A stretch of 64,000 bases of DNA, taken from NCBI RefSeq assembly GCF_036389215.1, contig NZ_DASVQG010000144.1, forward strand, positions 4,300-68,299, in the 5' to 3' direction. Position numbers and translations under genes: made by a program. The DNA is from Jatrophihabitans sp. Its GTDB lineage: Bacteria; Actinomycetota; Actinomycetes; Mycobacteriales; Jatrophihabitantaceae. A model generated the notes under the pieces. It ran no database searches. It saw nothing but the letters and a program-made list of their open reading frames with translations, and was not told where the DNA came from. This document shows positions 1 through 64,000 of the stretch, one piece after another (position 1 is the stretch's first letter; each line of letters starts with the position of its first letter).

Positions 1-1010
1 TGATGCACCACAGTCGCCAGATCGGCGTTCTGCATCCAGGCAGGTACCGAGCGCTCGGTCAGTGAGTCGGCGGTGCCGCGGACCGGCTCGATCAAGGGCC
101 GGCCGGGCTGGTAGGCGTTTGCATCGATGTCGTCGCGGGCACCGGATACCACGCCCAACCGGGACTGTGCGGCCTCGGCCAGCGCACGACCAGCGGCGAG
201 GTCAGCCTCGACGTGGCAGCCGAATCCCCCGCTGCGTATCGGCACGTCGCTGGACCAGATCTCAGCGGCATAGCACGGTATCCCGACACGGTTGGTGATA
301 TCGCAGAGGATGATCCGGCAACCGGCACCTCGCAGTGCCGTGTACACCGCCCTGGCATCCGGATCTCGAATGGTGGAGGGGTCCACGTAGCGGCGGTCAC
401 CCGGTGAACTCAGGCTGTGGTCCGTTATGCAGTCGCGCTCGATCAACTCCAGCAGGGCGTGGAGGACGGCCTCCTCGGTGTTGTTCCCGCTGGCCAGCCC
501 ATTGCTGGTCGTGTTGAACAGCCTGCGTCCCCAACCATCAGGCCTCGTGAAGTCAAGGGTGACGGTGTCGAACGGCACCAGGTGCGCCGAGCCGGTCAGG
601 ACGCCGTAGCCGGTGACCCAGTCCAGCACAGTGGCGGCGGTCAGCGGGGAGCGCGGGGCGAGGTTGAGAGTCCGGGGATCGTAGTGCAAGGCAAGATCGC
701 GGCTTGCCGCGCGGAACTCACTGGTGCAGATGGGGTTCTCGGCGTGCCATACCTCGATGCTTTCCATGATGGCACTCACCCGAGCTTCGACCAGGCGCAG
801 GCCCGTGCCGATGCTGACAGCATATGTAGAACCGACCGGTCGGTATGCTATGGCGACCGGCAGGCCGATCTCGTCCAAGCCGGTGATCTCAGCGACGCGG
901 GTGATCCCGAATCGCTCGCACAGCGGGTATACCCGTTCCCAGGTGAACTCCGGGCTCACCGCCCTGTACGAGCCCGAACGGCGGGCAACCCGATCGGTTA
1001 CTGAGGTCAT
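1..1010 (-). CDS. YcaO-like family protein, TfuA-associated (thioamide-forming) type; 3' end runs off the window
   Basis: Translated by hand; not in the ORF track because it has no stop inside the window. ATG at 1010 with GAGGA upstream. Reads MTSVTDRVARRSGSYRAVSPEFTWERVYPLCERFGITRVAEITGLDEIGLPV...SAIMESIEVWHAE...TTSNGLASGNNTEEAVLHALLELIERD...ALAEAAQSRLGVVSGARDDI, which are standalone YcaO motifs. Confidence 0.9.
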   Translation of the reverse strand, partial: MTSVTDRVARRSGSYRAVSPEFTWERVYPLCERFGITRVAEITGLDEIGLPVAIAYRPVGSTYAVSIGTGLRLVEARVSAIMESIEVWHAENPICTSEFRAASRDLALHYDPRTLNLAPRSPLTAATVLDWVTGYGVLTGSAHLVPFDTVTLDFTRPDGWGRRLFNTTSNGLASGNNTEEAVLHALLELIERDCITDHSLSSPGDRRYVDPSTIRDPDARAVYTALRGAGCRIILCDITNRVGIPCYAAEIWSSDVPIRSGGFGCHVEADLAAGRALAEAAQSRLGVVSGARDDIDANAYQPGRPLIEPVRGTADSLTERSVPAWMQNADLATVVH

Positions 1011-1477
1011 TGATGGTCCTCGGCTGAAGAGAGAGATGACCAGTGACAAGGCTGGACATGCCGGGAGCGATCGCCGAAGCTGATGCGCAGATTCGGCTTG
1101 CCCCCGGTTGCTTGGACTAGACGCTACGAACACCAGGTTGGCTCGGCAATACCGGCGCTTCCATGGCATGAAACTCGGCCGTCAGAGCGTGAGAGCTGAC
1201 CAGCTGTACGGGAAGGTTGGTGCGAAGCCGACATCGGCCCCAGCTCGCGCACCACCAGCGGGTCCGCGTTCAGGGCACGAGATCTGTTCGCTGCCACCAG
1301 CTGATGTGATGGTCGCAGTAATGACGCCATGAGGTGCTGCCGTACCTGACGCCGTTGCGGCAGGAATACCCGCCGAGGCTCCGCGCTCGGATGCCGAGCA
1401 CCCAGACTGGTGAGACGACAAGGACGGGGTCCGGTACCCAGCGCCGTCCGAGGTTGTAGCGCGGGGGAAGGGGCGCC

Positions 1478-2482
1478 ATGGTGGCTACCAAGCGGTGGCA
1501 ACTGGGGTTGTCAGCCTGTCTGGTAATGGCTGCTACAGCGATGGCCGGTTGCGCCGATCGGTCGCCGGCCATTTCTCGTGTCAGTGCCAGCTCCAGCGTC
1601 CCCGGCCTGATTGCGGCCAAGGCATCGACGATCCTCAGTTCCTTCGACGCCGCCGACTCGGCCGCCACGGTCTCGGGAGATATCGAGGCGCTGCGAAGTC
1701 AGGAGACAAATCCGGCGCTGCAGTCCAGCATTGCCGCAGCACGGCGAAATGCGGCGGCGAAGCGGGTGCAACCCGGTTACCGGCACACCAACCCCACCTT
1801 TGCCACGCCGACCGGAGATGCCTCCTGCTTCATGGTCGCGGCCACCCTGCAATCAACGGGCACCGAATTGGGAGTCACGGATTTCAGTCAGTTCGTGGCT
1901 ACTCCTGACGGGTCCTGGCGCCTCAGCCACAACGTCCACATCGGTCAGGAGGCAACGGCCGAGGTGCACGCCATCGGGTCGAAGCCGGCCATCCAGCTGC
2001 CTGGTCCGATACCCGCGGAGCGGTTGGACCAGGTGGCAGCCGAGATCTTCAACCGGAGTACCGGCAGCACAGCTCACGTGCGGACGCTGGTTGCCGAGAG
2101 TCCGGTACTGGACAAGCAGCTCGCCGTCGGGTGGCAGATCTACCAGCAGCAGATGAACAACTTCGGAATGAAGGTGACGCGAACCCGGAGCAGCGCGACC
2201 TGGTCGAGGTGCACAGCCCAGGCCGACGACGCTTACCTGAGGTTCCTCACGATGCAGATGACGGACACCGTCACGCCGGTATCCGGTGGGCAGGCGAAGG
2301 TGACGCTCAGCCCGCGCAGTCCGGACCTTGCAGCACTCGGGCGTTCGGTTCCGGTCAGCGGTACCCAGATCAGCATCGCCCGGGTGGAGGCATTCCTGGT
2401 GTCCCTGCCTGCCTCGAACGGCCCGGCCACCGTGCTCGGGCTGATGGACGCGCCGATAGCGCTCAGCAGCACCACCTCCTGA
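1478..2482 (+). CDS. Putative lipoprotein of unknown function
   Basis: 334-aa ORF; hydrophobic signal ending in the lipobox MAG-C; no family recognised. Confidence 0.7.
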   Translation: MVATKRWQLGLSACLVMAATAMAGCADRSPAISRVSASSSVPGLIAAKASTILSSFDAADSAATVSGDIEALRSQETNPALQSSIAAARRNAAAKRVQPGYRHTNPTFATPTGDASCFMVAATLQSTGTELGVTDFSQFVATPDGSWRLSHNVHIGQEATAEVHAIGSKPAIQLPGPIPAERLDQVAAEIFNRSTGSTAHVRTLVAESPVLDKQLAVGWQIYQQQMNNFGMKVTRTRSSATWSRCTAQADDAYLRFLTMQMTDTVTPVSGGQAKVTLSPRSPDLAALGRSVPVSGTQISIARVEAFLVSLPASNGPATVLGLMDAPIALSSTTS

Positions 2483-2659
2483 ATATGGGCAGACCTATCT
2501 GAGAGCGCAGCTGCCGGCCGCACGTCACGCGAGGCGTAGAAGTCACTGCCCCGGCGGATGCGCAATGGGCACAACGGTGCGGATCGATGCAATCGTCGGC
2601 TCCTCGCCCCCAGGGACCGGACAATCATCGGCAGCACAACCGCACAGATGGGAAGACCG

Positions 2660-4960
2660 ATGTTTCGTCCGCGGCTGAGATCGGACTACACATCGGTATG
2701 CCTGGATTCCCCGGACGGCATTTCCGTGTTGATCACGGGAGAAGCTCGTACCCTGCTCATCGAGGGCGCGGTCACCGCGGATCTGCTGGAATTACTGGAC
2801 GGCACCCGGCACACCCACGAGCTCGTACAGCAGTTGAGCGAGCGGTATCCGCCGAGAGCGGTCGGCGGGGCGATACGCAGGCTGACCGAACTCGGAGTTC
2901 TCGCCAGTGGCGGCACTGCCCAGGACTCGAGGACAGCGGCTGCCTGGGATGCCCGCGGCACCGATCCAGATCTGGCAGAGGCCTGGCTGCGCAACGGCCG
3001 GGTCACCCTGATCGATGCGGGGGCGCCGACCGCGGCGGTCATCGCTCGAGCCCTGGCTGACGCCGGCCTGGCGGTGGACCGGATCGAGTCGCACGCGATC
3101 ACTGCCAGCCGGCTCGCCGCGGCCGATCCGGGCAGTGAACTGGTGGTGCTGCCCCGGTCCTACGTCGATCCGATCCTGGCGGGGATCAACCAGGTCTGCC
3201 TCGACCTCCAACGGCCGTGGACGCTGGCCCGCCCCCATGGGCTCACCCTCCTGCTGGGCCCCCACCTGGTTCCCGGCCGCACCGGCTGCTGGCAGTGTTT
3301 ACTCCAGCGGTGGCAGGAGAATGAGCAGCTGGAGAACTATGTTGCCGCGCAACGGCCACAACTGCCGCGGCTGGATTCAGCCAGGGCCGCGCACGCCTCG
3401 ACGGCGTCGGTGCTGGCGGGCCTGCTTCTGGCTGAACTGCCGGTGCTGGCTGTGAACCGTAGCTCACCTCGGATCACCGGACGCATGATCGCGCTCGACA
3501 CGCGTGATCTGACGGCGAGCGAGCATGTCCTCGTGCATCAACCCCAGTGCCCGGCCTGCGGAAGCCCTGAGCTGGTGCGGCAAGCCACCGGGCGCGTGGT
3601 GATCTCCTCGGCCGCGAGCACCAGCGACGACAGGGAACCGTCACGGACCCTGAGCCTGGCCGAGACCTGGGACCGGCTGCAGCATCACGTCAGCCGGTAT
3701 TTCGGCGTGGTTTCCAGGCTTGCGCCGGTAGCGATGGCCGGTGCTGCCGGTACTCATACCTACAGTGCTGTGCACAACTTCGCACTTGCGCGAAGTGCCA
3801 CGACCCTGCGCATGAATCTGCGTGGTCAGAGTGGTGGAAAGGGTCGCACGGACCTGCAGGCCCGGGTGGGCGCCGTCTGCGAGGCGGTAGAGCGTTATTG
3901 CGGCCTGTGGCGGGGTGAGCTACCCACCCGGCAGGCAAGCTATCTCGAACTGGGACCCGAGGAGGCGGTGAACCTCCGCCAGCTACTGCACTATTCCGAT
4001 GACCAGTACGACCAGCGGGAGAAGTTGAATTCCTCGCTGGCTCATTTCCACCGAATTCCACGCCGCGCCCCGGACGACCTGGTGATGAGCTGGACCACCG
4101 GGTGGTCGCTGACCCACCAGGTGGCCCGGGCGATCCCGGCGGCATATTGCTGGTACGGCCATCCCGAACTCGAGAGCCTGGGCGTGACCGGCGCGGACTC
4201 CAATGGTTGCGCGGCGGGCAACACCCTTGCCGAAGCGGTGTTGCACGGTTTCTGCGAGCTGGTCGAGCGGGACAGCGTGGCGTTGTGGTGGCACCATCGA
4301 TCCAGGGTTCCTGGCGTCGACCTGGACTCGTTCGCCGACCCCTGGATCACGCAGTTGCGTCGCCGCTACGAGCAGGACCACCATCGGGACCTGTGGGCGC
4401 TGGACCTCACCGCGGACCTGGGCATTCCCGCGTTCGCGGCTGTGTCGGCATGCCGGGCTCGGCCGACCGAGGACGTCCTGGTCGGCTTCGGCGCCGACCT
4501 CGATGCCGGGGTTGCGCTCAGCCGGGCGATGGCCGAGGTCGATCAGTTCCTGCCGGCGGTTTCCCGATACGAGGCGGGGTCGACCCGGTACGGATTGTCG
4601 GAGCCCGAGGCGCTCCGGTGGTTCATCTCGGTCCGGGTGGCCGAGCATCCCTGGTTGGTTCCGGACCCGGACGTGCCCGCCACCACCGCCGACCGGCACC
4701 CCGACCGGACGTCGCTGGAGGTAGCCGACGGTGTCGCGCACTGTGTCCGCATCGCTGCTGCCGCAGGGCACGAGGTCATCGTGGTCGACCAGTCACGTCC
4801 CGACATCGAGCTGTCGGTCGCCCGGGTGATCGTGCCGGGGCTTCGCCATTTCTGGCGCCGCCTCGGGCCGGGGAGGCTGTGGACGATTCCAGGCCTGCTC
4901 GGCAGGGAGCCACTCGCGGCGTCCGAGCATGAGGTGAATCCGATGAACGTCTTCTTCTGA
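2660..4960 (+). CDS. Fused TOMM/LAP cyclodehydratase (RRE + E1-like C domain + YcaO D domain)
   Basis: Likely start ATG 2660 (GGAAG upstream). Zn-binding pairs GCWQC and PQCPACG; YcaO motifs CEAVERY and DSNGCAAGNTLAEAVLHGFCELVERD; C-terminus EVNPMNVFF typical of azoline-forming YcaO. Confidence 0.93.
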   Translation: MFRPRLRSDYTSVCLDSPDGISVLITGEARTLLIEGAVTADLLELLDGTRHTHELVQQLSERYPPRAVGGAIRRLTELGVLASGGTAQDSRTAAAWDARGTDPDLAEAWLRNGRVTLIDAGAPTAAVIARALADAGLAVDRIESHAITASRLAAADPGSELVVLPRSYVDPILAGINQVCLDLQRPWTLARPHGLTLLLGPHLVPGRTGCWQCLLQRWQENEQLENYVAAQRPQLPRLDSARAAHASTASVLAGLLLAELPVLAVNRSSPRITGRMIALDTRDLTASEHVLVHQPQCPACGSPELVRQATGRVVISSAASTSDDREPSRTLSLAETWDRLQHHVSRYFGVVSRLAPVAMAGAAGTHTYSAVHNFALARSATTLRMNLRGQSGGKGRTDLQARVGAVCEAVERYCGLWRGELPTRQASYLELGPEEAVNLRQLLHYSDDQYDQREKLNSSLAHFHRIPRRAPDDLVMSWTTGWSLTHQVARAIPAAYCWYGHPELESLGVTGADSNGCAAGNTLAEAVLHGFCELVERDSVALWWHHRSRVPGVDLDSFADPWITQLRRRYEQDHHRDLWALDLTADLGIPAFAAVSACRARPTEDVLVGFGADLDAGVALSRAMAEVDQFLPAVSRYEAGSTRYGLSEPEALRWFISVRVAEHPWLVPDPDVPATTADRHPDRTSLEVADGVAHCVRIAAAAGHEVIVVDQSRPDIELSVARVIVPGLRHFWRRLGPGRLWTIPGLLGREPLAASEHEVNPMNVFF

Positions 4961-4966
4961 AACCAG

Positions 4967-6451
4967 GTGCCACCCATGGTCGTACCACTACCCAGGATCG
5001 AGCCAGTGGAACCGTCGGCGGGCGAGGCCGTCGGCGTGCGGGAACTGTTCCGGCTGCGGCCTGATGCTCGACTTGTCAGCGGGGCCGATGGAACCCTTGC
5101 GCTTCGGCAGAGCCGGTTCGAGGTGGTGGTGGATCCCTCCAGCATCGCGCGGCGCGCCCTCCTGCTCCGCCTTGCCGAGACGTGGCTGGACGAAGAGGAA
5201 CTCGATCGGCTGCTGGTCTCCAGCGCCGGCGAACAGGGCGTCCTGCAGGGCCAGGTCCTGCTCCGGCGGCTGGCCGCGCATTCATGGCTCTGCCGGCGGC
5301 TGCAGACGGGTGAGCGTCCGCTGCTCGACGTCGTTCCGCAGGGCCTCGGCGCCACCAGTCGGATGTCGGCCGAGGCAGCCCAGCCGGGGGTCAGTTACCG
5401 GTTCTCCCGGTTCACGGCGGCTCTGAGCGGGCCGAACGGTCTGAGCCTGCGCAACCCGCTTGCGAACGTGACGATCGAACTCGCCGAGCCCGCGCTCGGC
5501 TGGGCAGTTGCGCTGGCCGCTTCCACGGGCTGTGACCAGCAGGACATCGAGCGCACCGCGAACCTGGAGGGCAGCGCGGCAGCCGGCGTCCTCGATGAGC
5601 TGATCCGGGCGCGGGTCCTGGTCCGGCCGCTGGAACTGAAGGCTGAGCAGAGCGGGCCGCCACAGGTGTTCTGGGAGCCTGAGGAACTCGCCGTCCACCA
5701 CAGGTCGCGGGCCGGCAGGCATGTGCTGCCGGTGGGCGGCACGTACCGCTTCCGGGATCGGCTTCCTCCCGAATCGCTCGGCAGCGGGAACCCGGAGGCC
5801 GCGGGGATCGCCCTCCCGGTGCCGGATCTGGCCGAGATCTCGGCTGCGGAGCCGAGCCTGAGCGCGGTGGTGGCGGCTCGGCGCACGCTTCGCGAACATG
5901 ATGAGTCGCTGCCTATCACCGTCGAGGAACTGGCGCAGTTCCTCTACCGGGTGCAACGCACCTGGGACGTGCGCGAGGTCGAGGGCATGCAGGTCGGGCG
6001 GCGTCCGTACCCGAGCGCGGGCCAGGTCTGTGAACTGGAGATCTATCCGCTGGTGAGTAGCTGCGCCGGACTGGCGCCCGGGCTGTATCACTACGACTCA
6101 CTCGGCCATGCGCTGGTACGGGTGGCGGACCCGAACGGGCACGCCGTCAGAGTCCTGAACTTTGCCAAGGCGGCTTCAGGCGCGTCGGGTACTCCGCAGG
6201 TACTGATGGTGGTGACCGCCCGGGTACCCCGTTTGCTGTGGAAGTACGAGGGACTTGGCTACTCGCTGATGCAGAAGGACGCCGGGGTATTGATCGAGTT
6301 GATGTATCTGGTGGCCACCGCGATGAAGCTGGCGCCGTGCGCACTGGGCTCCGGTGACTCGGAGGGTTTCGCGGCGTTGTCAGGCCTGGATCCGCTTGCC
6401 GAGCCGAGTATCGCCGACTTCATGCTCGGCTCGGTGTTGGAGGAGGTGTGA
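4967..6451 (+). CDS. SagB/ThcOx-family FMN-dependent azoline dehydrogenase
   Basis: RRTLREH, RPYPSAG..ELEIYP, GLYHYD, WKY..LGYSL..KDAG, LVATAMKLAPCALG motifs; directly follows the cyclodehydratase. Confidence 0.92.
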   Translation: MPPMVVPLPRIEPVEPSAGEAVGVRELFRLRPDARLVSGADGTLALRQSRFEVVVDPSSIARRALLLRLAETWLDEEELDRLLVSSAGEQGVLQGQVLLRRLAAHSWLCRRLQTGERPLLDVVPQGLGATSRMSAEAAQPGVSYRFSRFTAALSGPNGLSLRNPLANVTIELAEPALGWAVALAASTGCDQQDIERTANLEGSAAAGVLDELIRARVLVRPLELKAEQSGPPQVFWEPEELAVHHRSRAGRHVLPVGGTYRFRDRLPPESLGSGNPEAAGIALPVPDLAEISAAEPSLSAVVAARRTLREHDESLPITVEELAQFLYRVQRTWDVREVEGMQVGRRPYPSAGQVCELEIYPLVSSCAGLAPGLYHYDSLGHALVRVADPNGHAVRVLNFAKAASGASGTPQVLMVVTARVPRLLWKYEGLGYSLMQKDAGVLIELMYLVATAMKLAPCALGSGDSEGFAALSGLDPLAEPSIADFMLGSVLEEV

Positions 6452-7257
6452 GATTCCGGCAGCAGGCGCTGCGCAAACTCGAAGGTCCCGAGCAACTCGA
6501 TCAGGTGGTTCGGCTGGCCAGCGCTCCTTCCTGGCTACTCGCCGGCCTGTTGAGCGTCATCGTGCTGACCGCGGCGGTGTGGGCATCGGTGAGCACCGTG
6601 GCACGCACCGTACGGGCGACTGGGGTGCTGATCCACTCCAATGGTGTTTCCGACCTCGACGCGACCAAGAGCGGTGGGGTGGTCAAGGTCTGGGCGCAGC
6701 CCAACCAGCTGATCACCGCAGGCGCCCCGCTTTACACCCTGCAGCGCACCGAGGGCTCGCTCGAGACGATCAATTCACCCTGGGATGCCTACGTCGTCGG
6801 AATCCTCGTCTCGGAGGGCCAGCTGGTCCAGCCCGGCAGCAGGATCGCCTCCCTGGAGCGCGTCGATACCCCCGGTGACGCCTTGCGGGCCGTGGTATTC
6901 GTCTCCGCCGCGGCTGCGCCGATGTTGCGGGCCGGCTTTCCGGCCGACATCTCGGCCAAGTCGGTTCCCACCGCGGTGTTCGGCACGCTCAGCGGCACCG
7001 TGGCCTCGGTAGGAGCCTTTCCCGAGACCCAGGAATCGCTCCGGGCCTTTCTCGGTGGCGGAGTCGACTCGTCGGCGATCCTGTCCCATGGCAGCGTGAT
7101 CCGGGTGACGGTCACCCTGGCGACGGTGGCCGGCTCGTCGACGACCCTGCGCTGGTCCAAGACCGCACCACCGTTCCAGTTGAACTCCGAGAGTTCGGTG
7201 ACCGCCCTGTTCACGGTGGCCGAGGAGCATCCGATGAATTGGGTGCTCGGGCGATGA
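6448..7257 (+). CDS. NHLP bacteriocin system secretion protein (HlyD-like membrane fusion protein)
   Basis: N-terminus FRQQALRKLEGPEQLDQVVRL, one TM segment, biotinyl/lipoyl-like segment VSEGQLVQPG; 4-bp overlap with the upstream gene. Confidence 0.88.
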   Translation: MRFRQQALRKLEGPEQLDQVVRLASAPSWLLAGLLSVIVLTAAVWASVSTVARTVRATGVLIHSNGVSDLDATKSGGVVKVWAQPNQLITAGAPLYTLQRTEGSLETINSPWDAYVVGILVSEGQLVQPGSRIASLERVDTPGDALRAVVFVSAAAAPMLRAGFPADISAKSVPTAVFGTLSGTVASVGAFPETQESLRAFLGGGVDSSAILSHGSVIRVTVTLATVAGSSTTLRWSKTAPPFQLNSESSVTALFTVAEEHPMNWVLGR

Positions 7258-7285
7258 GGCCCCGGCGCGCGAGGCGAGTTCGCCC

Positions 7286-9460
7286 ATGAACGTCATGGAG
7301 CTTCGGACCAGTCGACCTGACGGCCTTGCCCGGCGTAAGCGGGTGCGCACGCCCACGGTGATCCAGATGGAGGCCGTGGAATGTGGTGCTGCGGCGCTGG
7401 GAATAGTGCTGGCCCACCACGGCCGCCACATCCCCCTGGAGGAGCTGCGGCGAACCTGCGGTGTCAGCAGGGACGGGTCCACCGCCTCCAGCGTGCTGAA
7501 GGCAGCGCGCAGCTACGGCTTGTCCGCGCGCGGTTTCCAGATGGATGTCGCCAACCTGGGAGAGCTGGCACTGCCGGCCATCCTGTTCTGGAAGTTCTCC
7601 CACTTCGTAGTTCTGGAAGGCTACGGCCGCACCGTCCGCTTGAACGACCCGGCGATCGGCCCCAGGTCGGTCAGCTGGGAGGAGTTCGACGGCTCCTTCA
7701 CCGGCATCGTGCTCACCCTGGAACCGGGACCGGACTTCCGTTCCGGGGGCAGGCCCTACCGGGTGCTGTCCGCTCTGGCCGGTCGGCGTCCCCAATTCAG
7801 TTCGGTGCTGCCGTTGGCCGTGCTGCTCGGCGTGCTCATCGCGGTCGCCGGGTTCACGATGCCGGCTCTCACCAGGATGTTCGTGGACCGGGTGCTGCTC
7901 AGCGGTGGGGAGGGGGAGCTGGCCGGGCTGATCGCCGCCACCGGGTTGGCCGCCGCGGTCACCCTCGCCGCCGCGGTGCTGCAACAGCGACTTCTGGTGC
8001 GGACCGAAGCGACGTTCGCCCTCGGCACCGCCGCGCGCTTCTTCCGGCATCTGTTGCGACTGCCGCTGGAATTCTTCGACCAGCGCCAGGCAGCCGATCT
8101 CACCAACCGGGTGCGTAGCAACGACGTCGTCGTCGACATCATGGTCCGGAGGCTGGCCTCGACGGTGGTGGACTTTGCGCTGGTCCTCACCTACGGCGTG
8201 TTGTTGTGTATGTACGACGTCACCCTCGGCCTGCTCGCCATGTTCTTCTCGGGCCTGAACGTCGTCGTATTGCGTTACGTGTCCACGATCAGGTCCAGCG
8301 CCGTGGCCGGCTTGCAGGCCGATCGGGGCAAGCTGTTCACCGCCGTCTTCACCACGATCCAGATGATCGAGACGCTCAAGGCCAGCGGCGAGGAGCAGGC
8401 GGGTTATCAGCGCTTCGCCGGCCGGGCCGCGGCAGTGACGTCGGCCCAGCAAAGGCTGGGTGTTCCGGCTGCCATGATGGCAGCAGTCCCCGCCTTTCTG
8501 GCAGCGGTCAACGCAGCACTGGTGCTGTGGCTGGGTAGTTTCCGGGCTGTCGAGGGTGCCCTGAGCATCGGCGTCCTGGTAGCGATGCAGGGCCTGATCA
8601 CCTCGATGAATCGGCCGATCACCAACCTCACGCTGCTCGGCACTCGCCTCCAGGAGATGAGCGCGGATCTGAGCCGCCTGCGAGATGTCGAGCGCTATCC
8701 CCGGCGAACCCACGCCGAACCGACCACTCGGGTGCCGGAGATCGATGGCCATCTGCGGATCGACCGAGTGACTTTCGGCTACAACCCGCTGGCCGCTCCG
8801 CTGCTGGAGGACTTCTTCCTGGATCTGCCCGCGGGTAGCCGGGTGGCACTGGTCGGCGGATCGGGGAGCGGTAAGTCAACCGTCGGGCGTTTGGTGGCCG
8901 GGCTGTATGAGCCCTGGTCCGGCTCGGTCACCCTGGACGGCAGGCGGCGGCAGGAGATAGGCCGCGAACTATGGGCAGCAACCTTCGCCATGGTCGACCA
9001 GGACCAGCTGTTCTTCGAGGCCAGTGTCAGGGACAACGTCACATTGTGGGACCACTCGGTGCCCGACGAGGACATCGTCTGCGCTCTCACCGACGCCGCG
9101 ATCTATTCCGAGATCTCCCGGCGGCCCGGCGGACTGGCCAGCATGGTGTCCGAAGGTGGCCGGAACTTCTCCGGAGGCCAGCGGCAACGGCTGGAGATCG
9201 CACGCGCGCTGGTGCGCAACCCGTCGGTGCTGGTGCTCGACGAGGCCACCAGCGCGCTCGACGCCGAGACTGAGCGGCTGATCGACCGCAACCTGCGCCG
9301 GCGGGGGGCGACGTGCCTGATCGTGGCGCATCGGCTCTCGACGATTCGCGACTGCGACCTGATCGTCGTGCTCAAGGCGGGGCGGGAGATAGAGCGCGGC
9401 ACCCATGACGAACTCATAGCCGCGGACGGGCACTACGCCCAACTCGTTCGCCAGCAGTGA
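7286..9460 (+). CDS. NHLP-family bacteriocin export ABC transporter with C39 peptidase domain
   Basis: QMEAVECGAAAL (catalytic Cys), SHFVV (His), TM domain, Walker A GGSGSGKST, signature FSGGQRQR, LVLDEATSALD. Confidence 0.95.
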   Translation: MNVMELRTSRPDGLARRKRVRTPTVIQMEAVECGAAALGIVLAHHGRHIPLEELRRTCGVSRDGSTASSVLKAARSYGLSARGFQMDVANLGELALPAILFWKFSHFVVLEGYGRTVRLNDPAIGPRSVSWEEFDGSFTGIVLTLEPGPDFRSGGRPYRVLSALAGRRPQFSSVLPLAVLLGVLIAVAGFTMPALTRMFVDRVLLSGGEGELAGLIAATGLAAAVTLAAAVLQQRLLVRTEATFALGTAARFFRHLLRLPLEFFDQRQAADLTNRVRSNDVVVDIMVRRLASTVVDFALVLTYGVLLCMYDVTLGLLAMFFSGLNVVVLRYVSTIRSSAVAGLQADRGKLFTAVFTTIQMIETLKASGEEQAGYQRFAGRAAAVTSAQQRLGVPAAMMAAVPAFLAAVNAALVLWLGSFRAVEGALSIGVLVAMQGLITSMNRPITNLTLLGTRLQEMSADLSRLRDVERYPRRTHAEPTTRVPEIDGHLRIDRVTFGYNPLAAPLLEDFFLDLPAGSRVALVGGSGSGKSTVGRLVAGLYEPWSGSVTLDGRRRQEIGRELWAATFAMVDQDQLFFEASVRDNVTLWDHSVPDEDIVCALTDAAIYSEISRRPGGLASMVSEGGRNFSGGQRQRLEIARALVRNPSVLVLDEATSALDAETERLIDRNLRRRGATCLIVAHRLSTIRDCDLIVVLKAGREIERGTHDELIAADGHYAQLVRQQ

Positions 9461-9467
9461 AGGATCA

Positions 9468-12400
9468 GTGGTTCGGATGCCGACGACGGTCGAGGACAGC
9501 GGCTGGGCGACCCTGCACGAACTCGCCCAGGAGCCGGTAACCGGGCCCGTCTGGCTCGACGGTGACGCCGGTGCGTATCTCGTGTCCGGCGGACCGGCGG
9601 ACCTGTTCGCGGTTCGGCGTACTCGACCGGGTGTGCGTGCGCGCCGGCACTTCGTGGCTCGGGTGCCGGAGTTCAGCGTCGTTCCCGCTACCCGGAGCAT
9701 CGGGTCGTGGCGACTGGAACTGGTCGGGTTGCCGGAAACCGAGGTGCGAGCCTGCGCGCGATCACCGGTAGCGGAGTCCGAAGCCGCCGTCGCCGCCGCG
9801 CTGACCCAGCCGGACCCGCCACGTGAGCTGACGGCGCTGCAGCAGGCGGTGGTGACCGGGCTGGATCACGCGCTACTGGCGATCGCGGACTCCGTTCGGG
9901 ACGGCCAAGCCCCGCGGAACTCGATCGCGCTGCAGCCGCGGCAGATATTGTCCGTGAGTGCTGGCAGCGCGATAACCGGAAACGCCCGGGTGTGGTGGGT
10001 CCGGGCGATCGGCGGGGTGCTCACCCGCAACGAGGGCGCCGCGGCAGAGACCGTGGCCGACGGAGAACTCACCCTGTTCGCCGGCCGCGACTGGCTGGTG
10101 GCAGGTTCGGACTGCACCGTCGAGGCGGTCTCCACCGCCGACCTGCTGAGCAGCGGTCAACTGGGCGTGTCGCTCGAGCACTTCGGTGCCGCCCTGCTCA
10201 CCACGGTGGCGGCGCGGGCGGGACGGGAAAGGTCCCGCAACGAGGCAGCCCTGGCCGCCCGTAAGCGGGCGGACGCCGCTGCCGTTGCCGGAGCTGCCCG
10301 TTCAGCGGTGGGCGTGCTCGGCGCCCGGCTCCACCGGATCGAGCCCGATCACGATGCCAGGCAGCGGCTCGACCTCTACCGTTACGCACGCGCGGTGCTG
10401 ACGATCGTCACCGAGCGAGGTCCCGTCCGGGTGAGATTGACCGAGCCGCCGGACCGGCGCAATCGGGCGACGACGCACCCGGACGCGATTCGAGCGATCT
10501 GCCTCAGCTCCGGCTTGCACATCCGCGAGGTGAAGTTGCCTCCGCGATGGTGGCGAGAAGACCTCGGCCCGCTGATCGGATGGCGCCGACACGGCGCCGA
10601 CACCCCCGTTCGCGCGGTCGCACTGGTGTTCAAGCACGGCAGCTATGTCGAGGTGGATCCCGAGACCCGCAGCTCACGGCGGATAGAACAAGGGCCTGCC
10701 GCCGAGTTCGAAGGCACAGCCACCCAGGTGCAGGTGCCACTTCCGATCGGATCGACGTTGCGCCAGGCCCTGACCCATGGCCTGGCCGGCAGCCGGGCCG
10801 ACATACGGGGCACCGTGGTAGCCGGGCTGATCACAGCAACGCTGGGTCTGGCAACGCCGGTGATCAGCGGAATCCTGCTCGGGGACCTCGCTCAGAACGG
10901 TTCGGTGCGTGGCCTTCGCACATTCCTTCCCTTGCTGTTGTGCTCCGCCTTCATCTCCGCTGGTGCCCTCATCGTGCAGAACCTGCACGTCCTGCGGCTG
11001 GAAGGACGCGCTGAGGCCGGCACCCAACTCGCGCTGTGGGACCGCATCATGCGACTGCCCGTGCGATTCTTCCGTTCGATGACCAGCGGTGAACTGGCCA
11101 ATGCCGTCCTCGGCATCTCCTTCGTCCGGGAATCGATCAGCGGGATCTTCGTGCCGTGCGTGGGAGCATCCTTCGCGATCCTCGGCGACCTCACGCTGAT
11201 CTTCGTCGTTGCCCCGATCCTCGGATTCTTCGCCCTGGGACTGATCGCGGCCTGTGCCGCGCTGGTAGCGGTACTCGGGCGGCTCGTCATCAGGCGGGCG
11301 CGGTCGGCGTTGCCGCAGGAGCACCATGCGACTGCCCTGACCAACCAACTTCTCGGCGGCATCACCAAGATCAAGCTGGCCGCGGCCGAGGACCGGGCAT
11401 TCGCCCAGTGGTCTGAAGCGCATACCGGCGCGCGCGGCATCCTGCTGCCGGTGCGGCGGGTACAGGCGATCGTGCTGGCTTGGACCGCGGTGCTGCCGAT
11501 CCTGGGCCAATTGCTGTTCTTCCTCACGCTGGCCGGCCCCCTCGAGCACAGGGTGAGCATCAGCAACTTCTTCGTGGTCAACGTGGCGTTCTCGCTGCTG
11601 CTCGGCGCGATGCTGGTTCTGGTTGCGGCGAGCATCGAGATCGTCGCGGTGGTCCCGCGACTGGAGATCCTGCAACCCATAATCTCGGCGGAGTCCGAGC
11701 AGCGCAGTGATCTCATCTCCCCCGGGGATCTCAGCGGTGACATCACGCTGGCAAGCGTCTCCTTCGGCTACCTGCCGGACGATCCGCCGGTCATCGAGGA
11801 CGTGTCACTGCACATCCGTCCCGGCGCATTCGTCGCCATCGTCGGGCCCAGCGGATGCGGCAAGTCGACCCTTCTCCGCCTGCTCCTCGGATTCGACGCG
11901 CCACGCTCGGGCTCGGTTCACTACGACGATCAGGACCTGGAGGAGTTGGACGTCCAAGCCGTGCGGCGGCAGTGCGGCGTGGTGCTGCAGGACGGCCAAC
12001 TGTTCGCGGGCAGCCTTCGCGAGAACATTTCCGGTGCCGGCAATTTCACGCTGGAAGAGGCATGGGAGGCAGCCGCCTTGGCGGGAATCTCGGAGGACAT
12101 AGAAGCCTTCCCGATGGGAATGGCAACCATGGTGCCGGTCGGTGGCGGGACCCTGTCGGTGGGACAGCGGCAACGCGTCCTGATCGCCAGAGCCCTGATA
12201 CACCGGCCGCGCATCCTGTTCTTCGACGAGGCCACCAGCTCGTTGGACAATCGGACCCAGGAGATCGTGACAGCAAGCACGAAGAAGCTGGCCGCGACGA
12301 GAATCGTCATAGCCCATCGGCTGTCTACCATCATCGACGCCGATCAGATCGTGGTGATGGATCATGGCCGCATCGTTCAGACGGGCGATTACCAGAGCCT

Positions 12401-12509
12401 CATGAGTGATCGGGACGGGTTGTTCGCCAAGCTGGCGGTGCGTCAACTGATCGAGCTGCCGGGCAGCTGGTCGGCCGATGGGGAGTTCCGGCCGGATCAG
12501 CCGGCCTGA
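9468..12509 (+). CDS. NHLP bacteriocin export ABC transporter permease/ATPase subunit (no peptidase domain)
   Basis: Long N-terminal extension, TM domain, GPSGCGKST, LSVGQRQR, FFDEATSSLDN. Confidence 0.93.
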   Translation: MVRMPTTVEDSGWATLHELAQEPVTGPVWLDGDAGAYLVSGGPADLFAVRRTRPGVRARRHFVARVPEFSVVPATRSIGSWRLELVGLPETEVRACARSPVAESEAAVAAALTQPDPPRELTALQQAVVTGLDHALLAIADSVRDGQAPRNSIALQPRQILSVSAGSAITGNARVWWVRAIGGVLTRNEGAAAETVADGELTLFAGRDWLVAGSDCTVEAVSTADLLSSGQLGVSLEHFGAALLTTVAARAGRERSRNEAALAARKRADAAAVAGAARSAVGVLGARLHRIEPDHDARQRLDLYRYARAVLTIVTERGPVRVRLTEPPDRRNRATTHPDAIRAICLSSGLHIREVKLPPRWWREDLGPLIGWRRHGADTPVRAVALVFKHGSYVEVDPETRSSRRIEQGPAAEFEGTATQVQVPLPIGSTLRQALTHGLAGSRADIRGTVVAGLITATLGLATPVISGILLGDLAQNGSVRGLRTFLPLLLCSAFISAGALIVQNLHVLRLEGRAEAGTQLALWDRIMRLPVRFFRSMTSGELANAVLGISFVRESISGIFVPCVGASFAILGDLTLIFVVAPILGFFALGLIAACAALVAVLGRLVIRRARSALPQEHHATALTNQLLGGITKIKLAAAEDRAFAQWSEAHTGARGILLPVRRVQAIVLAWTAVLPILGQLLFFLTLAGPLEHRVSISNFFVVNVAFSLLLGAMLVLVAASIEIVAVVPRLEILQPIISAESEQRSDLISPGDLSGDITLASVSFGYLPDDPPVIEDVSLHIRPGAFVAIVGPSGCGKSTLLRLLLGFDAPRSGSVHYDDQDLEELDVQAVRRQCGVVLQDGQLFAGSLRENISGAGNFTLEEAWEAAALAGISEDIEAFPMGMATMVPVGGGTLSVGQRQRVLIARALIHRPRILFFDEATSSLDNRTQEIVTASTKKLAATRIVIAHRLSTIIDADQIVVMDHGRIVQTGDYQSLMSDRDGLFAKLAVRQLIELPGSWSADGEFRPDQPA

Positions 12510-12574
12510 CTCCGAAGGGCGAACTCGACCTGACGGCGCGCTCGACCTGGCGGCGCACGCGACCTCAGGGTGGG

Positions 12575-13336
12575 TCAGCCGACATCGATGGCGGCGGCCG
12601 ACTGGTCCATCGGAAAGCTGACACCTGAGTGCTGCGCTATCAGATCGGGCACCCGCGCCTGCCCGCTGCGTTCCACCGTCGACTGAAATGCCTCGGCGAG
12701 CAGGATGGTGATGCCTTGGGTGAGTGCGGTGGTCTCCCGGTCGAGATCCTCCCAGGAGGTGAAGCTGGCTCCTTCGATCGACGGCAAGGTGGTGACCAGG
12801 CGCAGCCCGACCTCATGTACCAGCTCATCGGCCTGCGTCTGGACGTGGTCCAGGATCTCCACCAGGGCCTGCAGTGCCACGCTGGGGGCTACGCCGGCCC
12901 GGCGCAGGGTGAAAGCTGCGCGGAGCAGGCGCGGGCGCGTGGTACGTACGGTGCCGTCATTTCCTCGGGACAGCACGCCGTGCCGAAGCAGGCCGTTCGT
13001 CAGGGCAGGATGGTCCACCCAGAACCGATCGAGGTTCGCGCTGCAGGTCTCGCCCTGCTCCGAGCCGTCGCGCACGCCGAGAATCGACGCTATCGAGACG
13101 AGATTGAACCCCTGGCGCTGGAGATTCTTGATCGCCTCGATGCGCCTGATGTGTTGTCCGTCGTAATAGGCCACCCGGCCGATGCGAGTGGGTTGGGCAA
13201 GCAGCCCACGCGCCTGGTGTGCGCGGATGTTGCGGGCGGACATGCCTACCCGGTGTGCGAACTCTTCCACCGTGAGCCGAATTCCCGGATCGGACAGCTC
13301 GGGACTGACTCCGGATGGCAGAGGAGCAGTCATCAA
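12575..13336 (-). CDS. MerR-family transcriptional regulator
   Basis: LTVEEFAHRVGMSARNIRAHQARGLLAQPTRIGRVAYY N-terminal HTH; no Cys cluster for metal sensing. Confidence 0.85.
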   Translation of the reverse strand: MMTAPLPSGVSPELSDPGIRLTVEEFAHRVGMSARNIRAHQARGLLAQPTRIGRVAYYDGQHIRRIEAIKNLQRQGFNLVSIASILGVRDGSEQGETCSANLDRFWVDHPALTNGLLRHGVLSRGNDGTVRTTRPRLLRAAFTLRRAGVAPSVALQALVEILDHVQTQADELVHEVGLRLVTTLPSIEGASFTSWEDLDRETTALTQGITILLAEAFQSTVERSGQARVPDLIAQHSGVSFPMDQSAAAIDVG

Positions 13337-13438
13337 ACCTACCTAAACAAATGCGCCTGCTGATCGAGCCGACTACGCAGCGGATTCATCGCGTCGCTGT
13401 CTGCAGCGGCAGACTCTACCGCCGAATCAGTTAAATGC

Positions 13439-13462
13439 ATATACGACTCCTGCTGTCTGTTT
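13439..13462 (+). promoter_or_regulatory. Weak ARE-like site upstream of the RiPP precursor
   Basis: ATATACGACTCCTGCTGTCTGTTT; about 4 mismatches to the AWAC-N10-GTWT-type gamma-butyrolactone receptor consensus as I recall it. Confidence 0.25.
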
Positions 13463-13646
13463 CGTGGGTTCTGACGGTAAGCGGTGACCTTTGCACGGAT
13501 CGAAGCTCGCGCCGGCGAGTGGAGCGGCGGCGGCCGGTGTAATCGGGACCGGTTCCTAGCCAGTGCATCCCTGCACAGCGACGATGGCCAGCAGCAGCTC
13601 GCGGCGGCAGCCACTCGGCTCCGGCGCATCTTCGGAGGAGACCACC

Positions 13647-14012
13647 ATGGAACCCAGCAGCAGGTCCAAATTCGTCACGGCTTACAGCCGCCTGGTCGCA
13701 GATGTGTGGGCCGAGCCGGACAAGGAACGACAATTGGAAGCAGATCCGCGCGGGTTTATCGCCGGGTACGGGTTGGAGGTCCCGGACGGGGTGAAAGTGA
13801 CGTTGCTCCGCGATGTCGGCGATGCCGAACCGGACCTTGACCAGCAGGTCCAGACCTGGCTCCAAGCACCGGAAACCGGGGAACTCATCCTGGTCGTCCC
13901 GGCCCTGGACCCGGTGGCGGAGTCCGAGCTCGACGAGCACGAGCTCGACGCCGTGGTGGCCGGACTGGATCTGAGCTGCGCCTGCTGCTGTCCATGCTGC
14001 TGTACGACCTGA
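13647..14012 (+). CDS. NHLP (nitrile-hydratase-like leader) RiPP precursor; predicted core LDLSCACCCPCCCTT
   Basis: Strong RBS GGAGGAG before ATG 13647; leader with RLVADVWAEP..LEADPRG..GYGLEVP; double-glycine-like motif ELDEHELDAVVAG followed by a 15-aa core containing 7 Cys. Confidence 0.92.
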   Translation: MEPSSRSKFVTAYSRLVADVWAEPDKERQLEADPRGFIAGYGLEVPDGVKVTLLRDVGDAEPDLDQQVQTWLQAPETGELILVVPALDPVAESELDEHELDAVVAGLDLSCACCCPCCCTT

Positions 14013-14053
14013 GGCCACCAGTCCCGGCCCGGCACAGCAACAGCTGAGACAGC

Positions 14054-14096
14054 ACAGCGAGGACAGCAACAGCGAGGACAGCAACAGCGAGGACAG
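14054..14096. repeat. 15-bp tandem repeat (ACAGCGAGGACAGCA) x about 3
   Basis: Read directly; the third copy is incomplete. Confidence 0.9.
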
Positions 14097-14109
14097 AAAT
14101 GGCCAGGAC

Positions 14110-14143
14110 AAAGCAAGAGGCCCGTCGCCTGGGCGAACGGACC
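14110..14143 (-). terminator. Probable intrinsic terminator after tRNA-Asp
   Basis: Imperfect hairpin GGTCCGTTCGCC-CA-GGCGACGGGCC followed by TCTTGCTTT on the minus strand. Confidence 0.55.
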
Positions 14144-14149
14144 TGCTTG

Positions 14150-14223
14150 CGACCCCGACGGGACTCGAACCCGCGACCTCCGCCGTGACAGGGCGGCGCG
14201 CTAACCAACTGCGCTACGGGGCC
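14150..14223 (-). tRNA. tRNA-Asp(GTC)
   Basis: GGCCCCGTAGCGCAGTTGGTTAGCGCGCCGCCCTGTCACGGCGGAGGTCGCGGGTTCGAGTCCCGTCGGGGTCG; cloverleaf, anticodon GTC. Confidence 0.97.
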
Positions 14224-14316
14224 TAGAAGGAACCTCTAGACCTGCGTGCTCACCGGCAACTTTCCGGACGAGCCTGCGAAACCATACTACGTGCAGCACC
14301 GATCGTGCCTGCCGCG

Positions 14317-14389
14317 TACCCCCAACGGGATTCGAACCCGTGCTACCGCCGTGAAAGGGCGGCGTCCTAGGCCACTAGACGATAGGGGC
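14317..14389 (-). tRNA. tRNA-Glu(TTC)
   Basis: GCCCCTATCGTCTAGTGGCCTAGGACGCCGCCCTTTCACGGCGGTAGCACGGGTTCGAATCCCGTTGGGGGTA; anticodon TTC. Confidence 0.97.
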
Positions 14390-14483
14390 TTGCTCGAACA
14401 GCCGTCCCAGTTTAGCGAGGCCGCCAAGCTCGCCCGGCACAGGGCCGCGGAGCCGGTCGTGCCGGTGCCGCGTGCGCACCGGC

Positions 14484-15101
14484 TCAGTGCGGCGCCAGCC
14501 CGGTCAGCACCAGCTGCACCACCGTCTCGGGCAGGTTGACCCGGTCAGCCCGGCCGGGCCGGTACCACTCGGTGAGCGAGTTGATCATGCCGAAGATCAG
14601 CCGGGTGGCGACGGCGGCGTCGAGCCGGGAGTCCACGTCGCCGTCGCGCTGGGCCTGCAATACCAGATTGGCCACCAGCTGGTCGAACTCCCGCCGCCGG
14701 CCCAGCGCGGCCAGCTCGGTGGGGCTGTTGCCCCGCACCCGCAGCAGCAAGGTGACGTAGGGCAGCTCGTCGAGCAGCACCGCGACGGTGCCCCGCAGGA
14801 CATGGGTCAACCGGTCCACGGCCGGCCCGGTGGTCGCCCCGGGCTGGGTCAGCACCGCGAACAGCCCGTCCAGCGCCCGGTCCAGGGCCAGCGCGAGCAG
14901 TTGCTGCTTGCCCTGCACGTGGTGATAGATCGAGGACTTGCTCAGCCCCGCGGCGGCAGCCAGGTCCTCCATCGAGGTGCCCTCGTAGCCACGGCTGGTG
15001 AACACCGTCACCGCCACGTCCAGCAGCGTCTCGGTGGTGTAGGCGGGGCGGTTGCCGCGCATCCGCTGGTGCTTGACCTGCTGGCCGCCCGGTTCCGGCA
15101 T
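14484..15101 (-). CDS. TetR/AcrR-family transcriptional regulator (PaaR-like)
   Basis: FTSRGYEGTSMEDLAAAAGLSKSSIYHHV HTH; C-terminus RLIFGMINSLTEWYRP. Confidence 0.9.
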   Translation of the reverse strand: MPEPGGQQVKHQRMRGNRPAYTTETLLDVAVTVFTSRGYEGTSMEDLAAAAGLSKSSIYHHVQGKQQLLALALDRALDGLFAVLTQPGATTGPAVDRLTHVLRGTVAVLLDELPYVTLLLRVRGNSPTELAALGRRREFDQLVANLVLQAQRDGDVDSRLDAAVATRLIFGMINSLTEWYRPGRADRVNLPETVVQLVLTGLAPH

Positions 15102-15115
15102 CGCACCCGCCGCCC

Positions 15116-17539
15116 TCAGTGCGACTTGGCGTCGGCCGGCAGCAACTCATAACGCGGATTGGCCAGCGCAAGGTGACCCTTGTATTCCCCCACAGTGCCG
15201 GTCACCCGGACCATCGAGCCCGGCTCGATCCCGGGAATCCGGGTGCGGCCGAAGAACAGCAGCCGCATGCCCCCGGTGGAGTCGAAGACCTGGGCCTCCA
15301 GCGACTTGCCGGCCGTGGTGCCCACCTGCACGATCTTGATCCGCCCCTCGATGGTGACCCGCTGCTTCCACTTCACCGCCGCGATCGGCAGCACGCCGTT
15401 CTCGTCCGGCTCGGCCGCCAGCTCTGAGCCGGGGTCCGCGTCCTTGCCCGCGGTCACTGCCCGCAGGGGGTGGTCCTCGGCCAGTACCGGTTCGGCGCTC
15501 AGGGCGGGCCGTTCCTTGGCCTTGGCGCGCTGGCGTTCGAGCTCCTGTTCCTGCGCCTCGTTCAGGGTGGTGTCGAAGGGCACGATGGTCGCCGAGACGT
15601 GTGGCAACTTGGCCATGGCGCCGGCGATCCGGTCGGCCGTGCGGTCGTGCAGGATCCGCTGCGAGACCCGCCGGAACGTCCGGCGCGGCAGCAGCACGGT
15701 GACCTCGGCCCGATCGCCCACCACCACGCTCATCGCGGTCTCGGCGACCGCCCGGATCAGCCGGCGGTCGGCGCACTCGACCACTTCGAGCGGAACCCGG
15801 TCACCGAGCCCGCGCTCGATCCAGGACCGCTCCAGGTCCGCGGCCCGGTCCCCGTCGAGGGAGATGTGCACCGCTCGCAGATCGGTCGGGCGCAGGCTGC
15901 CGGCATACCGCAGTCCCCGCACCACGGCCAGATCGAGCCGGTCCACCAGCACCAGCACGACGTGGCGGGGATAGTTCGGCAGCGACGCCCCCTTGCCCAG
16001 CGCGTTCGTCACCAGGTTCAACGCACGCGCCTCGTCACGGTACTGCTGGTTCAACCGCATCAGGACCAGCCACATGATCGGCGCCAGCACCAGTACCAGC
16101 CAGGCGCCCTCGGTGAACTTCACCACCGCCGTGATCAGCACGATGGTCAGGGACAGCCCACCGCCGGAGGCGTTGATCCACCACTTGTGCTGCCAGCCCG
16201 GTTCCTTGTGGATGGTGTGGTATTTCGCCATTCCGAAGCCGGCCAGCGTGAAGCCGGTGAACACCCCGAGCGAGTAGAACGGCACCAGCTTGTCGACGTT
16301 GGCCTTGCCCGCCACCAGCAGCGCGATCGACAGCAGGGTCAGGATGAAGATGCCGTTGCTGAAGGCCAGCCGGTGGCCGCGCCGGGTCAGTTGCCGCGGC
16401 AGGAACGAGTCCTCGGCGACGAAGTTGGCCAGGAACGGAAAGCCGGTGAACGGAGTGTTGGCACCGGTGATGAGGATCAGGGCGGTCGCGATCTGCACGA
16501 CGACGAATCCGGTGTCGCCGAGCCCTCCGTTGCCGAAGGCGGCCCGGGCGACCTGGGAGATGACGGTCGGGCTGCCGCCTTCGAACGGGGCGGCGTGGGT
16601 CTCCATCGACAGCCAGCCGACGCCGCACACCAGGAATGCCAGCATCGCCGACATGATCCCCAGGGTTCGGCGGGCATTCGGCCCGGCCGGGGACTTGAAG
16701 GCGCTGACCCCGTCCGAGATCGCCTCCAGGCCGGTCAGCGACGCACCACCGTTGGCGAAGGCCTTGAGCAGGTAGAAGATCGCCAGCGAGGAGAAGATGG
16801 CGTGCCCCTGGTCGTGGATCGGGAGCTGGTTCTCGCCACCGATCACCCGGTCGGTGCCGTACTTCGGCAGCTCACCGAGCAGCTCGCGGACCACGCCGAT
16901 GACGATGACGATCGTCACCGAAGTGAAGAAGAAGTAGGTCGGGAACGCGAAGGCCTTGCCTGCCTCCCGGATACCGCGCAGGTTGCCGTAGGCCAGCAGC
17001 AGGATGACCACGATGCACAGCTCGACCTTGTACTGGCTCAGCTCGTGCACGGTGGAGGTGATCGCGGCCACCGCGGCGGCGACCTGCACCGCCACCGTCA
17101 CGATGTAGTCGATCAGCAGGGCGACCGCGGCGATCTGGGCAGTCTTGTACCCGAAGTTCTCCCGGCAGACGACGTAGCTGCCGCCGGCCCGGGTGTAGAC
17201 CATGACGACCTCGCGGTAGGAGAGCGTCATCAGGGTCAGGATGATCAGGATGACCGCCGTCATCGGCGCCAGGATGTGGAAGCCGGCCAGCCCGAACACC
17301 CCGAGCAGGACGATCAGCATCTCTTCGGTGCCGTAGGCGGAGGATGAGATGCAGTCCGAGGACAACACCCCGAGCGCCGTCTTCTTCGACAGCTTCTCCT
17401 CGTGCAACTGCGAGGACACCAGCGGCGGCCCGAGCAGCACCCGCTTGACCCGGTAACCCAGCCGCTCCGGAACCGAGACGCTGGCGGCAAGGGCCGGCGC
17501 CGCAGCCTGATCGGTCCGAGTGGACGGGACATGGGTCAT
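15116..17539 (-). CDS. APC-family permease (KimA/YdaO-like) fused to a C-terminal OB-fold domain
   Basis: LSSDCISSSAYGTEE, GGSYVV..ENFG, ALLIDYIVTVAV, GLEAISDGV motifs; C-terminal RVTIEGRIK...DSTGGMRLLFFGRTRIPGIEPG..VRVTG OB-fold. Confidence 0.9.
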   Translation of the reverse strand: MTHVPSTRTDQAAAPALAASVSVPERLGYRVKRVLLGPPLVSSQLHEEKLSKKTALGVLSSDCISSSAYGTEEMLIVLLGVFGLAGFHILAPMTAVILIILTLMTLSYREVVMVYTRAGGSYVVCRENFGYKTAQIAAVALLIDYIVTVAVQVAAAVAAITSTVHELSQYKVELCIVVILLLAYGNLRGIREAGKAFAFPTYFFFTSVTIVIVIGVVRELLGELPKYGTDRVIGGENQLPIHDQGHAIFSSLAIFYLLKAFANGGASLTGLEAISDGVSAFKSPAGPNARRTLGIMSAMLAFLVCGVGWLSMETHAAPFEGGSPTVISQVARAAFGNGGLGDTGFVVVQIATALILITGANTPFTGFPFLANFVAEDSFLPRQLTRRGHRLAFSNGIFILTLLSIALLVAGKANVDKLVPFYSLGVFTGFTLAGFGMAKYHTIHKEPGWQHKWWINASGGGLSLTIVLITAVVKFTEGAWLVLVLAPIMWLVLMRLNQQYRDEARALNLVTNALGKGASLPNYPRHVVLVLVDRLDLAVVRGLRYAGSLRPTDLRAVHISLDGDRAADLERSWIERGLGDRVPLEVVECADRRLIRAVAETAMSVVVGDRAEVTVLLPRRTFRRVSQRILHDRTADRIAGAMAKLPHVSATIVPFDTTLNEAQEQELERQRAKAKERPALSAEPVLAEDHPLRAVTAGKDADPGSELAAEPDENGVLPIAAVKWKQRVTIEGRIKIVQVGTTAGKSLEAQVFDSTGGMRLLFFGRTRIPGIEPGSMVRVTGTVGEYKGHLALANPRYELLPADAKSH

Positions 17540-17576
17540 GGCCAGAAGGCTACGACGTCCTGTATGTGGGCGTGCC

Positions 17577-17637
17577 TCCAGGCGCGCGGAGTGCGCTTAG
17601 CCCGTCCAGGCGCGCGGAGTGCGCCCAGCCCGTCCAG
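17577..17637. repeat. 28-bp tandem repeat x2 in the intergenic region
   Basis: TCCAGGCGCGCGGAGTGCGCTTAGCCCG / TCCAGGCGCGCGGAGTGCGCCCAGCCCG / TCCAG. Confidence 0.85.
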
Positions 17638-17648
17638 AAGCGGGACGA

Positions 17649-18599
17649 TCAACCGACCACCGGCCGCAGCCACCCCACCGGGTGCCCGCCACCGAGCACC
17701 GGCCGGGTGCCGAGCTCGTCCAGGGCGGCTCCGCCGACACCGAGCTGGCGCAGGCCGATGACTACGGCCAGCTCCGCCGCCCGGGCGGCGCCGTCGTCGA
17801 TCTTGAGCGCCACCGCTGCGCCGTCGGGCAGCGCCGCGACGAAGACTCCCTCCGCGCCGTCCTTGGCGATCAGGCCGGGGACGGCCTGCATCAGCCGGGT
17901 CACGCTCCGCCCGGTGCCGCCCAGCAGTTCGGGGTGGCCGCGCATCGCCTCCGAGAGCCGGCGCAGTTCGGCCGTACCGGTGGCGATCCGGCTGAACGCG
18001 CCGGCGAGGGCGGTCAGGCTGGTGGCGAACAGTGGCGCGCCGCAGCCGTCCACACCGGTCGCGGCGATCGGCTCACCGGTCAGTTCGGCGACGGTGCCGG
18101 CCAGCAGTTGCTGTAAGGGATGGGCCGGGGCCAGGTAGCCCGATACCGGCCAGCCGTTGTGCAGGCAGGCCAGCAGCATCCCGGCGTGCTTGCCGGAACA
18201 GTTCATCGCCAGCCTGGACTCGGCGTGCCCTGCCGTCAGGTAGGCGCGGCGCTCGGCCTCGCCCAGCGGCAGGTCCGGCGGGCACTCCAGGTCGTCCTCG
18301 GTCAGCCCGGCAGCCTGCAACTCGTTCGCGATCAGCTGCAGGTGCTGAGGCGATCCGGAGTGCGAGGACGCCGCCAGCGCCAGCTCGAGAGGCCCGAAGT
18401 CGACTCCGGCGCGCAGCATTCCGACTGCCTGCAGCGGCTTGAGCGAGGATCGGCCGTAGACCGGCTGGGCCGGATCGCCGGCGGCGAACCGGACCCGGCC
18501 ATCGGGGGCCAGCACGACGAGGTGGCCGGTGTGCACCGACTCCACCACGCCACTGCGCTCGAGCTCTATCAGGGGCACGCCGGTGCGGAGTCTGATCAC
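17649..18599 (-). CDS. L-asparaginase II family protein
   Basis: ERSGVVESVHTG, RSSLKPLQA, ASSHSG, MNCSGKHAGML, GVDGCGAP, KDGAEGV motifs. Confidence 0.92.
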   Translation of the reverse strand: MIRLRTGVPLIELERSGVVESVHTGHLVVLAPDGRVRFAAGDPAQPVYGRSSLKPLQAVGMLRAGVDFGPLELALAASSHSGSPQHLQLIANELQAAGLTEDDLECPPDLPLGEAERRAYLTAGHAESRLAMNCSGKHAGMLLACLHNGWPVSGYLAPAHPLQQLLAGTVAELTGEPIAATGVDGCGAPLFATSLTALAGAFSRIATGTAELRRLSEAMRGHPELLGGTGRSVTRLMQAVPGLIAKDGAEGVFVAALPDGAAVALKIDDGAARAAELAVVIGLRQLGVGGAALDELGTRPVLGGGHPVGWLRPVVG

Positions 18600-18627
18600 G
18601 CCCCGATTGTGGCCGACTCCGCCCCGA

Positions 18628-19608
18628 TCAGCGCACCGGGCGCATGCCCAGCAGTCTCAACTCGCCGAGGTCCGGGCCGTCCTTCTCGACCACCGCGGTG
18701 ATCCAGCCGCCGTCGCGACCGTGCTGGCGCAGCGCCTCGGCGTCGACGGGCAGGTCGACCGGGCCGAACTCGCGATGTTCCCACTCCATCCGCGCCCGGT
18801 GGCCGGCCTCGGCCAACGACCGCACAGAGCCGCCACCGGCCAGGACGTCGCGGCTGGAGGTCAGCCAGGCGATGGCATCGTCGAGCGCGGCGACCAGGCC
18901 GGGGTTGCCGTCGCACCAGGTGGCGACCAGGTCCGGCCGGGTCCGGGCGACCCGGCTGCCGGAGGTGTAGGAGCCCGCGGCCAGCGAAAGGCCCAGCTCG
19001 CCGCCGCGCAGGCCGGTCAGCGCCAGGGCCTCGGCCAGCATGTGGGGCAGGCCGATCACCCTCGCGATGGCGACATCCTGTTCGACCGCGGTGGTCGGCA
19101 CCGGCCTGGCACCGAGGTCACACAGCAACACCGCCAGCGACAGCCACGCCTGCAGGTCGGTGTCGGGTTCCAGGGCCAGTGCCCAGGGCGCGTCCCGGAA
19201 CAGCAACGGGTGGCCGGCCAGGAAGCCGGACTCCTCGGTCCCGGCCAGCGGGTGCCCGCCGACGAATCGGGCGCCCGGCAGGCGCCTGCGCACCGCCTGC
19301 AGCACCGGCACCTTCAGGGTGCCGACGTCGGTGAGGACGGTGTTCGGGGCAACCCAGGGGCCGATCTCGACCAGGGCGGCCTCCAGGCGCGGCAGCGGCA
19401 TCGCCAGCACGATCAGGTCAGCACCGGCCACGGCCTCCGGCGCGCTGGCGGCCACGGTGTAGCCGGCGCCCCGGGCGGCGCTCGCTTCGGCCGGGGCGGG
19501 GTCGTATCCGCTGACCACGTACCCGCCCCGCGCGAGCGCTCGAAGGATGGAACCGCCGATCAGGCCGAGCCCCAGCACGGCGATGCGGTCGAACGAATCT
19601 GGCACCAT
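18628..19608 (-). CDS. tyrA: Prephenate dehydrogenase
   Basis: GLGLIGGS Rossmann motif, TDVGTLK, FVGGHPLAGTEESG. Confidence 0.9.
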   Translation of the reverse strand: MVPDSFDRIAVLGLGLIGGSILRALARGGYVVSGYDPAPAEASAARGAGYTVAASAPEAVAGADLIVLAMPLPRLEAALVEIGPWVAPNTVLTDVGTLKVPVLQAVRRRLPGARFVGGHPLAGTEESGFLAGHPLLFRDAPWALALEPDTDLQAWLSLAVLLCDLGARPVPTTAVEQDVAIARVIGLPHMLAEALALTGLRGGELGLSLAAGSYTSGSRVARTRPDLVATWCDGNPGLVAALDDAIAWLTSSRDVLAGGGSVRSLAEAGHRARMEWEHREFGPVDLPVDAEALRQHGRDGGWITAVVEKDGPDLGELRLLGMRPVR

Positions 19609-19861
19609 TCGAACGTATAACCGGCAGCGGTCGGATAGTTACCGTTGGTAGCGCAGCGTAACCGTACCGATGCCAGGCCGACACCCGATAGGAACGAACC
19701 GGCCGCCGGGTGATCTACCCGCCGTCGGGGACCGCCCGGCCGTACCCGGGCGGCCGTGGGCTTTGTTGCGCACCCGATCCGTGCCAGGATCTTCCAAGGT
19801 CAGTTCGCTACTACGTCGGCTCGACACCGTTTGGTACAAAAGCGTGCGGAGGGGCTGGGTC

Positions 19862-20347
19862 ATGGGAGAAGGCAGTTACGCCGTAGCGGCATTCCGCGAG
19901 GGTGGGGTGTGGCGCTGCGACGCACTTCCCTCGGCCGTCCTGGGTGATCTGAGCGTGCTGCTGTCGGCACTGCGCAGCCAGCCTCCCGAGGGCGGCCCGT
20001 TCGTGGTCGCCAACGTCGATGACGAGTTCTTCCTGATCGCCCGCTCGCACGGGCCCCGGATCGATCTGCTGCTGTCGGACCTGACCGCCTCGGTCGAGTT
20101 CCCGCTCGCAGCCCAGGTGCTCAGCCGGCTGGGCGAGGACCCGCCGGAGGACGACGAGCTCGACGAGGTCTGGCCGATCGGCGAGCTGGACCTGTTCAGC
20201 GACCTGGAACTGGGTGAGGACGAGATGGAATCGATTCTCGACGACCTGGACGCCTATCCCGAAGACATGCTTGACGCCGTGATCCGCCGGATCGGGTTGG
20301 AGGACGAATTCCGCAGGGCTCGCTCGGCCGGACGGGTGGCACTGTGA
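19862..20347 (+). CDS. tRNA adenosine deaminase-associated protein (paralog 1)
   Basis: Likely start ATG 19862; very acidic, VDDEFFLIAR, LLLSDLTA, WPIGELDLFSDL; upstream of tadA. Confidence 0.8.
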   Translation: MGEGSYAVAAFREGGVWRCDALPSAVLGDLSVLLSALRSQPPEGGPFVVANVDDEFFLIARSHGPRIDLLLSDLTASVEFPLAAQVLSRLGEDPPEDDELDEVWPIGELDLFSDLELGEDEMESILDDLDAYPEDMLDAVIRRIGLEDEFRRARSAGRVAL

Positions 20348-20853
20348 GCTACTTCGCGCTCGCCCTGCTGGCCAAGGACCAGGCGCGGTCCGGGTGGCTG
20401 CTGGAAGAGGTCGACCTCGACGGGTGCGAGTCGATCGACGACGTCTGCGACGTGTTGCGTGACTTCGAGCATCCGGTGCGGCTGCTGGCACTGGAGCAGG
20501 ACGACGAGTACGCCGTGCTCGCCAGGTTGGATGTTGCCGCTGACCGTGCCGCGGAGCCGATCCGGGTCTTCCTGTCCAATGGCCACGCCGCCGATGACTA
20601 CCCGCTGGCGCAGCTGTTCGCCGACGGGCTGCCCGAGGTGGGTGGCGATCCGCTGGACGGTGACGAGGACGCCCCGACCGGTGTGCACGACGCCGCGCCG
20701 TTCGGAGATCCGCAGGTGTTGGCCGACCTCGGGGTGCCCTCGGCCGAGCTGATCGAGCTGGCGGTGCACGAGGGCACCCTGCCGGCGGACCTGATCGAGA
20801 CGGTGTGCGAGCGGCTGGGCTGCCTGAGCGAGTTCGAGGCCGTCCGCGGGTGA
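20344..20853 (+). CDS. tRNA adenosine deaminase-associated protein (paralog 2)
   Basis: MSYFALAL.., EQDDEYAVLAR, VFLSN, PFGDPQVLADLGV; same acidic pattern; 4-bp overlap with paralog 1. Confidence 0.75.
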   Translation: MSYFALALLAKDQARSGWLLEEVDLDGCESIDDVCDVLRDFEHPVRLLALEQDDEYAVLARLDVAADRAAEPIRVFLSNGHAADDYPLAQLFADGLPEVGGDPLDGDEDAPTGVHDAAPFGDPQVLADLGVPSAELIELAVHEGTLPADLIETVCERLGCLSEFEAVRG

Positions 20854-20863
20854 GCTGGGCCGG

Positions 20864-21328
20864 TTGAGCGCACCCGAGACCGACTATCACGAGGCGATGG
20901 GCGTCGCCCTGCTCGAGGCCGGGTCGGCGCTGGCAGCGGGCGATGTGCCGGTCGGGGCGGTGGTCCTGTCTGCCGAGGGCACGGTGCTGGCCACCGGGCA
21001 CAACCTGCGCCGGGCGAGCGCGGACCCCACGGCCCACGCCGAGGTACTGGCGCTGCGGCGGGCCGGTGAGGTGTTGGGGGACTGGCAGCTGACCGGGTGC
21101 ACCCTGGTGGTGACCCTGGAGCCGTGCACGATGTGCGCGGGTGCCGTGGTGCTGGCGCGGATCCGGCGGCTGGTGTTCGGCGCCTGGGACGACAAGGCAG
21201 GCGCGGTGGGCTCGCTGTGGGACGTGGTACGCGATCGGCGGCTCAACCACCGCCCGGAGGTGGTGGCCGGCATCCGGCAGGACGAGTGCGCCCAGTTGCT
21301 GACCCGCTTCTTCGCCGACCGCCGGTGA
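20864..21328 (+). CDS. tadA: tRNA adenosine(34) deaminase
   Basis: PVGAVV, PTAHAE, TLEPCTMCAGA Zn-binding motifs. Confidence 0.95.
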   Translation: MSAPETDYHEAMGVALLEAGSALAAGDVPVGAVVLSAEGTVLATGHNLRRASADPTAHAEVLALRRAGEVLGDWQLTGCTLVVTLEPCTMCAGAVVLARIRRLVFGAWDDKAGAVGSLWDVVRDRRLNHRPEVVAGIRQDECAQLLTRFFADRR

Positions 21329-21344
21329 CTGTATTGTCGTCGGC

Positions 21345-21432
21345 GGTGGCGTGTCCGAGCGGCCGAAGGAGCACGCCTCGAAAGCGTGTGAGGTGAAAGC
21401 CTCCGTGGGTTCAAATCCCACCGCCACCGCCA
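21345..21432 (+). tRNA. tRNA-Ser(CGA)
   Basis: GGTGGCGTGTCCGAGCGGCCGAAGGAGCACGCCTCGAAAGCGTGTGAGGTGAAAGCCTCCGTGGGTTCAAATCCCACCGCCACCGCCA; long variable arm, encoded CCA. Confidence 0.97.
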
Positions 21433-21817
21433 TCGATCACCTGTGATGACCACGTGCGTGATGACCACCGTGCCGCTCAGCACCGTGGTCCTGCGTCAAG
21501 CACGAGATAGGGCCGGCCGGAGTGGAGTCAGGTATCGCTGCCGACAATTCGCCAGCGTAAAGTTTCATTCCTAAACTAAGCACCGCATCGAACCGGAATG
21601 ATCTGTCTGATCGGGGAACGTGTGTGACACGCCGCGGAATCGCCACAAACAGCCAAGAAACCGTCCGGTCGACATTCAGGTTAGTGGGCAGAACGCTCAC
21701 GAACGACGGGGCCGGCTCTGGTAAGCAGCGCCTGGAGTGTCAAAGTTGGCGCGGCGCTGCAGGAGTTGACCTGACTCCGCGCGCCGCTGGGTGAAGAGTA
21801 GCGTGACCTCTACCCAA

Positions 21818-21843
21818 AAGTAAACCGACCAGCCGGTCTTTTA
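21818..21843 (+). promoter_or_regulatory. ARE-like operator (gamma-butyrolactone receptor site) upstream of the scbR-like gene
   Basis: AAGTAAACCGACCAGCCGGTCTTTTA closely fits the ARE consensus (..AWACNNACYNNNCGGTTTK.., from memory); -10-like TACACT at 21905-21910. Confidence 0.65.
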
Positions 21844-21936
21844 TCAGCCCGACTCCTGTCAATCCAGGCAAACCGGGGGAAGCAGCGGCTGAAGCCGGGG
21901 CGGATACACTTCACGACTTTCAAGATCAAGGAGAAT

Positions 21937-22617
21937 GTGCCGGTGGCGATGCAGCAGCGAGCGGTCCTGACTCGCGGACGGGTCCTGATCGCCGCTGCGG
22001 AGGTTTTCGCTCGGACCGGTTTCCTGGCAGCCAGCATGAACGACATCGTGGAAGCCGCCGGGGTCACCAAGGGCGCCGTGTACTTCCACTTCCCCAGCAA
22101 AGAGGCGCTCGCCGTCGCGGTCGTCGAGGAGCAGTTCGCACAGTGGCCGCCCTTGGTGGCCGGGATCATCGAGCACTCACCCGACGCGCTGACCAGCATC
22201 GTCGCGCTGACCTATGAGGTGGGCAGCAGGTTCCGGGACGACGTCCTGATCACGGCCGGCGTCCGGCTGTCCTTCGAACGGGAGCTGGTGCATGCCGCAA
22301 TGCCCACGCCGTTCGTGGGGTGGGTCGCCATCCTGCAGGATCTGTTCAGCCAGGCCCGACGCGAGGGCCACCTGCGGGCCGGGCTGGTGCCGGCCGCTAC
22401 CGCCCGGGCACTGGTCGGTGGCTTCTTCGGCATCCAGCACGTGTCGGAGGTGTTGACGAACCGGGTGGATCTGGAATCCCGGCTCGACGAGTTCTGGAAG
22501 GTCTTTCTGGTCGGGGTGGCCGCCGAGCCTGATTGGGCAGGCACCCAGCGCGCGGTGCGGCGGGTTCGGGCCACGGTTCGCCGGACACCGAGCGCGGCGG
22601 AGCCCGAGTTCGAGTAG
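21937..22617 (+). CDS. ScbR/ArpA-family autoregulator-binding TetR regulator
   Basis: MQQRAVLTRGRVLIAAAEVF..GVTKGAVYFHFPSKEALA; GVRLSFE, PFVGW, VGGFFGIQ, DLESRLDEFW. Confidence 0.9.
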   Translation: MPVAMQQRAVLTRGRVLIAAAEVFARTGFLAASMNDIVEAAGVTKGAVYFHFPSKEALAVAVVEEQFAQWPPLVAGIIEHSPDALTSIVALTYEVGSRFRDDVLITAGVRLSFERELVHAAMPTPFVGWVAILQDLFSQARREGHLRAGLVPAATARALVGGFFGIQHVSEVLTNRVDLESRLDEFWKVFLVGVAAEPDWAGTQRAVRRVRATVRRTPSAAEPEFE

Positions 22618-22660
22618 ACCGCTGGGTCCGGCTGTTCCGCCCGCGGGGCGACATGCAGGC

Positions 22661-23581
22661 TCAGGGTGCCGTTCGCAGGAACCCCGATGCGGTATCACGG
22701 CCTCGCTGTTGCACCACGAACTCGGTGGTGTCACTGGAGATCCGCCGCAGCACGATGTCAGTCTCCGGGCCCAGTTCGGTGAACGCCGAGCAGTCCAGCA
22801 TGCAGCCGATCAGCCGGGCTCCGTCGCCCCGCTGCTCCGTCACGGCCTGCCAGGCGGCGTCGATGATCAGCATGCCGGGCGCGTGATCCAACGGGTGGTC
22901 GAAGTAGACCGGGTGATCCAGGGGCACGACCAGCCGTCGCCGGCTACCCGGCCGCGTTTCGGGGCTGAGCAGGACGTCCTCAGCGGCCCGAACCGAGGAG
23001 GCCCTTCGCGCTGGGATGGCGTTGCGCCACCGCAGTTCCTCCCAGTTGAGCCTGATTCCGCTGCGAGCTCGCAGGGCGGCGTAACTCTGCGCCGAGATCC
23101 ACCGGACGGTCCCCCGCCCGGTGGCAAAGGGCAGCCCATCGGCGGCGAAGGACAGCTCGATGGTCATACCGCGCAGCCGCCCGGTCCGCATGATCAGGTC
23201 CCGGCAATCGACGGTGATGGCGATGTTGGTCGCCGACCGAAGCGCTCGCGGTTCGCAGCGCTGATCAAGGACGAAACTGACATCTCGCATCACCGACTGC
23301 TGGTCGAAGCCGACATCGAAGGCGAAGTGCGAGACGGCCAGACCGGTCTGCCTGATCGATTCCAGGATCAGCATCGGATCATGGCGCCCCTCGTGGTCCG
23401 GGCGGTACACCCGATGGGATCGGGGCCACTGGGCCGCTACCAGCAGTTGCGTCTCGCCCAGCCTGATGAGGTCGGTGAGCAGCACCTCCGCGATCGAATC
23501 CCGGTGCACCAGGGCGCGGTTCACGGTGTGTTCCCATTGCAGGGTTCTGTGGGTCTGCAGAGCCGTATCGGTCGTAAGCAA
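22661..23581 (-). CDS. ScbA/AfsA/BarX-family gamma-butyrolactone biosynthesis protein
   Basis: Likely TTG start at 23581 with GGAGG RBS; LVHRDSIAEVLLTD, AQWPRSH, DPMLILESIRQ, FDHPLDHAPGML (two hotdog-fold halves). Confidence 0.9.
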   Translation of the reverse strand: MLTTDTALQTHRTLQWEHTVNRALVHRDSIAEVLLTDLIRLGETQLLVAAQWPRSHRVYRPDHEGRHDPMLILESIRQTGLAVSHFAFDVGFDQQSVMRDVSFVLDQRCEPRALRSATNIAITVDCRDLIMRTGRLRGMTIELSFAADGLPFATGRGTVRWISAQSYAALRARSGIRLNWEELRWRNAIPARRASSVRAAEDVLLSPETRPGSRRRLVVPLDHPVYFDHPLDHAPGMLIIDAAWQAVTEQRGDGARLIGCMLDCSAFTELGPETDIVLRRISSDTTEFVVQQRGRDTASGFLRTAP

Positions 23582-23658
23582 CGAACCTCCCCCGGTTAGC
23601 AGATGGTTGTTTGACGGTCGTAACCGCTGGTAATTATCTGCAGACCACTTTACGCCGG

Positions 23659-23680
23659 TTAAACATAAAGCTGTGTATAT
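23659..23680. promoter_or_regulatory. Candidate ARE-like site in the afsA/scbA-like promoter
   Basis: TTAAACATAAAGCTGTGTATAT = AAAC-N10-GTAT in an AT-rich stretch about 80 bp upstream of the start. Confidence 0.35.
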
Positions 23681-23879
23681 CAAGGTTTTGCGCGGCCAAT
23701 CTGCTGCCCAATCCTGCTTTTATTACGGGCAAAGCGTTCTAAATACCCAGGCGTACTCGGCGGCACGCTATGCGGATGAGCCGCGGACGGCCGCCTGCTA
23801 TGGATAACGCCCAGGTACCTTGCAGGAATCGGCTCGCTCGGTTCAGATTTGACCGCGGCGACAGCGAGGGAGAGTTGCC

Positions 23880-24932
23880 ATGGCCGCCAGCATGAAAGAC
23901 GTGGCACGGCTGGCCGGCGTATCGATCAAGACCGTGTCCAACGTCGTCAACGACTACCCGTTCGTCAGCGCCGACACCAGATCGCGGGTGCGGGCGGCAC
24001 TGGACACGCTCGATTACCGGCCCAACACCTCAGCCCGGGGCTTGCGTACCGGCCGGACGGACCTCATCGCGCTGGCGATTCCGGCCCTGGACGAGCCGTA
24101 CTTCGCCGAAATGGCCAGCCTGATCGTGGACGCGGCCGAGCAGCGCGGTTGGACGGTGTTGATCGACCCGACCGGCGGCGACCGCAGTCGGGAGAAACTG
24201 GCAGCCGGCGGCTCCCGCTCCAACCGGATCGACGGGTCGATCACCAGCCCGTTGGCGCTGACCGGAAACGATGTCGCCGGGCTGGCGCGGCAGCGGCCGA
24301 TGGTGCTGCTCGGTGAGCGGTTCGCCAATGCCACCACCGACCACGTCGCGATCGACAGCGTGCGGGCGGCGCACGAGGCGACCCGGCACCTGATCGACCT
24401 GGGCCGGCGGCGGATCGCCTTCCTCGGGGCGCACACCCGGATGCGCACGGCCGTGGTCCGGTTGTCGGGCTACCAGGCCGCCCTGGCCGAGGCGGGCCGG
24501 CACCTGGACCAGGACTTGATCGTCCGGGCCAGTCCGTTCGGCCGTGCCCAGGGCGCGGCGGCGATGGCCCGGCTGCTCACCGCGAGGAAGCCGCCGGATG
24601 CGGTGTTCTGCGTCAATGACCTGCTGGCCATAGGCGCCATCCGGATGCTGCTGTCCAGCGGGCTGCGAGTACCCGAAGACGTCGCGGTCGTCGGCTTCGA
24701 CGACATCGAGGAGGCCAGGTTCAGCACCCCCAACCTGACCAGCATCGCGCCGGACAAGCGGGAGATCGCCGAGGTGTCGGTCGATCTGCTGTGCCGCCGG
24801 ATCCGCGACGGTGCGACCGGGCCGCCGGTGGACGTGGTCGCCGGGCATCGCCTGCAGGTGCGGGAATCAACCACCGGCACCGCCCCGCTCACCACCGGCA
24901 CCGCCCCGCTCACCAGCGGTCCACCCGGGTGA
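23880..24932 (+). CDS. LacI-family transcriptional regulator
   Basis: MKDVARLAGVSIKTVSNVVN HTH; periplasmic-binding-like domain; VGFDDIEEA. Confidence 0.95.
   Translation: MAASMKDVARLAGVSIKTVSNVVNDYPFVSADTRSRVRAALDTLDYRPNTSARGLRTGRTDLIALAIPALDEPYFAEMASLIVDAAEQRGWTVLIDPTGGDRSREKLAAGGSRSNRIDGSITSPLALTGNDVAGLARQRPMVLLGERFANATTDHVAIDSVRAAHEATRHLIDLGRRRIAFLGAHTRMRTAVVRLSGYQAALAEAGRHLDQDLIVRASPFGRAQGAAAMARLLTARKPPDAVFCVNDLLAIGAIRMLLSSGLRVPEDVAVVGFDDIEEARFSTPNLTSIAPDKREIAEVSVDLLCRRIRDGATGPPVDVVAGHRLQVRESTTGTAPLTTGTAPLTSGPPG
24870..24915 (+). repeat. 21-bp tandem duplication at the LacI 3' end (TTGTAPL x2)
   Basis: ACCACCGGCACCGCCCCGCTC twice. Confidence 0.9.
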
Positions 24933-27441
24933 TCCGCAGCACCGCCTCGCCGGCCTCGTCGCTGGCGGCGAGGTCGACCTCGGCGCTGATCCCCCAGTCA
25001 TGGTCGGCATTCGGATCCTGGAAGGTCTGCCGGACCAGCCAGCGCCCTGGCTCGACAGTGACTCCGAACAGGCCCGGGCCGCGGGCATCCTGGCCGGTGC
25101 CGATCCGGTCGTACTCGCTGAAGTACTCCTCCAGTGCGTCCTGCCAGGCCTCGGCATCCCAGCCCGCGCCGGCATCCAGTTCGGCCAGTTCGGCGTAGCG
25201 GCGTCGGGCGGCCAGCTCGACCCGGCGAAACATGGCGTTGCGCACCAGCACCGTGAATGCTCGGGTATTGGCGGTCAGCGGCCGGGTCGGCGCCGTCAGC
25301 ACACCGGCGGCCTCGGTGGCCGCCATCGGGTTGGTCAGCTCCTCCCATTCGTCGAGCAGGCTCGAGTCCACCTGGTGCACCAGCTCACCCAGCCAGCTGG
25401 TCAGGTCCTCGACCGCCTCGGTCCGGGCAGCGTGCGGAACGCCGGCTCGCAGGGCTCGATAGGCGTCACTGAGGTAGCGCAGCACCAGGCCCTCGGAGCG
25501 GGTCAGGCCGTAATAGGAGACGTACTCGGAGAAGCTCATGGCGCGTTCCCACAGATCGCGCACCACCGACTTCGGGGAGAGCTGATGGTCGATCAACCAG
25601 GGATGGCCCTTCAGGTACATCTGGTAGGCGGCCTCCAGCAGCTCCGCCAGCGGGCGGGGGTGGGTCACCTCCTCCAGCAGGACCATCCGCTCCTCGTACT
25701 CCACGCCCTCGGCCTTGAGCTGGGCGACCACTTCGCCTCGGGCCTTGGACTGCTGGGCGTACAGCACCTGTCGCGGGTCTTCCAGCGTCGCCTCGATCAC
25801 CGACAGCACATCCAGGGCGAAGGTGTCGGAGTCGACGTCGAGCAGTTCGATGGCGGCCAGGGCGAAGGTGGACAGCGGTTGGTTCAGCGCGAAGTTCGGC
25901 GGCAGGTCGACCGTGAGCCGGACCGTCCGGCCGGTGTCGTCGGGCGCTTCCAGCCGCTCGATCACCCCGGCCCGCAGCAGCGACCGGTAGGCCTGGATCG
26001 CTGCCCGGACGTGCCGTCGTTGGGCCGTCCGCGGCTCGTGGTTGTCCAGCAGCAGTGACCGCATCGCGGCAACGGGGTCGCCGGGGCGGGCGATGACGTT
26101 CAGCAGCATCGAGTGCGAGACCTGGAAGTGCGAGCTCAGCGATTCCGGCTCGGCGGCGATCAGCCGATCGTGGGTCGCCTTCGACCAGGACACGAACCCC
26201 TCCGGCGCCTTCTTGCGCTGCACCCGGCGGCGTTTCTTCTCATCATCGCCTGCCTTTGCCAGCAACCTGGCGTTCTCGACCTCGTGCTCGGGCGCCTGCA
26301 CCACCACCGTTCCGGCGGTGTCATAGCCGGCCCGGCCGGCCCGGCCGGCGATCTGGTGGAACTCCCGGGCCTGCAGCTGCCGGCTCCGGCGGCCGTCGTA
26401 CTTGCTCAGCGAGGTGAGCACCACGGTGCGGATCGGAACGTTGATGCCGACCCCGAGGGTGTCGGTGCCACAGATGACCTTGAGCAACCCCGCCTGGGCC
26501 AGCTGCTCGACCAGCCGCCGGTACCTGGGCAGCATGCCGGCATGGTGCACCCCGATGCCATGGCGCACCAGCCGGGACAGCGTCTTGCCGAAGCCGGAGC
26601 TGAACCGGAAGTTCCCGATCGCGGCGGCGATCAGGTCCTTCTCCGCGCGGGTGCAGACATTGATGCTGGTCAGCGCCTGGGCCTGTTCCAGCGCCGAGGC
26701 CTGGGTGAAGTGCACGATGTAGACGGGGGATTGCCGAGTGCCGAGCAACTCGGTGATCGTCTCGTGCAGCGGGGTGGTGACGTAGTAGTGAAACAGCGGC
26801 ACCGGGCGCTGTGCCGAACTCACCACCGCGGTGGGCCGTCCGGTGCGCCGGCTGAGATCTTCGGAGAAGAAGCTGACCGATCCCAGGGTCGCCGACATCA
26901 GCAGGAACTGCGCCCGGTGCAGTTCCAGCAGTGGAACCTGCCAGGCCCAGCCCCGGTCGGAGTCGCCGTAGTAGTGGAACTCGTCCATCACCACCAGGCC
27001 GATGTCGGCCACGCTGCCCATCCGCAGGGCCAGGTTGGCCAGCACCTCGGCGGTGCAGCAGATGATCTCGGCCTGGCCGTTGACGCTGGCATCGCCGGTC
27101 ATCATGCCGACCCGGGAGGAGCCGAAGATATCGCACAGCGCGAAGAACTTCTCGCTCACCAGCGCCTTGATCGGGGCGGTGTAGAAGCTGCGCCGGTTGT
27201 TGAGGAGCGCAGCCAGGTGGGCTCCGGTGGCGACCAGCGACTTGCCCGAACCGGTGGGCGTGGACAGGATCACGTTGGATCCCGACAGCAGCTCGATCAG
27301 AGCCTCGGACTGGGCCGGGTACAGCTCGAGCCCCTGCCCCGCGGCCCAGCCGGTGAACACGTCGTACACAGCGTCGGGATCGGCGCCGGTCAAGGCGCCG
27401 GAGTCCAGCAACGCGGCCAGCGACTGCCCGGGTGGCGTCAT
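24910..27441 (-). CDS. DEAD/DEAH-box (Ski2/HelY-like) RNA helicase with DUF3516-type C-terminus
   Basis: Start ATG 27441 overlaps the upstream stop; TPTGSGKS, MDEFHY, GVHHAG, TDTLGVGINVP, QIAGRAGR. Confidence 0.93.
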   Translation of the reverse strand: MTPPGQSLAALLDSGALTGADPDAVYDVFTGWAAGQGLELYPAQSEALIELLSGSNVILSTPTGSGKSLVATGAHLAALLNNRRSFYTAPIKALVSEKFFALCDIFGSSRVGMMTGDASVNGQAEIICCTAEVLANLALRMGSVADIGLVVMDEFHYYGDSDRGWAWQVPLLELHRAQFLLMSATLGSVSFFSEDLSRRTGRPTAVVSSAQRPVPLFHYYVTTPLHETITELLGTRQSPVYIVHFTQASALEQAQALTSINVCTRAEKDLIAAAIGNFRFSSGFGKTLSRLVRHGIGVHHAGMLPRYRRLVEQLAQAGLLKVICGTDTLGVGINVPIRTVVLTSLSKYDGRRSRQLQAREFHQIAGRAGRAGYDTAGTVVVQAPEHEVENARLLAKAGDDEKKRRRVQRKKAPEGFVSWSKATHDRLIAAEPESLSSHFQVSHSMLLNVIARPGDPVAAMRSLLLDNHEPRTAQRRHVRAAIQAYRSLLRAGVIERLEAPDDTGRTVRLTVDLPPNFALNQPLSTFALAAIELLDVDSDTFALDVLSVIEATLEDPRQVLYAQQSKARGEVVAQLKAEGVEYEERMVLLEEVTHPRPLAELLEAAYQMYLKGHPWLIDHQLSPKSVVRDLWERAMSFSEYVSYYGLTRSEGLVLRYLSDAYRALRAGVPHAARTEAVEDLTSWLGELVHQVDSSLLDEWEELTNPMAATEAAGVLTAPTRPLTANTRAFTVLVRNAMFRRVELAARRRYAELAELDAGAGWDAEAWQDALEEYFSEYDRIGTGQDARGPGLFGVTVEPGRWLVRQTFQDPNADHDWGISAEVDLAASDEAGEAVLRITRVDRW

Positions 27442-28175
27442 GGCGCTCTCAGCAGGCGGGTGTCCAGCGGCTGCTCGGTGACCGTGCCGTCGGGTGACCG
27501 GCTGACGTAGTAGGCGGTCTTGCCCTCCGTCTCGGTCACCGCCTCGACGAAGTCGCTGCCGCGGTAGAGCACGCCGGTGCCGTCTTCGGTGGCATATCCG
27601 GACGCCAGCGTGCCGTCGGCGATCAGCGAGTGGTACACCGGCCGGCGCTGCTCCTCGGAGTCGTAGTGCACGCCGTTGGAGAACGGAACCAGCGCAAGCC
27701 CATTGGTCACCGGGCGCAGCCGGGACCCGAACGAGTCGGTGGTGCCCCCGCTGTGCCAGCAGATCGACCCGGCCGAGACGCCGGTCAGCACCACGCCGGC
27801 CTGCCAGGCCTCGCGCATCGCCAGGTCGATCCCGTGCAGCCGCCACATCGCCAGCAACCCGGCCACGCTGCCGCCGAACACCCAGATCACGTCCTGGCTC
27901 AGCAGCAGTTCCCGGGGGTCCTCGACGTTGGGCATCGGGAACAGCGCCAGGTGGCTGGGGGAGAAGCCGCGCTGCACGGCGGCGTCATAGAAGCACGTGA
28001 CCTGCTCGGAGTTGTCCCCCATCGCGGTGGCCAGGAAGCACACCCTGGGCGCCCGCCCGGTGACCCCGGCCAGTTCGACGGCGTAGTCGGTGAGCGGGCC
28101 GACCTCCCAGCGCAGCCGGGGCGATGGCACCAGGCCGCCGGAGGTGGCGAGGATGGTCGGAACGGCAGCCGTCAT
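27438..28175 (-). CDS. Peptidase E (S51 family)
   Basis: DVIWVFGGS, GVSAGSICW nucleophile motif, NGVHYDSE. Confidence 0.9.
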   Translation of the reverse strand: MTAAVPTILATSGGLVPSPRLRWEVGPLTDYAVELAGVTGRAPRVCFLATAMGDNSEQVTCFYDAAVQRGFSPSHLALFPMPNVEDPRELLLSQDVIWVFGGSVAGLLAMWRLHGIDLAMREAWQAGVVLTGVSAGSICWHSGGTTDSFGSRLRPVTNGLALVPFSNGVHYDSEEQRRPVYHSLIADGTLASGYATEDGTGVLYRGSDFVEAVTETEGKTAYYVSRSPDGTVTEQPLDTRLLRAP

Positions 28176-28228
28176 GGCCGCAATCTAATCGACCGGCCGG
28201 CCTTGATCGATAGGCGCATCATGGCGTT

Positions 28229-28603
28229 ATGGACATCCTGAGCAGCCGGTTGCTGCTGCACCCCCGTGACCTGGCGGCCAGCCAGCGGTTCTACCGCGAC
28301 ATCCTGGGACTGGCGGTGTACCGGGAGTTCGCTGCCGGGTTGGTGTTCTTCCTGGGCAACGGGTTGCTGGAAGTGTCCGGCCACGGGTCCGAGGGATCAC
28401 CGGGCGGCCTGGAGCTGTGGCTGCAGGTCCGCGACGTCGGGGCCGAGCACACCCGGTTGGCGGCGCTCGGGGTGCCGGTGCTGCGCGCCCCTCAACTGGA
28501 GCCCTGGGGGTTGATCGAGATGTGGATCGCGGACCCCGACGGCGTCCGGATCGTGCTGGTGCAGGTGCCGCCGGACCACCCGCTGCGAAGGGACCAGCGC
28601 TGA
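28229..28603 (+). CDS. VOC/glyoxalase family protein
   Basis: DLAASQRFYRDILG, EPWGLIEMWIADPDG. Confidence 0.88.
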   Translation: MDILSSRLLLHPRDLAASQRFYRDILGLAVYREFAAGLVFFLGNGLLEVSGHGSEGSPGGLELWLQVRDVGAEHTRLAALGVPVLRAPQLEPWGLIEMWIADPDGVRIVLVQVPPDHPLRRDQR

Positions 28604-28608
28604 CCACC

Positions 28609-29169
28609 ATGCCGACACCGGATCCGGACTGGCCCAGCTGGGCGAGCGAACCTGTCGAGCTGGTGGCACCCGACCCGACCTGGCTGGCGCGTGGGCGCCG
28701 GGCCGGGCAGTCGCTGGACGAGGCGCTGGGCGCACTGCTGGTATGCCCCGTGGAGCACGTCGGCTCCACCGCGATCCCGGGACTGCCGGCCAAGCCGATC
28801 CTGGACCTGCTGGCCGAGGTGAGCGACCTGGCCGTCGCCGAGCAGGTCGCCGGCCTGCTGGCGCCCCAGGGCTGGCACTACGTGCCGCCGGAGTTGGACG
28901 GCCGGCCCTACGAGCGGTTCTTCGTCCAGGTCCTCGACGGCCACCGGGTCGCTCACCTGCATCTGCTGCGGGCCGGTTCGCCGCAGCGGACAGACCTGGT
29001 GCGCTTCCGCGATCTGCTGCGCGGCAACCGGCACCTGGCCGCCGACTATGCGGCGCTCAAGGCAGGGCTCGCCGCCGCGCATCGCGATGACCGGGAGCGC
29101 TACAGCGCGGCCAAGCACGGCTTCGTCACCGACGTCCTGCGCGGGCAGCATTCGCGCGGCGCCGGCTGA
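28609..29169 (+). CDS. GrpB family protein
   Basis: Likely start ATG 28609; EHVGSTAIPGLPAKPILD, FRDLLR, YAALK, YSAAK. Confidence 0.9.
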   Translation: MPTPDPDWPSWASEPVELVAPDPTWLARGRRAGQSLDEALGALLVCPVEHVGSTAIPGLPAKPILDLLAEVSDLAVAEQVAGLLAPQGWHYVPPELDGRPYERFFVQVLDGHRVAHLHLLRAGSPQRTDLVRFRDLLRGNRHLAADYAALKAGLAAAHRDDRERYSAAKHGFVTDVLRGQHSRGAG

Positions 29170-29191
29170 TCAGCGGCTGATCAGCGGCTGG

Positions 29192-30103
29192 TCACCCCGG
29201 CACGACGGCTCGCATCCGGGCCGCGGCGATCGCCACGATCGCCTGGCTGGCCGGTGACAGGGTGGCGCCCTGGCGATGCACGATCGCGAACTCGTCGTAG
29301 ATCCGCGGCCGCAGCGGTGCCCACCGCAGCTGGGGTGAGAGCCGGTCGCCCAGCAGGTGCAGCAGGCCCCGGGCGGTGACCGTGTCGGCGAGGCCGAGCG
29401 CCGCCACCTCCAGAGCGGTCTCGATGTCCTCCACCTCGATCCGTGGCCTGAGCGTCGAGCCGGTCGACTGAACCGCCCGGGCCAGCTGCCGCCGGGTGGA
29501 GTCCTCGTTGCCCCAGCTGGCCTCTGACAGCACCAGTGTTGCCGCCGCGAGCTCAGCCGCCGTCACCGGCTTGCGGACCCGCAGCGGATCAGCGCTGACA
29601 TAGACGACCTCGTCACGGATCAGCGGCTGGACCTGCAGCCCTTCATCAGCGATCGGCAAGGCGATCATGGCCGCCTCCAGCCTGCCGTGCCGCAGGTCCC
29701 GCAGCACGTCCATCGAGTTCTGGCCGATCAGTTCCAGCCGCACCCGGGGATGCGCGCGCAGCACATCGGCCACCAGCGCGCTGCCCAGGTACAGCCGGGC
29801 GGTTCCGAACACCCCGAACCGGATGGTCCCCTCCAGGACCTCGCGCACCGAGGCGACCGCCCGGCTGGCTTCGGCGACCGCGGTCAGTGCCCGCTCGGCG
29901 TGCGGCCGCAGCACCCGGGCCGCCTCGGTCGGCAGCAGCCCACGGCCGACCCGGTCGAACAGCGGCGCGTTGAGCCCCTGTTCCAGCAGCCGGACCTGCT
30001 CGGAGATCGACGGTTGCGCAAGGCCCAGCTCGGCTGCCGCCGCGGTGAACGAGCCATGCTCCAAGGTCGCCAGGAAGCACCGCAACTGGTGAAGTGATAT
30101 CAA
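29192..30103 (-). CDS. LysR-family transcriptional regulator
   Basis: LHQLRCF...GSFTAAAAELGLAQPSISEQVRLLE. Confidence 0.95.
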   Translation of the reverse strand: MISLHQLRCFLATLEHGSFTAAAAELGLAQPSISEQVRLLEQGLNAPLFDRVGRGLLPTEAARVLRPHAERALTAVAEASRAVASVREVLEGTIRFGVFGTARLYLGSALVADVLRAHPRVRLELIGQNSMDVLRDLRHGRLEAAMIALPIADEGLQVQPLIRDEVVYVSADPLRVRKPVTAAELAAATLVLSEASWGNEDSTRRQLARAVQSTGSTLRPRIEVEDIETALEVAALGLADTVTARGLLHLLGDRLSPQLRWAPLRPRIYDEFAIVHRQGATLSPASQAIVAIAAARMRAVVPG

Positions 30104-30145
30104 GGAAATGCCTTTGAGAAGGAAAGGAAGCCAAGGCTACCTCGA

Positions 30146-31120
30146 TTGGTGGCTCGCTCGTACGGTAAGCCGGTGAGCCAGACCGCCCTTGCCGCTTCGG
30201 TGCCGGCGCCGACCGTCCAGCCGGCGACCGGCCGGCCGGCGTCCGTTCGCGGAGTCGGGCTGTGCCTGCTCTCGGCGGTGGCCTTCGGCCTGGCCGCGTT
30301 GTTCGGCAAGCAGTGCTTCGCCGCCGGGTTCAGCGTCAGCTCGATGCTGGCCGCGCGGTTCGGCATCGCGGCGCTGGTGTTCTGGCTGATCGTGGGGATC
30401 CGCCGGCCGGCGCTGCCCGGGCCGCGGCTGCTGCTGAGCTGTCTGGCCCTGGGCGGGGTCGGCTACGCCGTGCAGGCCGCCTGCTATTTCAGTGCCCTCA
30501 CCAGGATCGATGCCTCACTGGTCGGGCAGATCCTCTACGTGTACCCGGCGATGGTCATGGTGCTGGGGTTGGCGTTGCGACGCGAGACTGCCAGCCGGCG
30601 GAAGTTCGCCGCCCTCGGCTGTTCGATCGCGGGCCTGGGCCTGCTGCTCGGCTACGCCGGTTCCAACGGCCCGGTGGCTCCGGCCGGGGCGCTGCTGGCC
30701 TTCTGCTCCGCCATCGCCTACGCCCTCTACATCACCGCGGCCAACGGGCTGCCCGAGGACTTCGACGTGTACCTGCTCTCGGCGCTGGTGTGCAGCAGCG
30801 CGGCGGTCAGCGTGGCCGCGTTCGGGCTGACCACCGGCTCGCTGCGGCTACCGGCGCAGCCGACCGGGTGGCTGTGGCTGCTGCCGATAGCGCTGGTGTC
30901 CAGCGTGATCTCGATCGGCTGCTTCCTCGCAGGGCTCCGGCTGGTCGGCGCCTCGACAGCCGCGATCCTGTCCTGCCTGGAGCCGGTGGTCACCGCGGCC
31001 TCGGCGATCGTGGTGTTCGGTGACCGGTTCAATGCCGGGCAGGTGGCCGGGGCGGCGGTCGTGCTGGCGGCGGTGATACTGCTGCGCCCGGCCGCCGGCA
31101 CGCGCCCGGTCAGTAGCTGA
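30146..31120 (+). CDS. DMT/EamA-family transporter
   Basis: About 10 TM segments, ILYVYP, LEPVVT; divergent from the LysR gene. Confidence 0.88.
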   Translation: MVARSYGKPVSQTALAASVPAPTVQPATGRPASVRGVGLCLLSAVAFGLAALFGKQCFAAGFSVSSMLAARFGIAALVFWLIVGIRRPALPGPRLLLSCLALGGVGYAVQAACYFSALTRIDASLVGQILYVYPAMVMVLGLALRRETASRRKFAALGCSIAGLGLLLGYAGSNGPVAPAGALLAFCSAIAYALYITAANGLPEDFDVYLLSALVCSSAAVSVAAFGLTTGSLRLPAQPTGWLWLLPIALVSSVISIGCFLAGLRLVGASTAAILSCLEPVVTAASAIVVFGDRFNAGQVAGAAVVLAAVILLRPAAGTRPVSS

Positions 31121-31168
31121 CTCCCAGCTGGTAGGTGGTAGCCGTCGAGGAGTAGCGGTTTCACGCGG

Positions 31169-34100
31169 ATGTCGACGCCACGGCCCGCTAGCCTGACGCC
31201 CATGAACGGCGGCTGGTTGGGTTTGCGCTCGCTGCGCCACCGGGCCGGCCAGTCCGTCCTGGTCGCCCTGCTCTCGATGACCGCCATCGCCGCCTGCGCC
31301 GCGGGGCCGATGTACGAGCGGGCCGTCGAGCAGGCCGCGATCCGCTCCCAGCTCAGCCACACCGGCACCGCCGAACGGGGCGTCACGATCACCGCTGGCT
31401 CGGCCGGTGAAGTCCGGTCCTATCTGCCGGTCGGAGCGGAGCAGGCGCTGTTCACGACGCCGGTGATGGGTTTCCAGACCGCCGTCTCGGTAACGGCGGC
31501 GCATTCGAGCTTCGACGCGATCGCCGCCGGCCGCGATGACCTGTGCGGCAGGCTGCGGATCACCGCCGGCCGGTGCCCGGCAACCGGGTTGGAAGTTCTG
31601 GTCAGCAGCTCCAGCAGCCGGGCGCTGAACGTCGGCGTCGGCGACCGGCTGCAGCTGATCGGCCGGGGTGGCTCCGCGGCCTATGAGATCGGAACCGCCC
31701 GGGTGTCCGGGCTCTACGAGCCCTTCGACCCGGCCACCGACTACTGGTTCGACCGGGCCTACTCGACGGCAGCCGGGGTGGTGCGCGAGCCGCGCGGAGA
31801 CATACCGGATCTGCTGCACTCCGATGCCCTGCTGCTGACACCGGCCGGCATCTCGGCGTTCGAGGCGGCGCGCCGCTCGGCGACGGCCGGCAGCAGCACG
31901 CCGTTCAGCTACTTCGCCGACCTTCCGGTGCCGGCGGGCCGGATCGGCATTGACACCAGCCGGCGGCTGCTGCAGGCGATCGACGCGATCACCGCCAGGA
32001 TCGATGCCGCGCATCCGGCCGGCGATCCCAACCGCGGCAGCGTGCGGTCAAGGCTCGTGCCGTTGCTGGAACAGGCCGATGCTGGCCGGCGCCAGAGCCG
32101 GGCGATCATCCCCACGCTGGCGGTTCAACTGGCGCTGGTGGTGCTGGTGGTGCTCGGACTGGTGGTGGCGGTCGGCGTCGACCAGCGCCGTCCCGAGCTG
32201 GCACTGGCCCGATTGCGCGGCCAGAGCAAGCGGGACGCGGCCGGCCCTTACCTCGGCGAGATCGCGGTGCTGGTCACGGGCACCCTGGTTCCAGGGCTCG
32301 GGCTGGCCTGGTTGGGGTGCTGGCTGCTCTGCCGGTGGTGGCTGCCCGCGGGTGTCACGCCCGAGTGGCGCTGGCCGGTGCTGCTCGGCGGAGTCGCGGT
32401 GGCCCTGGTGGAGGTGGCGCTGGCGGTGCTGCTGGCCCGCCGGGCGACCGCCCAACCGATCGCGCAGCTACTGCGGACGGTCGCACCGACAGCGACCGGC
32501 CGCGGTGCCGGCGCGGCCGAGCTGGCTCTGGCGGTGGCCGCCGTAGCCGGTGTGACGGTGGCCCTGACCGGTGATCGCAACAGCGCGATCTCACTCCTCA
32601 CACCCGGCTTGATCGCGATCCTGGCGGGACTGCTGCTCGGCAGGCTGGCACTGTGGGGGGCCCGGATAGCCGGGCACCGAGCCCTCTGGCAGGGCCGGCT
32701 GGCGGTTGCCGTGGCCGGCCTGCAGGCGGCCCGCCGGCCAAGCTTTCGCCGGGTGCTCACCCTGGTGTGCGTGGCGGTCGCGCTGCTGGTGTCCAGCGTC
32801 GACCAGTGGCAGGTCTCGGCGGTCAACCGGACGGCCCGGGCCGGCGCCGAGGTCGGCGCGGCGGTGGTCCTGGACGTCCGGGCGCCGACGGCGGCCAAGC
32901 TCCGGTCGGTGGTCGCCGACGCCGATCCGGCCGGTGACTACGCGATGGCGGTCATCACGCAGCGCCCGGACGGTGACTCCAGCCCGGTGCTGGCGGTGGG
33001 CCGCCGGCGGCTGAACGTGATCGCCGACTGGGGCTTTGCGCGCGATATCCCGTCGCAGGCGCTGCTGGACCGGCTGGTGCCCGCGAACCGGCCGGCTCCC
33101 ATCGTGTTCACCGGCCGCCAGCTACGGCTGCGATTGGGCTCCGCCCAGGTGGTCAGCGACGACCCGACCTCACCCGAGTCGCCCCAGCCGGTCTCGCTCC
33201 GGCTGCGCCTGCGGCGCCCGGACGGCTCGCTGACCACCACCCGGCTGCCGGTCCGCGCCGGCACGGTCCCCGGCACCGCGCTCGGCGGCTGCGAGCAGGG
33301 TTGCACGCTCAGTCAGATCGAGCTGGTCCGGACGGTGGGCGACTTCCTCGCCGTCAAGGTGGCCATCCAGCTGCTTGGCCTGGATGTCAGCTCGAGCGCA
33401 GCAGGCAGCTGGCGGCCGGTGCCGCTCGGTGGCGCCCAGGACTGGCGCAATGCCGAGGAGGCGGCGGCTGCGGCCGGCACCGCGGCCACCACCTCGTTCA
33501 CCGCCGGGCCGGCCGGCGGCCTGGTCCTGCACGCGGTCAGCCATGGGTCCGAGGCGACACTGCAGCACCTGGACGTCCCGGTGAACCTGCCCTGCCTGCT
33601 CGCCGGTCCCGGCGCCGGGACCAGCGGTGACAGCGATGATGGCGCTGCCGCGGTCCTGACCCACGGCATCGACGGAGAGTCGGCCAGTTGCCAGCCGGTC
33701 GGGTCGCTGGCCTTCCTGCCCCGGGTCGGCACCGGTGCGCTGCTGGTGGACCTCGACCTGGCGATCGCTGCCAGCCAGTCCGAGCTCACCAACAGCACCG
33801 CCAGCATCTGGCTGCGCACGGTCGACCCGGCCCGCGAGCGCCGGCTGACCGAGGCCCTGACCGCTGCCGGTATACCGGTGAGCGCGCGGTCGACGGCCGC
33901 CGAGCGGCGATCGGTCTATGACCAGTCCCCGCCGGCCTGGTCGATCCGGGCGGCGCTGGCCGCCGGGCTGGTCGCGGTCCTGCTGGCGGCCCTGATGATC
34001 GTCATCGTCGCCATGACCTCGCGGCGCTCACGCGGCTATGACCTCGCGGCGTTGCGGCTGCTCGGCTTGCCGCTACGCCTGCTGCGCCGCGCGGTGCTGA

Positions 34101-34357
34101 TCGAGCAGCTGCTCGGCGTGCTGGCCGGCGTGCTGGCCGGCGCCGCGGTGGGGGTGGCCGGCGCCCGGCTGGCACTGCCCGCGCTGGCCCTGTTCGTCAG
34201 CCCGTCGACGGTGCCGCTGCCCAGTTACCGCACCGCGTGGCCGGCCGTCCTGCTGGTGGCCTGCGGCGCGCTGGCATTGCTGTGTTGCGCCGCGGTGCTG
34301 GCAACGGTCCTGGTGCTTCGCGCCGTCTCGCCGGCCGTCCTGCGGGAGGGGCAGTGA
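31169..34357 (+). CDS. FtsX-like ABC transporter permease
   Basis: Two FtsX-like TM blocks (RRPELALARLRG; RRSRGYDLAALRLLG) separated by large extracytoplasmic domains. Confidence 0.85.
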   Translation: MSTPRPASLTPMNGGWLGLRSLRHRAGQSVLVALLSMTAIAACAAGPMYERAVEQAAIRSQLSHTGTAERGVTITAGSAGEVRSYLPVGAEQALFTTPVMGFQTAVSVTAAHSSFDAIAAGRDDLCGRLRITAGRCPATGLEVLVSSSSSRALNVGVGDRLQLIGRGGSAAYEIGTARVSGLYEPFDPATDYWFDRAYSTAAGVVREPRGDIPDLLHSDALLLTPAGISAFEAARRSATAGSSTPFSYFADLPVPAGRIGIDTSRRLLQAIDAITARIDAAHPAGDPNRGSVRSRLVPLLEQADAGRRQSRAIIPTLAVQLALVVLVVLGLVVAVGVDQRRPELALARLRGQSKRDAAGPYLGEIAVLVTGTLVPGLGLAWLGCWLLCRWWLPAGVTPEWRWPVLLGGVAVALVEVALAVLLARRATAQPIAQLLRTVAPTATGRGAGAAELALAVAAVAGVTVALTGDRNSAISLLTPGLIAILAGLLLGRLALWGARIAGHRALWQGRLAVAVAGLQAARRPSFRRVLTLVCVAVALLVSSVDQWQVSAVNRTARAGAEVGAAVVLDVRAPTAAKLRSVVADADPAGDYAMAVITQRPDGDSSPVLAVGRRRLNVIADWGFARDIPSQALLDRLVPANRPAPIVFTGRQLRLRLGSAQVVSDDPTSPESPQPVSLRLRLRRPDGSLTTTRLPVRAGTVPGTALGGCEQGCTLSQIELVRTVGDFLAVKVAIQLLGLDVSSSAAGSWRPVPLGGAQDWRNAEEAAAAAGTAATTSFTAGPAGGLVLHAVSHGSEATLQHLDVPVNLPCLLAGPGAGTSGDSDDGAAAVLTHGIDGESASCQPVGSLAFLPRVGTGALLVDLDLAIAASQSELTNSTASIWLRTVDPARERRLTEALTAAGIPVSARSTAAERRSVYDQSPPAWSIRAALAAGLVAVLLAALMIVIVAMTSRRSRGYDLAALRLLGLPLRLLRRAVLIEQLLGVLAGVLAGAAVGVAGARLALPALALFVSPSTVPLPSYRTAWPAVLLVACGALALLCCAAVLATVLVLRAVSPAVLREGQ

Positions 34358-35289
34358 TGGCCGGGGTGAGAAGGGGGCTGTCGGTCTCCGCGCACGGCCT
34401 GGTGCACATCTACCGGCTGGAAGGCAACGACGTGGTGGCGCTGACCAGCGTCGACCTGGAGGTGCCGGCGGGCCAGCTGGTCGGGCTGCTCGGGCCGTCC
34501 GGCTCGGGCAAGTCCACCCTCATCACGCTGCTGGCCGGAGTGCAGCGGCCCAGCGCCGGCCGGCTGCGGGTGGGCGAGCACGACCTGGCCGTGATGGAGG
34601 ATGCCGACCTCGACCGGCTGCGCGCGATCGAGGTGGGGGCGGTGCTGCAGGGCGCGGTGCGCAACCTGCTGAGCTACGCCTCGCCCGCGCAGAACGTTGC
34701 CTTCGCCCAGAAGGCTGCCCGCCGGCTGGGCGCCTGGGAGCTGCCCAGGCCCACCGAGGTGCTGGACCTGCTGTCGCTGGCCGACTGCGCCCACCACCGG
34801 TTGGTGGAACTGACCCCGGGCCAGCTGCAGCGACTGGCGGTCGCGGTCGGAATGGCGACCTTGCCGGGGCTGCTGCTGACCGACGAGCCGACCAGCCAGC
34901 TCGATCATCGCTACCGCGACGAGGTGCTGCAGGCCATCGGCTCGGTGAACCGGTCGGTCGGCACCACGGTGATCACGGTGACCCATGATCCCGAGGTGGC
35001 CGCCCGGATGCCGCGCACCATCACCATCCGGGACGGCCGGATCGGGGCCGAGGGGCACGGCGGTGAGGACTTCGCGGTCCTCGGCCGGGACGGGTCGCTG
35101 CAACTGCCGCCCGACGTCCGGGAACAGATCCCCCCGGGAACCCTGCTGCGGGTGCAGCTCAATCCGGACGGCACGGTGCTGCTGGACCCCCGTCCCGGCC
35201 GGGATCCCCGTCCCGGCCGGGATCCCCGTCCAGACCGGGACCCCCGTCCAGGCCGGCCCGCCGGTGGCCTGCCAGGTGCCGCGCCATGA
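34357..35289 (+). CDS. ABC transporter ATP-binding protein
   Basis: Start ATG 34357 overlaps the permease stop; GPSGSGKST, TDEPTSQLD, VTHD. Confidence 0.9.
   Translation: MAGVRRGLSVSAHGLVHIYRLEGNDVVALTSVDLEVPAGQLVGLLGPSGSGKSTLITLLAGVQRPSAGRLRVGEHDLAVMEDADLDRLRAIEVGAVLQGAVRNLLSYASPAQNVAFAQKAARRLGAWELPRPTEVLDLLSLADCAHHRLVELTPGQLQRLAVAVGMATLPGLLLTDEPTSQLDHRYRDEVLQAIGSVNRSVGTTVITVTHDPEVAARMPRTITIRDGRIGAEGHGGEDFAVLGRDGSLQLPPDVREQIPPGTLLRVQLNPDGTVLLDPRPGRDPRPGRDPRPDRDPRPGRPAGGLPGAAP
35185..35256 (+). repeat. 18-bp in-frame tandem repeat x4 (DPRPGR)
   Basis: GACCCCCGTCCCGGCCGG-type units, read directly. Confidence 0.9.
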
Positions 35290-36005
35290 CCGCCGCGACC
35301 GGCGGCGCGACGGGCGGCGCGATGGACGGCGTCCTGCGCGCCACCGGCATCGAGGTCCGCTATGGGATGGTGGTCGCCGTCCGGCCGGCCGATCTCGTGC
35401 TCGGCCCGGGGCAGCTGGTCGCCGTCACCGGCCCGTCCGGGGCGGGCAAGAGCTCGCTGCTGGCTGCCCTCGCCGGGCTGACCCCGCCGTCCGCCGGCAC
35501 GCTGAGCGTGGCCGGTCAGCCGATCACCGGCCGCGATCAGGCCGTCGCGGCCGGAATCGTGGTGATACCGCAGGGCAATGCACTCCTGCGGATCCTGACC
35601 GCGATCGAGAACGTGGCGGTGCCGCTGGTCGCGGCGAGGCTTCCCGACGCCCGGGACCGGGCTGAGGCGGCGCTGCTGGCACTGGGCCTGGACGAGGCCG
35701 CCGACCAGTTGCTGGAGGAGCTGTCCGGAGGGCAGCAGCAGCGGGTCGCGGTCGCCCGCGGGCTGGCCGAGCGGGGTTCCTACCTGCTCGCCGACGAGCC
35801 GACCAGCGAACTCGACGCGGGAAATCGAAGCCGGGTGATGGCGTTGTTGCGGGGCGAGGCGCGACGCGGAGCCGGGGTGCTGGTGGCCACCCACGATCCG
35901 GAGGCGGCCGCGATGTGTGACGCCGAGCTCCGGCTGGACGAGGGCCGTTCCACCTGGGTGCGCGAGGACCGCCCGAATCCGGCCGCAACCGAGCACGGCG
36001 GCTAA
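35286..36005 (+). CDS. ABC transporter ATP-binding protein
   Basis: GPSGAGKSS, LSGGQQQR, ADEPTSELD. Confidence 0.92.
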   Translation: MTAATGGATGGAMDGVLRATGIEVRYGMVVAVRPADLVLGPGQLVAVTGPSGAGKSSLLAALAGLTPPSAGTLSVAGQPITGRDQAVAAGIVVIPQGNALLRILTAIENVAVPLVAARLPDARDRAEAALLALGLDEAADQLLEELSGGQQQRVAVARGLAERGSYLLADEPTSELDAGNRSRVMALLRGEARRGAGVLVATHDPEAAAMCDAELRLDEGRSTWVREDRPNPAATEHGG

Positions 36006-36040
36006 CCTCCACTACGCCCGACCGGTGCCAAACTTGCGGT

Positions 36041-36433
36041 GTGAGCGAGAGCCGGAACGTGCTGGGTACCGAACTCGAGGAGTGCGGAACCGATCCAGTC
36101 ACCGGTTTCTACCGGGACGGCTTCTGCACCTCCGGTCCGGAGGACGTCGGCAGCCACACCGTCTGCGTGGTGCTGACCGTGGAGTTCCTGCAACACCAGC
36201 GCCAGATCGGCAACGACCTGATGACGCCCCGGCCGGAATACCACTTCGCGGGCCTGGGCCCGGGCGAGCGCTGGTGCGTGGTGGCAATGCGGTGGCTGCA
36301 GTCCTACCGGGCGGGGGTTGCGGCGCCGGTGGTGCTGGCGGCGACCAATGCCCTGGCGCTGGAGATCATCCCGCTGGAGCTGCTGCGCGAGCACGCGATC
36401 GACGTGCCGGCGGACCCCCGCTCACTGACCTGA
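36041..36433 (+). CDS. DUF2237 family protein
   Basis: NVLG..LE.C..DPVTGFYRDG.C, HTVC, GNDL.TPRPE, RWCVVAMRW. Confidence 0.9.
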   Translation: MSESRNVLGTELEECGTDPVTGFYRDGFCTSGPEDVGSHTVCVVLTVEFLQHQRQIGNDLMTPRPEYHFAGLGPGERWCVVAMRWLQSYRAGVAAPVVLAATNALALEIIPLELLREHAIDVPADPRSLT

Positions 36434-36470
36434 TCTTCTGCTGCGTCCCGCTCCACTAGATTGGACGCTG

Positions 36471-38201
36471 ATGAGCACCGCTGAGGACCACTCCCACGTA
36501 ACCTTCGCTGACCTGGACATCGACGAGCGGGTGCTGCGAGCGCTGGCTGATGTCGGCTATGAGAACCCGTCGCCGATCCAGGCCGCCACCATCCCGGCGC
36601 TCATGACCGGCCGGCACGTCGTCGGCCTGGCCCAGACCGGCACCGGCAAGACCGCCGCGTTCGCGGTGCCGATCCTGTCCCGGATCGACCTGAGCCAGCG
36701 GGCGCCGCAGGCGCTGGTCCTGGCGCCGACCCGCGAGCTGGCGCTGCAGGTGTCCGAGGCGATCGGCAAGTACGCCCATTACCTGCCCGGCCTGAACGTG
36801 CTGCCCATCTACGGCGGGTCGAGCTACGGCGTGCAGCTGTCGGGCCTGCGCCGCGGCGCGCACGTGGTGGTCGGCACCCCGGGCCGGGTGATCGACCACC
36901 TGGAGAAGAAGACCCTGGACCTGACCCAGCTGCGCTTCCTGGTGCTGGACGAGGCCGACGAGATGCTGAACATGGGCTTCGCCGAGGACGTCGAGACGAT
37001 CCTGAAGGACACCCCGGCCGACAAGCAGGTGGCGCTGTTCTCGGCGACCATGCCGGCCCAGATCAGGCGGATCGCCAAGCGGTACCTCACCGACGCCGCC
37101 GAGATCACCGTCAAGACCAAGACCGTCACGGCGGCCAATACCCGCCAGCGTTACCTGCAGGTGGCCAACCCGCAGAAGATGGACGCCCTGACCCGGATCC
37201 TGGAGATCGAGCCGTTCGAGGCGATGATCGTCTTCGTCCGCACCAAGCAGGCCACCGAGGAGCTGGCCGAGCGGTTGCGGGCCCGGGGCTTCTCGGCGGC
37301 GGCCATCAACGGCGACCTGGTGCAGGCGCAGCGCGAGCGCACCATCGCCCAGCTCCGCAGCGGCGCCCTGGACATCCTGGTGGCCACCGACGTGGCGGCC
37401 CGCGGGCTGGACGTCGAGCGGATCAGCCACGTGCTGAACTACGACATCCCCACCGACACCGAGTCCTACATCCACCGGATCGGGCGCACCGGCCGGGCCG
37501 GCCGGACCGGCGAGGCGCTGCTGTTCATGACCCACCGGGAACGGCACCTGCTCAGCGCGATCGAGCGGGCCACCCGGCAGCCGCTGACCGAGATGGCGCT
37601 GCCGACCGTCGAGGACGTCAACAGCACCCGGGTCGCGAAGTTCGCCGACTCCATCACGGCGAACCTGGCCTCGCCGCAACTGGGGTTCTTCCGGGGCCTG
37701 GTCGAGGATTACGTGCGCGAGCACGACGTGCCGATGGCCGATGTCGCGGCGGCGCTGGCGGTGCTGTCCCAGGACGGCGAGTCTTTCCTGATGGCTCCCG
37801 AAGCTCCGGTGGTGCGAAGGAAGAACGAGTTCGGTTCTGCGGGGGACCGGGCCTTCGACCGGGATCGGGACCGGGACCGGCCGGCGGTCCGGGTGGCCGG
37901 GCAGCGCCGCACCAAGTCCGACGGCCGGCTGGCCACCTACCGGATCCGGGTCGGCAAGCGGCACAAGGTGCAGCCGGGAGCGATCGTGGGCGCCATCGCC
38001 AACGAGGGCGGCCTGAGCCGGCAGGACTTCGGCCACATCGATATCAAGGTCGACCACAGCCTGGTCGAGTTACCGGCGGACCTGCCACCCCGGACGCTGG
38101 ACGCGCTGAGCCGGACCCGGATCTCGGGCCAGCTGATCGAGCTGACCCGCGAGGACGGCGAGCGGCCCGGTCGGGTCAAGAAGCCGCGTCACAGGGGCTG
38201 A
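36471..38201 (+). CDS. deaD: ATP-dependent RNA helicase DeaD/CsdA
   Basis: AQTGTGKT, PTRELA, DEAD, SAT, HRIGRTGRAG, and a DbpA-type C-terminal RNA-binding domain. Confidence 0.93.
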   Translation: MSTAEDHSHVTFADLDIDERVLRALADVGYENPSPIQAATIPALMTGRHVVGLAQTGTGKTAAFAVPILSRIDLSQRAPQALVLAPTRELALQVSEAIGKYAHYLPGLNVLPIYGGSSYGVQLSGLRRGAHVVVGTPGRVIDHLEKKTLDLTQLRFLVLDEADEMLNMGFAEDVETILKDTPADKQVALFSATMPAQIRRIAKRYLTDAAEITVKTKTVTAANTRQRYLQVANPQKMDALTRILEIEPFEAMIVFVRTKQATEELAERLRARGFSAAAINGDLVQAQRERTIAQLRSGALDILVATDVAARGLDVERISHVLNYDIPTDTESYIHRIGRTGRAGRTGEALLFMTHRERHLLSAIERATRQPLTEMALPTVEDVNSTRVAKFADSITANLASPQLGFFRGLVEDYVREHDVPMADVAAALAVLSQDGESFLMAPEAPVVRRKNEFGSAGDRAFDRDRDRDRPAVRVAGQRRTKSDGRLATYRIRVGKRHKVQPGAIVGAIANEGGLSRQDFGHIDIKVDHSLVELPADLPPRTLDALSRTRISGQLIELTREDGERPGRVKKPRHRG

Positions 38202-38231
38202 CGCTGGGGCGCTGCGTTTCGTAAGCCGGCT

Positions 38232-38301
38232 CGCCAGGCCGGTTCGCCAGGCCGGTTCGTCAGGCCGGTTCAGCGGCTTGTCAGGCCGGTTCGTCAGGCC
38301 G
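38232..38301. repeat. 13-bp imperfect tandem repeat between convergent genes
   Basis: CG(C/T)CAGGCCGGTT units, about 5 copies with one interruption. Confidence 0.8.
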
Positions 38302-38755
38302 CCAGTGGCGCCGCGCCGGCCACGAAGTCCTCCATGATCAGGATGCTGGCCGCCCGCAGCGGCTGCTCGGCGGCCCAGCTCACCTCGTCGGCTGCGAGCG
38401 CCGAGCCGAGCATCGGCGGCCGGTGCGGCCGGGCCTGCAGCACCGCACCCAGCGCCCGGACCAGCAAGGGTGCCTGCCGGGCGAGGATGACGTGCGAGGT
38501 GACCAGTGCCCAGGCCGGCCCGTCGCCGTCGGGCACCAGCCCGAGCAGCCGGGTGTCCAGGCGCCGCCGGCGCGCGTCGGCCAGGCTCAGCTCGGCCAGC
38601 AGCGGCTGCGGCCAGCCGCGCTCCTCGGCGTCGGTGCAGAACGCCACCCGGACCAGCTCCGGACCGAACTCCGCTGCCAGCGCTCCGCAGGTGTAGGCCG
38701 CAGCCAGGTTGCCGTACACCGACGAGTACTCGAAGGTCAGGGGTTGTGCCGCCAT
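38294..38755 (-). CDS. Hypothetical protein
   Basis: ATG 38755 with GGAG RBS; ordinary composition; no family recognised. Confidence 0.6.
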   Translation of the reverse strand: MAAQPLTFEYSSVYGNLAAAYTCGALAAEFGPELVRVAFCTDAEERGWPQPLLAELSLADARRRRLDTRLLGLVPDGDGPAWALVTSHVILARQAPLLVRALGAVLQARPHRPPMLGSALAADEVSWAAEQPLRAASILIMEDFVAGAAPLAA

Positions 38756-38889
38756 CTTCTCCGCCTTCCGCGCGACCCGATGGCCCATTCCAGTGCCCCA
38801 CTGTGACAACCGGATGACGCCGGCATGACGGCAACGACATTTCGCTGGCGACCGCGATCACAGCCTCTGGACACCGGCCTCTCTGCTGA

Positions 38890-38908
38890 TTAGGGTCGCC
38901 TAACCTAA
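38890..38908 (+). promoter_or_regulatory. DtxR/IdeR-type metal box
   Basis: TTAGGGTCGCCTAACCTAA matches TTAGGTTAGCCTAACCTAA at 17 of 19 positions; 23 bp upstream of the ZIP start. Confidence 0.85.
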
Positions 38909-38931
38909 CAACCCCGGCAAAGGAGGACGAC

Positions 38932-39777
38932 GTGACCGGTGGTGAGATCGTCGCCCTGGGAGCGATCGCAGGCGGCACGATAGTGCTCGGACTGCCGGTC
39001 GCCCGCTCCCGTGGCCTGTCGCGGGGCACCCGCTCGCTGCTGAACGCGGTGGCGATCGGCATCCTGCTGTTCCTGTTCTGGGACATCCTCAGCCACGCGG
39101 TGGAACCGGTCGAGGACGCGCTGATGTCGGCCCACGCCGGCGAGGCGAGCTGGCTGCGGTTCGGCTGGCTGGCCGCGGTGCTGGCGGCCGGGGTGACCGC
39201 GGGGCTGGTGCCGCTCGGTTACTACGACCGCTGGATGGCCGGCCGGCGCACCAGGTTCGGTCCGGGCGCGATGGCGGTGAACGAGCCGGCCACCAGAGCC
39301 GAGACCGGGCTGCTGGCCCATCCGACGTTCCGGTTGGCGTTGCTGATCGCGATCGGCATCGGACTGCACAACTTCTCCGAGGGCCTGGCGATCGGGCAGT
39401 CGGCGGCCGGCGGCGAGATCGGGCTGGCAGTGCTTCTGGTGATCGGATTCGCGCTGCACAACGCGACCGAGGGGTTCGGGATCACGGCGCCGTTCGCGGC
39501 CGCCGAGGTCCGGCCCAGCTGGTCGGTGCTCGGGCTGCTCGGGCTGATCGGCGGTGGGCCGACCTTCCTCGGAACGCTGATCGGCCAGTCGTTCAGCAAC
39601 GACGCGGTGTCCATCCTGTTCCTTGCTCTGGCCGCCGGGTCGATCCTGTTCGTGGTGATCGAGCTGGTCGGGGTGGCGCTGCGGATGGGCGGCAAGCACG
39701 TCCTGTACTGGGGGCTGATGATCGGCCTGGTCGCGGGCTTCGCCACCGACTTCCTGATCACGGTGGCGGGCGTCTGA
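38932..39777 (+). CDS. ZIP-family divalent metal transporter
   Basis: GIGLHNFSEG and FALHNATEG metal-binding helices; RBS AAGGAGG. Confidence 0.92.
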   Translation: MTGGEIVALGAIAGGTIVLGLPVARSRGLSRGTRSLLNAVAIGILLFLFWDILSHAVEPVEDALMSAHAGEASWLRFGWLAAVLAAGVTAGLVPLGYYDRWMAGRRTRFGPGAMAVNEPATRAETGLLAHPTFRLALLIAIGIGLHNFSEGLAIGQSAAGGEIGLAVLLVIGFALHNATEGFGITAPFAAAEVRPSWSVLGLLGLIGGGPTFLGTLIGQSFSNDAVSILFLALAAGSILFVVIELVGVALRMGGKHVLYWGLMIGLVAGFATDFLITVAGV

Positions 39778-39935
39778 GGCCGCTTCATCCGGCGTATTGC
39801 CGAGAAGGACCGCGTTGCTCCAAGCCAGGCCGCCCGTCAGGGCGCTGGGTCACCGGAGAATCGGCATCCCTAGTATATTGGGGATATCCGTAGTTTACTA
39901 CGGACGTCCTCGTAACTACTGACCCGAAGGCCTGC

Positions 39936-40586
39936 ATGAACGTCTCCGTGCCCTCTGAGGCAGTCGTGCCGACCCTGGACGGCGCCGTGCTGGTCACCTT
40001 GGCCAAGCTATTGACGCCGGTCACGGGACGCCAGGTACACCAGCTGACCGGCATGGGCTCCGAAGCAGGCGTCCGCAACGTACTCAACCGCTTGGTGCAC
40101 CAGGGCATCGTGCGAGCCAGTCCCGCCGGCAGCGCCTGGCTGTACGTGGCTAACCGTGAGCACGTCGCCTGGATAGCCGTGGAAGCGCTGGCCGCACTGC
40201 GTACCGAGCTGTTGTCGCGGCTCCGGTCCGAAGTCGGCATGTGGAAGTTGGCCGCACGGTCCGCGGCGATGTTCGGCTCGGCCGCGCGTGGCGACGGCGA
40301 CGCTGACAGCGATATTGACATTCTGCTGGTGCACACCGCCGGCGCCGACGAGAGTCCGGACACCTGGCAGGCGCAGGTGGACCGGCTGCGCGAGCTAGTG
40401 CCGGTGTGGACCGGTAACGCCTGCCAGGTCTACGACATCCACGAGGATGAGATCCTGCGGCTCATCGCCGAGCGCGACCCCGTCCTAGCCGAATGGCGGC
40501 GGGACGCTATTCCGCTCGCCGGCACGGGTATCCGCAACCTGTTGCGCGATCTCGGCTACCGGATGAGCCTGGAACGTGAGGCGTGA
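39936..40586 (+). CDS. MNT (minimal nucleotidyltransferase) antitoxin-like protein with N-terminal wHTH
   Basis: MFGSAARGDGDADSDIDILLV (GS..RG..D.D motif). Confidence 0.88.
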   Translation: MNVSVPSEAVVPTLDGAVLVTLAKLLTPVTGRQVHQLTGMGSEAGVRNVLNRLVHQGIVRASPAGSAWLYVANREHVAWIAVEALAALRTELLSRLRSEVGMWKLAARSAAMFGSAARGDGDADSDIDILLVHTAGADESPDTWQAQVDRLRELVPVWTGNACQVYDIHEDEILRLIAERDPVLAEWRRDAIPLAGTGIRNLLRDLGYRMSLEREA

Positions 40587-40996
40587 CCGTCCGGGCTGGG
40601 CGCACCCAGACTTGTGGCAAGAGCGAGGCTCGCACCCGGCTGGAGCACGCCCGCGCGTTCGCCGACACTGCCGAGCTGGCGCTGGACACCGAGAATGACG
40701 CCAGCCTGAACGTCTCCGCGTCGCTGGCGGTACTGGCCGGTATCGCATCCTCCGATGCTGTCTGCTGCGCCGTGCTGGGCAACCGGGCACGGGGCCAGAA
40801 CCACCGGGAAGCCGTAGACCTGCTGTCCGGTGTCGCAGCCGTCGGTGCCGAGATGAGCAAGAACCTCGCCCGCCTGCTTGATCTGAAGGACAACGCGCAT
40901 TACGGCGTCTTCTTTCTCAGCGAGACGAAGGCACGGCAGGCGGTGAAGTGGGCTCAGCGGATGGTGACCGCCGCGGAGACGGCCGTGCTGGGATGA
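40583..40996 (+). CDS. HEPN-domain protein (putative toxin)
   Basis: All-helical 137 aa, HREAVDLL and KDNAHY motifs; 4-bp overlap with the MNT gene. Confidence 0.75.
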   Translation: MTVRAGRTQTCGKSEARTRLEHARAFADTAELALDTENDASLNVSASLAVLAGIASSDAVCCAVLGNRARGQNHREAVDLLSGVAAVGAEMSKNLARLLDLKDNAHYGVFFLSETKARQAVKWAQRMVTAAETAVLG

Positions 40997-41036
40997 TCAG
41001 CAACTGCGGCCAGTCCAGGATGTCGCGAGACATCAG

Positions 41037-41348
41037 ATGGCGGAGGTGATCTTTGCCTACTCGAACTTCCGGCTTCCGGAGCTGCCGGGGAGGAGCACAG
41101 GCGGCCCTAGCTCGGAAGAACCCGGCTTGCTGGACCAATCGGCTTGCCGGGCACCTCTGCTGCTATCGCGCGATGACGGACCGCCGCCTGACACCTCTTG
41201 GCGGATCACAGAGCAGCAGCGAGCCGAGGTTCGCCGCCTTCATGCCGCAGGCCTTTCCATGACCAAGATCGCTCAGCAGACAGGAATGGCTTGGGCAACC
41301 GCTCGGTTGATCATCGATGCAGCAGCTGACTCGGTGGAGGCAGGTTAG
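41037..41348 (+). CDS. Small protein or remnant ending in a resolvase-like HTH
   Basis: ITEQQRAEVRRLHAAGLSMTKIAQQTGMAWATARLII. Confidence 0.5.
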   Translation: MAEVIFAYSNFRLPELPGRSTGGPSSEEPGLLDQSACRAPLLLSRDDGPPPDTSWRITEQQRAEVRRLHAAGLSMTKIAQQTGMAWATARLIIDAAADSVEAG

Positions 41349-41439
41349 TAGCTAAGTCGTCCTATGGCACCGACCGGATGCGCAGACCTGTCCCTCCTTG
41401 GGTGCATACTCGAAATGAACGAGTATGTGAGGAGTAGGA

Positions 41440-42669
41440 GTGACGGTCTTCGAGGAGGACGGCTTCGGCCGCGCCGATGACTTTGGTGAGGACATGACCG
41501 AGACCGGATTTGCACGAGAGCGGAAGGCGGACAGGACGTACCTGTCAAAGACGTTCCATATTGACCGAGAGACCTCCTCCGATTTCCGTCAGCCCGCCAG
41601 GATCATCCACAAGGTATTCGACTGTTACCGAGTTGCGCTTCGACGGCGAGGAGTGGACCGTCTACGAATCCGAGGCGGGAAGGGTTCAGCTGAAGTTGCT
41701 CGTGGTGCGCGAGCAAGGTCGCGTCAAGGAGCTCTGGGTACAGAAAGTGCCTTCTCCAGGTGTAGTGGGCAAGACGAAGATCATCCTCAACCTGCGTGAA
41801 CCAAACGTCACCAAGCTCATCGATTTGATACGCGGCCTTGACTACATAAAACTCGAAGGTGGAGCGACGGTACGTGTAGATGATTCGCTGATCCGGCAGG
41901 TCTTCGATGATCCGTTAGCTCTGGACCAGGCATATGCCAAGGACCGGGAGAAGTTCAAGAAGCTGATCCAAAACGACGTCGCTGCAAAGGACGTCATCGC
42001 ACTGGCGCACCGTCGCGAGCAAGTGGCGCTCTTCCGCCGGTACATTCAGGATCAGAAGTACTTTGAGTCAGTACGCGAGAACACGCCGGGTAAGTCTGCC
42101 GAGAAGGTCTGGCAGCTTCTGTTCGAGGCCAACCCGTGGATCTTGGGGCTGGGCCTCGGTACCAGGTTACTAACGTCCTGGGATGACGATCGCCTTGAAC
42201 AGATAGTCGCTGGCTCCAATGTCGCGGGTGCCGGCAAACGTGTCGATGCGTTCATGCAGACCGCTGGCCGAATCAGATCCATGGTGTTCGCTGAAATAAA
42301 GACGCATGCTACACCTTGTTACAGAAGGACTTCTACCGCTCAGGATGCTGGGCACCAACCGACGAAATGGCTGGTGAAGTTGCCCAGGTTCAGGGAACCG
42401 TCCACCGGGCTTCTATGCAGCTCAATGAACGGATCAGCCAGAAAGATGAGACTGGAGCTGAGGTTCCAGGTGAGTTTGGCTATTTATTAAAGCCGAAGTC
42501 GTTTCTTATAGTTGGTCAACTCAACGAGTTCGTGGGACCTGCAGGTGGACATAATGTTGACAAGGTTAGGTCGTTCGAGCTCTACCGACGCAATCTAGGC
42601 GAGCCTGAAATTATCACATTCGACGAACTCTTGGCGCGTGCTAATTGGATCGTTGAGTCCAACATCTAG
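41440..42669 (+). pseudogene. sduA: Shedu (SduA, DUF4263) anti-phage nuclease with two frameshifts
   Basis: Three consecutive frames join up: ..HKVFD / VTELRFDGEEW...FEANPWILG...RVDAFM..FAEIKTHAT / LLQKDFYRSGCW...AQVQ...IITFDELL. Shifts near 41622 and 42315. Confidence 0.85.
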
Positions 42670-42686
42670 ACCCTTGCCCTTAACTC

Positions 42687-43382
42687 CTACTTCTTAAACG
42701 CTGATGCCGCTGCTATTGCTGCCGCTGCCGCAGCGACGCCTGTCGCAAGGAACGAGACTAATGCGGTTAGGCTTTCACGCGTTTGGAAGCTGAGGCCAAA
42801 CGCACCGAACTCAAGCGTCAGATCATTTTCGCTAGATTCACGTGGATGCTCTTGAACATTGACGTTTTCGAGCGGCGCTGCAAGCGAACAGGTAGCTACA
42901 GAATCGACTAGTGCAGATACAGTAAGGGTCCCGCCATGGCGCAGCAGGCCCGGACCGACAAGGACGGTGTTACCGCTCAGACGAACCGGCAACAGGCCGT
43001 CTTTTTCCGTCGCCTCAGGTTCGAGTAGAGCGAGTACATTCGCGTTGAACGACAGAACGACGGGCCTACCTCCGTCAAAGGAAACCGTGCCAATGTCGGT
43101 CTTGCTGGCGTTTTCAAGACGCACCGTAGCGATGGCTGGGTGATCGACTGGATTGCCCTGCCACGTGACGACGAGTTCTCCCGTCAGACGATGGTCATTA
43201 CGAACCATTGGGACTACTGTTTGACTCCACCGAAGCGTGCGCCGGTTCCTGGCGATTACAAGCGTTCGCCACGCAAACCAACCAAGCGCGAGCGTTACGA
43301 TTACGAGGGCGACTGTTAGCCAGAACGTCCCGGAGACATATAGGTGGTCACTCGAACTTGACTCCTTCGGCGTGGTTGTCAC
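42687..43382 (-). CDS. Hypothetical membrane-anchored protein
   Basis: 231-aa ORF; N-terminal TM helix, beta-rich middle, hydrophobic C-terminus. Confidence 0.65.
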   Translation of the reverse strand: MTTTPKESSSSDHLYVSGTFWLTVALVIVTLALGWFAWRTLVIARNRRTLRWSQTVVPMVRNDHRLTGELVVTWQGNPVDHPAIATVRLENASKTDIGTVSFDGGRPVVLSFNANVLALLEPEATEKDGLLPVRLSGNTVLVGPGLLRHGGTLTVSALVDSVATCSLAAPLENVNVQEHPRESSENDLTLEFGAFGLSFQTRESLTALVSFLATGVAAAAAAIAAASAFKK

Positions 43383-43621
43383 GGAGTCCAGTGTCGACTA
43401 TTGCCACCACGCGGGCCAAGCGAGGGTCACGGGCATGTGGCGCACGGTTGTGCTCGTGTGGCGTGGACAAGGAGGTTCCTCGCGCATACAGAGGCCTCCG
43501 CGTGGATTGTGCACGCGCTGGGGGCCGAGCGGCGCGACCGTTTCCGTCGCCACGCTCCGCCCAAGCCAGGTCGTATTGGCCAATGGAACCAAGCAGCGTG
43601 CGGGCACCGTTGTTCCACTTG

Positions 43622-43796
43622 CGACGACGGACCAACACCGGACTCCTGCTCGCGCATCACGGAGCACCACCGTGCCGCCGGTTCGCCAGCTTCACGCCCC
43701 AGGCCTTTCCACCACCAAGCTCGCCAAGCTGACTGGGATGGCATGGTCTACTGCTCAGCTGATCATCGAGGCAGCAGCAGACTCGATGAGGGTTAG
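43622..43796 (+). pseudogene. Degenerate, frameshifted second copy of the 41171-41348 HTH segment
   Basis: DDGPTPDSCSRITEHHRA / VRQLHAPGLSTTKLAKLTGMAWSTAQLIIEAAADS aligns with copy 1. Confidence 0.75.
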
Positions 43797-43875
43797 TAAC
43801 GGTCCACTCCCCATAGCGACTGCCATCCTGCGCAACTCCCTTATGCAACTGCCTGCGTCCAGGCAGCGTGGCAGT

Positions 43876-44622
43876 CTAGGCGCCTAACAGGCGCGCCAAC
43901 ACAGACGCAAGGACGCTGGCACCGACGTTGGAGCCGAAGGAGCCGACGGCCTCAAGGATCCGACGTGCCGTCGATCGCTGCTCGTCGGGCCGATTGGGGT
44001 CATTCGCTACCTCCTGCAGAGCGTTGATCAGCGCATAGACGGCGGTCTCCGCTGAGGGCCATGCGCCCGCGCGGCGACGGCCCTCGCCGGAGACCGCATC
44101 TATCAGCCATGCGTTGCTGTTGGCGCCACGCCGGACACCAACAAGCAAACCATCGTTCTCTAGGGCGCGAATCCCGACCTGAACAGTTCCGAGGTCGAAA
44201 CCCGTCAGTTGGGCGATGTCCTCGGGGGCGATGTCTGGCGCACTTGGGTCCGCCTCATGCAGTTGGAGTGCCGCCCGCAAAATCCGTAGGTCCCGTCTGA
44301 TCCAGGTCTCGTCGTCGACGTTACCCATCACCATCGCCGAACCCGGTGTTGCAGCGCGTGGCGGATCGCAGTGTTCGATCCGAAGGTCAATATTCGCGAG
44401 TGACCCGCCTGGATAGACGGTTACGTCTCGCACGACCCAGTGCTCGACATTTCCATTCGCCAGTGTCGCGCGCAAGATATCGCCGCGTTGTACATCGGTG
44501 GTATCACCGGAGATGTGTGCTCGATCCCGATCTAGGAGCGCCCGGACCATGCCGTGGGGATGCAGGCTTTCAGACGGCCGGATGAGCTCTACGTCGGTCC
44601 CGTGAGTCTGAAAAAGGTCCAC
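43876..44622 (-). CDS. Hypothetical two-domain protein (beta-rich N-terminus, wHTH-like C-terminus)
   Basis: Likely GTG start 44622; IAPEDIAQLTGFDLGTVQVGIRALENDGLLVG resembles a winged helix. Confidence 0.6.
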   Translation of the reverse strand: MDLFQTHGTDVELIRPSESLHPHGMVRALLDRDRAHISGDTTDVQRGDILRATLANGNVEHWVVRDVTVYPGGSLANIDLRIEHCDPPRAATPGSAMVMGNVDDETWIRRDLRILRAALQLHEADPSAPDIAPEDIAQLTGFDLGTVQVGIRALENDGLLVGVRRGANSNAWLIDAVSGEGRRRAGAWPSAETAVYALINALQEVANDPNRPDEQRSTARRILEAVGSFGSNVGASVLASVLARLLGA

Positions 44623-44931
44623 GTGGCAAGCATGCCAGGGCACCCCAACAGCATGCGGACTGGGACGCCTTGACCATCCGCTGGTCATCATCGAGGCTGC
44701 AATTGATCCGGCGGAGGAGGTTCGTACGAGATTGATCAGGTGCCCCTGACCGAACAGCTTACGAACGAGCAATTCGGTAAAAATAACATAAAGCTTTCAG
44801 GGCTCCGAGACCAGAATCGGGCGGTCGTGGGCGAAGGCTGAGTGTGTCAATGTGGGTGCGGTACAAGGATTGCCGCCAAACGCTGTTTCGTCGATCCGGC
44901 TCATTATGACGCTTGGCGGTCGCGCTCAGAC

Positions 44932-45351
44932 CTACGGTGACCGTAGAGCAGGCGAGGGCAGCGCCAGATCACCTGCATGAAACAGGAGTCGCCGCCGGAT
45001 GCTGCCTCTGACAGCCACAGTTGCCCCACTCGAACCCTGTCCAGGAAAGAGCAATGCGTGCTCGACAGTCGCCTGGTCCACCCAGCGCGCCGCCAGGCTG
45101 AATGCTGCCAACTGCTCAAGGGCAAGCTGCTCCTCGCCACCGTCGGCGAGTGGGCGGTTTGTGCATCCGGTGTTGCGGACGGCCCAATACAGGCCTCTCC
45201 CAGCTCTGGCCCCCTGATGCACGTTCTTAAGGTTGTCGCTTCCATCGTTTGGCATGAGGCGCAGGCGCGGGTGATCGGCCTGTGGGTCGTTGAGGGAGAA
45301 CGCTTGCTGGAACAGCTTCGCCTCACCTGGATGGGTCAGCCTCAGCTTGGC
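44932..45351 (-). pseudogene. N-terminally truncated TIGR02391-like protein
   Basis: LFQQAFSLNDP...NVHQGA..GLYWAVRNTGC...EQLALEQLAAFSLAARWVDQA resembles the TIGR02391 C-terminus; in-frame TAG at 45352-45354 and no start. Confidence 0.55.
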
Positions 45352-45402
45352 CTACGTGTCGGCGGTCACGGGCTGGGCCGCGCGGCCATGACGGCCTGGT
45401 GA

Positions 45403-46066
45403 TGTGACTGGGTAGCGCAGATCGAGCAGGCGGTGGCCAGCCACTACCGAACGGTGACCTTGCCGGTCGACCTGCGGCAGGAACTCGCCGCCGGGTTTGA
45501 CAAGGCCGCCGAGGATCATCAGAACCAAGACGCCAGCCATAAGGTGCACTTGCGCAAACGACTGGCCGAGCTTGACCGCCAAGAGGACCGCTACATCGAA
45601 CTTGCCGCCGATCCCGACTGGCCGAAGGCCAAGCTCACCCAGAAGCTACGTGACATCCGCGACGAGCGAGCCCGACTCGAAGGGCGCCTGAACCAAACCA
45701 CCGCACAGCTCGATCAAGGCCAGGCGAACGCACGGCTCTTGCTGGACTACCCCTACGAGCTGTACCTCGGGTCAGAAGTTCAGGACCGCACGAAGCTCAA
45801 CCGGCTGCTGTTCAAGAAGGTCAAAATCGACGTAACTGAGGGTCATAACCCCCAAGTCACCAGTGATGAGATGCTTGAACCGTTCGCCTCGGTCGTCTAC
45901 TTCCGCCGCCAGCATGAGACGCCGACGGACAGCGGGCTGGGCACCGTCTACCTACGCGAAGCAGGCGGCGCTCCACTGAGGAGCCCCGCCTGCGACAACC
46001 ATCTGCTGTCCCTACTCGAACGGGCCCTCAGCGGCGAGCCTCTCAAGGGTTCAAGTAAGAACACAA
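45403..46066 (+). pseudogene. C-terminal remnant of a large serine recombinase/integrase
   Basis: IEQAVASHY, a coiled-coil (RKRLAELDRQEDRYIEL), RTKLNRLLFKKV; the frame runs into the tRNA antisense (GSSKNTMAEDRGFEP); no catalytic domain. Confidence 0.7.
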
Positions 46067-46154
46067 TGGCGGAGGATAGGGGATTCGAACCCCTGAGGGC
46101 GTTAACCCAACACGCTTTCCAAGCGTGCGCACTAGGCCACTATGCGAATCCTCC
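46067..46154 (-). tRNA. tRNA-Ser(GGA)
   Basis: GGAGGATTCGCATAGTGGCCTAGTGCGCACGCTTGGAAAGCGTGTTGGGTTAACGCCCTCAGGGGTTCGAATCCCCTATCCTCCGCCA. Confidence 0.97.
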
Positions 46155-46204
46155 GTCGAAGAGGATACGGGTTGGCTCAGGTCGTCGTGCCGAGTGGGTC
46201 GCCG

Positions 46205-46789
46205 TCAGCGCCGCCGGCCGCGAAACCGCCCCCGCCGCTCACCGGACAGCAGGATCAGCCGCCGCTCGGCGACGTCCTGGCTGTGGAATGCCAGCCAGAA
46301 GCACAGCGTGGCCAGCGGCAGCTCGGCGAGCACCGACATCGCGACCGCTTCGGCCAGATCCCAGCCACCGGGCGAGGTGAGCACGTCGAACCAGGCATCG
46401 GCGACCAGCAGCGCCCCGGTGGCCGCCGCGGCGATGGTCAGCCGGCGCGATCGGCGCAGCGCGCTGACCGCCGTCCACACCAGCCCGATCAGCAACCCCA
46501 CGTCATAGCCCGCCCAGGCCACGTCGTAGTTCTGCGACAGCTGGTGGGACGGCAGCGTGACCGCGGCGATCACGATCCAGGGCACCAGGACCACCGCACA
46601 GCCGAGGAACACCGGAGCGGCCCACCGGACCAGCCGGGCGTTGTCGGGCAGCACCCGGTTGCCGACCTCGTCGCTGACCGGAACCAGCTCGTCCAGCCGA
46701 TCGGCCACCCGCTCGACAGCCTGCAGAGGCGCCGGGTCACCGGAGCGCCCCGGTACGCCCGGTACCGAACTTTCCTCCGGTGATGTCAT
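46205..46789 (-). CDS. Hypothetical membrane protein
   Basis: Likely start ATG 46789; 4 TM segments, AWAGYD, DAWFDVLT. Confidence 0.75.
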   Translation of the reverse strand: MTSPEESSVPGVPGRSGDPAPLQAVERVADRLDELVPVSDEVGNRVLPDNARLVRWAAPVFLGCAVVLVPWIVIAAVTLPSHQLSQNYDVAWAGYDVGLLIGLVWTAVSALRRSRRLTIAAAATGALLVADAWFDVLTSPGGWDLAEAVAMSVLAELPLATLCFWLAFHSQDVAERRLILLSGERRGRFRGRRR

Positions 46790-46868
46790 CGAGGTGAGAC
46801 TCCTGGCAAGAACGGGGGCCTGCGGTGGAGTGAACCGTAGTACTCTTCGCCGAACTCCTGGGGGCAGA

Positions 46869-47690
46869 ATGACAGCAGGCACGAGTGCGCGACGAGTGGC
46901 CCGTAGCGACGGGTTCAAGGGTCTGGCCAAGTTGGGCTTCGCGGCCCGGGGCACCATCTACCTGCTTCTGGGCTTCTTCACCCTGCTGCTGGTGCTGGGC
47001 GAGCGTGCCCCGGAAGCGGATCAGCGGGGCGCGATGCAGGAGGTCGCCCGGCACAACGGTGGCTTCCTGCTGCTGTGGGTGATCGCGATCGGGTTCGTCG
47101 GCTATGCGCTCTGGCGCTTCTCCGAGGTGGCCTTCGGGGTGGTCGGCAAGGGCGACAAGGCCCGCGACGTCGGTCCGCGGCTGCAGTCGCTGATCCGGGG
47201 CGTGATCTATGCCGGCTTGGCCTTCAGCGCCTTCAACCTGCTGGCGCACGCTCGCAGCAAGAGCCAAGCCAGCCAGCAGCAGCTGCTGACCACCAAGGTG
47301 ATGCAACACTCCGCAGGCCGGTGGCTGGTCGGTATCGCCGGCCTCGTGGTGATCGGCGTCGGCCTGGGACTCATCTACGAGGGCGTCGCCCGAAAGTTCA
47401 AGGACCACTTCGCCTTGTCGGACATGCCGACGGCCAGCCGGCGGATCGTCTGGTTCCTCGGCACCTTCGGCATCACGGCGCGGGGCGTGGTGTTCAGCCT
47501 GGTCGGGTACTTCCTGATCCAGGCTGCTCTCGACTACGACCCGAAGAAGGCCCGAGGCCTGGACGGGGCGCTGCGCCGCACCGTCGCCGAGTCCGACACC
47601 GGCCGGCTGCTGGTCGGCGTCTGCGCGATCGGCCTGATCGCCTTCGGCCTGTACGCCTACGCCGAGGCCGCCTGGCGGCGTACCGAATGA
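46869..47690 (+). CDS. DUF1206 domain-containing membrane protein
   Basis: Three repeats: LAKLGFAARGTIY; GVIYAGLA; TARGVVFSLVG..DPKKARGLDGAL. Confidence 0.88.
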   Translation: MTAGTSARRVARSDGFKGLAKLGFAARGTIYLLLGFFTLLLVLGERAPEADQRGAMQEVARHNGGFLLLWVIAIGFVGYALWRFSEVAFGVVGKGDKARDVGPRLQSLIRGVIYAGLAFSAFNLLAHARSKSQASQQQLLTTKVMQHSAGRWLVGIAGLVVIGVGLGLIYEGVARKFKDHFALSDMPTASRRIVWFLGTFGITARGVVFSLVGYFLIQAALDYDPKKARGLDGALRRTVAESDTGRLLVGVCAIGLIAFGLYAYAEAAWRRTE

Positions 47691-48406
47691 GCCGACTGCA
47701 GCAGCAACCGGACCGGCAGCCGTCGCAGCGGCAGCCGGACCGGGGGCGGCAGCATCCTGGCTGGCTGGCCTCGGCGCTCTGGCTGCTCGCCGCGGCCGTG
47801 CTGATCTGGCTGGTGCTGGTGCTCATCGGGCACCTGCTCGGCCACCAGTGGAAGGACAGCGCCCTGGTCCGTTGGGACGCCTCGGTGGACCGGAACCTGG
47901 CCGCCCATCGCCGGGAACCATGGACCGAGATCACCCACCTGGCCACCTTCCTCGCCGAGACGATCACCGTCATCGCGGCCGGGCTGGTGGCCTTCGTGCT
48001 GCTGCGGCTGGCGCTCAAGCGCTGGCGTGAGCCGCTGTTCCTGGCGGTGTCCCTGATCGGCGAGGTGACGATCTTCGTCAGCACCACGCTGCTGGTCGAC
48101 CGGGCCCGGCCACCGGTGAAGCACCTGGACAGCGCCCCGCCTACGTCGAGCTTCCCGTCCGGGCACACGGCCGCCTCGGTAGCGCTGTACGGCGGGCTGG
48201 CGGTGATCGCCTGGCGGGTGGGAGCCGCCGCGTGGCTGCGGACGATAGCCACCGTGCTGGCGGTGCTGGTGCCGGTACTGGTAGCGGTGTCGCGGATGTA
48301 TCGGGGCATGCACTACCCCACGGACGTGATCGCCGGAGCGCTGCTGGCCTGCTGCTGGCTCGCCGTCACCAGCACCGTGATCCTGGGGCGGCGGCCAGCC
48401 TCGTGA
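47687..48406 (+). CDS. PAP2-family phosphatase
   Basis: RARP, SFPSGH, SRMYRGMHYPTDV. Confidence 0.92.
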   Translation: MSRLQQQPDRQPSQRQPDRGRQHPGWLASALWLLAAAVLIWLVLVLIGHLLGHQWKDSALVRWDASVDRNLAAHRREPWTEITHLATFLAETITVIAAGLVAFVLLRLALKRWREPLFLAVSLIGEVTIFVSTTLLVDRARPPVKHLDSAPPTSSFPSGHTAASVALYGGLAVIAWRVGAAAWLRTIATVLAVLVPVLVAVSRMYRGMHYPTDVIAGALLACCWLAVTSTVILGRRPAS

Positions 48407-49281
48407 GCGGCGTCGCCGCGGTGCTCAACCCCGCCAAGATCGAGGACCTGCCGGCGTTGAAGGCGGCCATCACCGAGCACTGCGGCGGCACCGAACCCGC
48501 CTGGTACGAGACCACCGAAGCCGATACCGGCGCCGGCCAGGCGAGCGCCGCGGTCGAGGCGGGCGCCCGGCTGGTGCTGGTCTGCGGCGGGGACGGCACG
48601 GTCGCGGCCTGCGCCGGGACGCTGGCCGGCACCGGGGTGGCGATGGCAATCGTGCCGGTGGGTACCGGCAACCTGCTGGCCCGCAACCTCGGCATACCGC
48701 TGGAGCTGCCGGAGGCACTCGACGTCGCCTTCGGCACCGCCGAGTGGGTGATCGACGTGCTGGAGGCAGCGGAGCAGCGGTTCGTGGTGATGGCCGGACT
48801 GGGTTTCGACGCCGCCCTGATCCGCGACACCGATGACGATCTCAAGGAGCGGCTCGGCTGGTTCGCCTACGTGGGCGGCCTGGCCCGGGCGCTGCGGCGC
48901 AGCCCGCATGCCCGGTTCACCATCACCATCGACGACGAGCTGCCGGTGAGCACCGAGGCGATCGGCGTGCTGGTCGGCAATGTCGGCCAGCTCGAGGCAG
49001 GCATCACGCTGATGCCCGAGGCAAGCCCCGATGACGGCGAACTCGATGTCCTGGTACTCGCTCCGCGCAGGGCGAAGGACTGGCCGGTGCTGGTCTGGCG
49101 GATCCTGCGCCGCCGTCCGGACGCCGGGCCGCAGGCCGACATCCGGCGCGGCAAGCGGGTCCGGATCTCCTCCGCCGTCGCCGTCCCGGTGGAATTCGAC
49201 GGTGACTTTCGCGGTGAGGCTACCGAGCTACGGGTCGAGGTCCTGGCCGCGGCACTCACCGTGCGATGCTTGCGGCCGTGA
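48403..49281 (+). CDS. Diacylglycerol kinase family lipid kinase
   Basis: VLNP, CGGDGTV, VPVGTGNLLARNLG, GLGFDA, EFDGD. Confidence 0.92.
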   Translation: MSGVAAVLNPAKIEDLPALKAAITEHCGGTEPAWYETTEADTGAGQASAAVEAGARLVLVCGGDGTVAACAGTLAGTGVAMAIVPVGTGNLLARNLGIPLELPEALDVAFGTAEWVIDVLEAAEQRFVVMAGLGFDAALIRDTDDDLKERLGWFAYVGGLARALRRSPHARFTITIDDELPVSTEAIGVLVGNVGQLEAGITLMPEASPDDGELDVLVLAPRRAKDWPVLVWRILRRRPDAGPQADIRRGKRVRISSAVAVPVEFDGDFRGEATELRVEVLAAALTVRCLRP

Positions 49282-50108
49282 CGGCTCGGGAGGAGAACGC
49301 GGCCGACGGCCGAGGAAAGGCCGGCGAGGCCGTGCCCCCGGGAAAGGCCGCGCCGACCGACGAGACGGCGCCGACCGACGAGCGGGAGAACGCCGGCCGT
49401 CGCCGGTTCGCCGGCCGGGCGGTGGTGGTCTTCCTGGTCGCCTTCGCCGCGGCCGTGCTGTTCCTGACGGTGCTGCTGCTGGTCACCTCGTCATCGGAGG
49501 TGCTGCTGCGGCTGGACCGCGCCACCGCCAGTGACCTGCACCGCTACGCGCTCCGCCATCCCGGGTTCACCTCGGCGATGCGAGGGCTCAGCAACTCGGG
49601 CAAGACGGTGGTCTGGTTCCTGGTGATGGCCCTGGTCGCCGGCTGGCTGCTCCGGCGCCGGCTGCGGCGGCTGGCGATCTTCGTCGTGGTGACCGTGGTG
49701 GGCAGCTCGTTGCTCAACAACGTGGTGAAGCTGGCGGTCAACCGGGCCCGGCCGCACCTGAGCGACCCGGTCGCGGTCGCGGCCGGCAAGTCCTTTCCCA
49801 GCGGGCACGCCCAGGCCGCGATCGTGGGTTACGGCGTGCTAGTGGCAGTCTTCCTGCCGATCATTAGCCGGCGCTGGCGGCCTGCGGCCATCGCCGGGGC
49901 GGCAGTGCTGGTGCTGCTGATCGGCTTCTCCCGGATCTCGCTCGGCGTGCACTACCTGTCCGACGTGATCGGGGCGTACCTGATCGGGACCGTATGGCTG
50001 ATCGGCATGATCAGCGCGTTCCGCACCTGGCGGCGCGAGGAAGGCAAGCCGGTCGCCGACCTGGACGAGGGACTGGAACCAGAACATCGCGAGCAGCTCG
50101 CGCCCTGA
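49266..50108 (+). CDS. PAP2-family phosphatase
   Basis: KLAVNRARP, SFPSGHA, SRISLGVHYLSDV. Confidence 0.92.
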   Translation: MLAAVTAREENAADGRGKAGEAVPPGKAAPTDETAPTDERENAGRRRFAGRAVVVFLVAFAAAVLFLTVLLLVTSSSEVLLRLDRATASDLHRYALRHPGFTSAMRGLSNSGKTVVWFLVMALVAGWLLRRRLRRLAIFVVVTVVGSSLLNNVVKLAVNRARPHLSDPVAVAAGKSFPSGHAQAAIVGYGVLVAVFLPIISRRWRPAAIAGAAVLVLLIGFSRISLGVHYLSDVIGAYLIGTVWLIGMISAFRTWRREEGKPVADLDEGLEPEHREQLAP

Positions 50109-50176
50109 GCCTTCGCCCTCCTCGCTACGCCCTCTCGTCGCCCTGCCTCGGCCCTGCCGGTCCGGGCTCAGTGGGC

Positions 50177-52087
50177 TCAGCCACCCGCCGGCGAATGAGC
50201 CGGGTGAGCATCGTCGGTGACGGCCAGCACGGTGCCGTGCACGATCTCGACGAAGCTGCCCTCCGGTGGCAGGTTGCCGGTGCCGACGATCGCGGCCGGC
50301 ACGCCGGCTTCGCGTAACAGGATGCCGAGGTGGCTCAGCAGCGCGCCTTCTTCGAACAGGAAGCCGTCCACCACTCCGAGCAGCATCGACAGCACGGCGA
50401 TCGGCCGGGACACCGCGATGATCACCCCGGTGCCGTCCAGGCTGAGCCGCTGGCGCAGGTGGCTCAACAGCAGCGCCTCGTTCTCGGCCGAGACCGGCTG
50501 GGCGATGCTGATGATCGGCGCGATGCTCGACTCGGTGAGGATGTCGTCGATGCTCAGCACCTGCACCCGCCCGCTGGCCACGCCGGCGCTGAGCACCCGC
50601 GCGCCGGTCACGCCGTGTCCACCCTTCGGCGCGGCGGGCCCGGTGACCGGTGCGGAGTAGTCGACGAAGAGCAGGCTGCCGTCCTCAACCACCCACTCCA
50701 GGGTGGCTCGCGGGTGGATCCGCCGGGCATGCTCGCGCGTCGTGCCCTCCAGCGCCCTGGCCTGCTCCGGCCCCAGCAGCGCGTTCAACGCCTCGCCGGT
50801 GATCGGGTGCGCGCTGCCGAAACCGCGGTTGAGGGCCAGCAAGCCCTCCTCGGACGCCTCGACGTACACCGAGCCGTCGGTGGCCACGGTCGACAGCAGC
50901 GCCGTCTCGCCCCTGATGTACTCGCGGCACAGGAACGCGAAGTCACCCTCTCCGGGCGCGGCGTCGGCCAGCCGCCGGACCGTGTCGGCCAGCTCGGCAC
51001 TGCCGATGATGTACTGGCGCTCCGTCGGGCTGGAGTCGATGACCAGGCGGCCGGGTAGCTGCTTGCTCCAGGCGGTCAGCGGCTCGACAGGCCCCGTCCG
51101 GTCCCAGTTGGCCAGCCAGCCGCCGGGCACCCGGGCGCCCTGTGAGATCGCGATCGCCCGCGCGAGCCGGCGCTTGGCGCGAATCCTGGTGTACTCACCG
51201 GCGCACTCGCCCAGGACCAGGTCGTGCAGGTCGCCTTCGTAGAGCGGGGTGATCCGCACGCCGTCGGGGGCCGGCTGCCCGGTCAGGCCCGCGGTACGGG
51301 GCCGCACCTGCACTATCCACAGCAGCCGGCCGTCCCAGGCCCACTCGACGTCGTGCCCACCGCCGCCTTCGGACAGCGCCGCCAGCGCCGTCCGCAGCTG
51401 CTGCCGCCAGCCGTCGGCGGCCGAGGACCGGCTGAGGCGCTCACCGGTCGGCACCGCCAGGCCGGCGACCAGCCCGCTCGCGTGCCCGGGGGTCCATTCG
51501 AGGTAGCAGTCCCCGGACGGCTCGCTGAAGGCGACGCCCGCGACCTGCGGGGCGATCGCCCGCTGCACCAGCACGCTCATGTGGTCCGTGGCCGGCGGCC
51601 GGCCGATCCTTCGGTACTGCGCCAGCGCCTGGCGGCTGAACCCTGATCGCCAGACCTGCTCTACGGCCCGCACCAGATCGGGCTCGTCGACGTCGACCAC
51701 GCTGTCGAAGACCCCGGCGAAGCTCAGCGATGAGCCGTCCTCGTCCGCCGAACTGCTGCGCACGACGAGAACCGGGCCCAGCCTCAGCCGGTGTGCCAGG
51801 GCATGCAGTTGCCGCACCTGGCCGGCGCTGAACCGCACCCGGTCCAGCACCGCCTCGAGCCTTGTCAGCAGCGCCTCCAGCGCGTTCCGGGGCTGGCTGG
51901 TCAGTTCGGCGAGCAGCCCGTCGAGCTCTGACCGAAGTCCGGGCTGCATGCCCTGGCAGATCCAGCTGCCGGGTATGACGAAACCGGGTGGCACCGCGAC
52001 GTGCCCGTACTCGCGGGCCAGGCCGGCGGCCTTGTTGCCGTAGCTGCCGGCCATCCGAGCTTCAGCCAGTTCGGTGAGGGCAGTCAC
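50177..52087 (-). CDS. PPDK/PEP-synthase-like phosphotransferase (ATP-grasp + phospho-His swivel domain)
   Basis: GTG start 52087 overlaps the upstream stop; GNKAAGL, VPPGFVI, VRSSSADEDG...SFAGVFDS, VLVQ, DVEWA...VQVRP, and a His domain GALLSHLGILLREAGVPA. No pyruvate/PEP-binding barrel. Confidence 0.88.
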   Translation of the reverse strand: MTALTELAEARMAGSYGNKAAGLAREYGHVAVPPGFVIPGSWICQGMQPGLRSELDGLLAELTSQPRNALEALLTRLEAVLDRVRFSAGQVRQLHALAHRLRLGPVLVVRSSSADEDGSSLSFAGVFDSVVDVDEPDLVRAVEQVWRSGFSRQALAQYRRIGRPPATDHMSVLVQRAIAPQVAGVAFSEPSGDCYLEWTPGHASGLVAGLAVPTGERLSRSSAADGWRQQLRTALAALSEGGGGHDVEWAWDGRLLWIVQVRPRTAGLTGQPAPDGVRITPLYEGDLHDLVLGECAGEYTRIRAKRRLARAIAISQGARVPGGWLANWDRTGPVEPLTAWSKQLPGRLVIDSSPTERQYIIGSAELADTVRRLADAAPGEGDFAFLCREYIRGETALLSTVATDGSVYVEASEEGLLALNRGFGSAHPITGEALNALLGPEQARALEGTTREHARRIHPRATLEWVVEDGSLLFVDYSAPVTGPAAPKGGHGVTGARVLSAGVASGRVQVLSIDDILTESSIAPIISIAQPVSAENEALLLSHLRQRLSLDGTGVIIAVSRPIAVLSMLLGVVDGFLFEEGALLSHLGILLREAGVPAAIVGTGNLPPEGSFVEIVHGTVLAVTDDAHPAHSPAGG

Positions 52088-52602
52088 CGGAAGTTCCGGA
52101 ACAGCATGGACGCCCTGGGGCCGTTGGCGTGCTGGTACTTGCCGTCGTACAGCGCGATCTCCCCGACCGTGGTCCACCACATCATCTGGCCGATCTTCAT
52201 GCCCTCGTACACGATCACGTCGTGCGTCGCGTAGAGCTGCAGCGTCCATTGCCCGATGAAGCCGATGTCACCCAGCGGCGCCGACAGGTTGATGAACAGG
52301 CCGAGCCGTGCCACCGACGAGCGCGCCGCGAACGTGGGAACGTAGTGCTCGCTTCCCATCACCTCCCGAGTCGCGGCCAGGTACAGCCTGTTCGCCTTCA
52401 GCTGCAAGCCCTCGGGCGGGATCCGGATCTCCTCGGTGAGGTTCTCGCGGCTGGCGTCCAGCAGCTCGTCGGAGTACACGATCAGGTGGTCCGACAGCGT
52501 GAAGTTGTAGCTGTTGGGGTTCACCGCGCTCTCGTCGAACGGATCGATGATGATGCGGCCGGCCTCTCGCTCGCGGGCGATCTGCAGCCCGGACAGGATC
52601 AC
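52084..52602 (-). CDS. dcd: dCTP deaminase-like protein A (dUTPase-fold); keeps RSS..R but has Gln at the catalytic Glu position
   Basis: MILSG, IDPF, NPNSYN, AARSSVARLG, GDIGFIGQWTLQL, GMKIGQ, GKYQ. Family clear, activity uncertain. Confidence 0.85.
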   Translation of the reverse strand: MILSGLQIAREREAGRIIIDPFDESAVNPNSYNFTLSDHLIVYSDELLDASRENLTEEIRIPPEGLQLKANRLYLAATREVMGSEHYVPTFAARSSVARLGLFINLSAPLGDIGFIGQWTLQLYATHDVIVYEGMKIGQMMWWTTVGEIALYDGKYQHANGPRASMLFRNFR

Positions 52603-53123
52603 GATGCGACCTCGGTGCAGAGCCGGCTCTCGGTGACCGCGACCGAGTTGGCATACCGGCCGTTGTACTGCACCACGTCACCGTTGACGCTCCAGAACGC
52701 GACCTTGCCGATGCGCATCCCGCGGTGCAGCCGGATCGGCTGGGACACCCGGATCTCCAGCGTCCATCGGACGATCGCACCGGTGTGACCCAGCGGCGCG
52801 CTCACCTGGATCCAGACGCCCAGCGCCGCGATCGACAGGTTGCCGTACAGCTCGCACGCGTAGCGGGTGCTGCCGATGATCTCCAGCGTCTCCCCGAGAT
52901 ACAGCCGGTTGGGATACAGCAGCACGCCCTCGGCGGGAATCTCGACCGGTGCTATCCGTTCCAGCGGCCGGTGGGCGTCGTAGACCTCGTCGTCACAGCT
53001 GAGCAGCCGGTGCCCCAGCCGGAAGCCGTAACTGTTCTGCTCGACCTGGTCGGCCGTGAAGGGCTCGATGGCGATGACGCCGTTGCGGCGCTGCCGCGTG
53101 ATCTCGGCACCGGTCAGCAACAT
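52599..53123 (-). CDS. dCTP deaminase-like protein B; keeps the catalytic Glu but lacks RSS..R
   Basis: Start ATG 53123; MLLTG, IEPF, QNSYGFRL, YGNLSIAALG, WTLEI, GMRIGK, GRY. Confidence 0.82.
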   Translation of the reverse strand: MLLTGAEITRQRRNGVIAIEPFTADQVEQNSYGFRLGHRLLSCDDEVYDAHRPLERIAPVEIPAEGVLLYPNRLYLGETLEIIGSTRYACELYGNLSIAALGVWIQVSAPLGHTGAIVRWTLEIRVSQPIRLHRGMRIGKVAFWSVNGDVVQYNGRYANSVAVTESRLCTEVAS

Positions 53124-53725
53124 AGGACACCGGTCAGCAACTCGGCGCAGAACTCGCGCACGTGCTCGATCCCGTCGCGATTGTTGTCGAACTCGACGTC
53201 CCAGCCGATGTTGTCCAGCTGGAAGACCTGCTCGTCGTCGACGATGCTCAGGTCGTTGCGCGCGCGCAGCCGCTGATGGCGCACCGAGCGATCGCATCGA
53301 ACACGTATGAAGTAGAAGCCCAACTCGCGCAGCCGGGGCGCGTCGACGACGTGGTCACGCAGGTCGGCATTGATGACCACCGTGCCGGCGGGAACCGCGG
53401 CCAGTGACTGTTCGAAGCGCTCGACCAGCGCGGTCGGCCGGATCCGCCTGATGTGCCTGGCCAGATCCAGCATCAGTTGCTGGTCCTGCTGGTCGCTCGG
53501 TTTCGGCTCGGCGATCTCGTGGTACAGCCGGTTCTGCAGGTCGTGCAGCAGGGCCGCGAGCCCGATCACCTGGGACCGATGGCCAGCAGCGGCAAGTGAT
53601 TCGGTCAGCACGGCCGCCGTCGTGGACTTGCCGCTGCCGGTTTCGCCCACCAGGCAGATCCGGGACCGGCGCGGCGGCGACCCGAGCCGCCCGGCAGGCG
53701 CGGGGTCGTCAGCGCAGGCTTGCAT
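53114..53725 (-). CDS. P-loop kinase, dNMP-kinase/dephospho-CoA-kinase-like
   Basis: ICLVGETGSGKST, VVINADLRD, FIRVRC, lid RHQRLRAR, DVEFDN. Confidence 0.78.
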   Translation of the reverse strand: MQACADDPAPAGRLGSPPRRSRICLVGETGSGKSTTAAVLTESLAAAGHRSQVIGLAALLHDLQNRLYHEIAEPKPSDQQDQQLMLDLARHIRRIRPTALVERFEQSLAAVPAGTVVINADLRDHVVDAPRLRELGFYFIRVRCDRSVRHQRLRARNDLSIVDDEQVFQLDNIGWDVEFDNNRDGIEHVREFCAELLTGVLCC

Positions 53726-54872
53726 ATTGATCTCGCAGGAACGTCAACTTCGACTCGTGTCGCTGGTAGTTCTCGATCCCACGCTCGTCGAAGTAGGTAC
53801 TCATCAGCACCCGCAGCCGGTCGAGGTCCTGCCGGACACTGTCGAAGGTGGCGCCCGTCAGTGCCAGGGAGTAGGCGTACTCCATCTCGCACTGCGTCAG
53901 TTCGGCGGCGGCCGGGATCCGGCGGCCCGACCGGTCAATGACGATGCTGCGGTCGTAGGTGATGGCAATGACGTTGCCGCTCTCGATGGCCTCTACGTAC
54001 ACGTCGTAGCGAACGCGCCGGAAACTTGCGTTCCACGCGGGCGTGAGGCCCAGGACGTCGCGGAGGTAGGCCTCGTAGTCTGCGACCTCGACATTGCGCT
54101 TGCGCAGTTCGACGCGCTCGTCGGTGTCCTCTGTGTAGATCTTGCGCTTCACCGTATAGCGGCCGTCGGTGGTCGGGATGAAGGAGACGTAACCCACCTC
54201 CTCAGCCGGTTCCTCGATGGCATAGACATCGTTCAGGAAGTCCCAGGCCTGGATCTCCTCCTCCCGGAACTCGACGACGAAGCCGGCCAGCCCGCCGGAT
54301 CGGGCGAGCCGGAGCGTGTCGCGGGACAGGGCGAAGACGTCCGGATGCCCGGTGAGGGTGAACTTGTGTTCCAGTTCCACGTCCGGCTTCAGCTTCACCC
54401 TGAAACACAGGTGATTCGCGATCTTGAGGAAGTGCTCGTCGATTCCGGCCAGCAGATCCGGCACGGCGGAGGCGCGCGGCGAATGCTCACCGGGAAGGCG
54501 CAGGAACTTCGCGTGGCCGCGGTAGAGGTCGACCTGCGGGTACAGCTGCATCCGCGACAGCGAGGGCAGTTCCGGCCGGAGCAGCCCGATCGGCACGTTG
54601 CGGTCGTGATCGAGGACGGCCTGCGGCGAGACGGCCGACCGGTCGGTGACGGTCCCGCCGGAATCCAGCACGAGGGCCCGCGCATCAGGCCATCCGCGAA
54701 GATCCAGCGTGTAGCTCTGGGCGCCGTCGGTGGGGGGAGCGAGCGCCGCGGCCGGGCACTCCAGCAGTGTCACCTGCCATTCGGGGGGACGCCGGACGGA
54801 GGATCGCAGATCGTGGGATCCCACCACCAGCCACGCGGCTGGGCTCAACTCGTCGAGCACGCTGTCCTTCAA
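53709..54872 (-). CDS. CYTH/triphosphate-tunnel-metalloenzyme-like protein with unknown N-terminal domain
   Basis: ELEHKF (ExExK), YTVKRK, FRRVRY, TYDR, CEMEY, ESK. The start may be GTG 54860 (GAAGGA RBS). Confidence 0.72.
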   Translation of the reverse strand: MKDSVLDELSPAAWLVVGSHDLRSSVRRPPEWQVTLLECPAAALAPPTDGAQSYTLDLRGWPDARALVLDSGGTVTDRSAVSPQAVLDHDRNVPIGLLRPELPSLSRMQLYPQVDLYRGHAKFLRLPGEHSPRASAVPDLLAGIDEHFLKIANHLCFRVKLKPDVELEHKFTLTGHPDVFALSRDTLRLARSGGLAGFVVEFREEEIQAWDFLNDVYAIEEPAEEVGYVSFIPTTDGRYTVKRKIYTEDTDERVELRKRNVEVADYEAYLRDVLGLTPAWNASFRRVRYDVYVEAIESGNVIAITYDRSIVIDRSGRRIPAAAELTQCEMEYAYSLALTGATFDSVRQDLDRLRVLMSTYFDERGIENYQRHESKLTFLRDQYASLR

Positions 54873-54954
54873 TCACTCGGACCCGAAAGTCCACATCACT
54901 CGGACCCGAGGTCGTACGGCAGAAAGTTGCCAGAAAATATCACAACCTATGTGA
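54872..54954. promoter_or_regulatory. Direct repeat pair and palindrome upstream of the nucleotide-enzyme operon
   Basis: ATCACTCGGACCCGA at 54872-54886 and 54895-54909; TCACA-N5-TGTGA at 54940-54954. Confidence 0.5.
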
Positions 54955-54987
54955 AAGATGGACTTTTTCCTAGCCCTCTTCCAGGCC

Positions 54988-56262
54988 TCAGGCCGCGGGC
55001 AGCTCGTGCCCCTCGACGACTGTCCGGCTGAGGACCCGGCTGTGCACGGTCGCCGACACCGGCCTCAGCAGCGACGCGGCGACCACCATGACCGCACCCA
55101 GAACCAGCCATCCGTAGTCGCCGAAGAGGTGCAGCGACCCGGTGACCAGGAACGGCCCGATCAGGAGCGGGAACGAGACGTAGGCCGACCAGACGGACTG
55201 GTTGTGGGCGGTGAGGTCGTGCCGGCGCAAGCTCATCGACAGGCCCCAGGTTGCCGCCGAGGCGTACAGCTCGCCGACCGACAGCGCTACCACCGCCACC
55301 AGCAGGAGAAGTACTCCTGCCAGGCTGGTGGTGGTGGCGCTGGCGAAGAAGAGCAGGCAGGCCAGGCCCAGTACCGCACCGCCGCGCAGGCCGGCCCGCG
55401 ATGCCCCGGCGATGTCGGAGGAGCCACGACTGAGCCGAACCTGGAAGGCGATCGCCACGATCGTGTTCACCGACATCGCCAGCCCGATGAGCCACTGGTG
55501 GCTGTGGTAGTTGCCCAGGATCAGCAGCGGCAGCCCGATGGTGAGCAGGCTGGTGCACAGGAAGAGGGTTCCGCACAGCAGCCCGATGACCGCGAACCTG
55601 GCGCCCGGCGGCGGTGCCGGACCCTGCGCCGCCGCCCGTACCGGATCAGGCGGTAACCGGGTCGCCAGGGCGGCCGCCAGCACGAAGGACACCCCGTTGC
55701 CGGCGACGACCAGGTACAGGCTGAGCCGGCTCTGCTGGCCGACAAGGGCCGCTGCGGCAAGCAGGGACCCGACGGCGAAGGAGAGGTTGTAGACCGATCG
55801 GTTGTAGGCCGCGATCCGCACCCGGTCGTCCACCGCCGCGAAGGCGTACAGGACGACCTTTCGAACCGGGCTCTCCCAGCCGTCCATGACCAGGAGGAAC
55901 ACGCTCAGCACCAGGAAGGCGGCAAACCCGTGGATCAGCAGGTAGGCCGGGAAGGCCGCGCCCCGGATCAGATGGACCCAGATCAGCGTGCGGCGGTGCC
56001 CCAGCCGGTCCGACAGCCGGCCCAGTGGCACCCGGGTCAGCAGGCTCACCACGCCACCGAAGCCCAGCGCCGCTCCGATCTGCGTCGGTGACACCCCGAT
56101 CACGCGCACGAACAGCACCACGCTGACGGTGAGGAAGCAGCCCGTTCCGGCCGAGTCGACGGTGGTGATGAGGGCGTAGGCGCGTTCCTGCGGCGTTGGC
56201 GGCAGGACGCTGCGAAGCGCCCGGGCAACCCTCAACGGCCAGCTCCTCGGTGCGCGCGGCAT
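54988..56262 (-). CDS. MFS transporter
   Basis: About 12 TM segments; motif A-like GRLSDRLGHRR. Confidence 0.92.
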   Translation of the reverse strand: MPRAPRSWPLRVARALRSVLPPTPQERAYALITTVDSAGTGCFLTVSVVLFVRVIGVSPTQIGAALGFGGVVSLLTRVPLGRLSDRLGHRRTLIWVHLIRGAAFPAYLLIHGFAAFLVLSVFLLVMDGWESPVRKVVLYAFAAVDDRVRIAAYNRSVYNLSFAVGSLLAAAALVGQQSRLSLYLVVAGNGVSFVLAAALATRLPPDPVRAAAQGPAPPPGARFAVIGLLCGTLFLCTSLLTIGLPLLILGNYHSHQWLIGLAMSVNTIVAIAFQVRLSRGSSDIAGASRAGLRGGAVLGLACLLFFASATTTSLAGVLLLLVAVVALSVGELYASAATWGLSMSLRRHDLTAHNQSVWSAYVSFPLLIGPFLVTGSLHLFGDYGWLVLGAVMVVAASLLRPVSATVHSRVLSRTVVEGHELPAA

Positions 56263-56356
56263 GGCTGGCGCTCGACCGGGACGGCGTGCACCGAGGGGAC
56301 ATCTTAGATCAAATCGCCTTATGTCGGCGAGTGCTTGTGGCTGGTTCGGTGGCTCC

Positions 56357-58087
56357 TCAGCCGCTCGTCACCGTCTGGCAGCCCAGCGCTGAGTTGGCCC
56401 CCACGCCGATGTTCAGCCCGTACGCGCACAGCTGGTTCGTCCCGGCGGCCAGCGCAACGGTGTAGCTGAACCCGTGGGCGCCGGTGACCGACCAGGCCCG
56501 GTTGACGTCGGCGCGGACCAGCGAGGTCTGGCTCGAGGCAACCTGCTTGCCGTTGCGGGTGACGCTCACGCCGATCGCCTGGGCGGCGTTGCTGAAATCG
56601 AAGGCCCAGCCGGTGACCACGGCCTGGGTGCCCTGGACGGTCACCGAATCGATCCGGCCGAACGGGGACGTCCTCAGCTGTACCACCCGGCACCCTGCCC
56701 GGCCGGTGGAGCCCGGGCCCTTGTTGAGGGCATAGACGCAGACCGTGCTGCTGCCGGCCGGCACCCGGACGGTGACCGTGAAGCCGTGCAGGCCGGTGCC
56801 GTGGAAGAGGTTGTTGATGTCGCGGCGCAGGATGGTGGAGCCCACCGTGCCCGCCAGCGCGCCGTTCACCCGGGCCACCACCGTCAGCGGGGCGTCCGGG
56901 GCGTCGTAGTCGAACGACCAGCCGGTGAGGGTGACGACACTGCCCTTCTGCACGACCTGGTCGACGTAGCCCACCGGAACACCGGGCAGCGGCACGCTCC
57001 GGCAGCCGATCTGGGTGTAGTGGCCGGCGCCCAGGTTCATCGCGTAGGCGCAGACGGTGTTGGCGCCGTTGTTGAGCTTGAGCGACGTGGTGTAGCCGTG
57101 GTTACCGGTGATCTTGTAATAGGCGTTGACGTCCGGGCGCGGCACGGTCGTCTGGACGTAGCTGACCGGGGTGCCGTTGACGTGGAACCAGATCCGCACG
57201 CCGCTGGTGGTGGCGTTCGGGTCGAAGGCCCAGCCGCTGATCTTCAGGTAGCGCCCGTACAGCCGCCAGACGTCCACCCTGCCCAGCGGGTCGTCGTGGG
57301 CGATCCGGCCGCCCGGCATCAGCAGCTTCGCCTCGCCGGTCACGATGCCGGGGATAGAGCCGTAGCTGCCGCCCTGGGTGAGGATCACCACCGCGTACCG
57401 GTCGCCGTTGACCAGGCCGGTGGAGTTGTAGGCAGGCTGCCAGGACGGGTTGTCGCCGCCCCAGCCCTGCTTGACGGCCGCGCCGGTGGTGGCGCTGGGA
57501 ATGCCGAAGAACTGGTAGGTGCCGTCGGAACCGTAGCGGGTCGCGTGGTGCATGGCGTTGCCCAGCCAGTTCCAGATCGCCGGGCGGTGCCGGACCTTGT
57601 TGTAGAAGGTGGCCATGCCGGCAGCCGTGATCCGGGTGCCGCCCCACCAGCCCGACCGCAGCGGGGGCGCGCCCAGGTTGGGAATGTCGAGCGCCTGCTT
57701 GATCCAGGTGATCAGGCCGTCACCACCGGTCCGGCCGTAGAGGGCGCTGGCGGAGGCGTCGTCGGACTGGGTGATCATCTTGTACGCGGTGGTCTGGTTC
57801 CAGCCGGTCATCTGCCCGGTCATCAGCAACCGGGTCGCGATGAACACCTTCATCACCGACTCGGAGGCGTAGTAGCTGTTGTAGTCACCTGCCCCGCTGA
57901 ATGTCCCGGTCTGGGTGTCGATCACCGCCACCGCCGATCGGTAGCCGTGCTGCCGGGCATAGTTGACAGCATTGGTCGCCTGGCTGCCGACCGAGGCCGC
58001 AGCCGGCGCGGGCACCGTCACCGCACTGATCAAGCCGATCACCAGAGCCAGTCCGCTGGCTCCGGCCAGCACCGCCTTTACGCGCAT
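56357..58087 (-). CDS. Secreted class-A beta-lactamase-like serine hydrolase with three C-terminal beta-rich repeats
   Basis: Signal peptide; SVMK (SxxK), SDD, KQGW; repeats of G.VD...GWAFD...R.DVN...G.HG. Confidence 0.8.
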   Translation of the reverse strand: MRVKAVLAGASGLALVIGLISAVTVPAPAAASVGSQATNAVNYARQHGYRSAVAVIDTQTGTFSGAGDYNSYYASESVMKVFIATRLLMTGQMTGWNQTTAYKMITQSDDASASALYGRTGGDGLITWIKQALDIPNLGAPPLRSGWWGGTRITAAGMATFYNKVRHRPAIWNWLGNAMHHATRYGSDGTYQFFGIPSATTGAAVKQGWGGDNPSWQPAYNSTGLVNGDRYAVVILTQGGSYGSIPGIVTGEAKLLMPGGRIAHDDPLGRVDVWRLYGRYLKISGWAFDPNATTSGVRIWFHVNGTPVSYVQTTVPRPDVNAYYKITGNHGYTTSLKLNNGANTVCAYAMNLGAGHYTQIGCRSVPLPGVPVGYVDQVVQKGSVVTLTGWSFDYDAPDAPLTVVARVNGALAGTVGSTILRRDINNLFHGTGLHGFTVTVRVPAGSSTVCVYALNKGPGSTGRAGCRVVQLRTSPFGRIDSVTVQGTQAVVTGWAFDFSNAAQAIGVSVTRNGKQVASSQTSLVRADVNRAWSVTGAHGFSYTVALAAGTNQLCAYGLNIGVGANSALGCQTVTSG

Positions 58088-58195
58088 CTGCTGCCCATCT
58101 CCTGTCCGGCCGGACGGTGTTGTCCGGCGGTGCCTTTCGCCGTGGTGCCGTGGTGCCGTGGTGCTGTGGTGCCTTTCCCTGTGGTGCCGTGGGGC

Positions 58196-59005
58196 TCAGC
58201 CTGTGGTGCCGGTGCTGCTGTCCGCGTGCGGTCGGGTACCGGCCCACCCTGGCTTGGGTCGCCAGCCGCGCTCGCCGACCAGCAGGATCAGGGTTGCCAG
58301 CAGCAACACGCCGGTGCCTGAGCTGAGCCCCGCCGCCGCATAGGCCAGCCCGCCGGCGAGCAACCCCTCGATGAGCATGACGGCGCGCAGCGAGACCGGT
58401 TCGAGCTTGCTCATCCGCAGGTGCAACTGCCGCAGCGCCGGTCCGGACCGGCACCGGGCGCTGAGCAGCACGGCCAGTCCGCGCACCAGGCCGAACACCG
58501 TTCCGCAGGCCAGCGCCAGCGCCGGTGATCCGGTCAGCGCGGCCAGCGCCACCACCAGGTAGGTCGCCGCGGTCATGATGTAGGTGGCGAAGCCGATGCC
58601 GATCTGCGCGCCGAAGCCGGCCGCGTACAGCCAGCGGCGATAGCGGGTCAGCCAGAGCTCGTTGACCTGGCGGGGATGCAGCGGCAGCTGGAATCCGGCC
58701 AGCCGCCGGTCCGCCGCGAGTGCGACCAGGCAGGCCAGCACGGCGATCCACAAGGCGGCCACCCGGTGATCGGCCAGCGGCCGCAGGACTAGTGCGAGCA
58801 GGCCGCTTGCGGACCCGAGCGCCACCCCGCCGAGCACCGAGCCCAGCACGAACCAGAGCGTGGTGAGCCAGTACCGGTTGCCGCGCGAGCGCTCGGAGAG
58901 CGGGTTGATGGCCGAGATCATCGACAGCCCGCACGGGGACCAGGTGCCGCGCGCTCCGGACACCGCCGCGATCAGCAGCGCGCCCGCTGCCAGCGCGCCG
59001 GTCAT
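58196..59005 (-). CDS. MauF/CcdA-like membrane protein
   Basis: Start ATG 59005 overlaps the upstream stop; TWSPCGLSM, RQVNELW, GFGAQIGIGF; multi-TM. Confidence 0.7.
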   Translation of the reverse strand: MTGALAAGALLIAAVSGARGTWSPCGLSMISAINPLSERSRGNRYWLTTLWFVLGSVLGGVALGSASGLLALVLRPLADHRVAALWIAVLACLVALAADRRLAGFQLPLHPRQVNELWLTRYRRWLYAAGFGAQIGIGFATYIMTAATYLVVALAALTGSPALALACGTVFGLVRGLAVLLSARCRSGPALRQLHLRMSKLEPVSLRAVMLIEGLLAGGLAYAAAGLSSGTGVLLLATLILLVGERGWRPKPGWAGTRPHADSSTGTTG

Positions 59006-61296
59006 ACCGGCACCACCGTCCAGTCGGCGTCCTCGTCCTCGGACACCGTCCGGCCGCCCAGCATGGCCGGCGCGGCGGCGGAGTCGGGACGGGCGGCGTA
59101 CACCGTGTAGGTGTGGGTGCCGGGCAGGTCGGCCAGGGTGATGTCGAAACCGGCTCCGGCAGCGCCGGTGAGCTCTGGATGATCGAGCCCGGTCTGGTGC
59201 CGCGACAGCGCGGCGCCGTCGCGGAAGACGGTCAGTGCCAGCCGGCTGGCGGGCCGGTCCGGGTCGTAAGCCCAGCCGGTGATCCGGACGGTGTCGCCCA
59301 TCCGGCGCACCGACTCCACCAGGCCGAGCGGGCCCGACTGGTTCACCCGGACGGTGTGCCGGCCGATCGGCGGGATGCCCTCGGCGCTCTTGCCGTCGTC
59401 GCCCTCGTCCTGGCTGAAGGCGTCCTGGCCGAGGGCATAGGCGGTGTAGGTGTGGACCCCGGTGCCGGCCGGGATCGTGAAGTCGAAGGCCCGCAGGCCG
59501 GCGGCACGGTCGAAGGCGGCCGGATCGGACCGGGCCGGGTACCAGTGCAGGGTGTGCTCGTCCTCGAACACCGCCACGGCGGGAGCGGCGCCGGCCGGAT
59601 CGGTGTCGGCAACCCAGCCGACCAGCCGCACGCCGGTGCCGGCGGCGGTGACCGAGTCCAGCCGGCCGGACAGCCGGGCCGGGGCAACGGCAACGGCAGC
59701 GGCAACGGCAACGGCAGCGGCCGGAGCGATGCCCGCCGGAGCCACCGCCGGCTTGGAAGCCGGCACCACCACGGTGCGCTGGGCCAGGAAGGCGTTGCTG
59801 ATGCCGCCGCCGGCGTCGAGCGCCCAGACCCGGTAGATGTGGCTGCCCGGCGTGGTCGGAATGGTGATCTTGAAACCGTGGATTCCGGTGATCTTGAAGG
59901 CGGCGTTGACGTCCTCGCGGTTCACGGTCGTCCTGGTGTCCGGAAGGCGGATGCCGTCCTGGAACACCGCGATGCCGATCGAGACGGTGGGCACGTCCTT
60001 GTCGAAGGCCCACCCGGTCAGCACCACGCTGGTGCCGATCGCGACCGCGGAGTCGAGGTAGCCGGTCGGCGCCACTCCCGGGGGAGCGGGCACCATCACG
60101 GTGCGCTGGGCCAGGAAGGCGTTGCTGGTGCCGCCGCCGGCGTTGAGCGCCCAGACCCGGTAGGTGTGGGTGCCCGGCGTGGTCGGGACGGTGATCTTGA
60201 AGCCGTGGATTCCGGTGATCTTGAACGCTGCGTTGACGTCCGCGCGGTTCACGGTCGTCTTGGTGTCCGGAAGGCGGATGCCGTCCTGGAACACCGCGAT
60301 GCCGATCGAGGTGCTGGGCACGTCCTTGTCGAAGGCCCACCCGGTCAGCACCACGCTGTTGCCGACAGCGACGGCGGAATCCAGGTAGCCGGTCGGTGCC
60401 ACCCCGGGATTGACCGTGATGCCGCGGCCGCCGAGGCGGGGGTTGGTGCCGGCCGGGCCGATGTTGATCGCCCACACGCTGTAGTAGTGGTAGCCGTTGG
60501 TCGCGGTGAAGCTGATGTCGTAACCGTGCTGGCCGGTGACGTGCCGGGCGCTGTTGACGTCCGGCCGGGGCTTGTTGGCGGCGTACGCCCGCAGGAACTT
60601 GCCGTCCTGATAGATGTGGACGGTGAGCGAGGTGCCCGGCGCGTCCGGGTCATAGGTCCAGCCCTTGATGTGCACCGTGTTGGCGGTGCTGGCGATCTGG
60701 TCGACGTAGCCGACCGGGGCCCGGTTGACGATGCACGGCGCGGAATGGCTGGCGGTGTTGTTGTCGGTGGCGCTGGAACTGGAGCAGGTGCCGCCGAACT
60801 GCACCCACGGCGGCGTGCAGGAGACCACCCGGCACAGCACCGGGCCGGTGGATGACCACGGGATCTGGGTGTTGCACTGGCCGTAGCGGAACTGGTTGCA
60901 GGCGACCAGGCGCTGGTCACAGGTGCTCTGGTTGCAGCGGCAGCCGTACCTGCCGTCGCGATAGGCGTTGCAGTCGATGTAGTAGCGGGCGCTGCCGCGG
61001 CAGAAGGAGGAGTTGTCCGCCTTCCACCAGCCACCGATGAAGGAGTCGGGCGGGCAGCTGTTGGAACCACCGTTGATGGTGCAGCAGAACACCGAGTAGC
61101 CGGCGCCGCAGGTGTTGTCGGCACCGCAGACCGAGTCATAGGCGCTGGCCGGCCGGGTCAGGTAACCCCATGGGTCGACCGCCAGCGCGGCACCGACCAG
61201 GGCCGCGCCGCCCAGGAACCCGCGGCGGCTGGCCAGCAGCCGCTCGGTCCGCTCGGCAACCCGGTTGACGATCCGCTCGGCCAGGCTAACCGGCAT
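59002..61296 (-). CDS. Tat-exported Cys-rich (MauA/MADH light-chain-like) protein fused to five beta-rich surface repeats
   Basis: SRRGFL twin-arginine motif; 16 Cys in about 135 aa, including NSCPPDS..GGWWKA...YYIDC; C-terminal repeats shared with the neighbouring serine hydrolase. Confidence 0.75.
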   Translation of the reverse strand: MPVSLAERIVNRVAERTERLLASRRGFLGGAALVGAALAVDPWGYLTRPASAYDSVCGADNTCGAGYSVFCCTINGGSNSCPPDSFIGGWWKADNSSFCRGSARYYIDCNAYRDGRYGCRCNQSTCDQRLVACNQFRYGQCNTQIPWSSTGPVLCRVVSCTPPWVQFGGTCSSSSATDNNTASHSAPCIVNRAPVGYVDQIASTANTVHIKGWTYDPDAPGTSLTVHIYQDGKFLRAYAANKPRPDVNSARHVTGQHGYDISFTATNGYHYYSVWAINIGPAGTNPRLGGRGITVNPGVAPTGYLDSAVAVGNSVVLTGWAFDKDVPSTSIGIAVFQDGIRLPDTKTTVNRADVNAAFKITGIHGFKITVPTTPGTHTYRVWALNAGGGTSNAFLAQRTVMVPAPPGVAPTGYLDSAVAIGTSVVLTGWAFDKDVPTVSIGIAVFQDGIRLPDTRTTVNREDVNAAFKITGIHGFKITIPTTPGSHIYRVWALDAGGGISNAFLAQRTVVVPASKPAVAPAGIAPAAAVAVAAAVAVAPARLSGRLDSVTAAGTGVRLVGWVADTDPAGAAPAVAVFEDEHTLHWYPARSDPAAFDRAAGLRAFDFTIPAGTGVHTYTAYALGQDAFSQDEGDDGKSAEGIPPIGRHTVRVNQSGPLGLVESVRRMGDTVRITGWAYDPDRPASRLALTVFRDGAALSRHQTGLDHPELTGAAGAGFDITLADLPGTHTYTVYAARPDSAAAPAMLGGRTVSEDEDADWTVVPV
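59763..60407 (-). repeat. Near-identical 327-bp (109-aa) internal tandem duplication
   Basis: VAPTGYLDSAVA.G.SVVLTGWAFDKDVP...SNAFLAQRTV twice; offset 327 bp measured at AGGTAG. Confidence 0.92.
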
Positions 61297-61828
61297 GCTG
61301 CACCTCGATCCGTTCCAGAACCTCGTTGGCCCGTTCGGCCAGCCGGACCGCCTGCCGGTGCGAGCCGATCACCACGTACAGGCAGAACGGCCGGTTCGCC
61401 TCGGTGAAGAAGTGCTGGAAGCCGGCCTGGCCGGCGACCCGGCGCTGCATGCCGTTCGGATTGAACTGACCCGGCCGCACCCGCGGCACGCCGCGCGGGG
61501 AGTACAGCGCCGTGCCCAGGCAGTCCGGCCCGAACTCGAGCAGCGCGACGAAGATGTTGTCAGGTCCCATCCGCTCGACCGCGCCGGTGCCGTAGTCGCC
61601 ACGCGAGGCAGGCAGCGCGAAGTTGGCCAGATGCAGGACGGGATGGCTCAGCTCGCCGGGCCAGCCGGTGGCGGTGGAGCGGGTGGACGGGGCCCGCAGC
61701 GCCGCGCCGGGCTCACCCACCGCGCCTGGCTCACCCACCGTGCGCCGGTACAGCCGCCCCTCCCAGCGCGCCGGGAGCGCGACGGCAAGGCCGTGGCCGG
61801 TGAGCCGGTTCTCGGTGAGCGGCTTCAT
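61286..61828 (-). CDS. Hypothetical protein in the mau-like operon
   Basis: Start ATG 61828 overlaps the upstream stop; LHLANFALP..RGDYG, ALLEFG, QHFFTEANRPFCLYVVIG. Confidence 0.75.
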   Translation of the reverse strand: MKPLTENRLTGHGLAVALPARWEGRLYRRTVGEPGAVGEPGAALRAPSTRSTATGWPGELSHPVLHLANFALPASRGDYGTGAVERMGPDNIFVALLEFGPDCLGTALYSPRGVPRVRPGQFNPNGMQRRVAGQAGFQHFFTEANRPFCLYVVIGSHRQAVRLAERANEVLERIEVQHAG

Positions 61829-62574
61829 GGTCGCTCGTCCTGCTCGGCCGTGGCGTACAGGCTCGGGTCCTGCGGGCCGATGCCGGCGCTCAGCAGGATC
61901 CGGTCGACGTCCCGCTCGCGCCTGCGGTCGGCGTCGGGCTTGTGCGCCAGCGCCGGGTGCCGGCTGTCCTCGACGGACACCCGGATCAGGCCGCTGACCT
62001 GGCTGAAGGACAGCCCCGAGCCCTCGCCCTTGACCCGTCCGGTGCGGCCGTCGGCGACCACCACGTAGGGGGAGCCCGGCACGTCGAAGTCGGCCCACGC
62101 CTGGCTGGACATCACCAGGTCCACGCCGTCCGGGCACAGCTGCGAGAGCACCGACGGGCTCTCCTCCTCAGGGCCCTTGGTGACCACCAGTAACCGGCTG
62201 CCCTGCGGCGTGGTCCAGGACCCGGGCTCGCCGAGCTCGTGCCAGAAGCCGGCGCAACCCTCGCACGTCGAGGACAGGAACGCCACGATGGTGTCGTGCT
62301 CGACGCCGACGGTGCGTACCGAGACGATCTCACCGCGCAGCGAGGTTCCCTCGATGTCGTGCGATTCGGCCCACTCGTCCCGGCCCTCGATCCGCTGCCC
62401 GGCGGCGGGCTCGGGGATGGCCGCCACGGTACGAAACGGTGGCGGGCCGGCCGAGGCGCCGCCGTCGAGCTGGTGCAGCCGGCGCAGCACGGCGGCATAC
62501 CCGCGCAGCAACCCGGCGACCAGCACGCACAGCACGGCCAGGATCACGGTCTCGGCAATCACCAACGCGGTCAT
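61825..62574 (-). CDS. MauD-like membrane-anchored thioredoxin-fold protein
   Basis: Start ATG 62574; N-terminal TM, FLSSTCEGC (CxxC), VPGSPY. Confidence 0.8.
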   Translation of the reverse strand: MTALVIAETVILAVLCVLVAGLLRGYAAVLRRLHQLDGGASAGPPPFRTVAAIPEPAAGQRIEGRDEWAESHDIEGTSLRGEIVSVRTVGVEHDTIVAFLSSTCEGCAGFWHELGEPGSWTTPQGSRLLVVTKGPEEESPSVLSQLCPDGVDLVMSSQAWADFDVPGSPYVVVADGRTGRVKGEGSGLSFSQVSGLIRVSVEDSRHPALAHKPDADRRRERDVDRILLSAGIGPQDPSLYATAEQDERP

Positions 62575-63107
62575 CGGGCGACCTCCAACTGTGCCGCGGC
62601 TGTGAGAAGTTCGGGAAGTGCCGTCATCACGAGGTAGGCCAGGTAAGCCAGCACGGCGGCGGCCAGCAGCAGCGCCGATGCGGTCACCGGAGCCTGGCCG
62701 AACCGGCTGATCAGCGTGCCGGCAGGGGCGATCAGGGCGACCACGCCCGCCAGCATGCAGCTCAGGTTGACCGCGGTGTGCCAGTGGCTGACCGCCACCG
62801 GCTTTGCGAAGCAGGCGCAGTCCTGCCCTGACTCGATGCTCATCATGCGGGCCGACAGCGCCGCGAGGACCAGATAGGCGAGCGCGATGGAAGCGGCCGC
62901 GACGCGGCCCCCGGCCAGCAGCGCCAGGGCCGCGACGGCTAGTTCCACGGCACCGGAAAGCCGGTTCGCCGCCTTGGCGCCGAGCCGGTCGGCACCGGGA
63001 ATGCCCGCCGCGGAAAGGGCTGAACGGATCGGTGCGGGTTGCCGGATCTTCGCCAGACCAGCCGCTGCCAGCAGCAGGGCGGCTGCGCTCACCAGAGAAA
63101 TCAACAC
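62571..63107 (-). CDS. MauE/DoxX-family redox-associated membrane protein
   Basis: LAAAGLAK, DCACF, HTAVNL; 4-5 TM segments. Confidence 0.85.
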   Translation of the reverse strand: MLISLVSAAALLLAAAGLAKIRQPAPIRSALSAAGIPGADRLGAKAANRLSGAVELAVAALALLAGGRVAAASIALAYLVLAALSARMMSIESGQDCACFAKPVAVSHWHTAVNLSCMLAGVVALIAPAGTLISRFGQAPVTASALLLAAAVLAYLAYLVMTALPELLTAAAQLEVAR

Positions 63108-63208
63108 CGCTCCCGCAGAGAACCAACCGGACGAGAAGTAACAAGCACAACACGGCTACGCCGGTCATGCAACCGTTGAGCCGGTGACTGGCAGTGACGG
63201 ATGGCTGA

Positions 63209-63769
63209 TCAGCCGCCTCGGACGACGACCCGTGTCACGCGGAACCGGCCGTCCGGCTGCTTGCTGACGGTGACGTCGATGAGCTTTCCGTTGCCCTGGT
63301 ACCCGAAGACCGTGGGCCCGTCGACGCCGTCGCGCGGCAGGTAGACCGCGGTGCTGCCGGTCGTTGCCAGCAGGCTGCGGGTCAGCGACTCAGGCACCGC
63401 ATTCGGCAGCACGCAGGCGATCGCCTCGGCTGCGTTGCCGGCGCTCAGCGCGCCCAGGTAGGCATCTGCCGCGTTCTGCGCGGCGTCCATGCCGCTGCAC
63501 AGGTGGGCCGGGACGGTGACCGTGCTCGGCGGCGGGTGCAGCACCGCCAGGCTGGTAGCGGCCGGTGCGCTGGGGCTCGGGGTGGTGCTGGCGGGCAGCG
63601 TGCTCGCCGGTTGGGTGCTGGCGGCTCGGGTGCTGGCGGGCGAGGACCGCACCGTCGCTGGTGGCGAGGTGGTCAGCTGGTGCGCGGTGCTGCTGTGTGA
63701 ACCGTCGCAGCCGGCCACCGCGAGGAGGAGCAGTACGCCGGCCAGTGCCGAGCGCCGGTCAAGCACCAT
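63209..63769 (-). CDS. Putative lipoprotein
   Basis: Lipobox VAG-C, Ser/Thr/Pro linker, small C-terminal domain with a Cys pair. Confidence 0.7.
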   Translation of the reverse strand: MVLDRRSALAGVLLLLAVAGCDGSHSSTAHQLTTSPPATVRSSPASTRAASTQPASTLPASTTPSPSAPAATSLAVLHPPPSTVTVPAHLCSGMDAAQNAADAYLGALSAGNAAEAIACVLPNAVPESLTRSLLATTGSTAVYLPRDGVDGPTVFGYQGNGKLIDVTVSKQPDGRFRVTRVVVRGG

Positions 63770-63944
63770 CCGGGCAAGCTCCTTGCGCTGTCGTGGTGGG
63801 CTGTCGTGGCGGGCGTCGTGGTGGGCTGTCGCTGGAGGGTTGTGGTACGTAGCGGCGCGGCCGGCCGGTCGGCACCGCTCGGCAAAGCTATAGCGGTCGG
63901 GGCCGGTGGGCCAATCGAGGCGCGCGGCCTACTACACTTGCGCC

Positions 63945-64000
63945 AGACCCCTCGCGTGGCGCTCATCCTGTGAACCTCCCCAGGGCCGGAAGGCAGCAAG
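63945..64000 (+). ncRNA. ffs: SRP RNA (4.5S), truncated by the window end
   Basis: ATCCTGTGAACCTCCCCAGGGCCGGAAGGCAGCAAG contains the conserved SRP helix-8 GGAA loop and the AGCA motif; a TACACT -10-like element lies just upstream. Confidence 0.88.

Follow-up and report, generated by a model that had tools for sequence, protein, structure and literature searches.

The locus described here raises the question of what a standalone YcaO does beside an azole-forming RiPP operon that has a YcaO domain of its own, and which peptide it modifies. The window, i.e., the whole 64,000-nt stretch of Jatrophihabitans sp. DNA that was analysed, begins inside a minus-strand gene that is missing from the list of open reading frames because its frame runs off the left window edge. 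The first-pass annotation had read this hidden gene as encoding a standalone YcaO, and the gene proved to be real. The minus-strand translation of window positions 3–1010 is open throughout (336 codons, with the first base of the ATG at 1010), and the four motifs named in that annotation (GITRVAEITGLD, MESIEVWHAE, SNGLASGN and EAAQSRL) are all found there letter for letter. The Pfam YcaO profile PF02624 matches the part encoded in the window with an E-value of 1.9e-54 (residues 68–298) and the full-length protein with 4e-64, while the NCBIfam model TIGR00702 (cut-off 75.65) gives 181.9 and 187 bits for the same two versions. The gene and its neighbours in the window are as follows.

1..1010, minus strand: ycaO, standalone TfuA-associated type; codons 1–336 of about 391, the remainder lying left of the window
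1011..1477, no strand: intergenic region from which ycaO (minus) and the azole/export operon (plus) diverge, presumably containing both promoters
1478..2482, plus strand: lipoprotein-like protein, weakly matching DUF8094, whose gene opens the plus-strand operon; its N-terminus MVATKRWQLGLSACLVMAATAMAGC resembles a lipoprotein signal
2558..4960, plus strand: fused C-D cyclodehydratase, assigned by profile matches, with a leader-binding E1-like/ocin-ThiF part and an azoline-forming YcaO domain
4967..6451, plus strand: SagB-type FMN dehydrogenase (azoline to azole); TIGR03605 147 bits (cut-off 78.4), Pfam Nitroreductase and ThcOx
6448..7257, plus strand: HlyD-like secretion adaptor of the NHLP system; TIGR03794 E 4.6e-33 and 114.7 bits, below the cut-off of 156.2; Pfam HlyD_3
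7286..9460, plus strand: NHLP bacteriocin export ABC transporter with an N-terminal C39 leader peptidase; TIGR03796 919 bits (cut-off 853.3), Peptidase_C39 E 2.5e-33
9468..12509, plus strand: second ABC transporter subunit of the NHLP system; TIGR03797 702 bits, slightly below the cut-off of 709.4
12575..13336, minus strand: MerR-family regulator, conserved in the cluster family; Pfam MerR_1 E 6.5e-13
13647..14012, plus strand: NHLP-type precursor 1 (poly-Cys); leader end ...ELDAVVAG, core LDLSCACCCPCCCTT
14149..14389, minus strand: tRNA-Asp and tRNA-Glu, right-hand end of the cluster (ARAGORN, Rfam)

The ycaO gene and the azole/export operon

The metagenome annotation of the full-length protein (P0001, 374 aa as annotated) places the ycaO start at a GTG at window position 959. 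The ATG at 1010 is likely the true start and the better choice, because a Shine-Dalgarno-like GAGGA lies 8 nt upstream of it and because the N-terminal stretch RxGxYR...PExTWERV, which is kept in the YcaO relatives, is encoded upstream of the GTG. The distance of 1.65 kb to the C-D enzyme given by the first-pass annotation fits the annotated C-D start at 2660; counted to the start of the longest C-D reading frame (2558), it is 1.55 kb.

Between the two divergent transcription units (1011..1477), we found no ORF with homology and no match to a sigma-70-like promoter or terminator consensus, and an Rfam scan returned tRNAs only. The product of the first plus-strand gene has a weak precomputed match to PF26366 and was assigned to no family in the Pfam or NCBIfam profile searches; DUF8094-type homologues occupy the same position in six Actinoplanes loci and in L082/L083. 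The next two genes identify the operon as an azole-forming one of the TOMM/LAP kind, its SagD-family YcaO and its SagB both scoring above their cut-offs. The C-D protein reaches 231 bits on TIGR03604 (cut-off 219.25) and matches the leader-peptide-binding domain TIGR03882 with an E-value of 1.1e-31 and the Pfam YcaO profile with 9e-88. The three genes that follow provide the window with a dedicated NHLP-type exporter composed of the C39-ABC protein, the second ABC subunit and the HlyD adaptor. A gene similar to that of the MerR regulator stands between the second ABC gene and the precursors in a Micromonospora locus (L003) and after the radical SAM gene in L083.

The left flank and the second precursor

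The DNA to the left of the window was obtained from JGI metagenome 3300034006, whose contig Ga0334934_000053 (32 kb, locus L001) encodes the full-length YcaO. This contig shows 0 mismatches to the window across the whole overlap of 10,959 bp, and it therefore extends the window 10.2 kb leftwards. Its gene order is ycaO, a 118-aa precursor, tfuA, a B12-binding radical SAM gene and cbiX, followed by unrelated genes (a nucleotidyltransferase pair and a sugar ABC transporter). Thus, both genes that the first-pass annotation had proposed to look for left of the window, tfuA and a second precursor gene, are present there.

The tfuA gene starts about 500 bp downstream of ycaO, with one small ORF between them. 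Its product of 449 aa matches Pfam PF07812 with an E-value of 8.9e-43, and its closest PDB match is the TfuA structure 6xp8 (E 1e-28). The adjacency of tfuA and ycaO is found in 78 of 80 related loci; of the two exceptions, one is on a contig that is truncated and the other on a MAG contig that is rearranged. A C-terminal extension of about 235 aa is present in TfuA in 62 of the 80 loci, and a search with it against a collection of 5.8 billion proteins returned a single uninformative match. The YcaO itself lacks a recognisable leader-binding domain; this conserved extension is a candidate for recognition of the NHLP leader. The radical SAM gene encodes a protein of about 700 aa with B12-binding and radical SAM domains, which matches the RiPP C-methyltransferase model weakly (68 bits, cut-off 282); its cysteine motif takes the form CYWNKCTFC (44 loci) or CYWNRCTFC (2 further loci), and it has no informative solved relative (TokK, E 0.002). 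The cbiX gene was considered as a further member of the cluster, but this was rejected as unproven: only in the lineage of the window (L001 and L082) does it follow the radical SAM gene, and no other locus among the 80 shows this arrangement.

The small ORF between ycaO and tfuA (L001:11187-11543), hereafter precursor-2, has a leader ending in ...ELDAVGAG and the core TNNIIFIVIL. It aligns with the leader of poly-Cys precursor 1 at 38% identity (E 4e-18), and a double-glycine-type motif closes each leader (ELDAVGAG in precursor-2, ELDAVVAG in precursor 1); the cores are wholly unlike. Homologues of precursor-2 directly adjoin ycaO in 50 of the 80 loci, with a conserved leader and an (A/G)(A/G)G end. 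On the NHLP leader model TIGR03793 (cut-off 50.9 bits), precursor 1 scores 26.4 bits (E 4.5e-6) and precursor-2 16.4 bits; at E <= 0.1, the model matches 17 of the 18 peptides chosen to represent both precursor families, with a best E-value of 1.6e-8 and none of those checked reaching the cut-off. Weak matches to PF02979 have likewise been reported for the precursors of RiPPER Network 7 (PMC6511847).

The precursor-2 cores are short, usually with an Asn-rich start followed by beta-branched hydrophobic residues, for instance ADNNVNIIAVLIL, NNVNNNLYQSK, ADNNVNVSLCIFAETA and MAESNNINIIAIIL. Those of the window lineage, of L082 and of Micromonospora are free of Cys and therefore cannot be thiazole substrates, though the peptide is conserved. 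A single Cys is present in the cores of several other lineages (L034, L055, L061 and L083), e.g., VSLCIFAETA, IIVACVVNA and VIACVVFA, and in the Parafrankia locus L061 both enzyme sets are accompanied by just one precursor, which is of the precursor-2 type.

A tblastn search with all cluster proteins against the 80 loci found the complete set, consisting of the fused C-D enzyme, SagB, HlyD, two NHLP ABC subunits, the poly-Cys precursor, precursor-2, YcaO, TfuA with its extension and the B12 radical SAM protein, in 40 loci; several others are incomplete only through the locus ends. The same full gene set occurs in about 45 Micromonosporaceae genomes. The gene order is colinear in Micromonospora, Dactylosporangium, Luedemannella and Winogradskya, and an azole/export operon divergent from ycaO and led by the DUF8094 lipoprotein gene is shared by Actinoplanes, the window, L082 and L083/L084. 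The nearest relative of the YcaO studied here is that of L082 (81% identical, same divergent layout), followed by L083/L084 with 59%. Two loci, L002 and L069, combine precursor-2 and YcaO/TfuA with the NHLP exporter, and neither a C-D enzyme nor SagB nor a poly-Cys peptide is in view there. The argument that homologous NHLP clusters lacking ycaO would speak against the reading of the first-pass annotation turned out the other way, the gene being consistently present in them. Of the two alternatives in that annotation, the better supported is the one in which a second set of RiPP genes might begin just left of the window. As regards the genes themselves this holds, since tfuA and precursor-2 do lie there; as regards a separate neighbouring cluster it does not. 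The ycaO, tfuA and precursor-2 genes are the other half of one conserved composite, two-precursor cluster that shares a single exporter.

Type, chemistry and substrate of the standalone YcaO

The YcaO is a single-domain protein of about 391 aa in which a fused or adjacent E1-like/ocin-ThiF partner is absent; the profiles TIGR03882 and TIGR03603 gave no match in it, and both match the C-D protein of the window. The full-length protein scores 181 bits on TIGR03266 (McrA thioamidation) vs. 102 bits on the SagD model TIGR03604, and with 96–102 bits against a cut-off of 219.25 on the latter it lacks the SagD-family feature. It also stays below the equivalog cut-off of TIGR03266, the only curated thioamide YcaO model (181–182 vs. 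365 bits), and is therefore a relative rather than an orthologue of the McrA-type YcaO. Its closest sequence match in the PDB is the thioamide YcaO of M. jannaschii (6pe3, E 2e-26), the azoline-type matches being weaker (TruD, E 8e-15; LynD, E 2e-13). When an AF2 model (pLDDT 87.6, pTM 0.89) was used with Foldseek, the top five matches were all MJ1094, the first being 6peu with a TM-score of about 0.8 in both directions. The YcaO domain of LynD superposes nearly as well (TMq 0.77), and therefore the fold alone cannot tell YcaO chemistries apart. Residues E66, E69, E171, E174 and R175 of the acidic ATP/Mg motifs (MESIE, ELIERD) are invariant in 25 relatives, and in a neighbour-joining tree the protein falls within a TfuA-linked clade, far from the YcaO domain of the C-D protein encoded in the same window.

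By profile, PDB sequence match and Foldseek ranking, the protein is thus nearer to the thioamide-type than to the azoline-type YcaOs, in a comparison whose characterised thioamide YcaOs were all archaeal. The earlier recognition of a TfuA-associated, thioamide-type YcaO is borne out by the tfuA gene next door, by the model and structure scores and by the placement in the tree, the adjacency of tfuA being the strongest argument for thioamidation.

Against this background of observed gene identities, adjacency, precursor homology and gene-set conservation, we consider it probable that the YcaO and TfuA thioamidate a ribosomal peptide, most likely precursor-2, while the C-D enzyme and SagB serve the poly-Cys peptide, all within one composite cluster. 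Precursor-2 is favoured as the substrate of YcaO, TfuA and the radical SAM protein because its gene lies next to ycaO, because its core is free of Cys here and in Micromonospora, and because it is the precursor kept in L002 and L069. The attack of sulfide on an amide, the phosphorylation of the amide oxygen and the supply of sulfide by TfuA from a thiocarboxylated carrier are established YcaO/TfuA biochemistry, from which the chemistry at this locus is predicted by analogy. The standalone, ATP-dependent YcaO would, together with TfuA, install backbone thioamides (O to S): it would bind ATP/Mg, sulfide released by TfuA from a thiocarboxylated sulfur-carrier protein would attack the target amide carbonyl, and the oxygen of the resulting hemiorthoamide would be phosphorylated by YcaO, so that loss of phosphate would leave the thioamide. 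The assignment of enzymes to peptides and the methylation step are likewise predicted. The B12 radical SAM protein would probably C-methylate unactivated carbons of the precursor-2 core, and the C-D cyclodehydratase with SagB would turn the Cys-rich core of precursor 1 into thiazoles. Since the leaders are homologous and end in double-glycine-type motifs, both peptides are expected to leave through the single C39/ABC/HlyD system, where the C39 domain would remove the leader after (A/G)(A/G)G during export.

Another possible substrate, which the first-pass annotation had already put forward, is the poly-Cys peptide; YcaO and TfuA would thioamidate it, alone or besides precursor-2, to give a hybrid thiazole/thioamide peptide. 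This we regard as unlikely, although several observations point to it. For Network 7, RiPPER took the poly-Cys peptide to be the precursor associated with TfuA (PMC6511847), and a later survey noted TfuA clusters with additional azole-type ycaO genes and nitroreductases (PMC8120280). In the named genomes, every carrier of the poly-Cys precursor also has a TfuA-type YcaO, which fits thioamidation of the poly-Cys peptide equally well; moreover, the two precursors have homologous leaders, so that either enzyme set might accept both peptides. On the other hand, cyclisation of all 7–8 Cys would use up most backbone carbonyls of the short core and hence leave few amides for thioamides. A dedicated precursor-2 adjoins ycaO in all 50 of the 50 loci with NHLP precursors, and the thioamide-only variants L002 and L069 keep precursor-2 and not the poly-Cys peptide. 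The single Cys in some precursor-2 cores suggests cross-talk instead of a clean separation of the two enzyme sets, and cross-talk is plausible because of the co-occurrence of the poly-Cys peptide with the YcaO, the paralogous leaders and the Cys-bearing precursor-2 cores, including that of Parafrankia. If anything, this evidence suggests that precursor-2 is a target of the azole enzymes in some lineages.

It is considerably less probable that the standalone YcaO performs some other chemistry, such as azoline or amidine formation or a MusD-like ATP-dependent peptide cleavage, with TfuA as an accessory. The YcaO fold does support several chemistries, and MusD, LynD and TruD are all significant structural and sequence matches, but adjacency to tfuA is the established marker of thioamidation and a dedicated C-D enzyme is already encoded in the cluster. 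Furthermore, the precursor-2 cores of the window lineage contain no Cys and no Ser or Thr except one N-terminal Thr in the core encoded here, and therefore offer almost no nucleophiles for cyclodehydration. Modification of a cellular protein, with ycaO and tfuA adjoining the RiPP cluster by chance, appears more improbable still. In methanogens, the thioglycine of McrA is such a modification by YcaO/TfuA, and the McrA-type YcaO is the best curated model match of our protein; remoter YcaO–TfuA pairs occur in Proteobacteria and other actinobacteria without an NHLP context, and a 2026 paper (PMC13063428) reports thioamidation of the ribosomal protein uL16, a case known from Pseudomonadota. The score of the YcaO lies far below the McrA equivalog cut-off, though, a precursor gene stands between ycaO and tfuA, and the synteny with precursors, radical SAM gene and exporter persists in about 45 genomes despite reordering of the genes. 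A McrA-type housekeeping role was accordingly dropped, the model score being below the cut-off and the genomic context being that of a RiPP cluster.

The azole cluster seen in the window thus makes up one half of a larger conserved system, to which the second half contributes the YcaO–TfuA pair, the B12 radical SAM protein and a precursor of its own. Two putative YcaO chemistries, a B12 radical SAM protein and two paralogous NHLP precursors share one exporter. Searches of the literature revealed no characterised product of the family. Tentatively, and with considerable doubt, one may picture a chemotype not seen so far, namely a thioamidated, B12-rSAM C-methylated mini-proteusin (short, very hydrophobic and headed by Asn) co-produced and co-exported with a contiguous poly-thiazole, with cross-action of the enzymes on the homologous leaders. 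If so, thioamide, thiazole and C-methyl groups might meet on one peptide where the precursor-2 core has a Cys, and the two peptides might function as a pair. Since the same cluster is found in cultured type strains of Micromonospora and Actinoplanes, with carriers such as Micromonospora chalcea DSM 43026 (L026), M. endolithica JCM 12677 (L008) and Actinoplanes philippinensis DSM 43019 (L035), its product or products could be isolated, which would make the division of labour of the two YcaOs on paralogous leaders directly testable.

Comparison with known systems

The YcaO/TfuA systems of archaea that act on an McrA glycine (MJ1094, 6pe3/6peu; the M. kandleri YcaO 6ci7; TfuA 6xp8) likewise rely on a standalone, single-domain YcaO of about 380 aa, and have the residues of the ATP/Mg motifs and the TfuA partner in common with the system described here. 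The differences lie in the sequence, the archaeal YcaO being only about 25% identical to that of the window; in the substrate, which is McrA there and would be a leader-bearing RiPP precursor here; and in the extra C-terminal region of about 235 aa in the TfuA of the window lineage, unlike archaeal TfuA.

Proteusins, the NHLP peptides of the polytheonamide type, have B12 radical SAM C-methyltransferases, PoyB/PoyC among them. The cluster resembles them in its putative NHLP-type leader, its B12 radical SAM protein and its Asn-rich cores with beta-branched hydrophobic residues (NNVNIIAVLIL, NNIIFIVIL). It differs in that we found no radical SAM epimerase or N-methyltransferase in it, in that the precursor-2 family cores are only 8–17 residues long, and in the presence of the YcaO/TfuA pair, which is not known as a feature of proteusins.

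To our knowledge, backbone thioamides are rare in natural products, and few families of thioamidated RiPPs have known structures. Thioamitides (thioviridamide), thiovarsolins and thioamidated thiopeptides (saalfelduracin, thiopeptin) whose YcaO–TfuA pairs are characterised, have such a pair inside a RiPP cluster, as here, and the clusters of the thioamidated thiopeptides also contain a second, azole-forming YcaO, a picture drawn partly from PMC6511847 and PMC8120280. The cluster in question is set apart from them, by description, through its putative NHLP-type leaders, C39/ABC export, two paralogous precursors with unrelated cores and B12 radical SAM protein, and it is without lanthipeptide-type dehydratases or a pyridine synthase.

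The closest known system is RiPPER Network 7 of Micromonospora, where the cluster family was catalogued in silico (Santos-Aberturas et al. 2019, Nucleic Acids Res., PMC6511847) with the remark 'possible second related PP'. The features of this network, a poly-Cys NHLP precursor, a second related precursor and YcaO–TfuA, occur together in the locus under study. The poly-Cys nitrile-hydratase-like precursor is the same, with a core ending in ...SCACCCPCCCT, and that of the window is 53–65% identical to the Micromonosporaceae peptides that form the network; the second precursor, the adjacent YcaO and TfuA, the B12 radical SAM protein, the fused C-D enzyme, SagB and the NHLP exporter are shared as well. 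In contrast to Network 7, the gene order of the window locus is rearranged: ycaO and the azole/export operon point away from each other, the precursor-2 gene is placed between ycaO and tfuA, and the gene of the poly-Cys precursor follows only after the transporters, at a distance of 12.6 kb. The locus additionally gains the DUF8094 lipoprotein gene and a cbiX gene, and its YcaO is only 50–56% identical to the Network 7 YcaOs and forms a deep branch in the neighbour-joining tree. Its source is an uncultured organism; the Network 7 family is itself only a bioinformatic prediction. Taken together, these data place the locus, as a divergent and rearranged member of metagenomic origin, in an already predicted cluster family, so that it is not categorically new; what the comparison of the loci adds to the 2019 catalogue is a suggested precursor for the thioamide machinery, a defined precursor-2 family and the thioamide-only variants.

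B12-binding radical SAM protein and the asparagine motif of the second precursor

To the left of the window, the metagenome contig that extends it (L001) carries a radical SAM gene followed by a chelatase gene, the latter also found in the closest relative, L082:

L001:13063-15156, B12-binding radical SAM protein, with homologues in 46 loci
L001:15204-15911 and L082:14570-14821, cbiX-type chelatase gene, 3′ of the B12 radical SAM gene

The Cys motif of the B12 radical SAM protein, CYWNKCTFC, has the spacing Cx4Cx2C instead of the usual Cx3Cx2C; it is kept in 44 of the 46 loci with a homologue, the other 2 bearing CYWNRCTFC. The protein scores weakly against the models of both RiPP C-methyltransferases and PhpK-type enzymes. 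We found a single full cluster devoid of this gene, that of Actinoplanes sp. HUAS TT8 (L007; 9534-9875 and downstream), where the core of the Cys-free second precursor reads LVVIIIIL and contains no Asn. Since cores in the loci bearing the radical SAM gene have at least one Asn, mostly within an NN or NxN patch, this one locus hints that the target of the enzyme is linked to the Asn motif.

The cbiX gene follows the B12 radical SAM gene only in the window's lineage and in L082, whose YcaO is 81% identical, and in none of the other loci. Its placement may reflect plain synteny, or the gene may be a cobalamin-related accessory one.

Gene layout, boundary and start codons of the cluster

The azole/export operon opens with a lipoprotein-like gene, and the cluster ends at two tRNA genes, which lie 137 bp past the poly-Cys precursor's stop codon:

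window 1478-2482, plus strand, lipoprotein-like protein that matches DUF8094 weakly
window 14149-14223 and 14316-14389, minus strand, tRNA-Asp(GTC) and tRNA-Glu(TTC)

Every cluster whose azole/export operon diverges from ycaO carries the DUF8094-like lipoprotein gene (6 loci of Actinoplanes, plus L082 and a further locus, L083), which is missing from the colinear Micromonospora layout; its product might be an immunity or accessory protein. Both the position and the gene order of the cluster are unlike those of the Micromonospora version, thus suggesting a rearrangement or insertion near the tRNA-Asp/tRNA-Glu genes.

In the public metagenome annotation, ycaO starts from a GTG at window position 959 (minus strand) rather than from 1010, which removes 17 N-terminal residues kept in the relatives; the same annotation places the start of the C-D gene at 2660, not at 2558. 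In Actinoplanes sp. CA-252034 (L033; 8920-9336), the Cys-rich core of the poly-Cys precursor is replaced by ...VVAGWTRPGPAAAPAAAPDRRP. This looks like a frameshift within the core-coding region, that is, a pseudogene or a sequencing error.

C-terminal extension of TfuA and a sister family of loci

The TfuA encoded left of the window comprises 449 aa, with the TfuA domain confined to approximately residues 1-210; the remainder is also specified outside the window:

L001:12270-12974, left flank, C-terminal region of TfuA, about 235 aa

No Pfam or NCBIfam family matched this region. It is kept in 62 of the 80 related loci (31-47% identity), including loci without NHLP precursors, and could serve as a substrate- or YcaO-docking domain.

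An NHLP precursor, the radical SAM gene and an NHLP exporter are all absent from 13 actinobacterial loci (L006, L037, L038, L040, L042-L044, L047, L048, L053, L054, L058 and L064). These loci are a sister family, encoding a YcaO 41-56% identical to that of the window and a TfuA with the same C-terminal extension.

Follow-up and report, generated by a model that had tools for sequence, protein, structure and literature searches.

A conserved RiPP gene cluster in a soil-crust actinobacterium with a predicted poly-thiazole product

Genes for modification and export

The window (the whole 64,000-nucleotide stretch of DNA that was analysed) comes from Jatrophihabitans sp. from a biocrust metagenome, and it holds an intact, conserved RiPP biosynthetic gene cluster of this soil-crust actinobacterium. 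Six + strand genes at 2660-14012 encode a heterocyclase, an oxidase, an HlyD-like protein, two ABC exporters (ABC1 and ABC2), and a precursor, and all of them are intact. The right boundary of the cluster is marked by two − strand genes identified with ARAGORN, tRNA-Asp (14149-14223) and tRNA-Glu (14316-14389), to the right of which lie housekeeping genes with a higher GC3.

The heterocyclase (2660-4960, + strand; 766 aa) is a fused RRE/E1-like and YcaO protein of the LynD/TruD/PatD type, as judged from profile scores and phmmer. Its reading frame is open from 2558, and two other assemblies call the 766-aa product from the ATG at 2660. It scores 231 bits against TIGR03604 (cut-off 219), 110 bits against TIGR03882 (cut-off 37), and 295 bits against Pfam YcaO. 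In phmmer searches of the PDB, residues 23-762 align with both LynD (4V1T, E = 1.5e-144) and TruD (E = 1.3e-138), and MusD is also among the structurally characterised full-length relatives. The acidic motifs CEAVER and ELVERD are kept in the alignment with LynD and TruD, as is the C-terminal tail NPxxVFF among relatives. The next gene (4967-6451, + strand) encodes an FMN-dependent azoline dehydrogenase of the SagB/ThcOx type, which scores 147 bits against TIGR03605 (cut-off 78) and aligns over its full length with CyaGox (5LQ4, E = 2.4e-53). The ThcOx N-terminal domain is present, the RPYPSAG and WKY (Lys-Tyr) motifs are retained relative to CyaGox, and an alternative start at 5006 would give the 481-aa product called elsewhere.

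Three export genes follow on the + strand. The start of the first (6448-7257), for a short HlyD-like membrane-fusion protein of 269 aa, overlaps the dehydrogenase stop by 4 nt. Its score of 115 bits against TIGR03794 falls under the cut-off of 156, since the protein lacks the middle of the model (~165 positions), the match being confined to positions 246-416 of 421 and the N-terminal anchor; all relatives have the same length (269-270 aa). ABC1 (7286-9460) belongs to the NHLM-type ABC exporters and begins with a C39 double-glycine peptidase domain; at 919 bits it passes the TIGR03796 equivalog cut-off of 853. LahT150 is the nearest match of the peptidase domain (6MPZ, E = 6.8e-40), and the counterparts of the LahT150 and PCAT1 catalytic residues, Q27, C33, H106, and D121, are all intact, as had been predicted for the C39 Cys and His. 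ABC2 (9468-12509), a second exporter subunit of 1013 aa without a peptidase domain, scores slightly under the TIGR03797 cut-off (702 vs. 709 bits) in an alignment beginning at residue 322. The ~320-aa N-terminal extension is kept by relatives, which align from residue 8-28, and position and fold are the guides to what role it might have.

The original prediction had named the fused cyclodehydratase, SagB dehydrogenase, HlyD-like protein, and two ABC exporters, and all are present and intact. Its description of this set as complete understates the cluster, which extends left to a lipoprotein gene and a second module (module 2). The MerR gene, the lipoprotein gene, a second YcaO gene, and the two tRNA genes had been omitted from that list, as had the part of module 2 that lies outside the window.

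The precursor and its conserved core

The gene for precursor 1 (13647-14012, + strand; 121 aa) is preceded by a ribosome-binding site, GGAGGA, 8 nt upstream. As originally predicted, it comprises a 106-aa leader region ending in ELDAVVAG (13647-13964, + strand) and a 15-aa core, LDLSCACCCPCCCTT, which with its stop codon occupies 13965-14012 (+ strand; translation and family alignment) and contains seven Cys, one Ser, two Thr, and one Pro. The end of the leader reads L95-x4-L100-x2-V-V-A-G106, combining an L(X)4L motif with canonical double-glycine positions (L at −12, E at −8, L at −7, V at −4, and A105-G106 at −2/−1). The L(X)4L motif is nearly invariant across the precursor family; it is needed for modification of the NHLP-type MprE7 by the YcaO protein MprC and for PatE-LynD binding (PMC12455567).

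Assignment of this leader to the NHLP type, as first proposed, is supported at the profile level, although precursor 1 itself scores 26 bits against the NHLP family, below the curated cut-off of 51. TIGR03793 is matched by 49 of the 51 family members at E ≤ 0.01, and the family profile finds the NHLP structure 8TB1 as its best PDB match (E = 4.8e-7) along with nitrile hydratase alpha subunits (E = 1e-6). A fold search with the AF2 precursor model, in which an NHLP-like fold carries an extra helix, also ranked nitrile hydratases first, but at E > 0.1.

All 51 homologous precursor clusters keep CCCPCCC unchanged despite leaders that are only 53-86% identical, and synonymous codons for the invariant core residues differ between genomes. 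The core is thus conserved beyond chance and, on this codon evidence, is under purifying selection. Family members occur in Micromonospora, Actinoplanes, Dactylosporangium, and soil metagenomes, and the gene order is kept across these groups and in Winogradskya. The locus is not unique: it falls in a family for which public Micromonosporaceae genomes already hold at least 51 clusters, and beyond this lies a much larger superfamily of poly-Cys-Pro-Cys precursors, with 59 or more clusters at 50% identity. In a distant Mycobacteriales cluster, the same machinery accompanies the core WELNCCCCPCSCCT. The original prediction recognised no characterised compound, and we likewise found no characterised match to the locus in the searchable literature. 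The product would come from a large, little-studied RiPP family of the NHLP-leader azole type.

Flanking genes and the proposed pathway

Divergent from the precursor gene lies a gene for a 253-aa MerR-family regulator (12575-13336, − strand; Pfam MerR_1, 6.5e-13), which is syntenic in seven related loci (L001, L004-L006, L009, L011, and L016). Its HTH spans residues 20-99; PDB matches are confined to this part, and no family match was found for the C-terminal ~150 aa. In the intergenic region between the two genes, an imperfect palindrome at 13487-13502 is the only well-conserved block among six aligned intergenic regions (GATCnATTGCAnCGATC in Micromonosporaceae; GACCTTTGCACGGATC in the Jatrophihabitans window), and its position makes it a candidate operator.

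A scan found no sigma-70 consensus promoter upstream of the precursor, which could suggest a silent or decaying cluster that yields no product in Jatrophihabitans sp., as could the short, under-threshold HlyD-like protein and the lack of transcript evidence (no RNA run holds the locus). We consider this highly improbable. Such a scan is uninformative for high-GC actinobacteria, all relatives share the short HlyD, each of the eight genes that the window contains in full is intact and has a GC3 of the coding type, the catalytic motifs are present, and the core is under purifying selection.

On the other side of the cluster, immediately 5' of the heterocyclase gene here and in related loci (L001-L006, L013, L015, and L017), lies a gene for a conserved lipoprotein-like protein of 334 aa (1478-2482, + strand) with a signal peptide, the lipobox MAGC, and a weak DUF8094 match; searches of Pfam and NCBIfam gave no match at E ≤ 0.01. 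Its AF2 model (pLDDT 80, pTM 0.79) is predicted to form two tandem NTF2-like alpha+beta domains, and its best PDB fold matches are NTF2-like or VirB8-like but weak (E = 2e-3 to 1e-2). From position and fold, this extracytoplasmic accessory is a candidate immunity or product-binding protein.

The original prediction had put forward a metal chelator or a nucleic-acid or ribosome binder as possible functions. Both flanking genes bear on a different reading of the core, in which some or all Cys stay as thiolates, perhaps with thiazoline nitrogens, and the peptide binds a thiophilic metal such as Cu or Zn in the manner of a chalkophore or metallothionein, with the MerR protein sensing the metal. 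The extreme Cys density around a conserved Pro hinge, the MerR-family gene adjoining the precursor, and a secreted lipoprotein that could serve as a binding protein would all fit. Metal-sensing MerR, CueR, and SoxR use Cys ligands, however, and our regulator resembles them in the HTH only: its sole Cys, C98, is unconserved, which argues weakly against metal sensing. Moreover, the lipoprotein is NTF2-like and unlike a solute-binding protein, the cluster has no conserved importer or other gene for uptake, and the strictly conserved, dedicated azoline oxidase speaks for aromatic thiazoles and against remaining free thiols. A metal-binding peptide is thus unlikely, and the regulator would probably control the precursor promoter by responding to an organic ligand, not to a metal.

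Further left, tblastn identified a second YcaO, stand-alone and TfuA-associated, of which the first ~336 codons lie in the window (1010 to <1, − strand). This gene, YcaO2, starts at 1010 and runs past the left end of the window; the full-length protein has 391 aa, and the part in the window is 53% identical to the YcaO2 of locus L005. Locus L013, which aligns with the window across 12,482 bp without a mismatch, shows the complete YcaO2 and, after it, genes for a 118-aa precursor, TfuA, and a B12-radical-SAM protein. The single precursor originally reported is therefore correct inside the window, but a paralogue with the core TNNIIFIVIL lies ~2.7 kb beyond its left edge. Precursors 1 and 2 are 35% identical and have ELDAVxAG and L(X)4L in common. 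The cleavage motif of precursor 2 reads ELDAVGAG, and the shared motif means that the same exporter probably releases both peptides.

Module 2 adjoins the genes at 2660-14012 (module 1) in eight independent loci despite three gene arrangements, and the modules are evolutionarily coupled; adjacency is uncheckable at L011/L012 and L017. Together with the paralogous precursors and a single encoded C39 exporter, this could indicate an obligate two-peptide system resembling two-component bacteriocins, or modification of the Cys-rich precursor by YcaO2, TfuA, and the radical-SAM enzyme as well, and in either case a product predicted from 2660-14012 alone would be incomplete. We regard this as a minor but real possibility. 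L011/L012 have no module 2 downstream (the upstream side is not visible), the visible flanks of L016 have no transporters, which suggests loose coupling of the parts, and having a separate precursor and YcaO in each module is what independent pathways with shared export usually show. Module 2 apart, no modifying enzyme recurs at all of the loci whose flanks are visible. The chemistry of module 2 itself may consist of backbone thioamidation by YcaO-TfuA and C-methylation by the B12-radical-SAM protein on the hydrophobic core.

For module 1, we consider it likely that an NHLP-leader precursor is converted to a poly-thiazole peptide and exported, with the chemistry read from homology. The N-terminal ~85 residues of precursor 1 would fold into a nitrile-hydratase-like leader domain, with the L95-x4-L100 segment docking on the RRE of the heterocyclase. 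With ATP, this enzyme would cyclodehydrate the Cys of the core to thiazolines (the cores on whose Cys LynD and TruD act are quite unlike CCCPCCC), the ThcOx/CyaGox-type FMN oxidase would convert these to thiazoles, the C39 domain of ABC1 would cleave after A105-G106, and ABC1, ABC2, and the short HlyD would carry out export. The original class, a YcaO/dehydrogenase azole RiPP with a nitrile-hydratase-like leader and C39 cleavage after AG, is well supported by homology to LynD/TruD, CyaGox, and LahT150. Most probably, a linear peptide with seven thiazoles results, Leu-Asp-Leu-Ser(Thz)-Ala(Thz)3-Pro(Thz)3-Thr-Thr, in which one thiazole stands alone and Pro divides the other six into two blocks of three directly linked rings (calculated [M+H]+ 1398.311 vs. 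1538.494 for the unmodified core). The Ser and Thr may or may not be cyclised as well.

Comparison with known systems

Contiguous Cys runs, presumed to become contiguous thiazoles, also occur in the streptolysin S-type cytolysins (SagA and its relatives), and the SagA core has a poly-Cys sequence. By contrast, SagB/C/D are individual proteins in these systems, the leader is short, a CaaX-type protease is present, the C-terminal tail is long and carries no heterocycles, and the central Pro conserved here is missing; our enzymes belong to the cyanobactin type rather than SagBCD. Cytolysin cores have at least 10 contiguous heterocyclisable residues (Cox et al. 2015, PMC4603692). The same study grouped NHLP/Nif11 and cyanobactin D proteins together, in agreement with our finding that the cyanobactin heterocyclases (LynD, TruD, PatD, and MusD) and oxidases (ThcOx and CyaGox) are full-length homologues of the pair here. 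However, the PatA/PatG protease/macrocyclase and a prenyltransferase were not found here, the leader is NHLP-like instead of short and PatE-type, and cleavage is assigned to the C39 ABC exporter, with the product expected to be linear.

For export, ABC1 conforms to the NHLM transport trio of Haft et al. (TIGR03794/03796/03797) and to the LahT protease (6MPZ), whereas the HlyD without its central segment and the extended ABC2 are both below the cut-offs. Dehydrazoles (cca cluster; PMC10676384) and nostatin A (PMC11583998) are characterised NHLP-leader RiPPs with YcaO-derived azoles, and a Cys-rich C-terminus has been described for CcaA. Yet their cores are of mixed composition and at least 30 aa long, and they also need a LanM-like dehydratase, a radical-SAM epimerase, or a sactionine-forming enzyme, none of which was found in module 1 by family profile searches.

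The azol(in)e proteusins of the MprE/MprC/MprD system (PMC12455567; NMR structure 8TB1) likewise have a nitrile-hydratase-like leader with L(X)4L before a GG-type site, and both systems pair a fused RRE-YcaO heterocyclase with an FMN oxidase. The Mpr heterocyclase prefers Cys, and its flavin oxidase partner gives thiazoles (PMC12455567). Still, MprE leaders have 81 aa, compared with 106 aa here, where there is an extra helix-strand insert at ~59-83. The MerR regulator, the DUF8094 lipoprotein, and the linked YcaO-TfuA-radical-SAM module are additional here, and the ten hypervariable MprE cores with two to six azolines contrast with the one invariant poly-Cys-Pro-poly-Cys core of the family here.

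The poly-cysteine precursor and its modification machinery

The window has a GC content of ~68%, and between 2660 and 14012 its plus strand carries six long ORFs, whose codon-position GC is that of coding sequence (GC3 ~0.80), plus a small terminal ORF. ORF calls and curated family scans recovered, in place, every element named in the original prediction, and we refer to these genes as module 1. The first encodes a fused leader-binding/E1-like and YcaO cyclodehydratase (2660-4960), which scored 231 bits against TIGR03604 (cut-off 219) and 110 against TIGR03882 (cut-off 37). Three cyanobactin heterocyclases with crystal structures, LynD (E 1.5e-144), TruD, and MusD, align with residues 23-762 of this heterocyclase, and two acidic motifs, CEAVER and ELVERD, are kept in the alignment; a C-terminal NPxxVFF tail is conserved in all relatives. 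We rejected an N-terminal extension (2558-2659), as its coding signal is weak and gene callers elsewhere skip it, yet two of the related loci (L005/L006) align from residue 2. Next is a SagB-type dehydrogenase with a ThcOx N-terminal domain (4967-6451; TIGR03605, 147 bits vs. 78), which aligns over its full length with the oxidase CyaGox (E 2.4e-53) and keeps the RPYPSAG and WKY (Lys-Tyr) motifs.

Three transport genes follow. The HlyD-like protein (269 aa) has no counterpart to ~165 central positions of TIGR03794, a model of 421 positions. Its length is 269-270 aa in every relative, so the short protein is, by comparison among them, the normal form in these clusters and not a truncation, and a shortened adaptor plausibly fits bacteria without an outer membrane. 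The first exporter, ABC1, carries a C39 peptidase domain and passes the TIGR03796 equivalog cut-off (919 vs. 853). The best match of this domain is the double-glycine protease LahT150 (6MPZ, E 6.8e-40), and in the alignment Gln27, Cys33, His106, and Asp121 match the residues that are catalytic in PCAT1 and ComA. The second exporter, ABC2, falls just below its TIGR03797 cut-off (702 vs. 709) and carries a 320-aa extension. From heterocyclase to ABC2, the dehydrogenase stop and HlyD start overlap by 4 nt and the other gaps are ≤28 nt, suggesting a single operon. Judged from their sequences, the heterocyclase, oxidase, and peptidase look functional.

Precursor 1 (13647-14012) starts at an ATG at 13647 with a GGAGGA ribosome-binding site 8 nt before it. 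Its 121 aa comprise a 106-aa leader ending in ELDAVVAG, followed by LDLSCACCCPCCCTT and a stop codon, and 10 of the 15 core residues are heterocyclisable. Against the NHLP model TIGR03793, it scored 26.4 bits, below the curated cut-off of 50.9, with only residues 14-54 aligning. Among its relatives, 49 of 51 matched this model at E ≤ 0.01 (best E 7e-10), the 26.4 bits in the window being the sole member score shown, and none of the nine poly-Cys superfamily members tested scored above the cut-off of any curated NCBIfam model. A profile of the 51 precursor sequences matched the NMR structure of the NHLP MprE7 (8TB1, E 4.8e-7) as well as nitrile hydratase alpha subunits (E 1e-6 to 7e-6). The AlphaFold (AF2) model of precursor 1 (pLDDT 73) has three N-terminal helices, a strand, an extra helix at 64-77, a second strand, and a disordered tail; its top 17 Foldseek matches were all nitrile hydratase alpha subunits, but at E values that are not significant (0.4-1.4). 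We take precursor 1 to represent a longer and divergent branch within the NHLP clan, a member at the profile level only and not by the curated cut-off.

Near its end, the leader contains an L(X)4L motif (L95-x4-L100), which is needed for modification of MprE7 by the YcaO protein MprC and for binding of PatE to the LynD RRE (PMC12455567). Residues L95, E99, L100, V103, A105, and G106 form a canonical double-glycine site (positions −12, −8, −7, −4, −2, and −1), and the residues of both motifs are invariant or nearly so across the 51 clusters. The parts are present, intact, and conserved, and motifs for recognition and cleavage exist.

Conservation and a second, adjoining module

Searches for homologues of precursor 1 returned 50 further clusters at 90% identity; their sources are Micromonospora, Solwaraspora, Actinoplanes, Dactylosporangium, and numerous soil metagenomes. 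The leaders show 53-86% identity, and the core motif C113-C-C-P-C-C-C119 is invariant in all 51 clusters. The synonymous codons for these invariant residues differ among genomes (TGC/TGT; CCA/CCC/CCG), indicating that selection acts on the peptide. Gene order is also kept, running lipoprotein, heterocyclase, oxidase, HlyD, ABC1, ABC2, (MerR), precursor in Dactylosporangium vinaceum, Actinoplanes spp., and Winogradskya spp., and, within the flanks fetched, in Micromonospora auratinigra and several metagenome contigs. In Dactylosporangium sp. CA-233914 (L003), the full machinery from lipoprotein through ABC2 is present, and no CCCPCCC precursor, MerR gene, or second module was detected within ~4 kb downstream; this locus may be degenerate or rearranged.

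The wider superfamily is considerably larger. An exhaustive profile search of 1.84 billion representatives gave 424 clusters at 50% identity (E ≤ 1e-3). Of the 117 full-length sequences among the best 148 matches, 77 have at least five Cys in their last 22 residues and 59 carry a poly-Cys-Pro-Cys motif, so the poly-Cys-Pro-Cys superfamily holds at least 59 clusters at 50% identity. Core examples include CCCCCPCCTCT, CCCCPCCCC, and CCCCTPCCCC, and a distant member, WELNCCCCPCSCCT, from a Mycobacteriales MAG (L008), has the same five proteins encoded in its cluster. On an ENA contig (contig_98341, here L016; 10553-13847), the genes after precursor 1 encode an FMO-like monooxygenase, an alpha/beta hydrolase, and a methyltransferase; ABC exporters were not seen in its vicinity. 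The poly-Cys scaffold may undergo further tailoring in some lineages.

A second set of genes, module 2, adjoins the first. The original prediction missed a stand-alone minus-strand YcaO gene (YcaO2), which begins at 1010 and is cut by the left edge of the window, so that only its 5′ part lies inside. An independent assembly (L013), identical to the window across a 12,482-bp overlap (0 mismatches), extends past this edge. On its minus strand lie, in order, the YcaO (391 aa), precursor 2 (118 aa), TfuA (PF07812, 449 aa), and a B12-binding radical-SAM protein (723 aa). With a stand-alone YcaO adjoining TfuA and a precursor, as seen in L013, module 2 would be classed with the YcaO-TfuA dependent thioamidated RiPPs. 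Precursor 2 ends in ...ELDAVGAG followed by the core TNNIIFIVIL; its identity to precursor 1 is 35%, and both share the L(X)4L motif and the xAG/GG site. The claim of a single precursor thus stood only in part. Inside the window, tblastn with the precursor 2 sequences of relatives returned precursor 1 alone, and the paralogous precursor lies outside it. A minus-strand ORF upstream of YcaO2 (1182-1421) was rejected as a second precursor, as its codon-position GC (0.61/0.75/0.57) is that of non-coding sequence.

The two modules were found next to each other in three configurations. In the window/L013 and L015, module 2 lies upstream in divergent orientation; in L001, L002, L004, L005/L006, and L009, it follows downstream in tandem; and L016 shows a third configuration. 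This comparison leaves out L011/L012 and L017, whose relevant flank was out of reach. Because adjacency outlasts rearrangement, we argue that the modules are functionally coupled, and at minimum this could mean that export is shared through the single C39 exporter. Hydrophobic and with many beta-branched residues, the precursor 2 cores (TNNIIFIVIL, LVVIIIIL, ...NNVNIIAVLIV) are compatible with backbone thioamidation and C-methylation.

Regulator, lipoprotein, and genomic surroundings

Four further features at the cluster were absent from the original prediction. A lipoprotein-like gene (1478-2482; 334 aa, lipobox MAGC, weak DUF8094 match) precedes the heterocyclase in the window and in L001-L006, L013, L015, and L017. 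Its predicted tandem NTF2-like fold (pLDDT 80) gave only weak PDB matches, and the model was built on a shallow alignment, as the homologue search returned four proteins and low-complexity words filled the candidate list. Speculatively, the lipoprotein may serve in immunity or bind the product. A MerR-family regulator (12575-13336, minus strand; 253 aa) is divergent from precursor 1, and a plus-strand ORF (12629-13363) is its spurious antisense. TipAL has the same length, but neither Pfam nor PDB searches found a TipAS domain in the regulator, and a TipAL-like identity was not supported. A conserved imperfect palindrome at ~13487-13502 may, speculatively, be a candidate MerR operator. Scans for sigma-70 promoters and terminators found nothing and are uninformative at this GC content. 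Between the convergent ABC2 and MerR genes lies a tandem repeat (17-nt unit, 2.8 copies, 12518-12565).

The remaining two features, tRNA-Asp(GTC) (14149-14223) and tRNA-Glu(TTC) (14316-14389), both on the minus strand, form the right boundary of the cluster. The tRNA-Asp comes straight after the precursor 1 stop codon with its 3′ end facing the cluster; the interval between them holds 4.3 tandem copies of a 15-nt unit (ACAGCAACAGCGAGG, 14034-14096). To the right of the tRNAs are housekeeping genes with a GC3 of ~0.92 vs. ~0.80 in the cluster genes. The abutting tRNA-Asp 3′ end and the lower GC3 hint at horizontal acquisition; no integrase or flanking direct repeat was seen at the cluster. Two plus-strand ORFs (14246-14539 and 14472-15152) are spurious, overlapping the tRNA genes and an opposite-strand TetR gene. 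That TetR regulator (14484-15101, minus strand) adjoins an 807-aa fusion of an amino-acid permease (AA_permease_2) and a C-terminal OB-fold (tRNA_anti-codon) domain (15116-17539, minus strand). A biocrust metagenome was the only DNA run containing the whole locus, and no RNA-seq run contained it.

Farther along the window, a TetR-family regulator (21937-22617, plus strand) adjoins an AfsA-type (A-factor/gamma-butyrolactone synthase) gene (22661-23683, minus strand), and the two, at a distance of ~8 kb from the RiPP cluster, may form a small-molecule signalling pair. A 1062-aa FtsX-like permease (31169-34357, plus strand) is followed by ABC ATPase-like sequence (~34400-36000); this region (31169-~36000) has the highest GC of the window (0.745) and includes an 18-nt repeat in 4.1 copies (35184-35256). 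By contrast, ~41000-46200 is low in GC (0.58-0.63 vs. ~0.70 elsewhere) and ends at a tRNA-Ser(GGA) (46067-46154, minus strand). It holds ORFs without family matches and one (41510-42490) that matches the Shedu SduA_C nuclease domain (E 1e-6), and may be a small defence island. Finally, a 327-bp unit occurs twice at 92% identity (59758-60408) inside a 764-aa ORF (59002-61296, minus strand), and neither this ORF nor the neighbouring 576-aa ORF (56357-58087) has a Pfam match.

The probable product and its nearest relatives

By analogy with the enzymology of LynD/PatD and MprC/D, ATP-dependent cyclodehydration would convert Cys to thiazoline, and FMN-dependent oxidation of the kind catalysed by ThcOx and MprC/D would then yield thiazole. 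Cleavage after G106 would be coupled to export, as with LahT and PCAT1. The calculated [M+H]+ of the core is 1538.494 when unmodified, 1412.421 with seven thiazolines, and 1398.311 with seven thiazoles. One function originally suggested for such a poly-thiazole peptide was metal chelation, an idea that is weakened on several counts: the oxidase is strictly conserved, which means that free thiols would not remain, uptake genes are absent, and the MerR-type regulator has no conserved cysteine. The bacteriocin-type transporter, together with very strong purifying selection on a seven-residue motif, leads us to favour a bioactive peptide that is secreted and has a specific target. That the core is so strictly conserved across genera implies target specificity, and this target may be DNA, the ribosome, or the membrane.

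A joint reading of both modules, which we consider possible if rather improbable, is that the combination of an extended NHLP-like leader with a poly-Cys-Pro-poly-Cys C-terminus defines a large, multi-lineage, uncharacterised RiPP scaffold of two rigid oligo-thiazole blocks and one Pro hinge. In Micromonosporaceae and Jatrophihabitans, this scaffold would be half of a conserved two-peptide system, partnered through the same exporter by a thioamidated, C-methylated hydrophobic peptide from the paralogous precursor. If this two-peptide reading were true, the activity would represent a new mode of action requiring both peptides.

In several potent natural products, among them microcin B17, plantazolicin, and streptolysin S, contiguous azoles are the pharmacophores. 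To our knowledge, no structure of streptolysin S has been solved, largely owing to its poly-Cys core. Here, a 15-residue core with very little variation and two three-Cys runs is paired with enzymes close to the structurally understood LynD and CyaGox, which makes the system a tractable model for how a heterocyclase acts on adjacent cysteines and for what ter-thiazole peptides do. Near-identical cores in cultivable Micromonospora, Actinoplanes, and Dactylosporangium mean that work on the compound need not depend on the uncultured Jatrophihabitans. The biosynthetic logic is conventional, and the precursor 1 family is already abundant in public genomes. The interest lies in the invariant ter-thiazole-Pro-ter-thiazole design, the size of an unstudied superfamily, and the conserved thioamide/radical-SAM pairing on a paralogous leader. 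Co-inheritance of the modules is an unusual case of two YcaO chemistries on one leader family with one exporter.

The locus is not unique to the window, as cultivable Micromonosporaceae carry it, and its product appears to be uncharacterised. In line with the original prediction, which did not recognise a characterised compound here, we found no description of the poly-Cys NHLP-like family in the open-access literature, as searched with the core motif and combinations of relevant terms; paywalled papers, supplementary tables, and MIBiG lay outside this search. With a YcaO bearing an E1-like/RRE domain, a SagB-type dehydrogenase, and a Cys/Ser/Thr-rich core after a leader, module 1 would be classed as a LAP/TOMM cluster by its gene content. 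When all ORFs of the cluster and their neighbours were scanned with Pfam and NCBIfam, no macrocyclase, pyridine synthase, or lanthipeptide dehydratase was found. The double-glycine-type motif of precursor 1 and a C39 ABC exporter passing TIGR03796 are, in turn, features expected of an NHLP system.

Several characterised systems come close without coinciding. In streptolysin S-like clusters, SagB, SagC, and SagD are separate proteins, a CaaX-type protease is encoded, and the leader is short. Here, by contrast, one cyanobactin-type enzyme combines the C and D functions, TIGR03603 (SagC) reaches only 33 bits vs. a cut-off of 188, and the leader has 106 aa. Cyanobactin clusters share the LynD/ThcOx-type enzymes, but the PatA/PatG subtilisin-like proteases are not encoded in or near module 1, and it is therefore not a cyanobactin cluster. 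Dehydrazoles and nostatin A combine NHLP leaders and YcaO azoles with further chemistries. The MprE/MprC/MprD azoline proteusins are also among the nearest characterised systems, with streptolysin S the nearest on the core side and the cyanobactin enzymes the nearest on the enzyme side.

Follow-up and report, generated by a model that had tools for sequence, protein, structure and literature searches.

Anti-phage dCTP deaminases (NF041025) and AvcD are single polypeptides that join a P-loop kinase-type module to a zinc-dependent deaminase of the CDA fold acting on cytosine nucleotides. Nucleoside-antibiotic clusters of actinomycetes, such as those for polyoxin/nikkomycin, blasticidin and toyocamycin/tubercidin, provide another comparison; in relatives of the locus described below, nucleotide-handling enzymes likewise occur together with exporters, a LuxR-type regulator, phosphatases and amino-acid ligases. 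To our knowledge, no described nucleoside-antibiotic cluster is built around Dcd-fold proteins, a triphosphate tunnel protein (TTM) or a barrel-less dikinase. In the plant proteins TTM1 and TTM2, the P-loop kinase partner of the TTM is present as a fused domain.

The locus described here lies in a window of 64 kb, i.e., the whole stretch of DNA that was analyzed, from a soil actinobacterium. It resembles the anti-phage enzymes in its P-loop kinase-like protein, but the partners of this protein are trimeric-Dcd-fold proteins encoded by separate genes. Unlike the nucleoside-antibiotic clusters, it is without any tailoring genes. The initial annotation knew of no described cluster with this composition, and this was supported: no described pathway or defence system matched, and full-text literature searches found no paper describing the cluster. 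All six open reading frames were located on the minus strand between 50177 and 56262, as annotated before, and are given below together with a conserved element:

54988..56262, minus strand: MFS transporter, putative exporter, 424 aa (Pfam MFS_1, E 4e-20)
54929..54945, minus strand: promoter-like element TTGTGATATTTTCTGGC upstream of A, noted by motif conservation
53709..54860 (longest reading frame from TTG 54872), minus strand: gene A, divergent CYTH/TTM protein, assigned by motif, AF2 model and Foldseek
53114..53725, minus strand: gene B, P-loop nucleotide (dNMP-type) kinase-like protein, 203 aa (Pfam AAA_18)
52599..53123, minus strand: gene C, "C-type" Dcd-fold protein, 174 aa (Pfam DCD, E 2e-23)
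52084..52602, minus strand: gene D, "D-type" Dcd-fold protein, 172 aa (Pfam DCD, E 5e-34)
50177..52087, minus strand: gene E, rifampin-phosphotransferase-type dikinase, 636 aa, GTG start (Pfam PPDK_N, E 1e-25)

The coordinates of the reading frames agree with the overlaps of 17, 10, 4 and 4 bp between A, B, C, D and E that had been noted initially. These overlaps were seen again in relatives whose protein A is 51–61% identical, and the same arrangement also occurred in relatives at 60–76% identity (L090–L092). Thus, the tight packing is conserved and not due to chance. The transporter gene lies upstream on the same strand, as annotated; its distance of 115 bp applies to an A start at TTG 54872 and becomes 127 bp with GTG 54860. 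The latter start appears more likely, since a GAAGGA Shine-Dalgarno sequence at 54865–54870 overlaps TTG 54872 and the public gene call comprises 383 aa. Upstream of A, the motif TTGTGATAnnTTCTGGC was retained in L001, L002, L007, L009 and L013, with the remaining spacer having diverged. A consensus sigma-70 scan gave no match at the 54929..54945 element, which is regarded as a candidate promoter.

A scan of 185,579 species genomes, restricted to two exact peptide patterns, yielded 96 relatives of A. Eighty genome loci were retrieved by homology to A alone, and A, B, C-type, D-type and E genes were all present in 59 of them; a further 8 were partial, most of these being cut by contig ends. The gene set is common to about 60 bacterial species of four phyla, with hosts among Actinomycetota, Chloroflexi, Clostridia and Proteobacteria (Acetobacteraceae, Paraburkholderia). 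The expectation that the five genes occur together elsewhere was therefore borne out, and most relatives carry D as an N-terminal fusion to E. Together, the five enzymes make up a single conserved functional unit.

Proteins C and D have the fold and length of trimeric dCTP deaminases and bifunctional Dcd-dUTPases (4xjc, 2qxx, 1ogh), and both can be aligned with 4xjc end to end. With reference to this structure, C keeps the catalytic Glu (WTLEI), while GRSSvGRLG is changed to GNLSIAALG and the Asp of VDPGF to His. Conversely, D keeps RSSvaRLG and the Asp (LGDIG), and its catalytic Glu is replaced by Gln (WTLQL). In the C-type set (n = 67), the kept Glu and the exchange of Asp for His are each found in at least 90%, and each of the D active-site features is found in at least 90% of the D-type set (n = 65). 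As judged from these alignments, C and D have fixed non-canonical active sites. With the Glu-to-Gln exchange in D, and the Asp-to-His exchange and the degenerate RSS motif in C, neither protein is an ordinary dCTP deaminase. Thus, the earlier description of both proteins as Dcd-like holds for the fold (two Pfam DCD matches), but the canonical catalytic set of the deaminase is broken in both paralogues. They also differ from Dcd and Dcd-dUTPase in that C and D always co-occur, with D fused or adjacent to the dikinase and C adjoining the kinase.

Homologues of the cassette proteins carry automated names such as "dCTP deaminase", "PEP/pyruvate-binding domain protein" and "rifampicin phosphotransferase". 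Taken literally, these would describe ordinary housekeeping, i.e., a dCTP deaminase and a dUTPase for dUMP supply plus a PEP synthase-like enzyme. This is highly improbable, given the replaced catalytic residues, scores of 49 bits (C) and 72 bits (D) against the TIGR02274 equivalog cut-off of 92.8, an E protein that stays far under every PEPS/RPH cut-off and is without a pyruvate barrel, and the rarity of A in the pattern scan.

In E, an ATP-grasp domain, a central domain and a His swivel domain follow each other, and the PEP/pyruvate barrel (PF02896) was not found with Pfam. This architecture is that of rifampin phosphotransferase (RPH) and of barrel-less dikinases such as HpeI, PigC/RedH/HapC and Cj1418, the last of which we take to belong to the same class as E. 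With 20.5 bits (E 4e-4), the match of the His domain to PEP-utilizers does not reach the curated cut-off of 23.1, a caveat for this domain; H586 in LSHLGILLREAGVPA is invariant, as are the ATP-grasp residues. The AF2 model (pLDDT 81.8) matched RPH best in Foldseek (5hv1, E 1e-18), followed by HpeI (9goj). E thus shares with RPH its domain order and the histidine that carries the phosphoryl group. Differences from RPH are a score of 57 bits against an equivalog cut-off of 999, a length shorter by about 230 residues, and a central domain without recognisable sequence relative. Moreover, most members of the E family carry a fused Dcd-fold domain, which is unique compared with the RPH group; these D-E fusions of about 830 aa comprise DCD, PPDK_N and PEP-utilizers. 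The fusion in most relatives shows that D and E act together.

Protein A is composed of a beta-rich N-terminal domain (residues about 1–150) and a divergent CYTH/TTM domain. Pfam (including its CYTH model), NCBIfam and the PDB gave no sequence match, and the family is tiny, with 277 representatives among 1.84 billion proteins. Invariant residues are EXEXK (E166-x-E168-x-K170), K242/R243/K244, R285/R286/R288/D290 and E329/E331. The AlphaFold (AF2) model (pLDDT 90.5) matched ThTPase (3bhd), YgiF (5a60), PH1819 (2een) and HpAC1 (6yp4) in Foldseek, with moderate TM-scores of 0.45–0.63 on the target. The model thus shows a triphosphate-tunnel fold for A. The EXEXK motif in the first strand, the invariant basic and acidic residues arranged in rows and the predicted beta-barrel are shared with ThTPase, YgiF, CyaB and Cet1/Pct1, whereas the extra N-terminal domain sets A apart from known CYTH/TTM proteins. 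Paralogues of A occur in a second type of nucleotide cluster, together with QueD, QueE, FolE, a thymidylate-kinase-like protein and NUDIX, which ties the family to nucleotide-level pathways. With the Pfam matches of the other proteins (MFS_1, DCD twice, PPDK_N and PEP-utilizers), the weak kinase matches of B and the AlphaFold/Foldseek result for A, the initial assignment of every enzyme to a nucleotide- or phosphate-handling fold was upheld.

B is located directly 5′ of the C-type gene wherever both genes were called, and its GxGKS, QDQ and NxDxRD motifs and three Arg residues are invariant. It weakly matched the kinase domain of anti-phage dCTP deaminases (NF041025, E 6e-5; PADLOC dCTPase, E 4e-5), a phage dNMP kinase (phrog_139, E 6e-4) and the AdkA-like structure 3lw7. 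Anti-phage defence was considered, in which the dCTP/dUTP pool of the cell would be depleted or altered, or an antiviral nucleotide analogue made, upon infection (cf. anti-phage dCTP deaminases, AvcD, viperins). The initial annotation had offered a role in the dNTP pool as an option; the match is weak, with 22 bits where the cut-off is 400. The sparse, patchy distribution, the movement of the block between chromosomal contexts, a type I-E CRISPR-Cas locus near the cassette in L002 and an ORF resembling Shedu SduA_C on a low-GC island about 4 kb from the cassette would also suit defence. However, this island and the operon are separated by four lipid-phosphate genes with synteny in the relatives, PADLOC models matched none of A, C, D and E, and searches of 50,697 phage records and of IMG/VR found no copy. 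D has lost the Glu that is catalytic in the deaminase fold, and C is without the RSS/Arg/Asp set. The recurrent exporters, LuxR-type regulator, amino-acid ligases and aminotransferases of the relatives are superfluous for pool depletion. Defence is rated as quite unlikely.

In the relatives, the neighbours of the five genes comprise MFS, EamA and TauE transporters, a LuxR-type regulator, ATP-grasp L-amino-acid ligases with an LAL_C2 domain, a NagD-type HAD phosphatase, a nucleotide pyrophosphatase, a class-III aminotransferase, a desaturase-like oxygenase, an NAD_binding_4 reductase and a penicillin amidase. By gene content, these loci look like biosynthetic gene clusters and resemble those for nucleoside antibiotics. 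Within the 64-kb window, no homologues of the tailoring enzymes or phosphatases were found. The MFS-A-B-C-D-E block was met in two chromosomal contexts that differ from each other, and its gene overlaps are the same in both. The best reading is that the cassette is horizontally mobile and that the window holds the minimal form of a cluster family with a sparse but wide distribution.

This minimal composition would also be compatible with uptake and salvage, catabolism or detoxification, the transporter importing or expelling a nucleoside analogue of neighbouring organisms and the enzymes converting or neutralising it, as an immunity or utilisation module rather than a producer. A 2.6-kb block of the transporter gene and A only, with 93% DNA identity between Labedaea (L010) and Umezawaea (L011), has unrelated flanks in the two and is without B–E in L011, which is how resistance pairs spread; the paralogues of A adjoin NUDIX house-cleaning enzymes. 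On the other hand, this case was seen once, clusters that otherwise look biosynthetic have the same five enzymes as their invariant core, and five translationally coupled enzymes, one of them an ATP-consuming dikinase, seem more than detoxification calls for. This explanation is considered unlikely.

We favour, with roughly even confidence, a self-contained mobile six-gene cassette that acts as a minimal specialised pyrimidine-nucleotide cluster, in which a common pyrimidine (d)NTP would be converted to a modified nucleotide or nucleoside and exported by the MFS transporter. Among the options, the initial proposal of making and exporting such a product fits best with the exporter, ligase and phosphatase context of the relatives, while the canonical catalytic set is broken in both Dcd paralogues. 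The catalytic steps of the five proteins may be envisaged as follows. D, with the phosphate- and sugar-binding residues of dUTPase/Dcd kept and Gln in place of the water-activating Glu, would bind a (d)UTP- or (d)CTP-like nucleotide but not deaminate it. E would be phosphorylated by ATP at His586 and pass the phosphoryl group to the D-bound nucleotide; by analogy to CTP synthase and PigC, the C4 carbonyl oxygen is the most attractive target, a sugar hydroxyl being the alternative. C, with its kept Glu and new His, could perform an addition or elimination at C4, and B might set the phosphorylation state. A would cleave the triphosphate of the product or shield the producer from the triphosphate form. 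A point against this reading is that the minimal cassette is without the phosphatases and tailoring enzymes of the larger clusters; its end product would still be phosphorylated, i.e., a nucleotide, unless processed further by enzymes of the host. As a probable maker of a modified nucleotide or nucleoside, the cassette may point to a natural product and to enzyme chemistry that are both new.

The barrel-less architecture of E (presumably shared with Cj1418), together with a P-loop kinase and cytosine-nucleotide-binding folds, also recalls the Campylobacter MeOPN pathway (Cj1415–Cj1418), i.e., a nucleotide-activated or phosphoramidate-type donor for a cell-envelope polymer. Neighbouring Acyl_transf_3 in one context and PAP2/DAGK genes in the other would be in line with this, but these neighbours differ by context and are absent from the extended clusters. 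Moreover, the cassette is without a glycosyl-, nucleotidyl- or phosphotransferase to a polymer, and the exporters and amino-acid ligases of the relatives suggest a small soluble product. An envelope donor is thus very improbable.

As to the export step of the favoured pyrimidine-nucleotide pathway, NCBIfam related the transporter weakly to YdeE and YdeA, both of the efflux type. Homologues with 61–67% identity were located directly upstream of A in L001, L007–L010 and L013, and an MFS gene occupied the same place in L090–L092. The absence of an MFS gene from L002 and L003 counts against export, as does the fact that nucleotides are seldom carried by MFS pumps. In Umezawaea, where transporter and A occur without B–E, an immunity or salvage role for A would fit at least as well as one in biosynthesis.

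The cassette consists of six open reading frames (ORFs) on the minus strand of the high-GC window, namely a putative exporter gene (MFS) and the genes A to E, which were located as follows.

54988–56262, minus strand, ORF of the MFS gene
53709–54872, minus strand, ORF of A (TTM/CYTH-like), longest form
53114–53725, minus strand, ORF of B (P-loop kinase-like)
52599–53123, minus strand, ORF of C (Dcd-fold)
52084–52602, minus strand, ORF of D (Dcd-fold)
50177–52087, minus strand, ORF of E (barrel-less dikinase)

These coordinates exactly matched the initial annotation, in which overlaps of 17, 10, 4 and 4 bp, together with a 115-bp gap after the MFS gene, had been described. The start codon of A is most likely GTG at 54860, since TTG at 54872 lies inside the Shine-Dalgarno sequence GAAGGA and the public gene call comprises 383 aa. 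Longer ORFs, starting at 53297 for C and at 52249 for E, were not supported, as the homologues comprised 174 aa and about 613–643 aa, respectively, with the same 4-bp overlaps. The 17/10/4/4 overlaps were identical in the relatives' loci L001 and L002, where A is 51–61% identical, and the same arrangement was present in L090–L092 (60–76% identity). Thus, the coupling of the genes is conserved. The genes flanking the six-gene block differed between two chromosomal settings and, therefore, are outside the unit. In the window, L090 and L092, PAP2-DAGK-PAP2-DUF1206 was found on one side of the block, while in L001 and L091 the block was located between Acyl_transf_3 and an amino-acid permease; L002 showed the latter setting, with the MFS gene missing. 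The boundaries originally assigned to the cassette were, thus, correct.

About 70 nt upstream of A, the sequence TTGTGATAnnTTCTGGC (54929–54945) was kept in the loci L001, L002, L007, L009 and L013, the spacers of which have otherwise diverged. This conservation suggests that A to E have a promoter of their own, and TTGTGATAnnTTCTGGC likely is a promoter or operator for these genes, separate from the MFS gene. A scan for sigma-70 consensus promoters yielded none, terminator-like sites were no more frequent than expected from shuffled sequence, and a search of the region 44–60 kb for riboswitches and other RNA elements returned only a tRNA and one match at chance level. An exact 15-nt direct repeat, TCGGGTCCGAGTGAT, was observed at 54872–54886 and 54895–54909, i.e., between TTGTGATAnnTTCTGGC and the ribosome-binding site of A, and was not found in the relatives examined.

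Whether the five genes occur together elsewhere, a question raised in the initial annotation, was analyzed in 185,579 species, each represented by a single genome. The scan was based on the alignment of A alone and yielded 96 relatives; B, C, D and E were then sought by tblastn in the 80 loci retained. All five genes were found together in 59 of these 80 loci, 13 contained A alone, and 8 were partial, mostly due to contig ends. The hosts included Streptomyces, Kitasatospora, Nonomuraea, Sphaerisporangium, Micromonospora, Amycolatopsis, Nocardia, Cellulomonas, Microbacterium, Curtobacterium and Paenarthrobacter, as well as Solirubrobacterales, Chloroflexi, Clostridia (including a Ruminococcus) and Acetobacteraceae. 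A Paraburkholderia host was found via E. In most loci, D was fused to the N-terminus of E, yielding a single protein of about 830 aa; in these loci A came next, followed by 3–6 kb of other genes and then by B and C, which were always adjacent. The order A-B-C-D-E with an upstream MFS gene was restricted to Jatrophihabitans-like genomes and the cultured strain Labedaea rhizosphaerae DSM 45361, and the order B-C-D-E-A was observed in Acetobacteraceae and Solirubrobacterales. Gene order and adjacency, thus, define the sub-modules [B C], [D E] and [A]. Together, the five proteins constitute a conserved unit; within it, most lineages couple D physically to E, and B is paired with C.

Relatives carried extended clusters, representatives of which were scanned with Pfam and their proteins grouped by reference-based labelling. 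Besides the core, these clusters encoded a NagD-type HAD phosphatase, a type-I phosphodiesterase/nucleotide pyrophosphatase, DUF6001 and DUF6031 proteins, an SRPBCC protein, a protein of about 360 aa without family, and two to three ATP-grasp ligases, one of them with an L-amino-acid-ligase C-terminal domain. Also present was a protein with a LuxR-type (GerE) helix-turn-helix, the gene of which is transcribed divergently. One sub-type additionally contained a fatty-acid-desaturase-like oxygenase, a class-III aminotransferase and an NAD_binding_4 reductase, and a penicillin amidase occurred once. Export was represented by MFS transporters, and by EamA and TauE instead in Paraburkholderia; the recurrence of unrelated exporter families speaks for the passage of a small molecule across the membrane. 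As judged from the predicted families, this neighbour set has the composition of a specialised-metabolite cluster around a nucleotide. Across taxa, the core enzymes of the relatives were co-localised with tailoring enzymes, a regulator and an exporter, whereas in the window only the exporter stands beside the core. Homologues of the extended-cluster proteins (HAD, NPP, DUF6001, DUF6031, SRPBCC, U363 and the ATP-grasp ligases) were not found within the 64 kb of the window, which carries a bare core plus pump. Decoration of the cell envelope, as another purpose of such a cassette, is very unlikely.

C and D belong to the trimeric-type Dcd/dUTPase fold by sequence (PF22769 with 84 and 118 bits, respectively; cut-off 27) and aligned over their full length to Bacillus halodurans Dcd (4xjc). 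Neither reached the TIGR02274 equivalog cut-off of 92.8 bits (C 49.0, D 72.4). The active sites of 67 C-type and 65 D-type sequences were aligned to 4xjc at positions that we take to be S111, R115, D128 and E138 of the E. coli enzyme. D carried Gln (WTLQL) at the position of the catalytic Glu in at least 90% of the 65 sequences and retained AARSSVARLG and LGDIG. C retained the catalytic Glu (WTLEI) and carried His for Asp (LGHsGA) in at least 90% of the 67 sequences; in the window, its RSS motif was degenerate (GNLSIAALG). Hence the full canonical catalytic set was complete in neither protein, and the changes were fixed and complementary. The scores relative to the cut-offs and the catalytic residues ruled out canonical dCTP deaminase or dUTPase housekeeping for C and D; a housekeeping function of the cassette is extremely improbable.

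E appears to have the residues and the architecture of a small-molecule-phosphorylating His-swivel dikinase. Its ATP-grasp part matched PPDK_N with 90.7 bits (cut-off 27), and the model superposed on the ATP-binding domain of RPH (5hv6; TMt 0.71). The C-terminal domain scored 20.5 bits for PEP-utilizers, under the cut-off of 23.1. However, H586, R592 and E593 of the motif LSHLGILLREAGVPA were invariant, and the motif aligned to PEPS (9dae). Since the PEP/pyruvate TIM barrel (PF02896) is absent and the chain ends at the His domain, PPDK and PEP synthase were ruled out. The best Foldseek matches of the model (pLDDT 81.8) were RPH 5hv1, 5hv3 and 5fbs (E of 1e-18 to 3e-16), followed by HpeI. E resembles rifampin phosphotransferase in its order of ATP-grasp, substrate-binding and C-terminal His domains. 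In contrast, its match to NF041857 reached 57 bits (cut-off 999) and covered only the ATP-grasp part, with neither equivalog-level similarity nor a rifampin-binding domain. Scores and active-site residues cast doubt on the public names of the homologous proteins P0053, P0054 and P0267–P0343: both 'rifampicin phosphotransferase' for E homologues and 'dCTP deaminase' for C homologues are probably wrong.

A carries the EXEXK motif (ELEHK) in the first barrel strand, and E166, E168 and K170 did not vary among 25 sequences, the most distant of which showed 29% identity. From residue 160 on, the alignment of 25 homologues also showed invariant rows of Lys/Arg and Glu/Asp. The confident AF2 model (pLDDT 90.5) predicted an eight-stranded antiparallel beta-barrel, i.e., a tunnel. 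With a Foldseek probability of 1.0 and moderate TM-scores, this C-terminal barrel matched ThTPase 3bhd, YgiF 5a60, PH1819 2een (TMt 0.63) and HpAC1 6yp4; RNA triphosphatases were matched as well. The model, thus, points to a TTM at the level of the fold. Searches of A against Pfam CYTH, the other Pfam families, NCBIfam and PDB sequences yielded nothing up to E-values of 0.01 or 10, those against PADLOC and PHROG gave no match, and a profile of A retrieved nothing from the PDB sequences. Accordingly, the label 'CYTH' of the initial annotation held for the fold, but A is placed outside the curated family and has an extra N-terminal domain. The A family is tiny, with 277 representatives among 1.84 billion proteins. 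In one protein of the representative library, P0261 (870 aa), a Lys/Orn N-monooxygenase-like flavoenzyme (residues 97–297) and an A-family domain (residues 544–843) are naturally fused. The MFS protein was assigned to Pfam MFS_1 and faintly resembled YdeE and YdeA, which are efflux pumps.

In B, the Walker A residues G30, G32, K33 and S34, the LID-type residues R149, R152 and R156, and the QDQ and NxDxRD motifs were invariant. Weak matches were obtained to the NF041025 kinase domain of an anti-phage dCTP deaminase (E 6e-5), the phage dNMP kinase family phrog_139 (E 6e-4) and AdkA-like 3lw7 (E 4e-6; residues 73–186); a profile of B against the PDB mostly gave Walker-A-only matches to ABC transporters. 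This weak kinase similarity is one of the points in favour of a role in defence, together with the patchy distribution of the cassette, its loose proximity to a Shedu-like island and CRISPR-Cas in one relative. However, PADLOC v2 returned weak matches for B only (dCTPase, VakA) and none for A, C, D, E or the MFS protein, and defence is decidedly unlikely. A known defence system was rejected, as PADLOC gave only weak kinase matches and PHROGs only generic dCTP deaminase and kinase families. Likewise, no cluster or defence system of this composition was found in PADLOC, NCBIfam or the searchable literature, whose coverage mostly excludes subscription papers, in agreement with the initial annotation. 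Each of the proteins is a divergent member of a known superfamily, and none scored as a member of a characterised family. While nucleotide-derived specialised-metabolite clusters are a known category, the enzyme set is not a known one. To our knowledge, neither the Dcd fold, nor a barrel-less dikinase, nor a triphosphate tunnel enzyme is known from nucleoside-antibiotic pathways.

The initial interpretation, a pyrimidine-nucleotide operon with an exporter, was strengthened by the co-occurrence of the genes and by the clusters of the relatives, and is supported in part, with the function read from sequence and context. That the cassette is biosynthetic and provides an exported modified pyrimidine nucleoside or nucleotide may be regarded as an even prospect. 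A specific scheme of C4 activation is proposed here more tentatively, being rather improbable in its particulars. D would bind a pyrimidine (d)NTP without deaminating it, since its contacts to phosphate and sugar are retained but the Glu that activates water is exchanged for Gln. The Glu-less deaminase-fold pocket would present the nucleotide to the swivelling phospho-histidine of E, which would phosphorylate it via His586. CTP synthase activates UTP by phosphorylating the C4 carbonyl, and PigC-type dikinases likewise activate a carbonyl; by analogy to both, the C4 carbonyl would be the most attractive phosphoryl acceptor. C might then carry out an addition or elimination at C4, B might adjust the phosphorylation state, and A might remove or trim the triphosphate, be it within the pathway or for self-protection, before the MFS pump would export the product. 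As an alternative to this part of the C4 scheme, D may be a dUTPase-like pyrophosphatase, since its RSS and Asp residues are intact. It is a doubtful but specific possibility that activation by D and E through phospho-His, at C4 or elsewhere, and rebuilding by C yield unseen C4/N4-modified pyrimidine antimetabolites, with TTM and MFS as a separately mobile immunity pair.

If the biosynthetic reading is true, the cassette represents the core behind a family of natural products that derive from nucleotides and are so far unexplored. This core is found in dozens of species of Streptomyces, Nonomuraea, Kitasatospora and Micromonospora, and further in Clostridia, Chloroflexi and Proteobacteria. The chemistry would come from a trimeric Dcd fold with remodelled active sites, a triphosphate tunnel enzyme and a barrel-less dikinase, and the pair of Dcd-fold protein and dikinase, with D fused to E, would represent a new enzymatic logic. 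The six-gene form of the window, with about 6 kb, is the smallest natural version and, thus, the simplest construct for the core reaction and scaffold. The system is real, conserved and compact, and its unusual predicted enzymology should be directly testable.

A and the MFS gene also occurred apart from the other genes. The loci of Labedaea rhizosphaerae (L010, 8490–11120) and Umezawaea sp. (L011, 8512–11120) shared a sole block of 2.6 kb with 93% DNA identity, comprising exactly MFS and A. In L011, unrelated genes took the place of B to E, and a full extended cluster was present elsewhere in Umezawaea (L034). In this single case, MFS and A moving alone may represent a mobile immunity pair. 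The MFS-A pair of L011 and the occurrence of the cassette without tailoring genes would also fit salvage, detoxification or immunity as the role of the whole cassette, a reading that is unlikely. Relatives of A were found on five large Streptomyces plasmids and not among the phages of INPHARED and IMG/VR.

Most A-only loci represented another conserved Streptomyces cluster, which encodes QueD, QueE, FolE, a thymidylate-kinase-like protein, DUF2797, a methyltransferase, a NUDIX protein and A, plus two proteins without family and sometimes an RNase_T exonuclease. The company of A and a P-loop nucleotide kinase in this 7-deazapurine-type cluster supports a nucleoside-triphosphate role of A rather than a pyrimidine-bound one. 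The cluster was also plasmid-borne (L087 and L088; Streptomyces NZ_CP020040.1 and NZ_CP107821.1), and on NZ_CP107821.1 it adjoined a phage portal gene. In the locus L052 (2477–11985), as in L087 and L088, the cluster with the A paralogue included a PNP_UDP-like protein and the RNase_T exonuclease.

Further features were observed in the window. A low-GC island (40900–46154; 58–63% compared to about 70%) abuts tRNA-Ser(GGA) at 46067–46154. A nuclease domain of the Shedu SduA_C family is encoded by one of its ORFs (41510–42490; E 1e-6), and no family was matched by several others; the island probably is an integrated element or a small defence island. Four lipid-phosphate genes lie between this island and the operon. 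At 56357–58087 and 59002–61296, two large predicted secreted proteins contain an internally repeated module (GYVDQ...TGWAFD...VN..KITG.HGF) of about 100 aa in several copies, the former protein having no match in Pfam. Two large ORFs, encoding 724 and 1013 aa, adjoin each other at 7286–12509. As read from the translation alone, the N-terminus of the 724-aa ORF (…VIQMEAVECGAAALGI…) recalls C39-peptidase bacteriocin ABC exporters.
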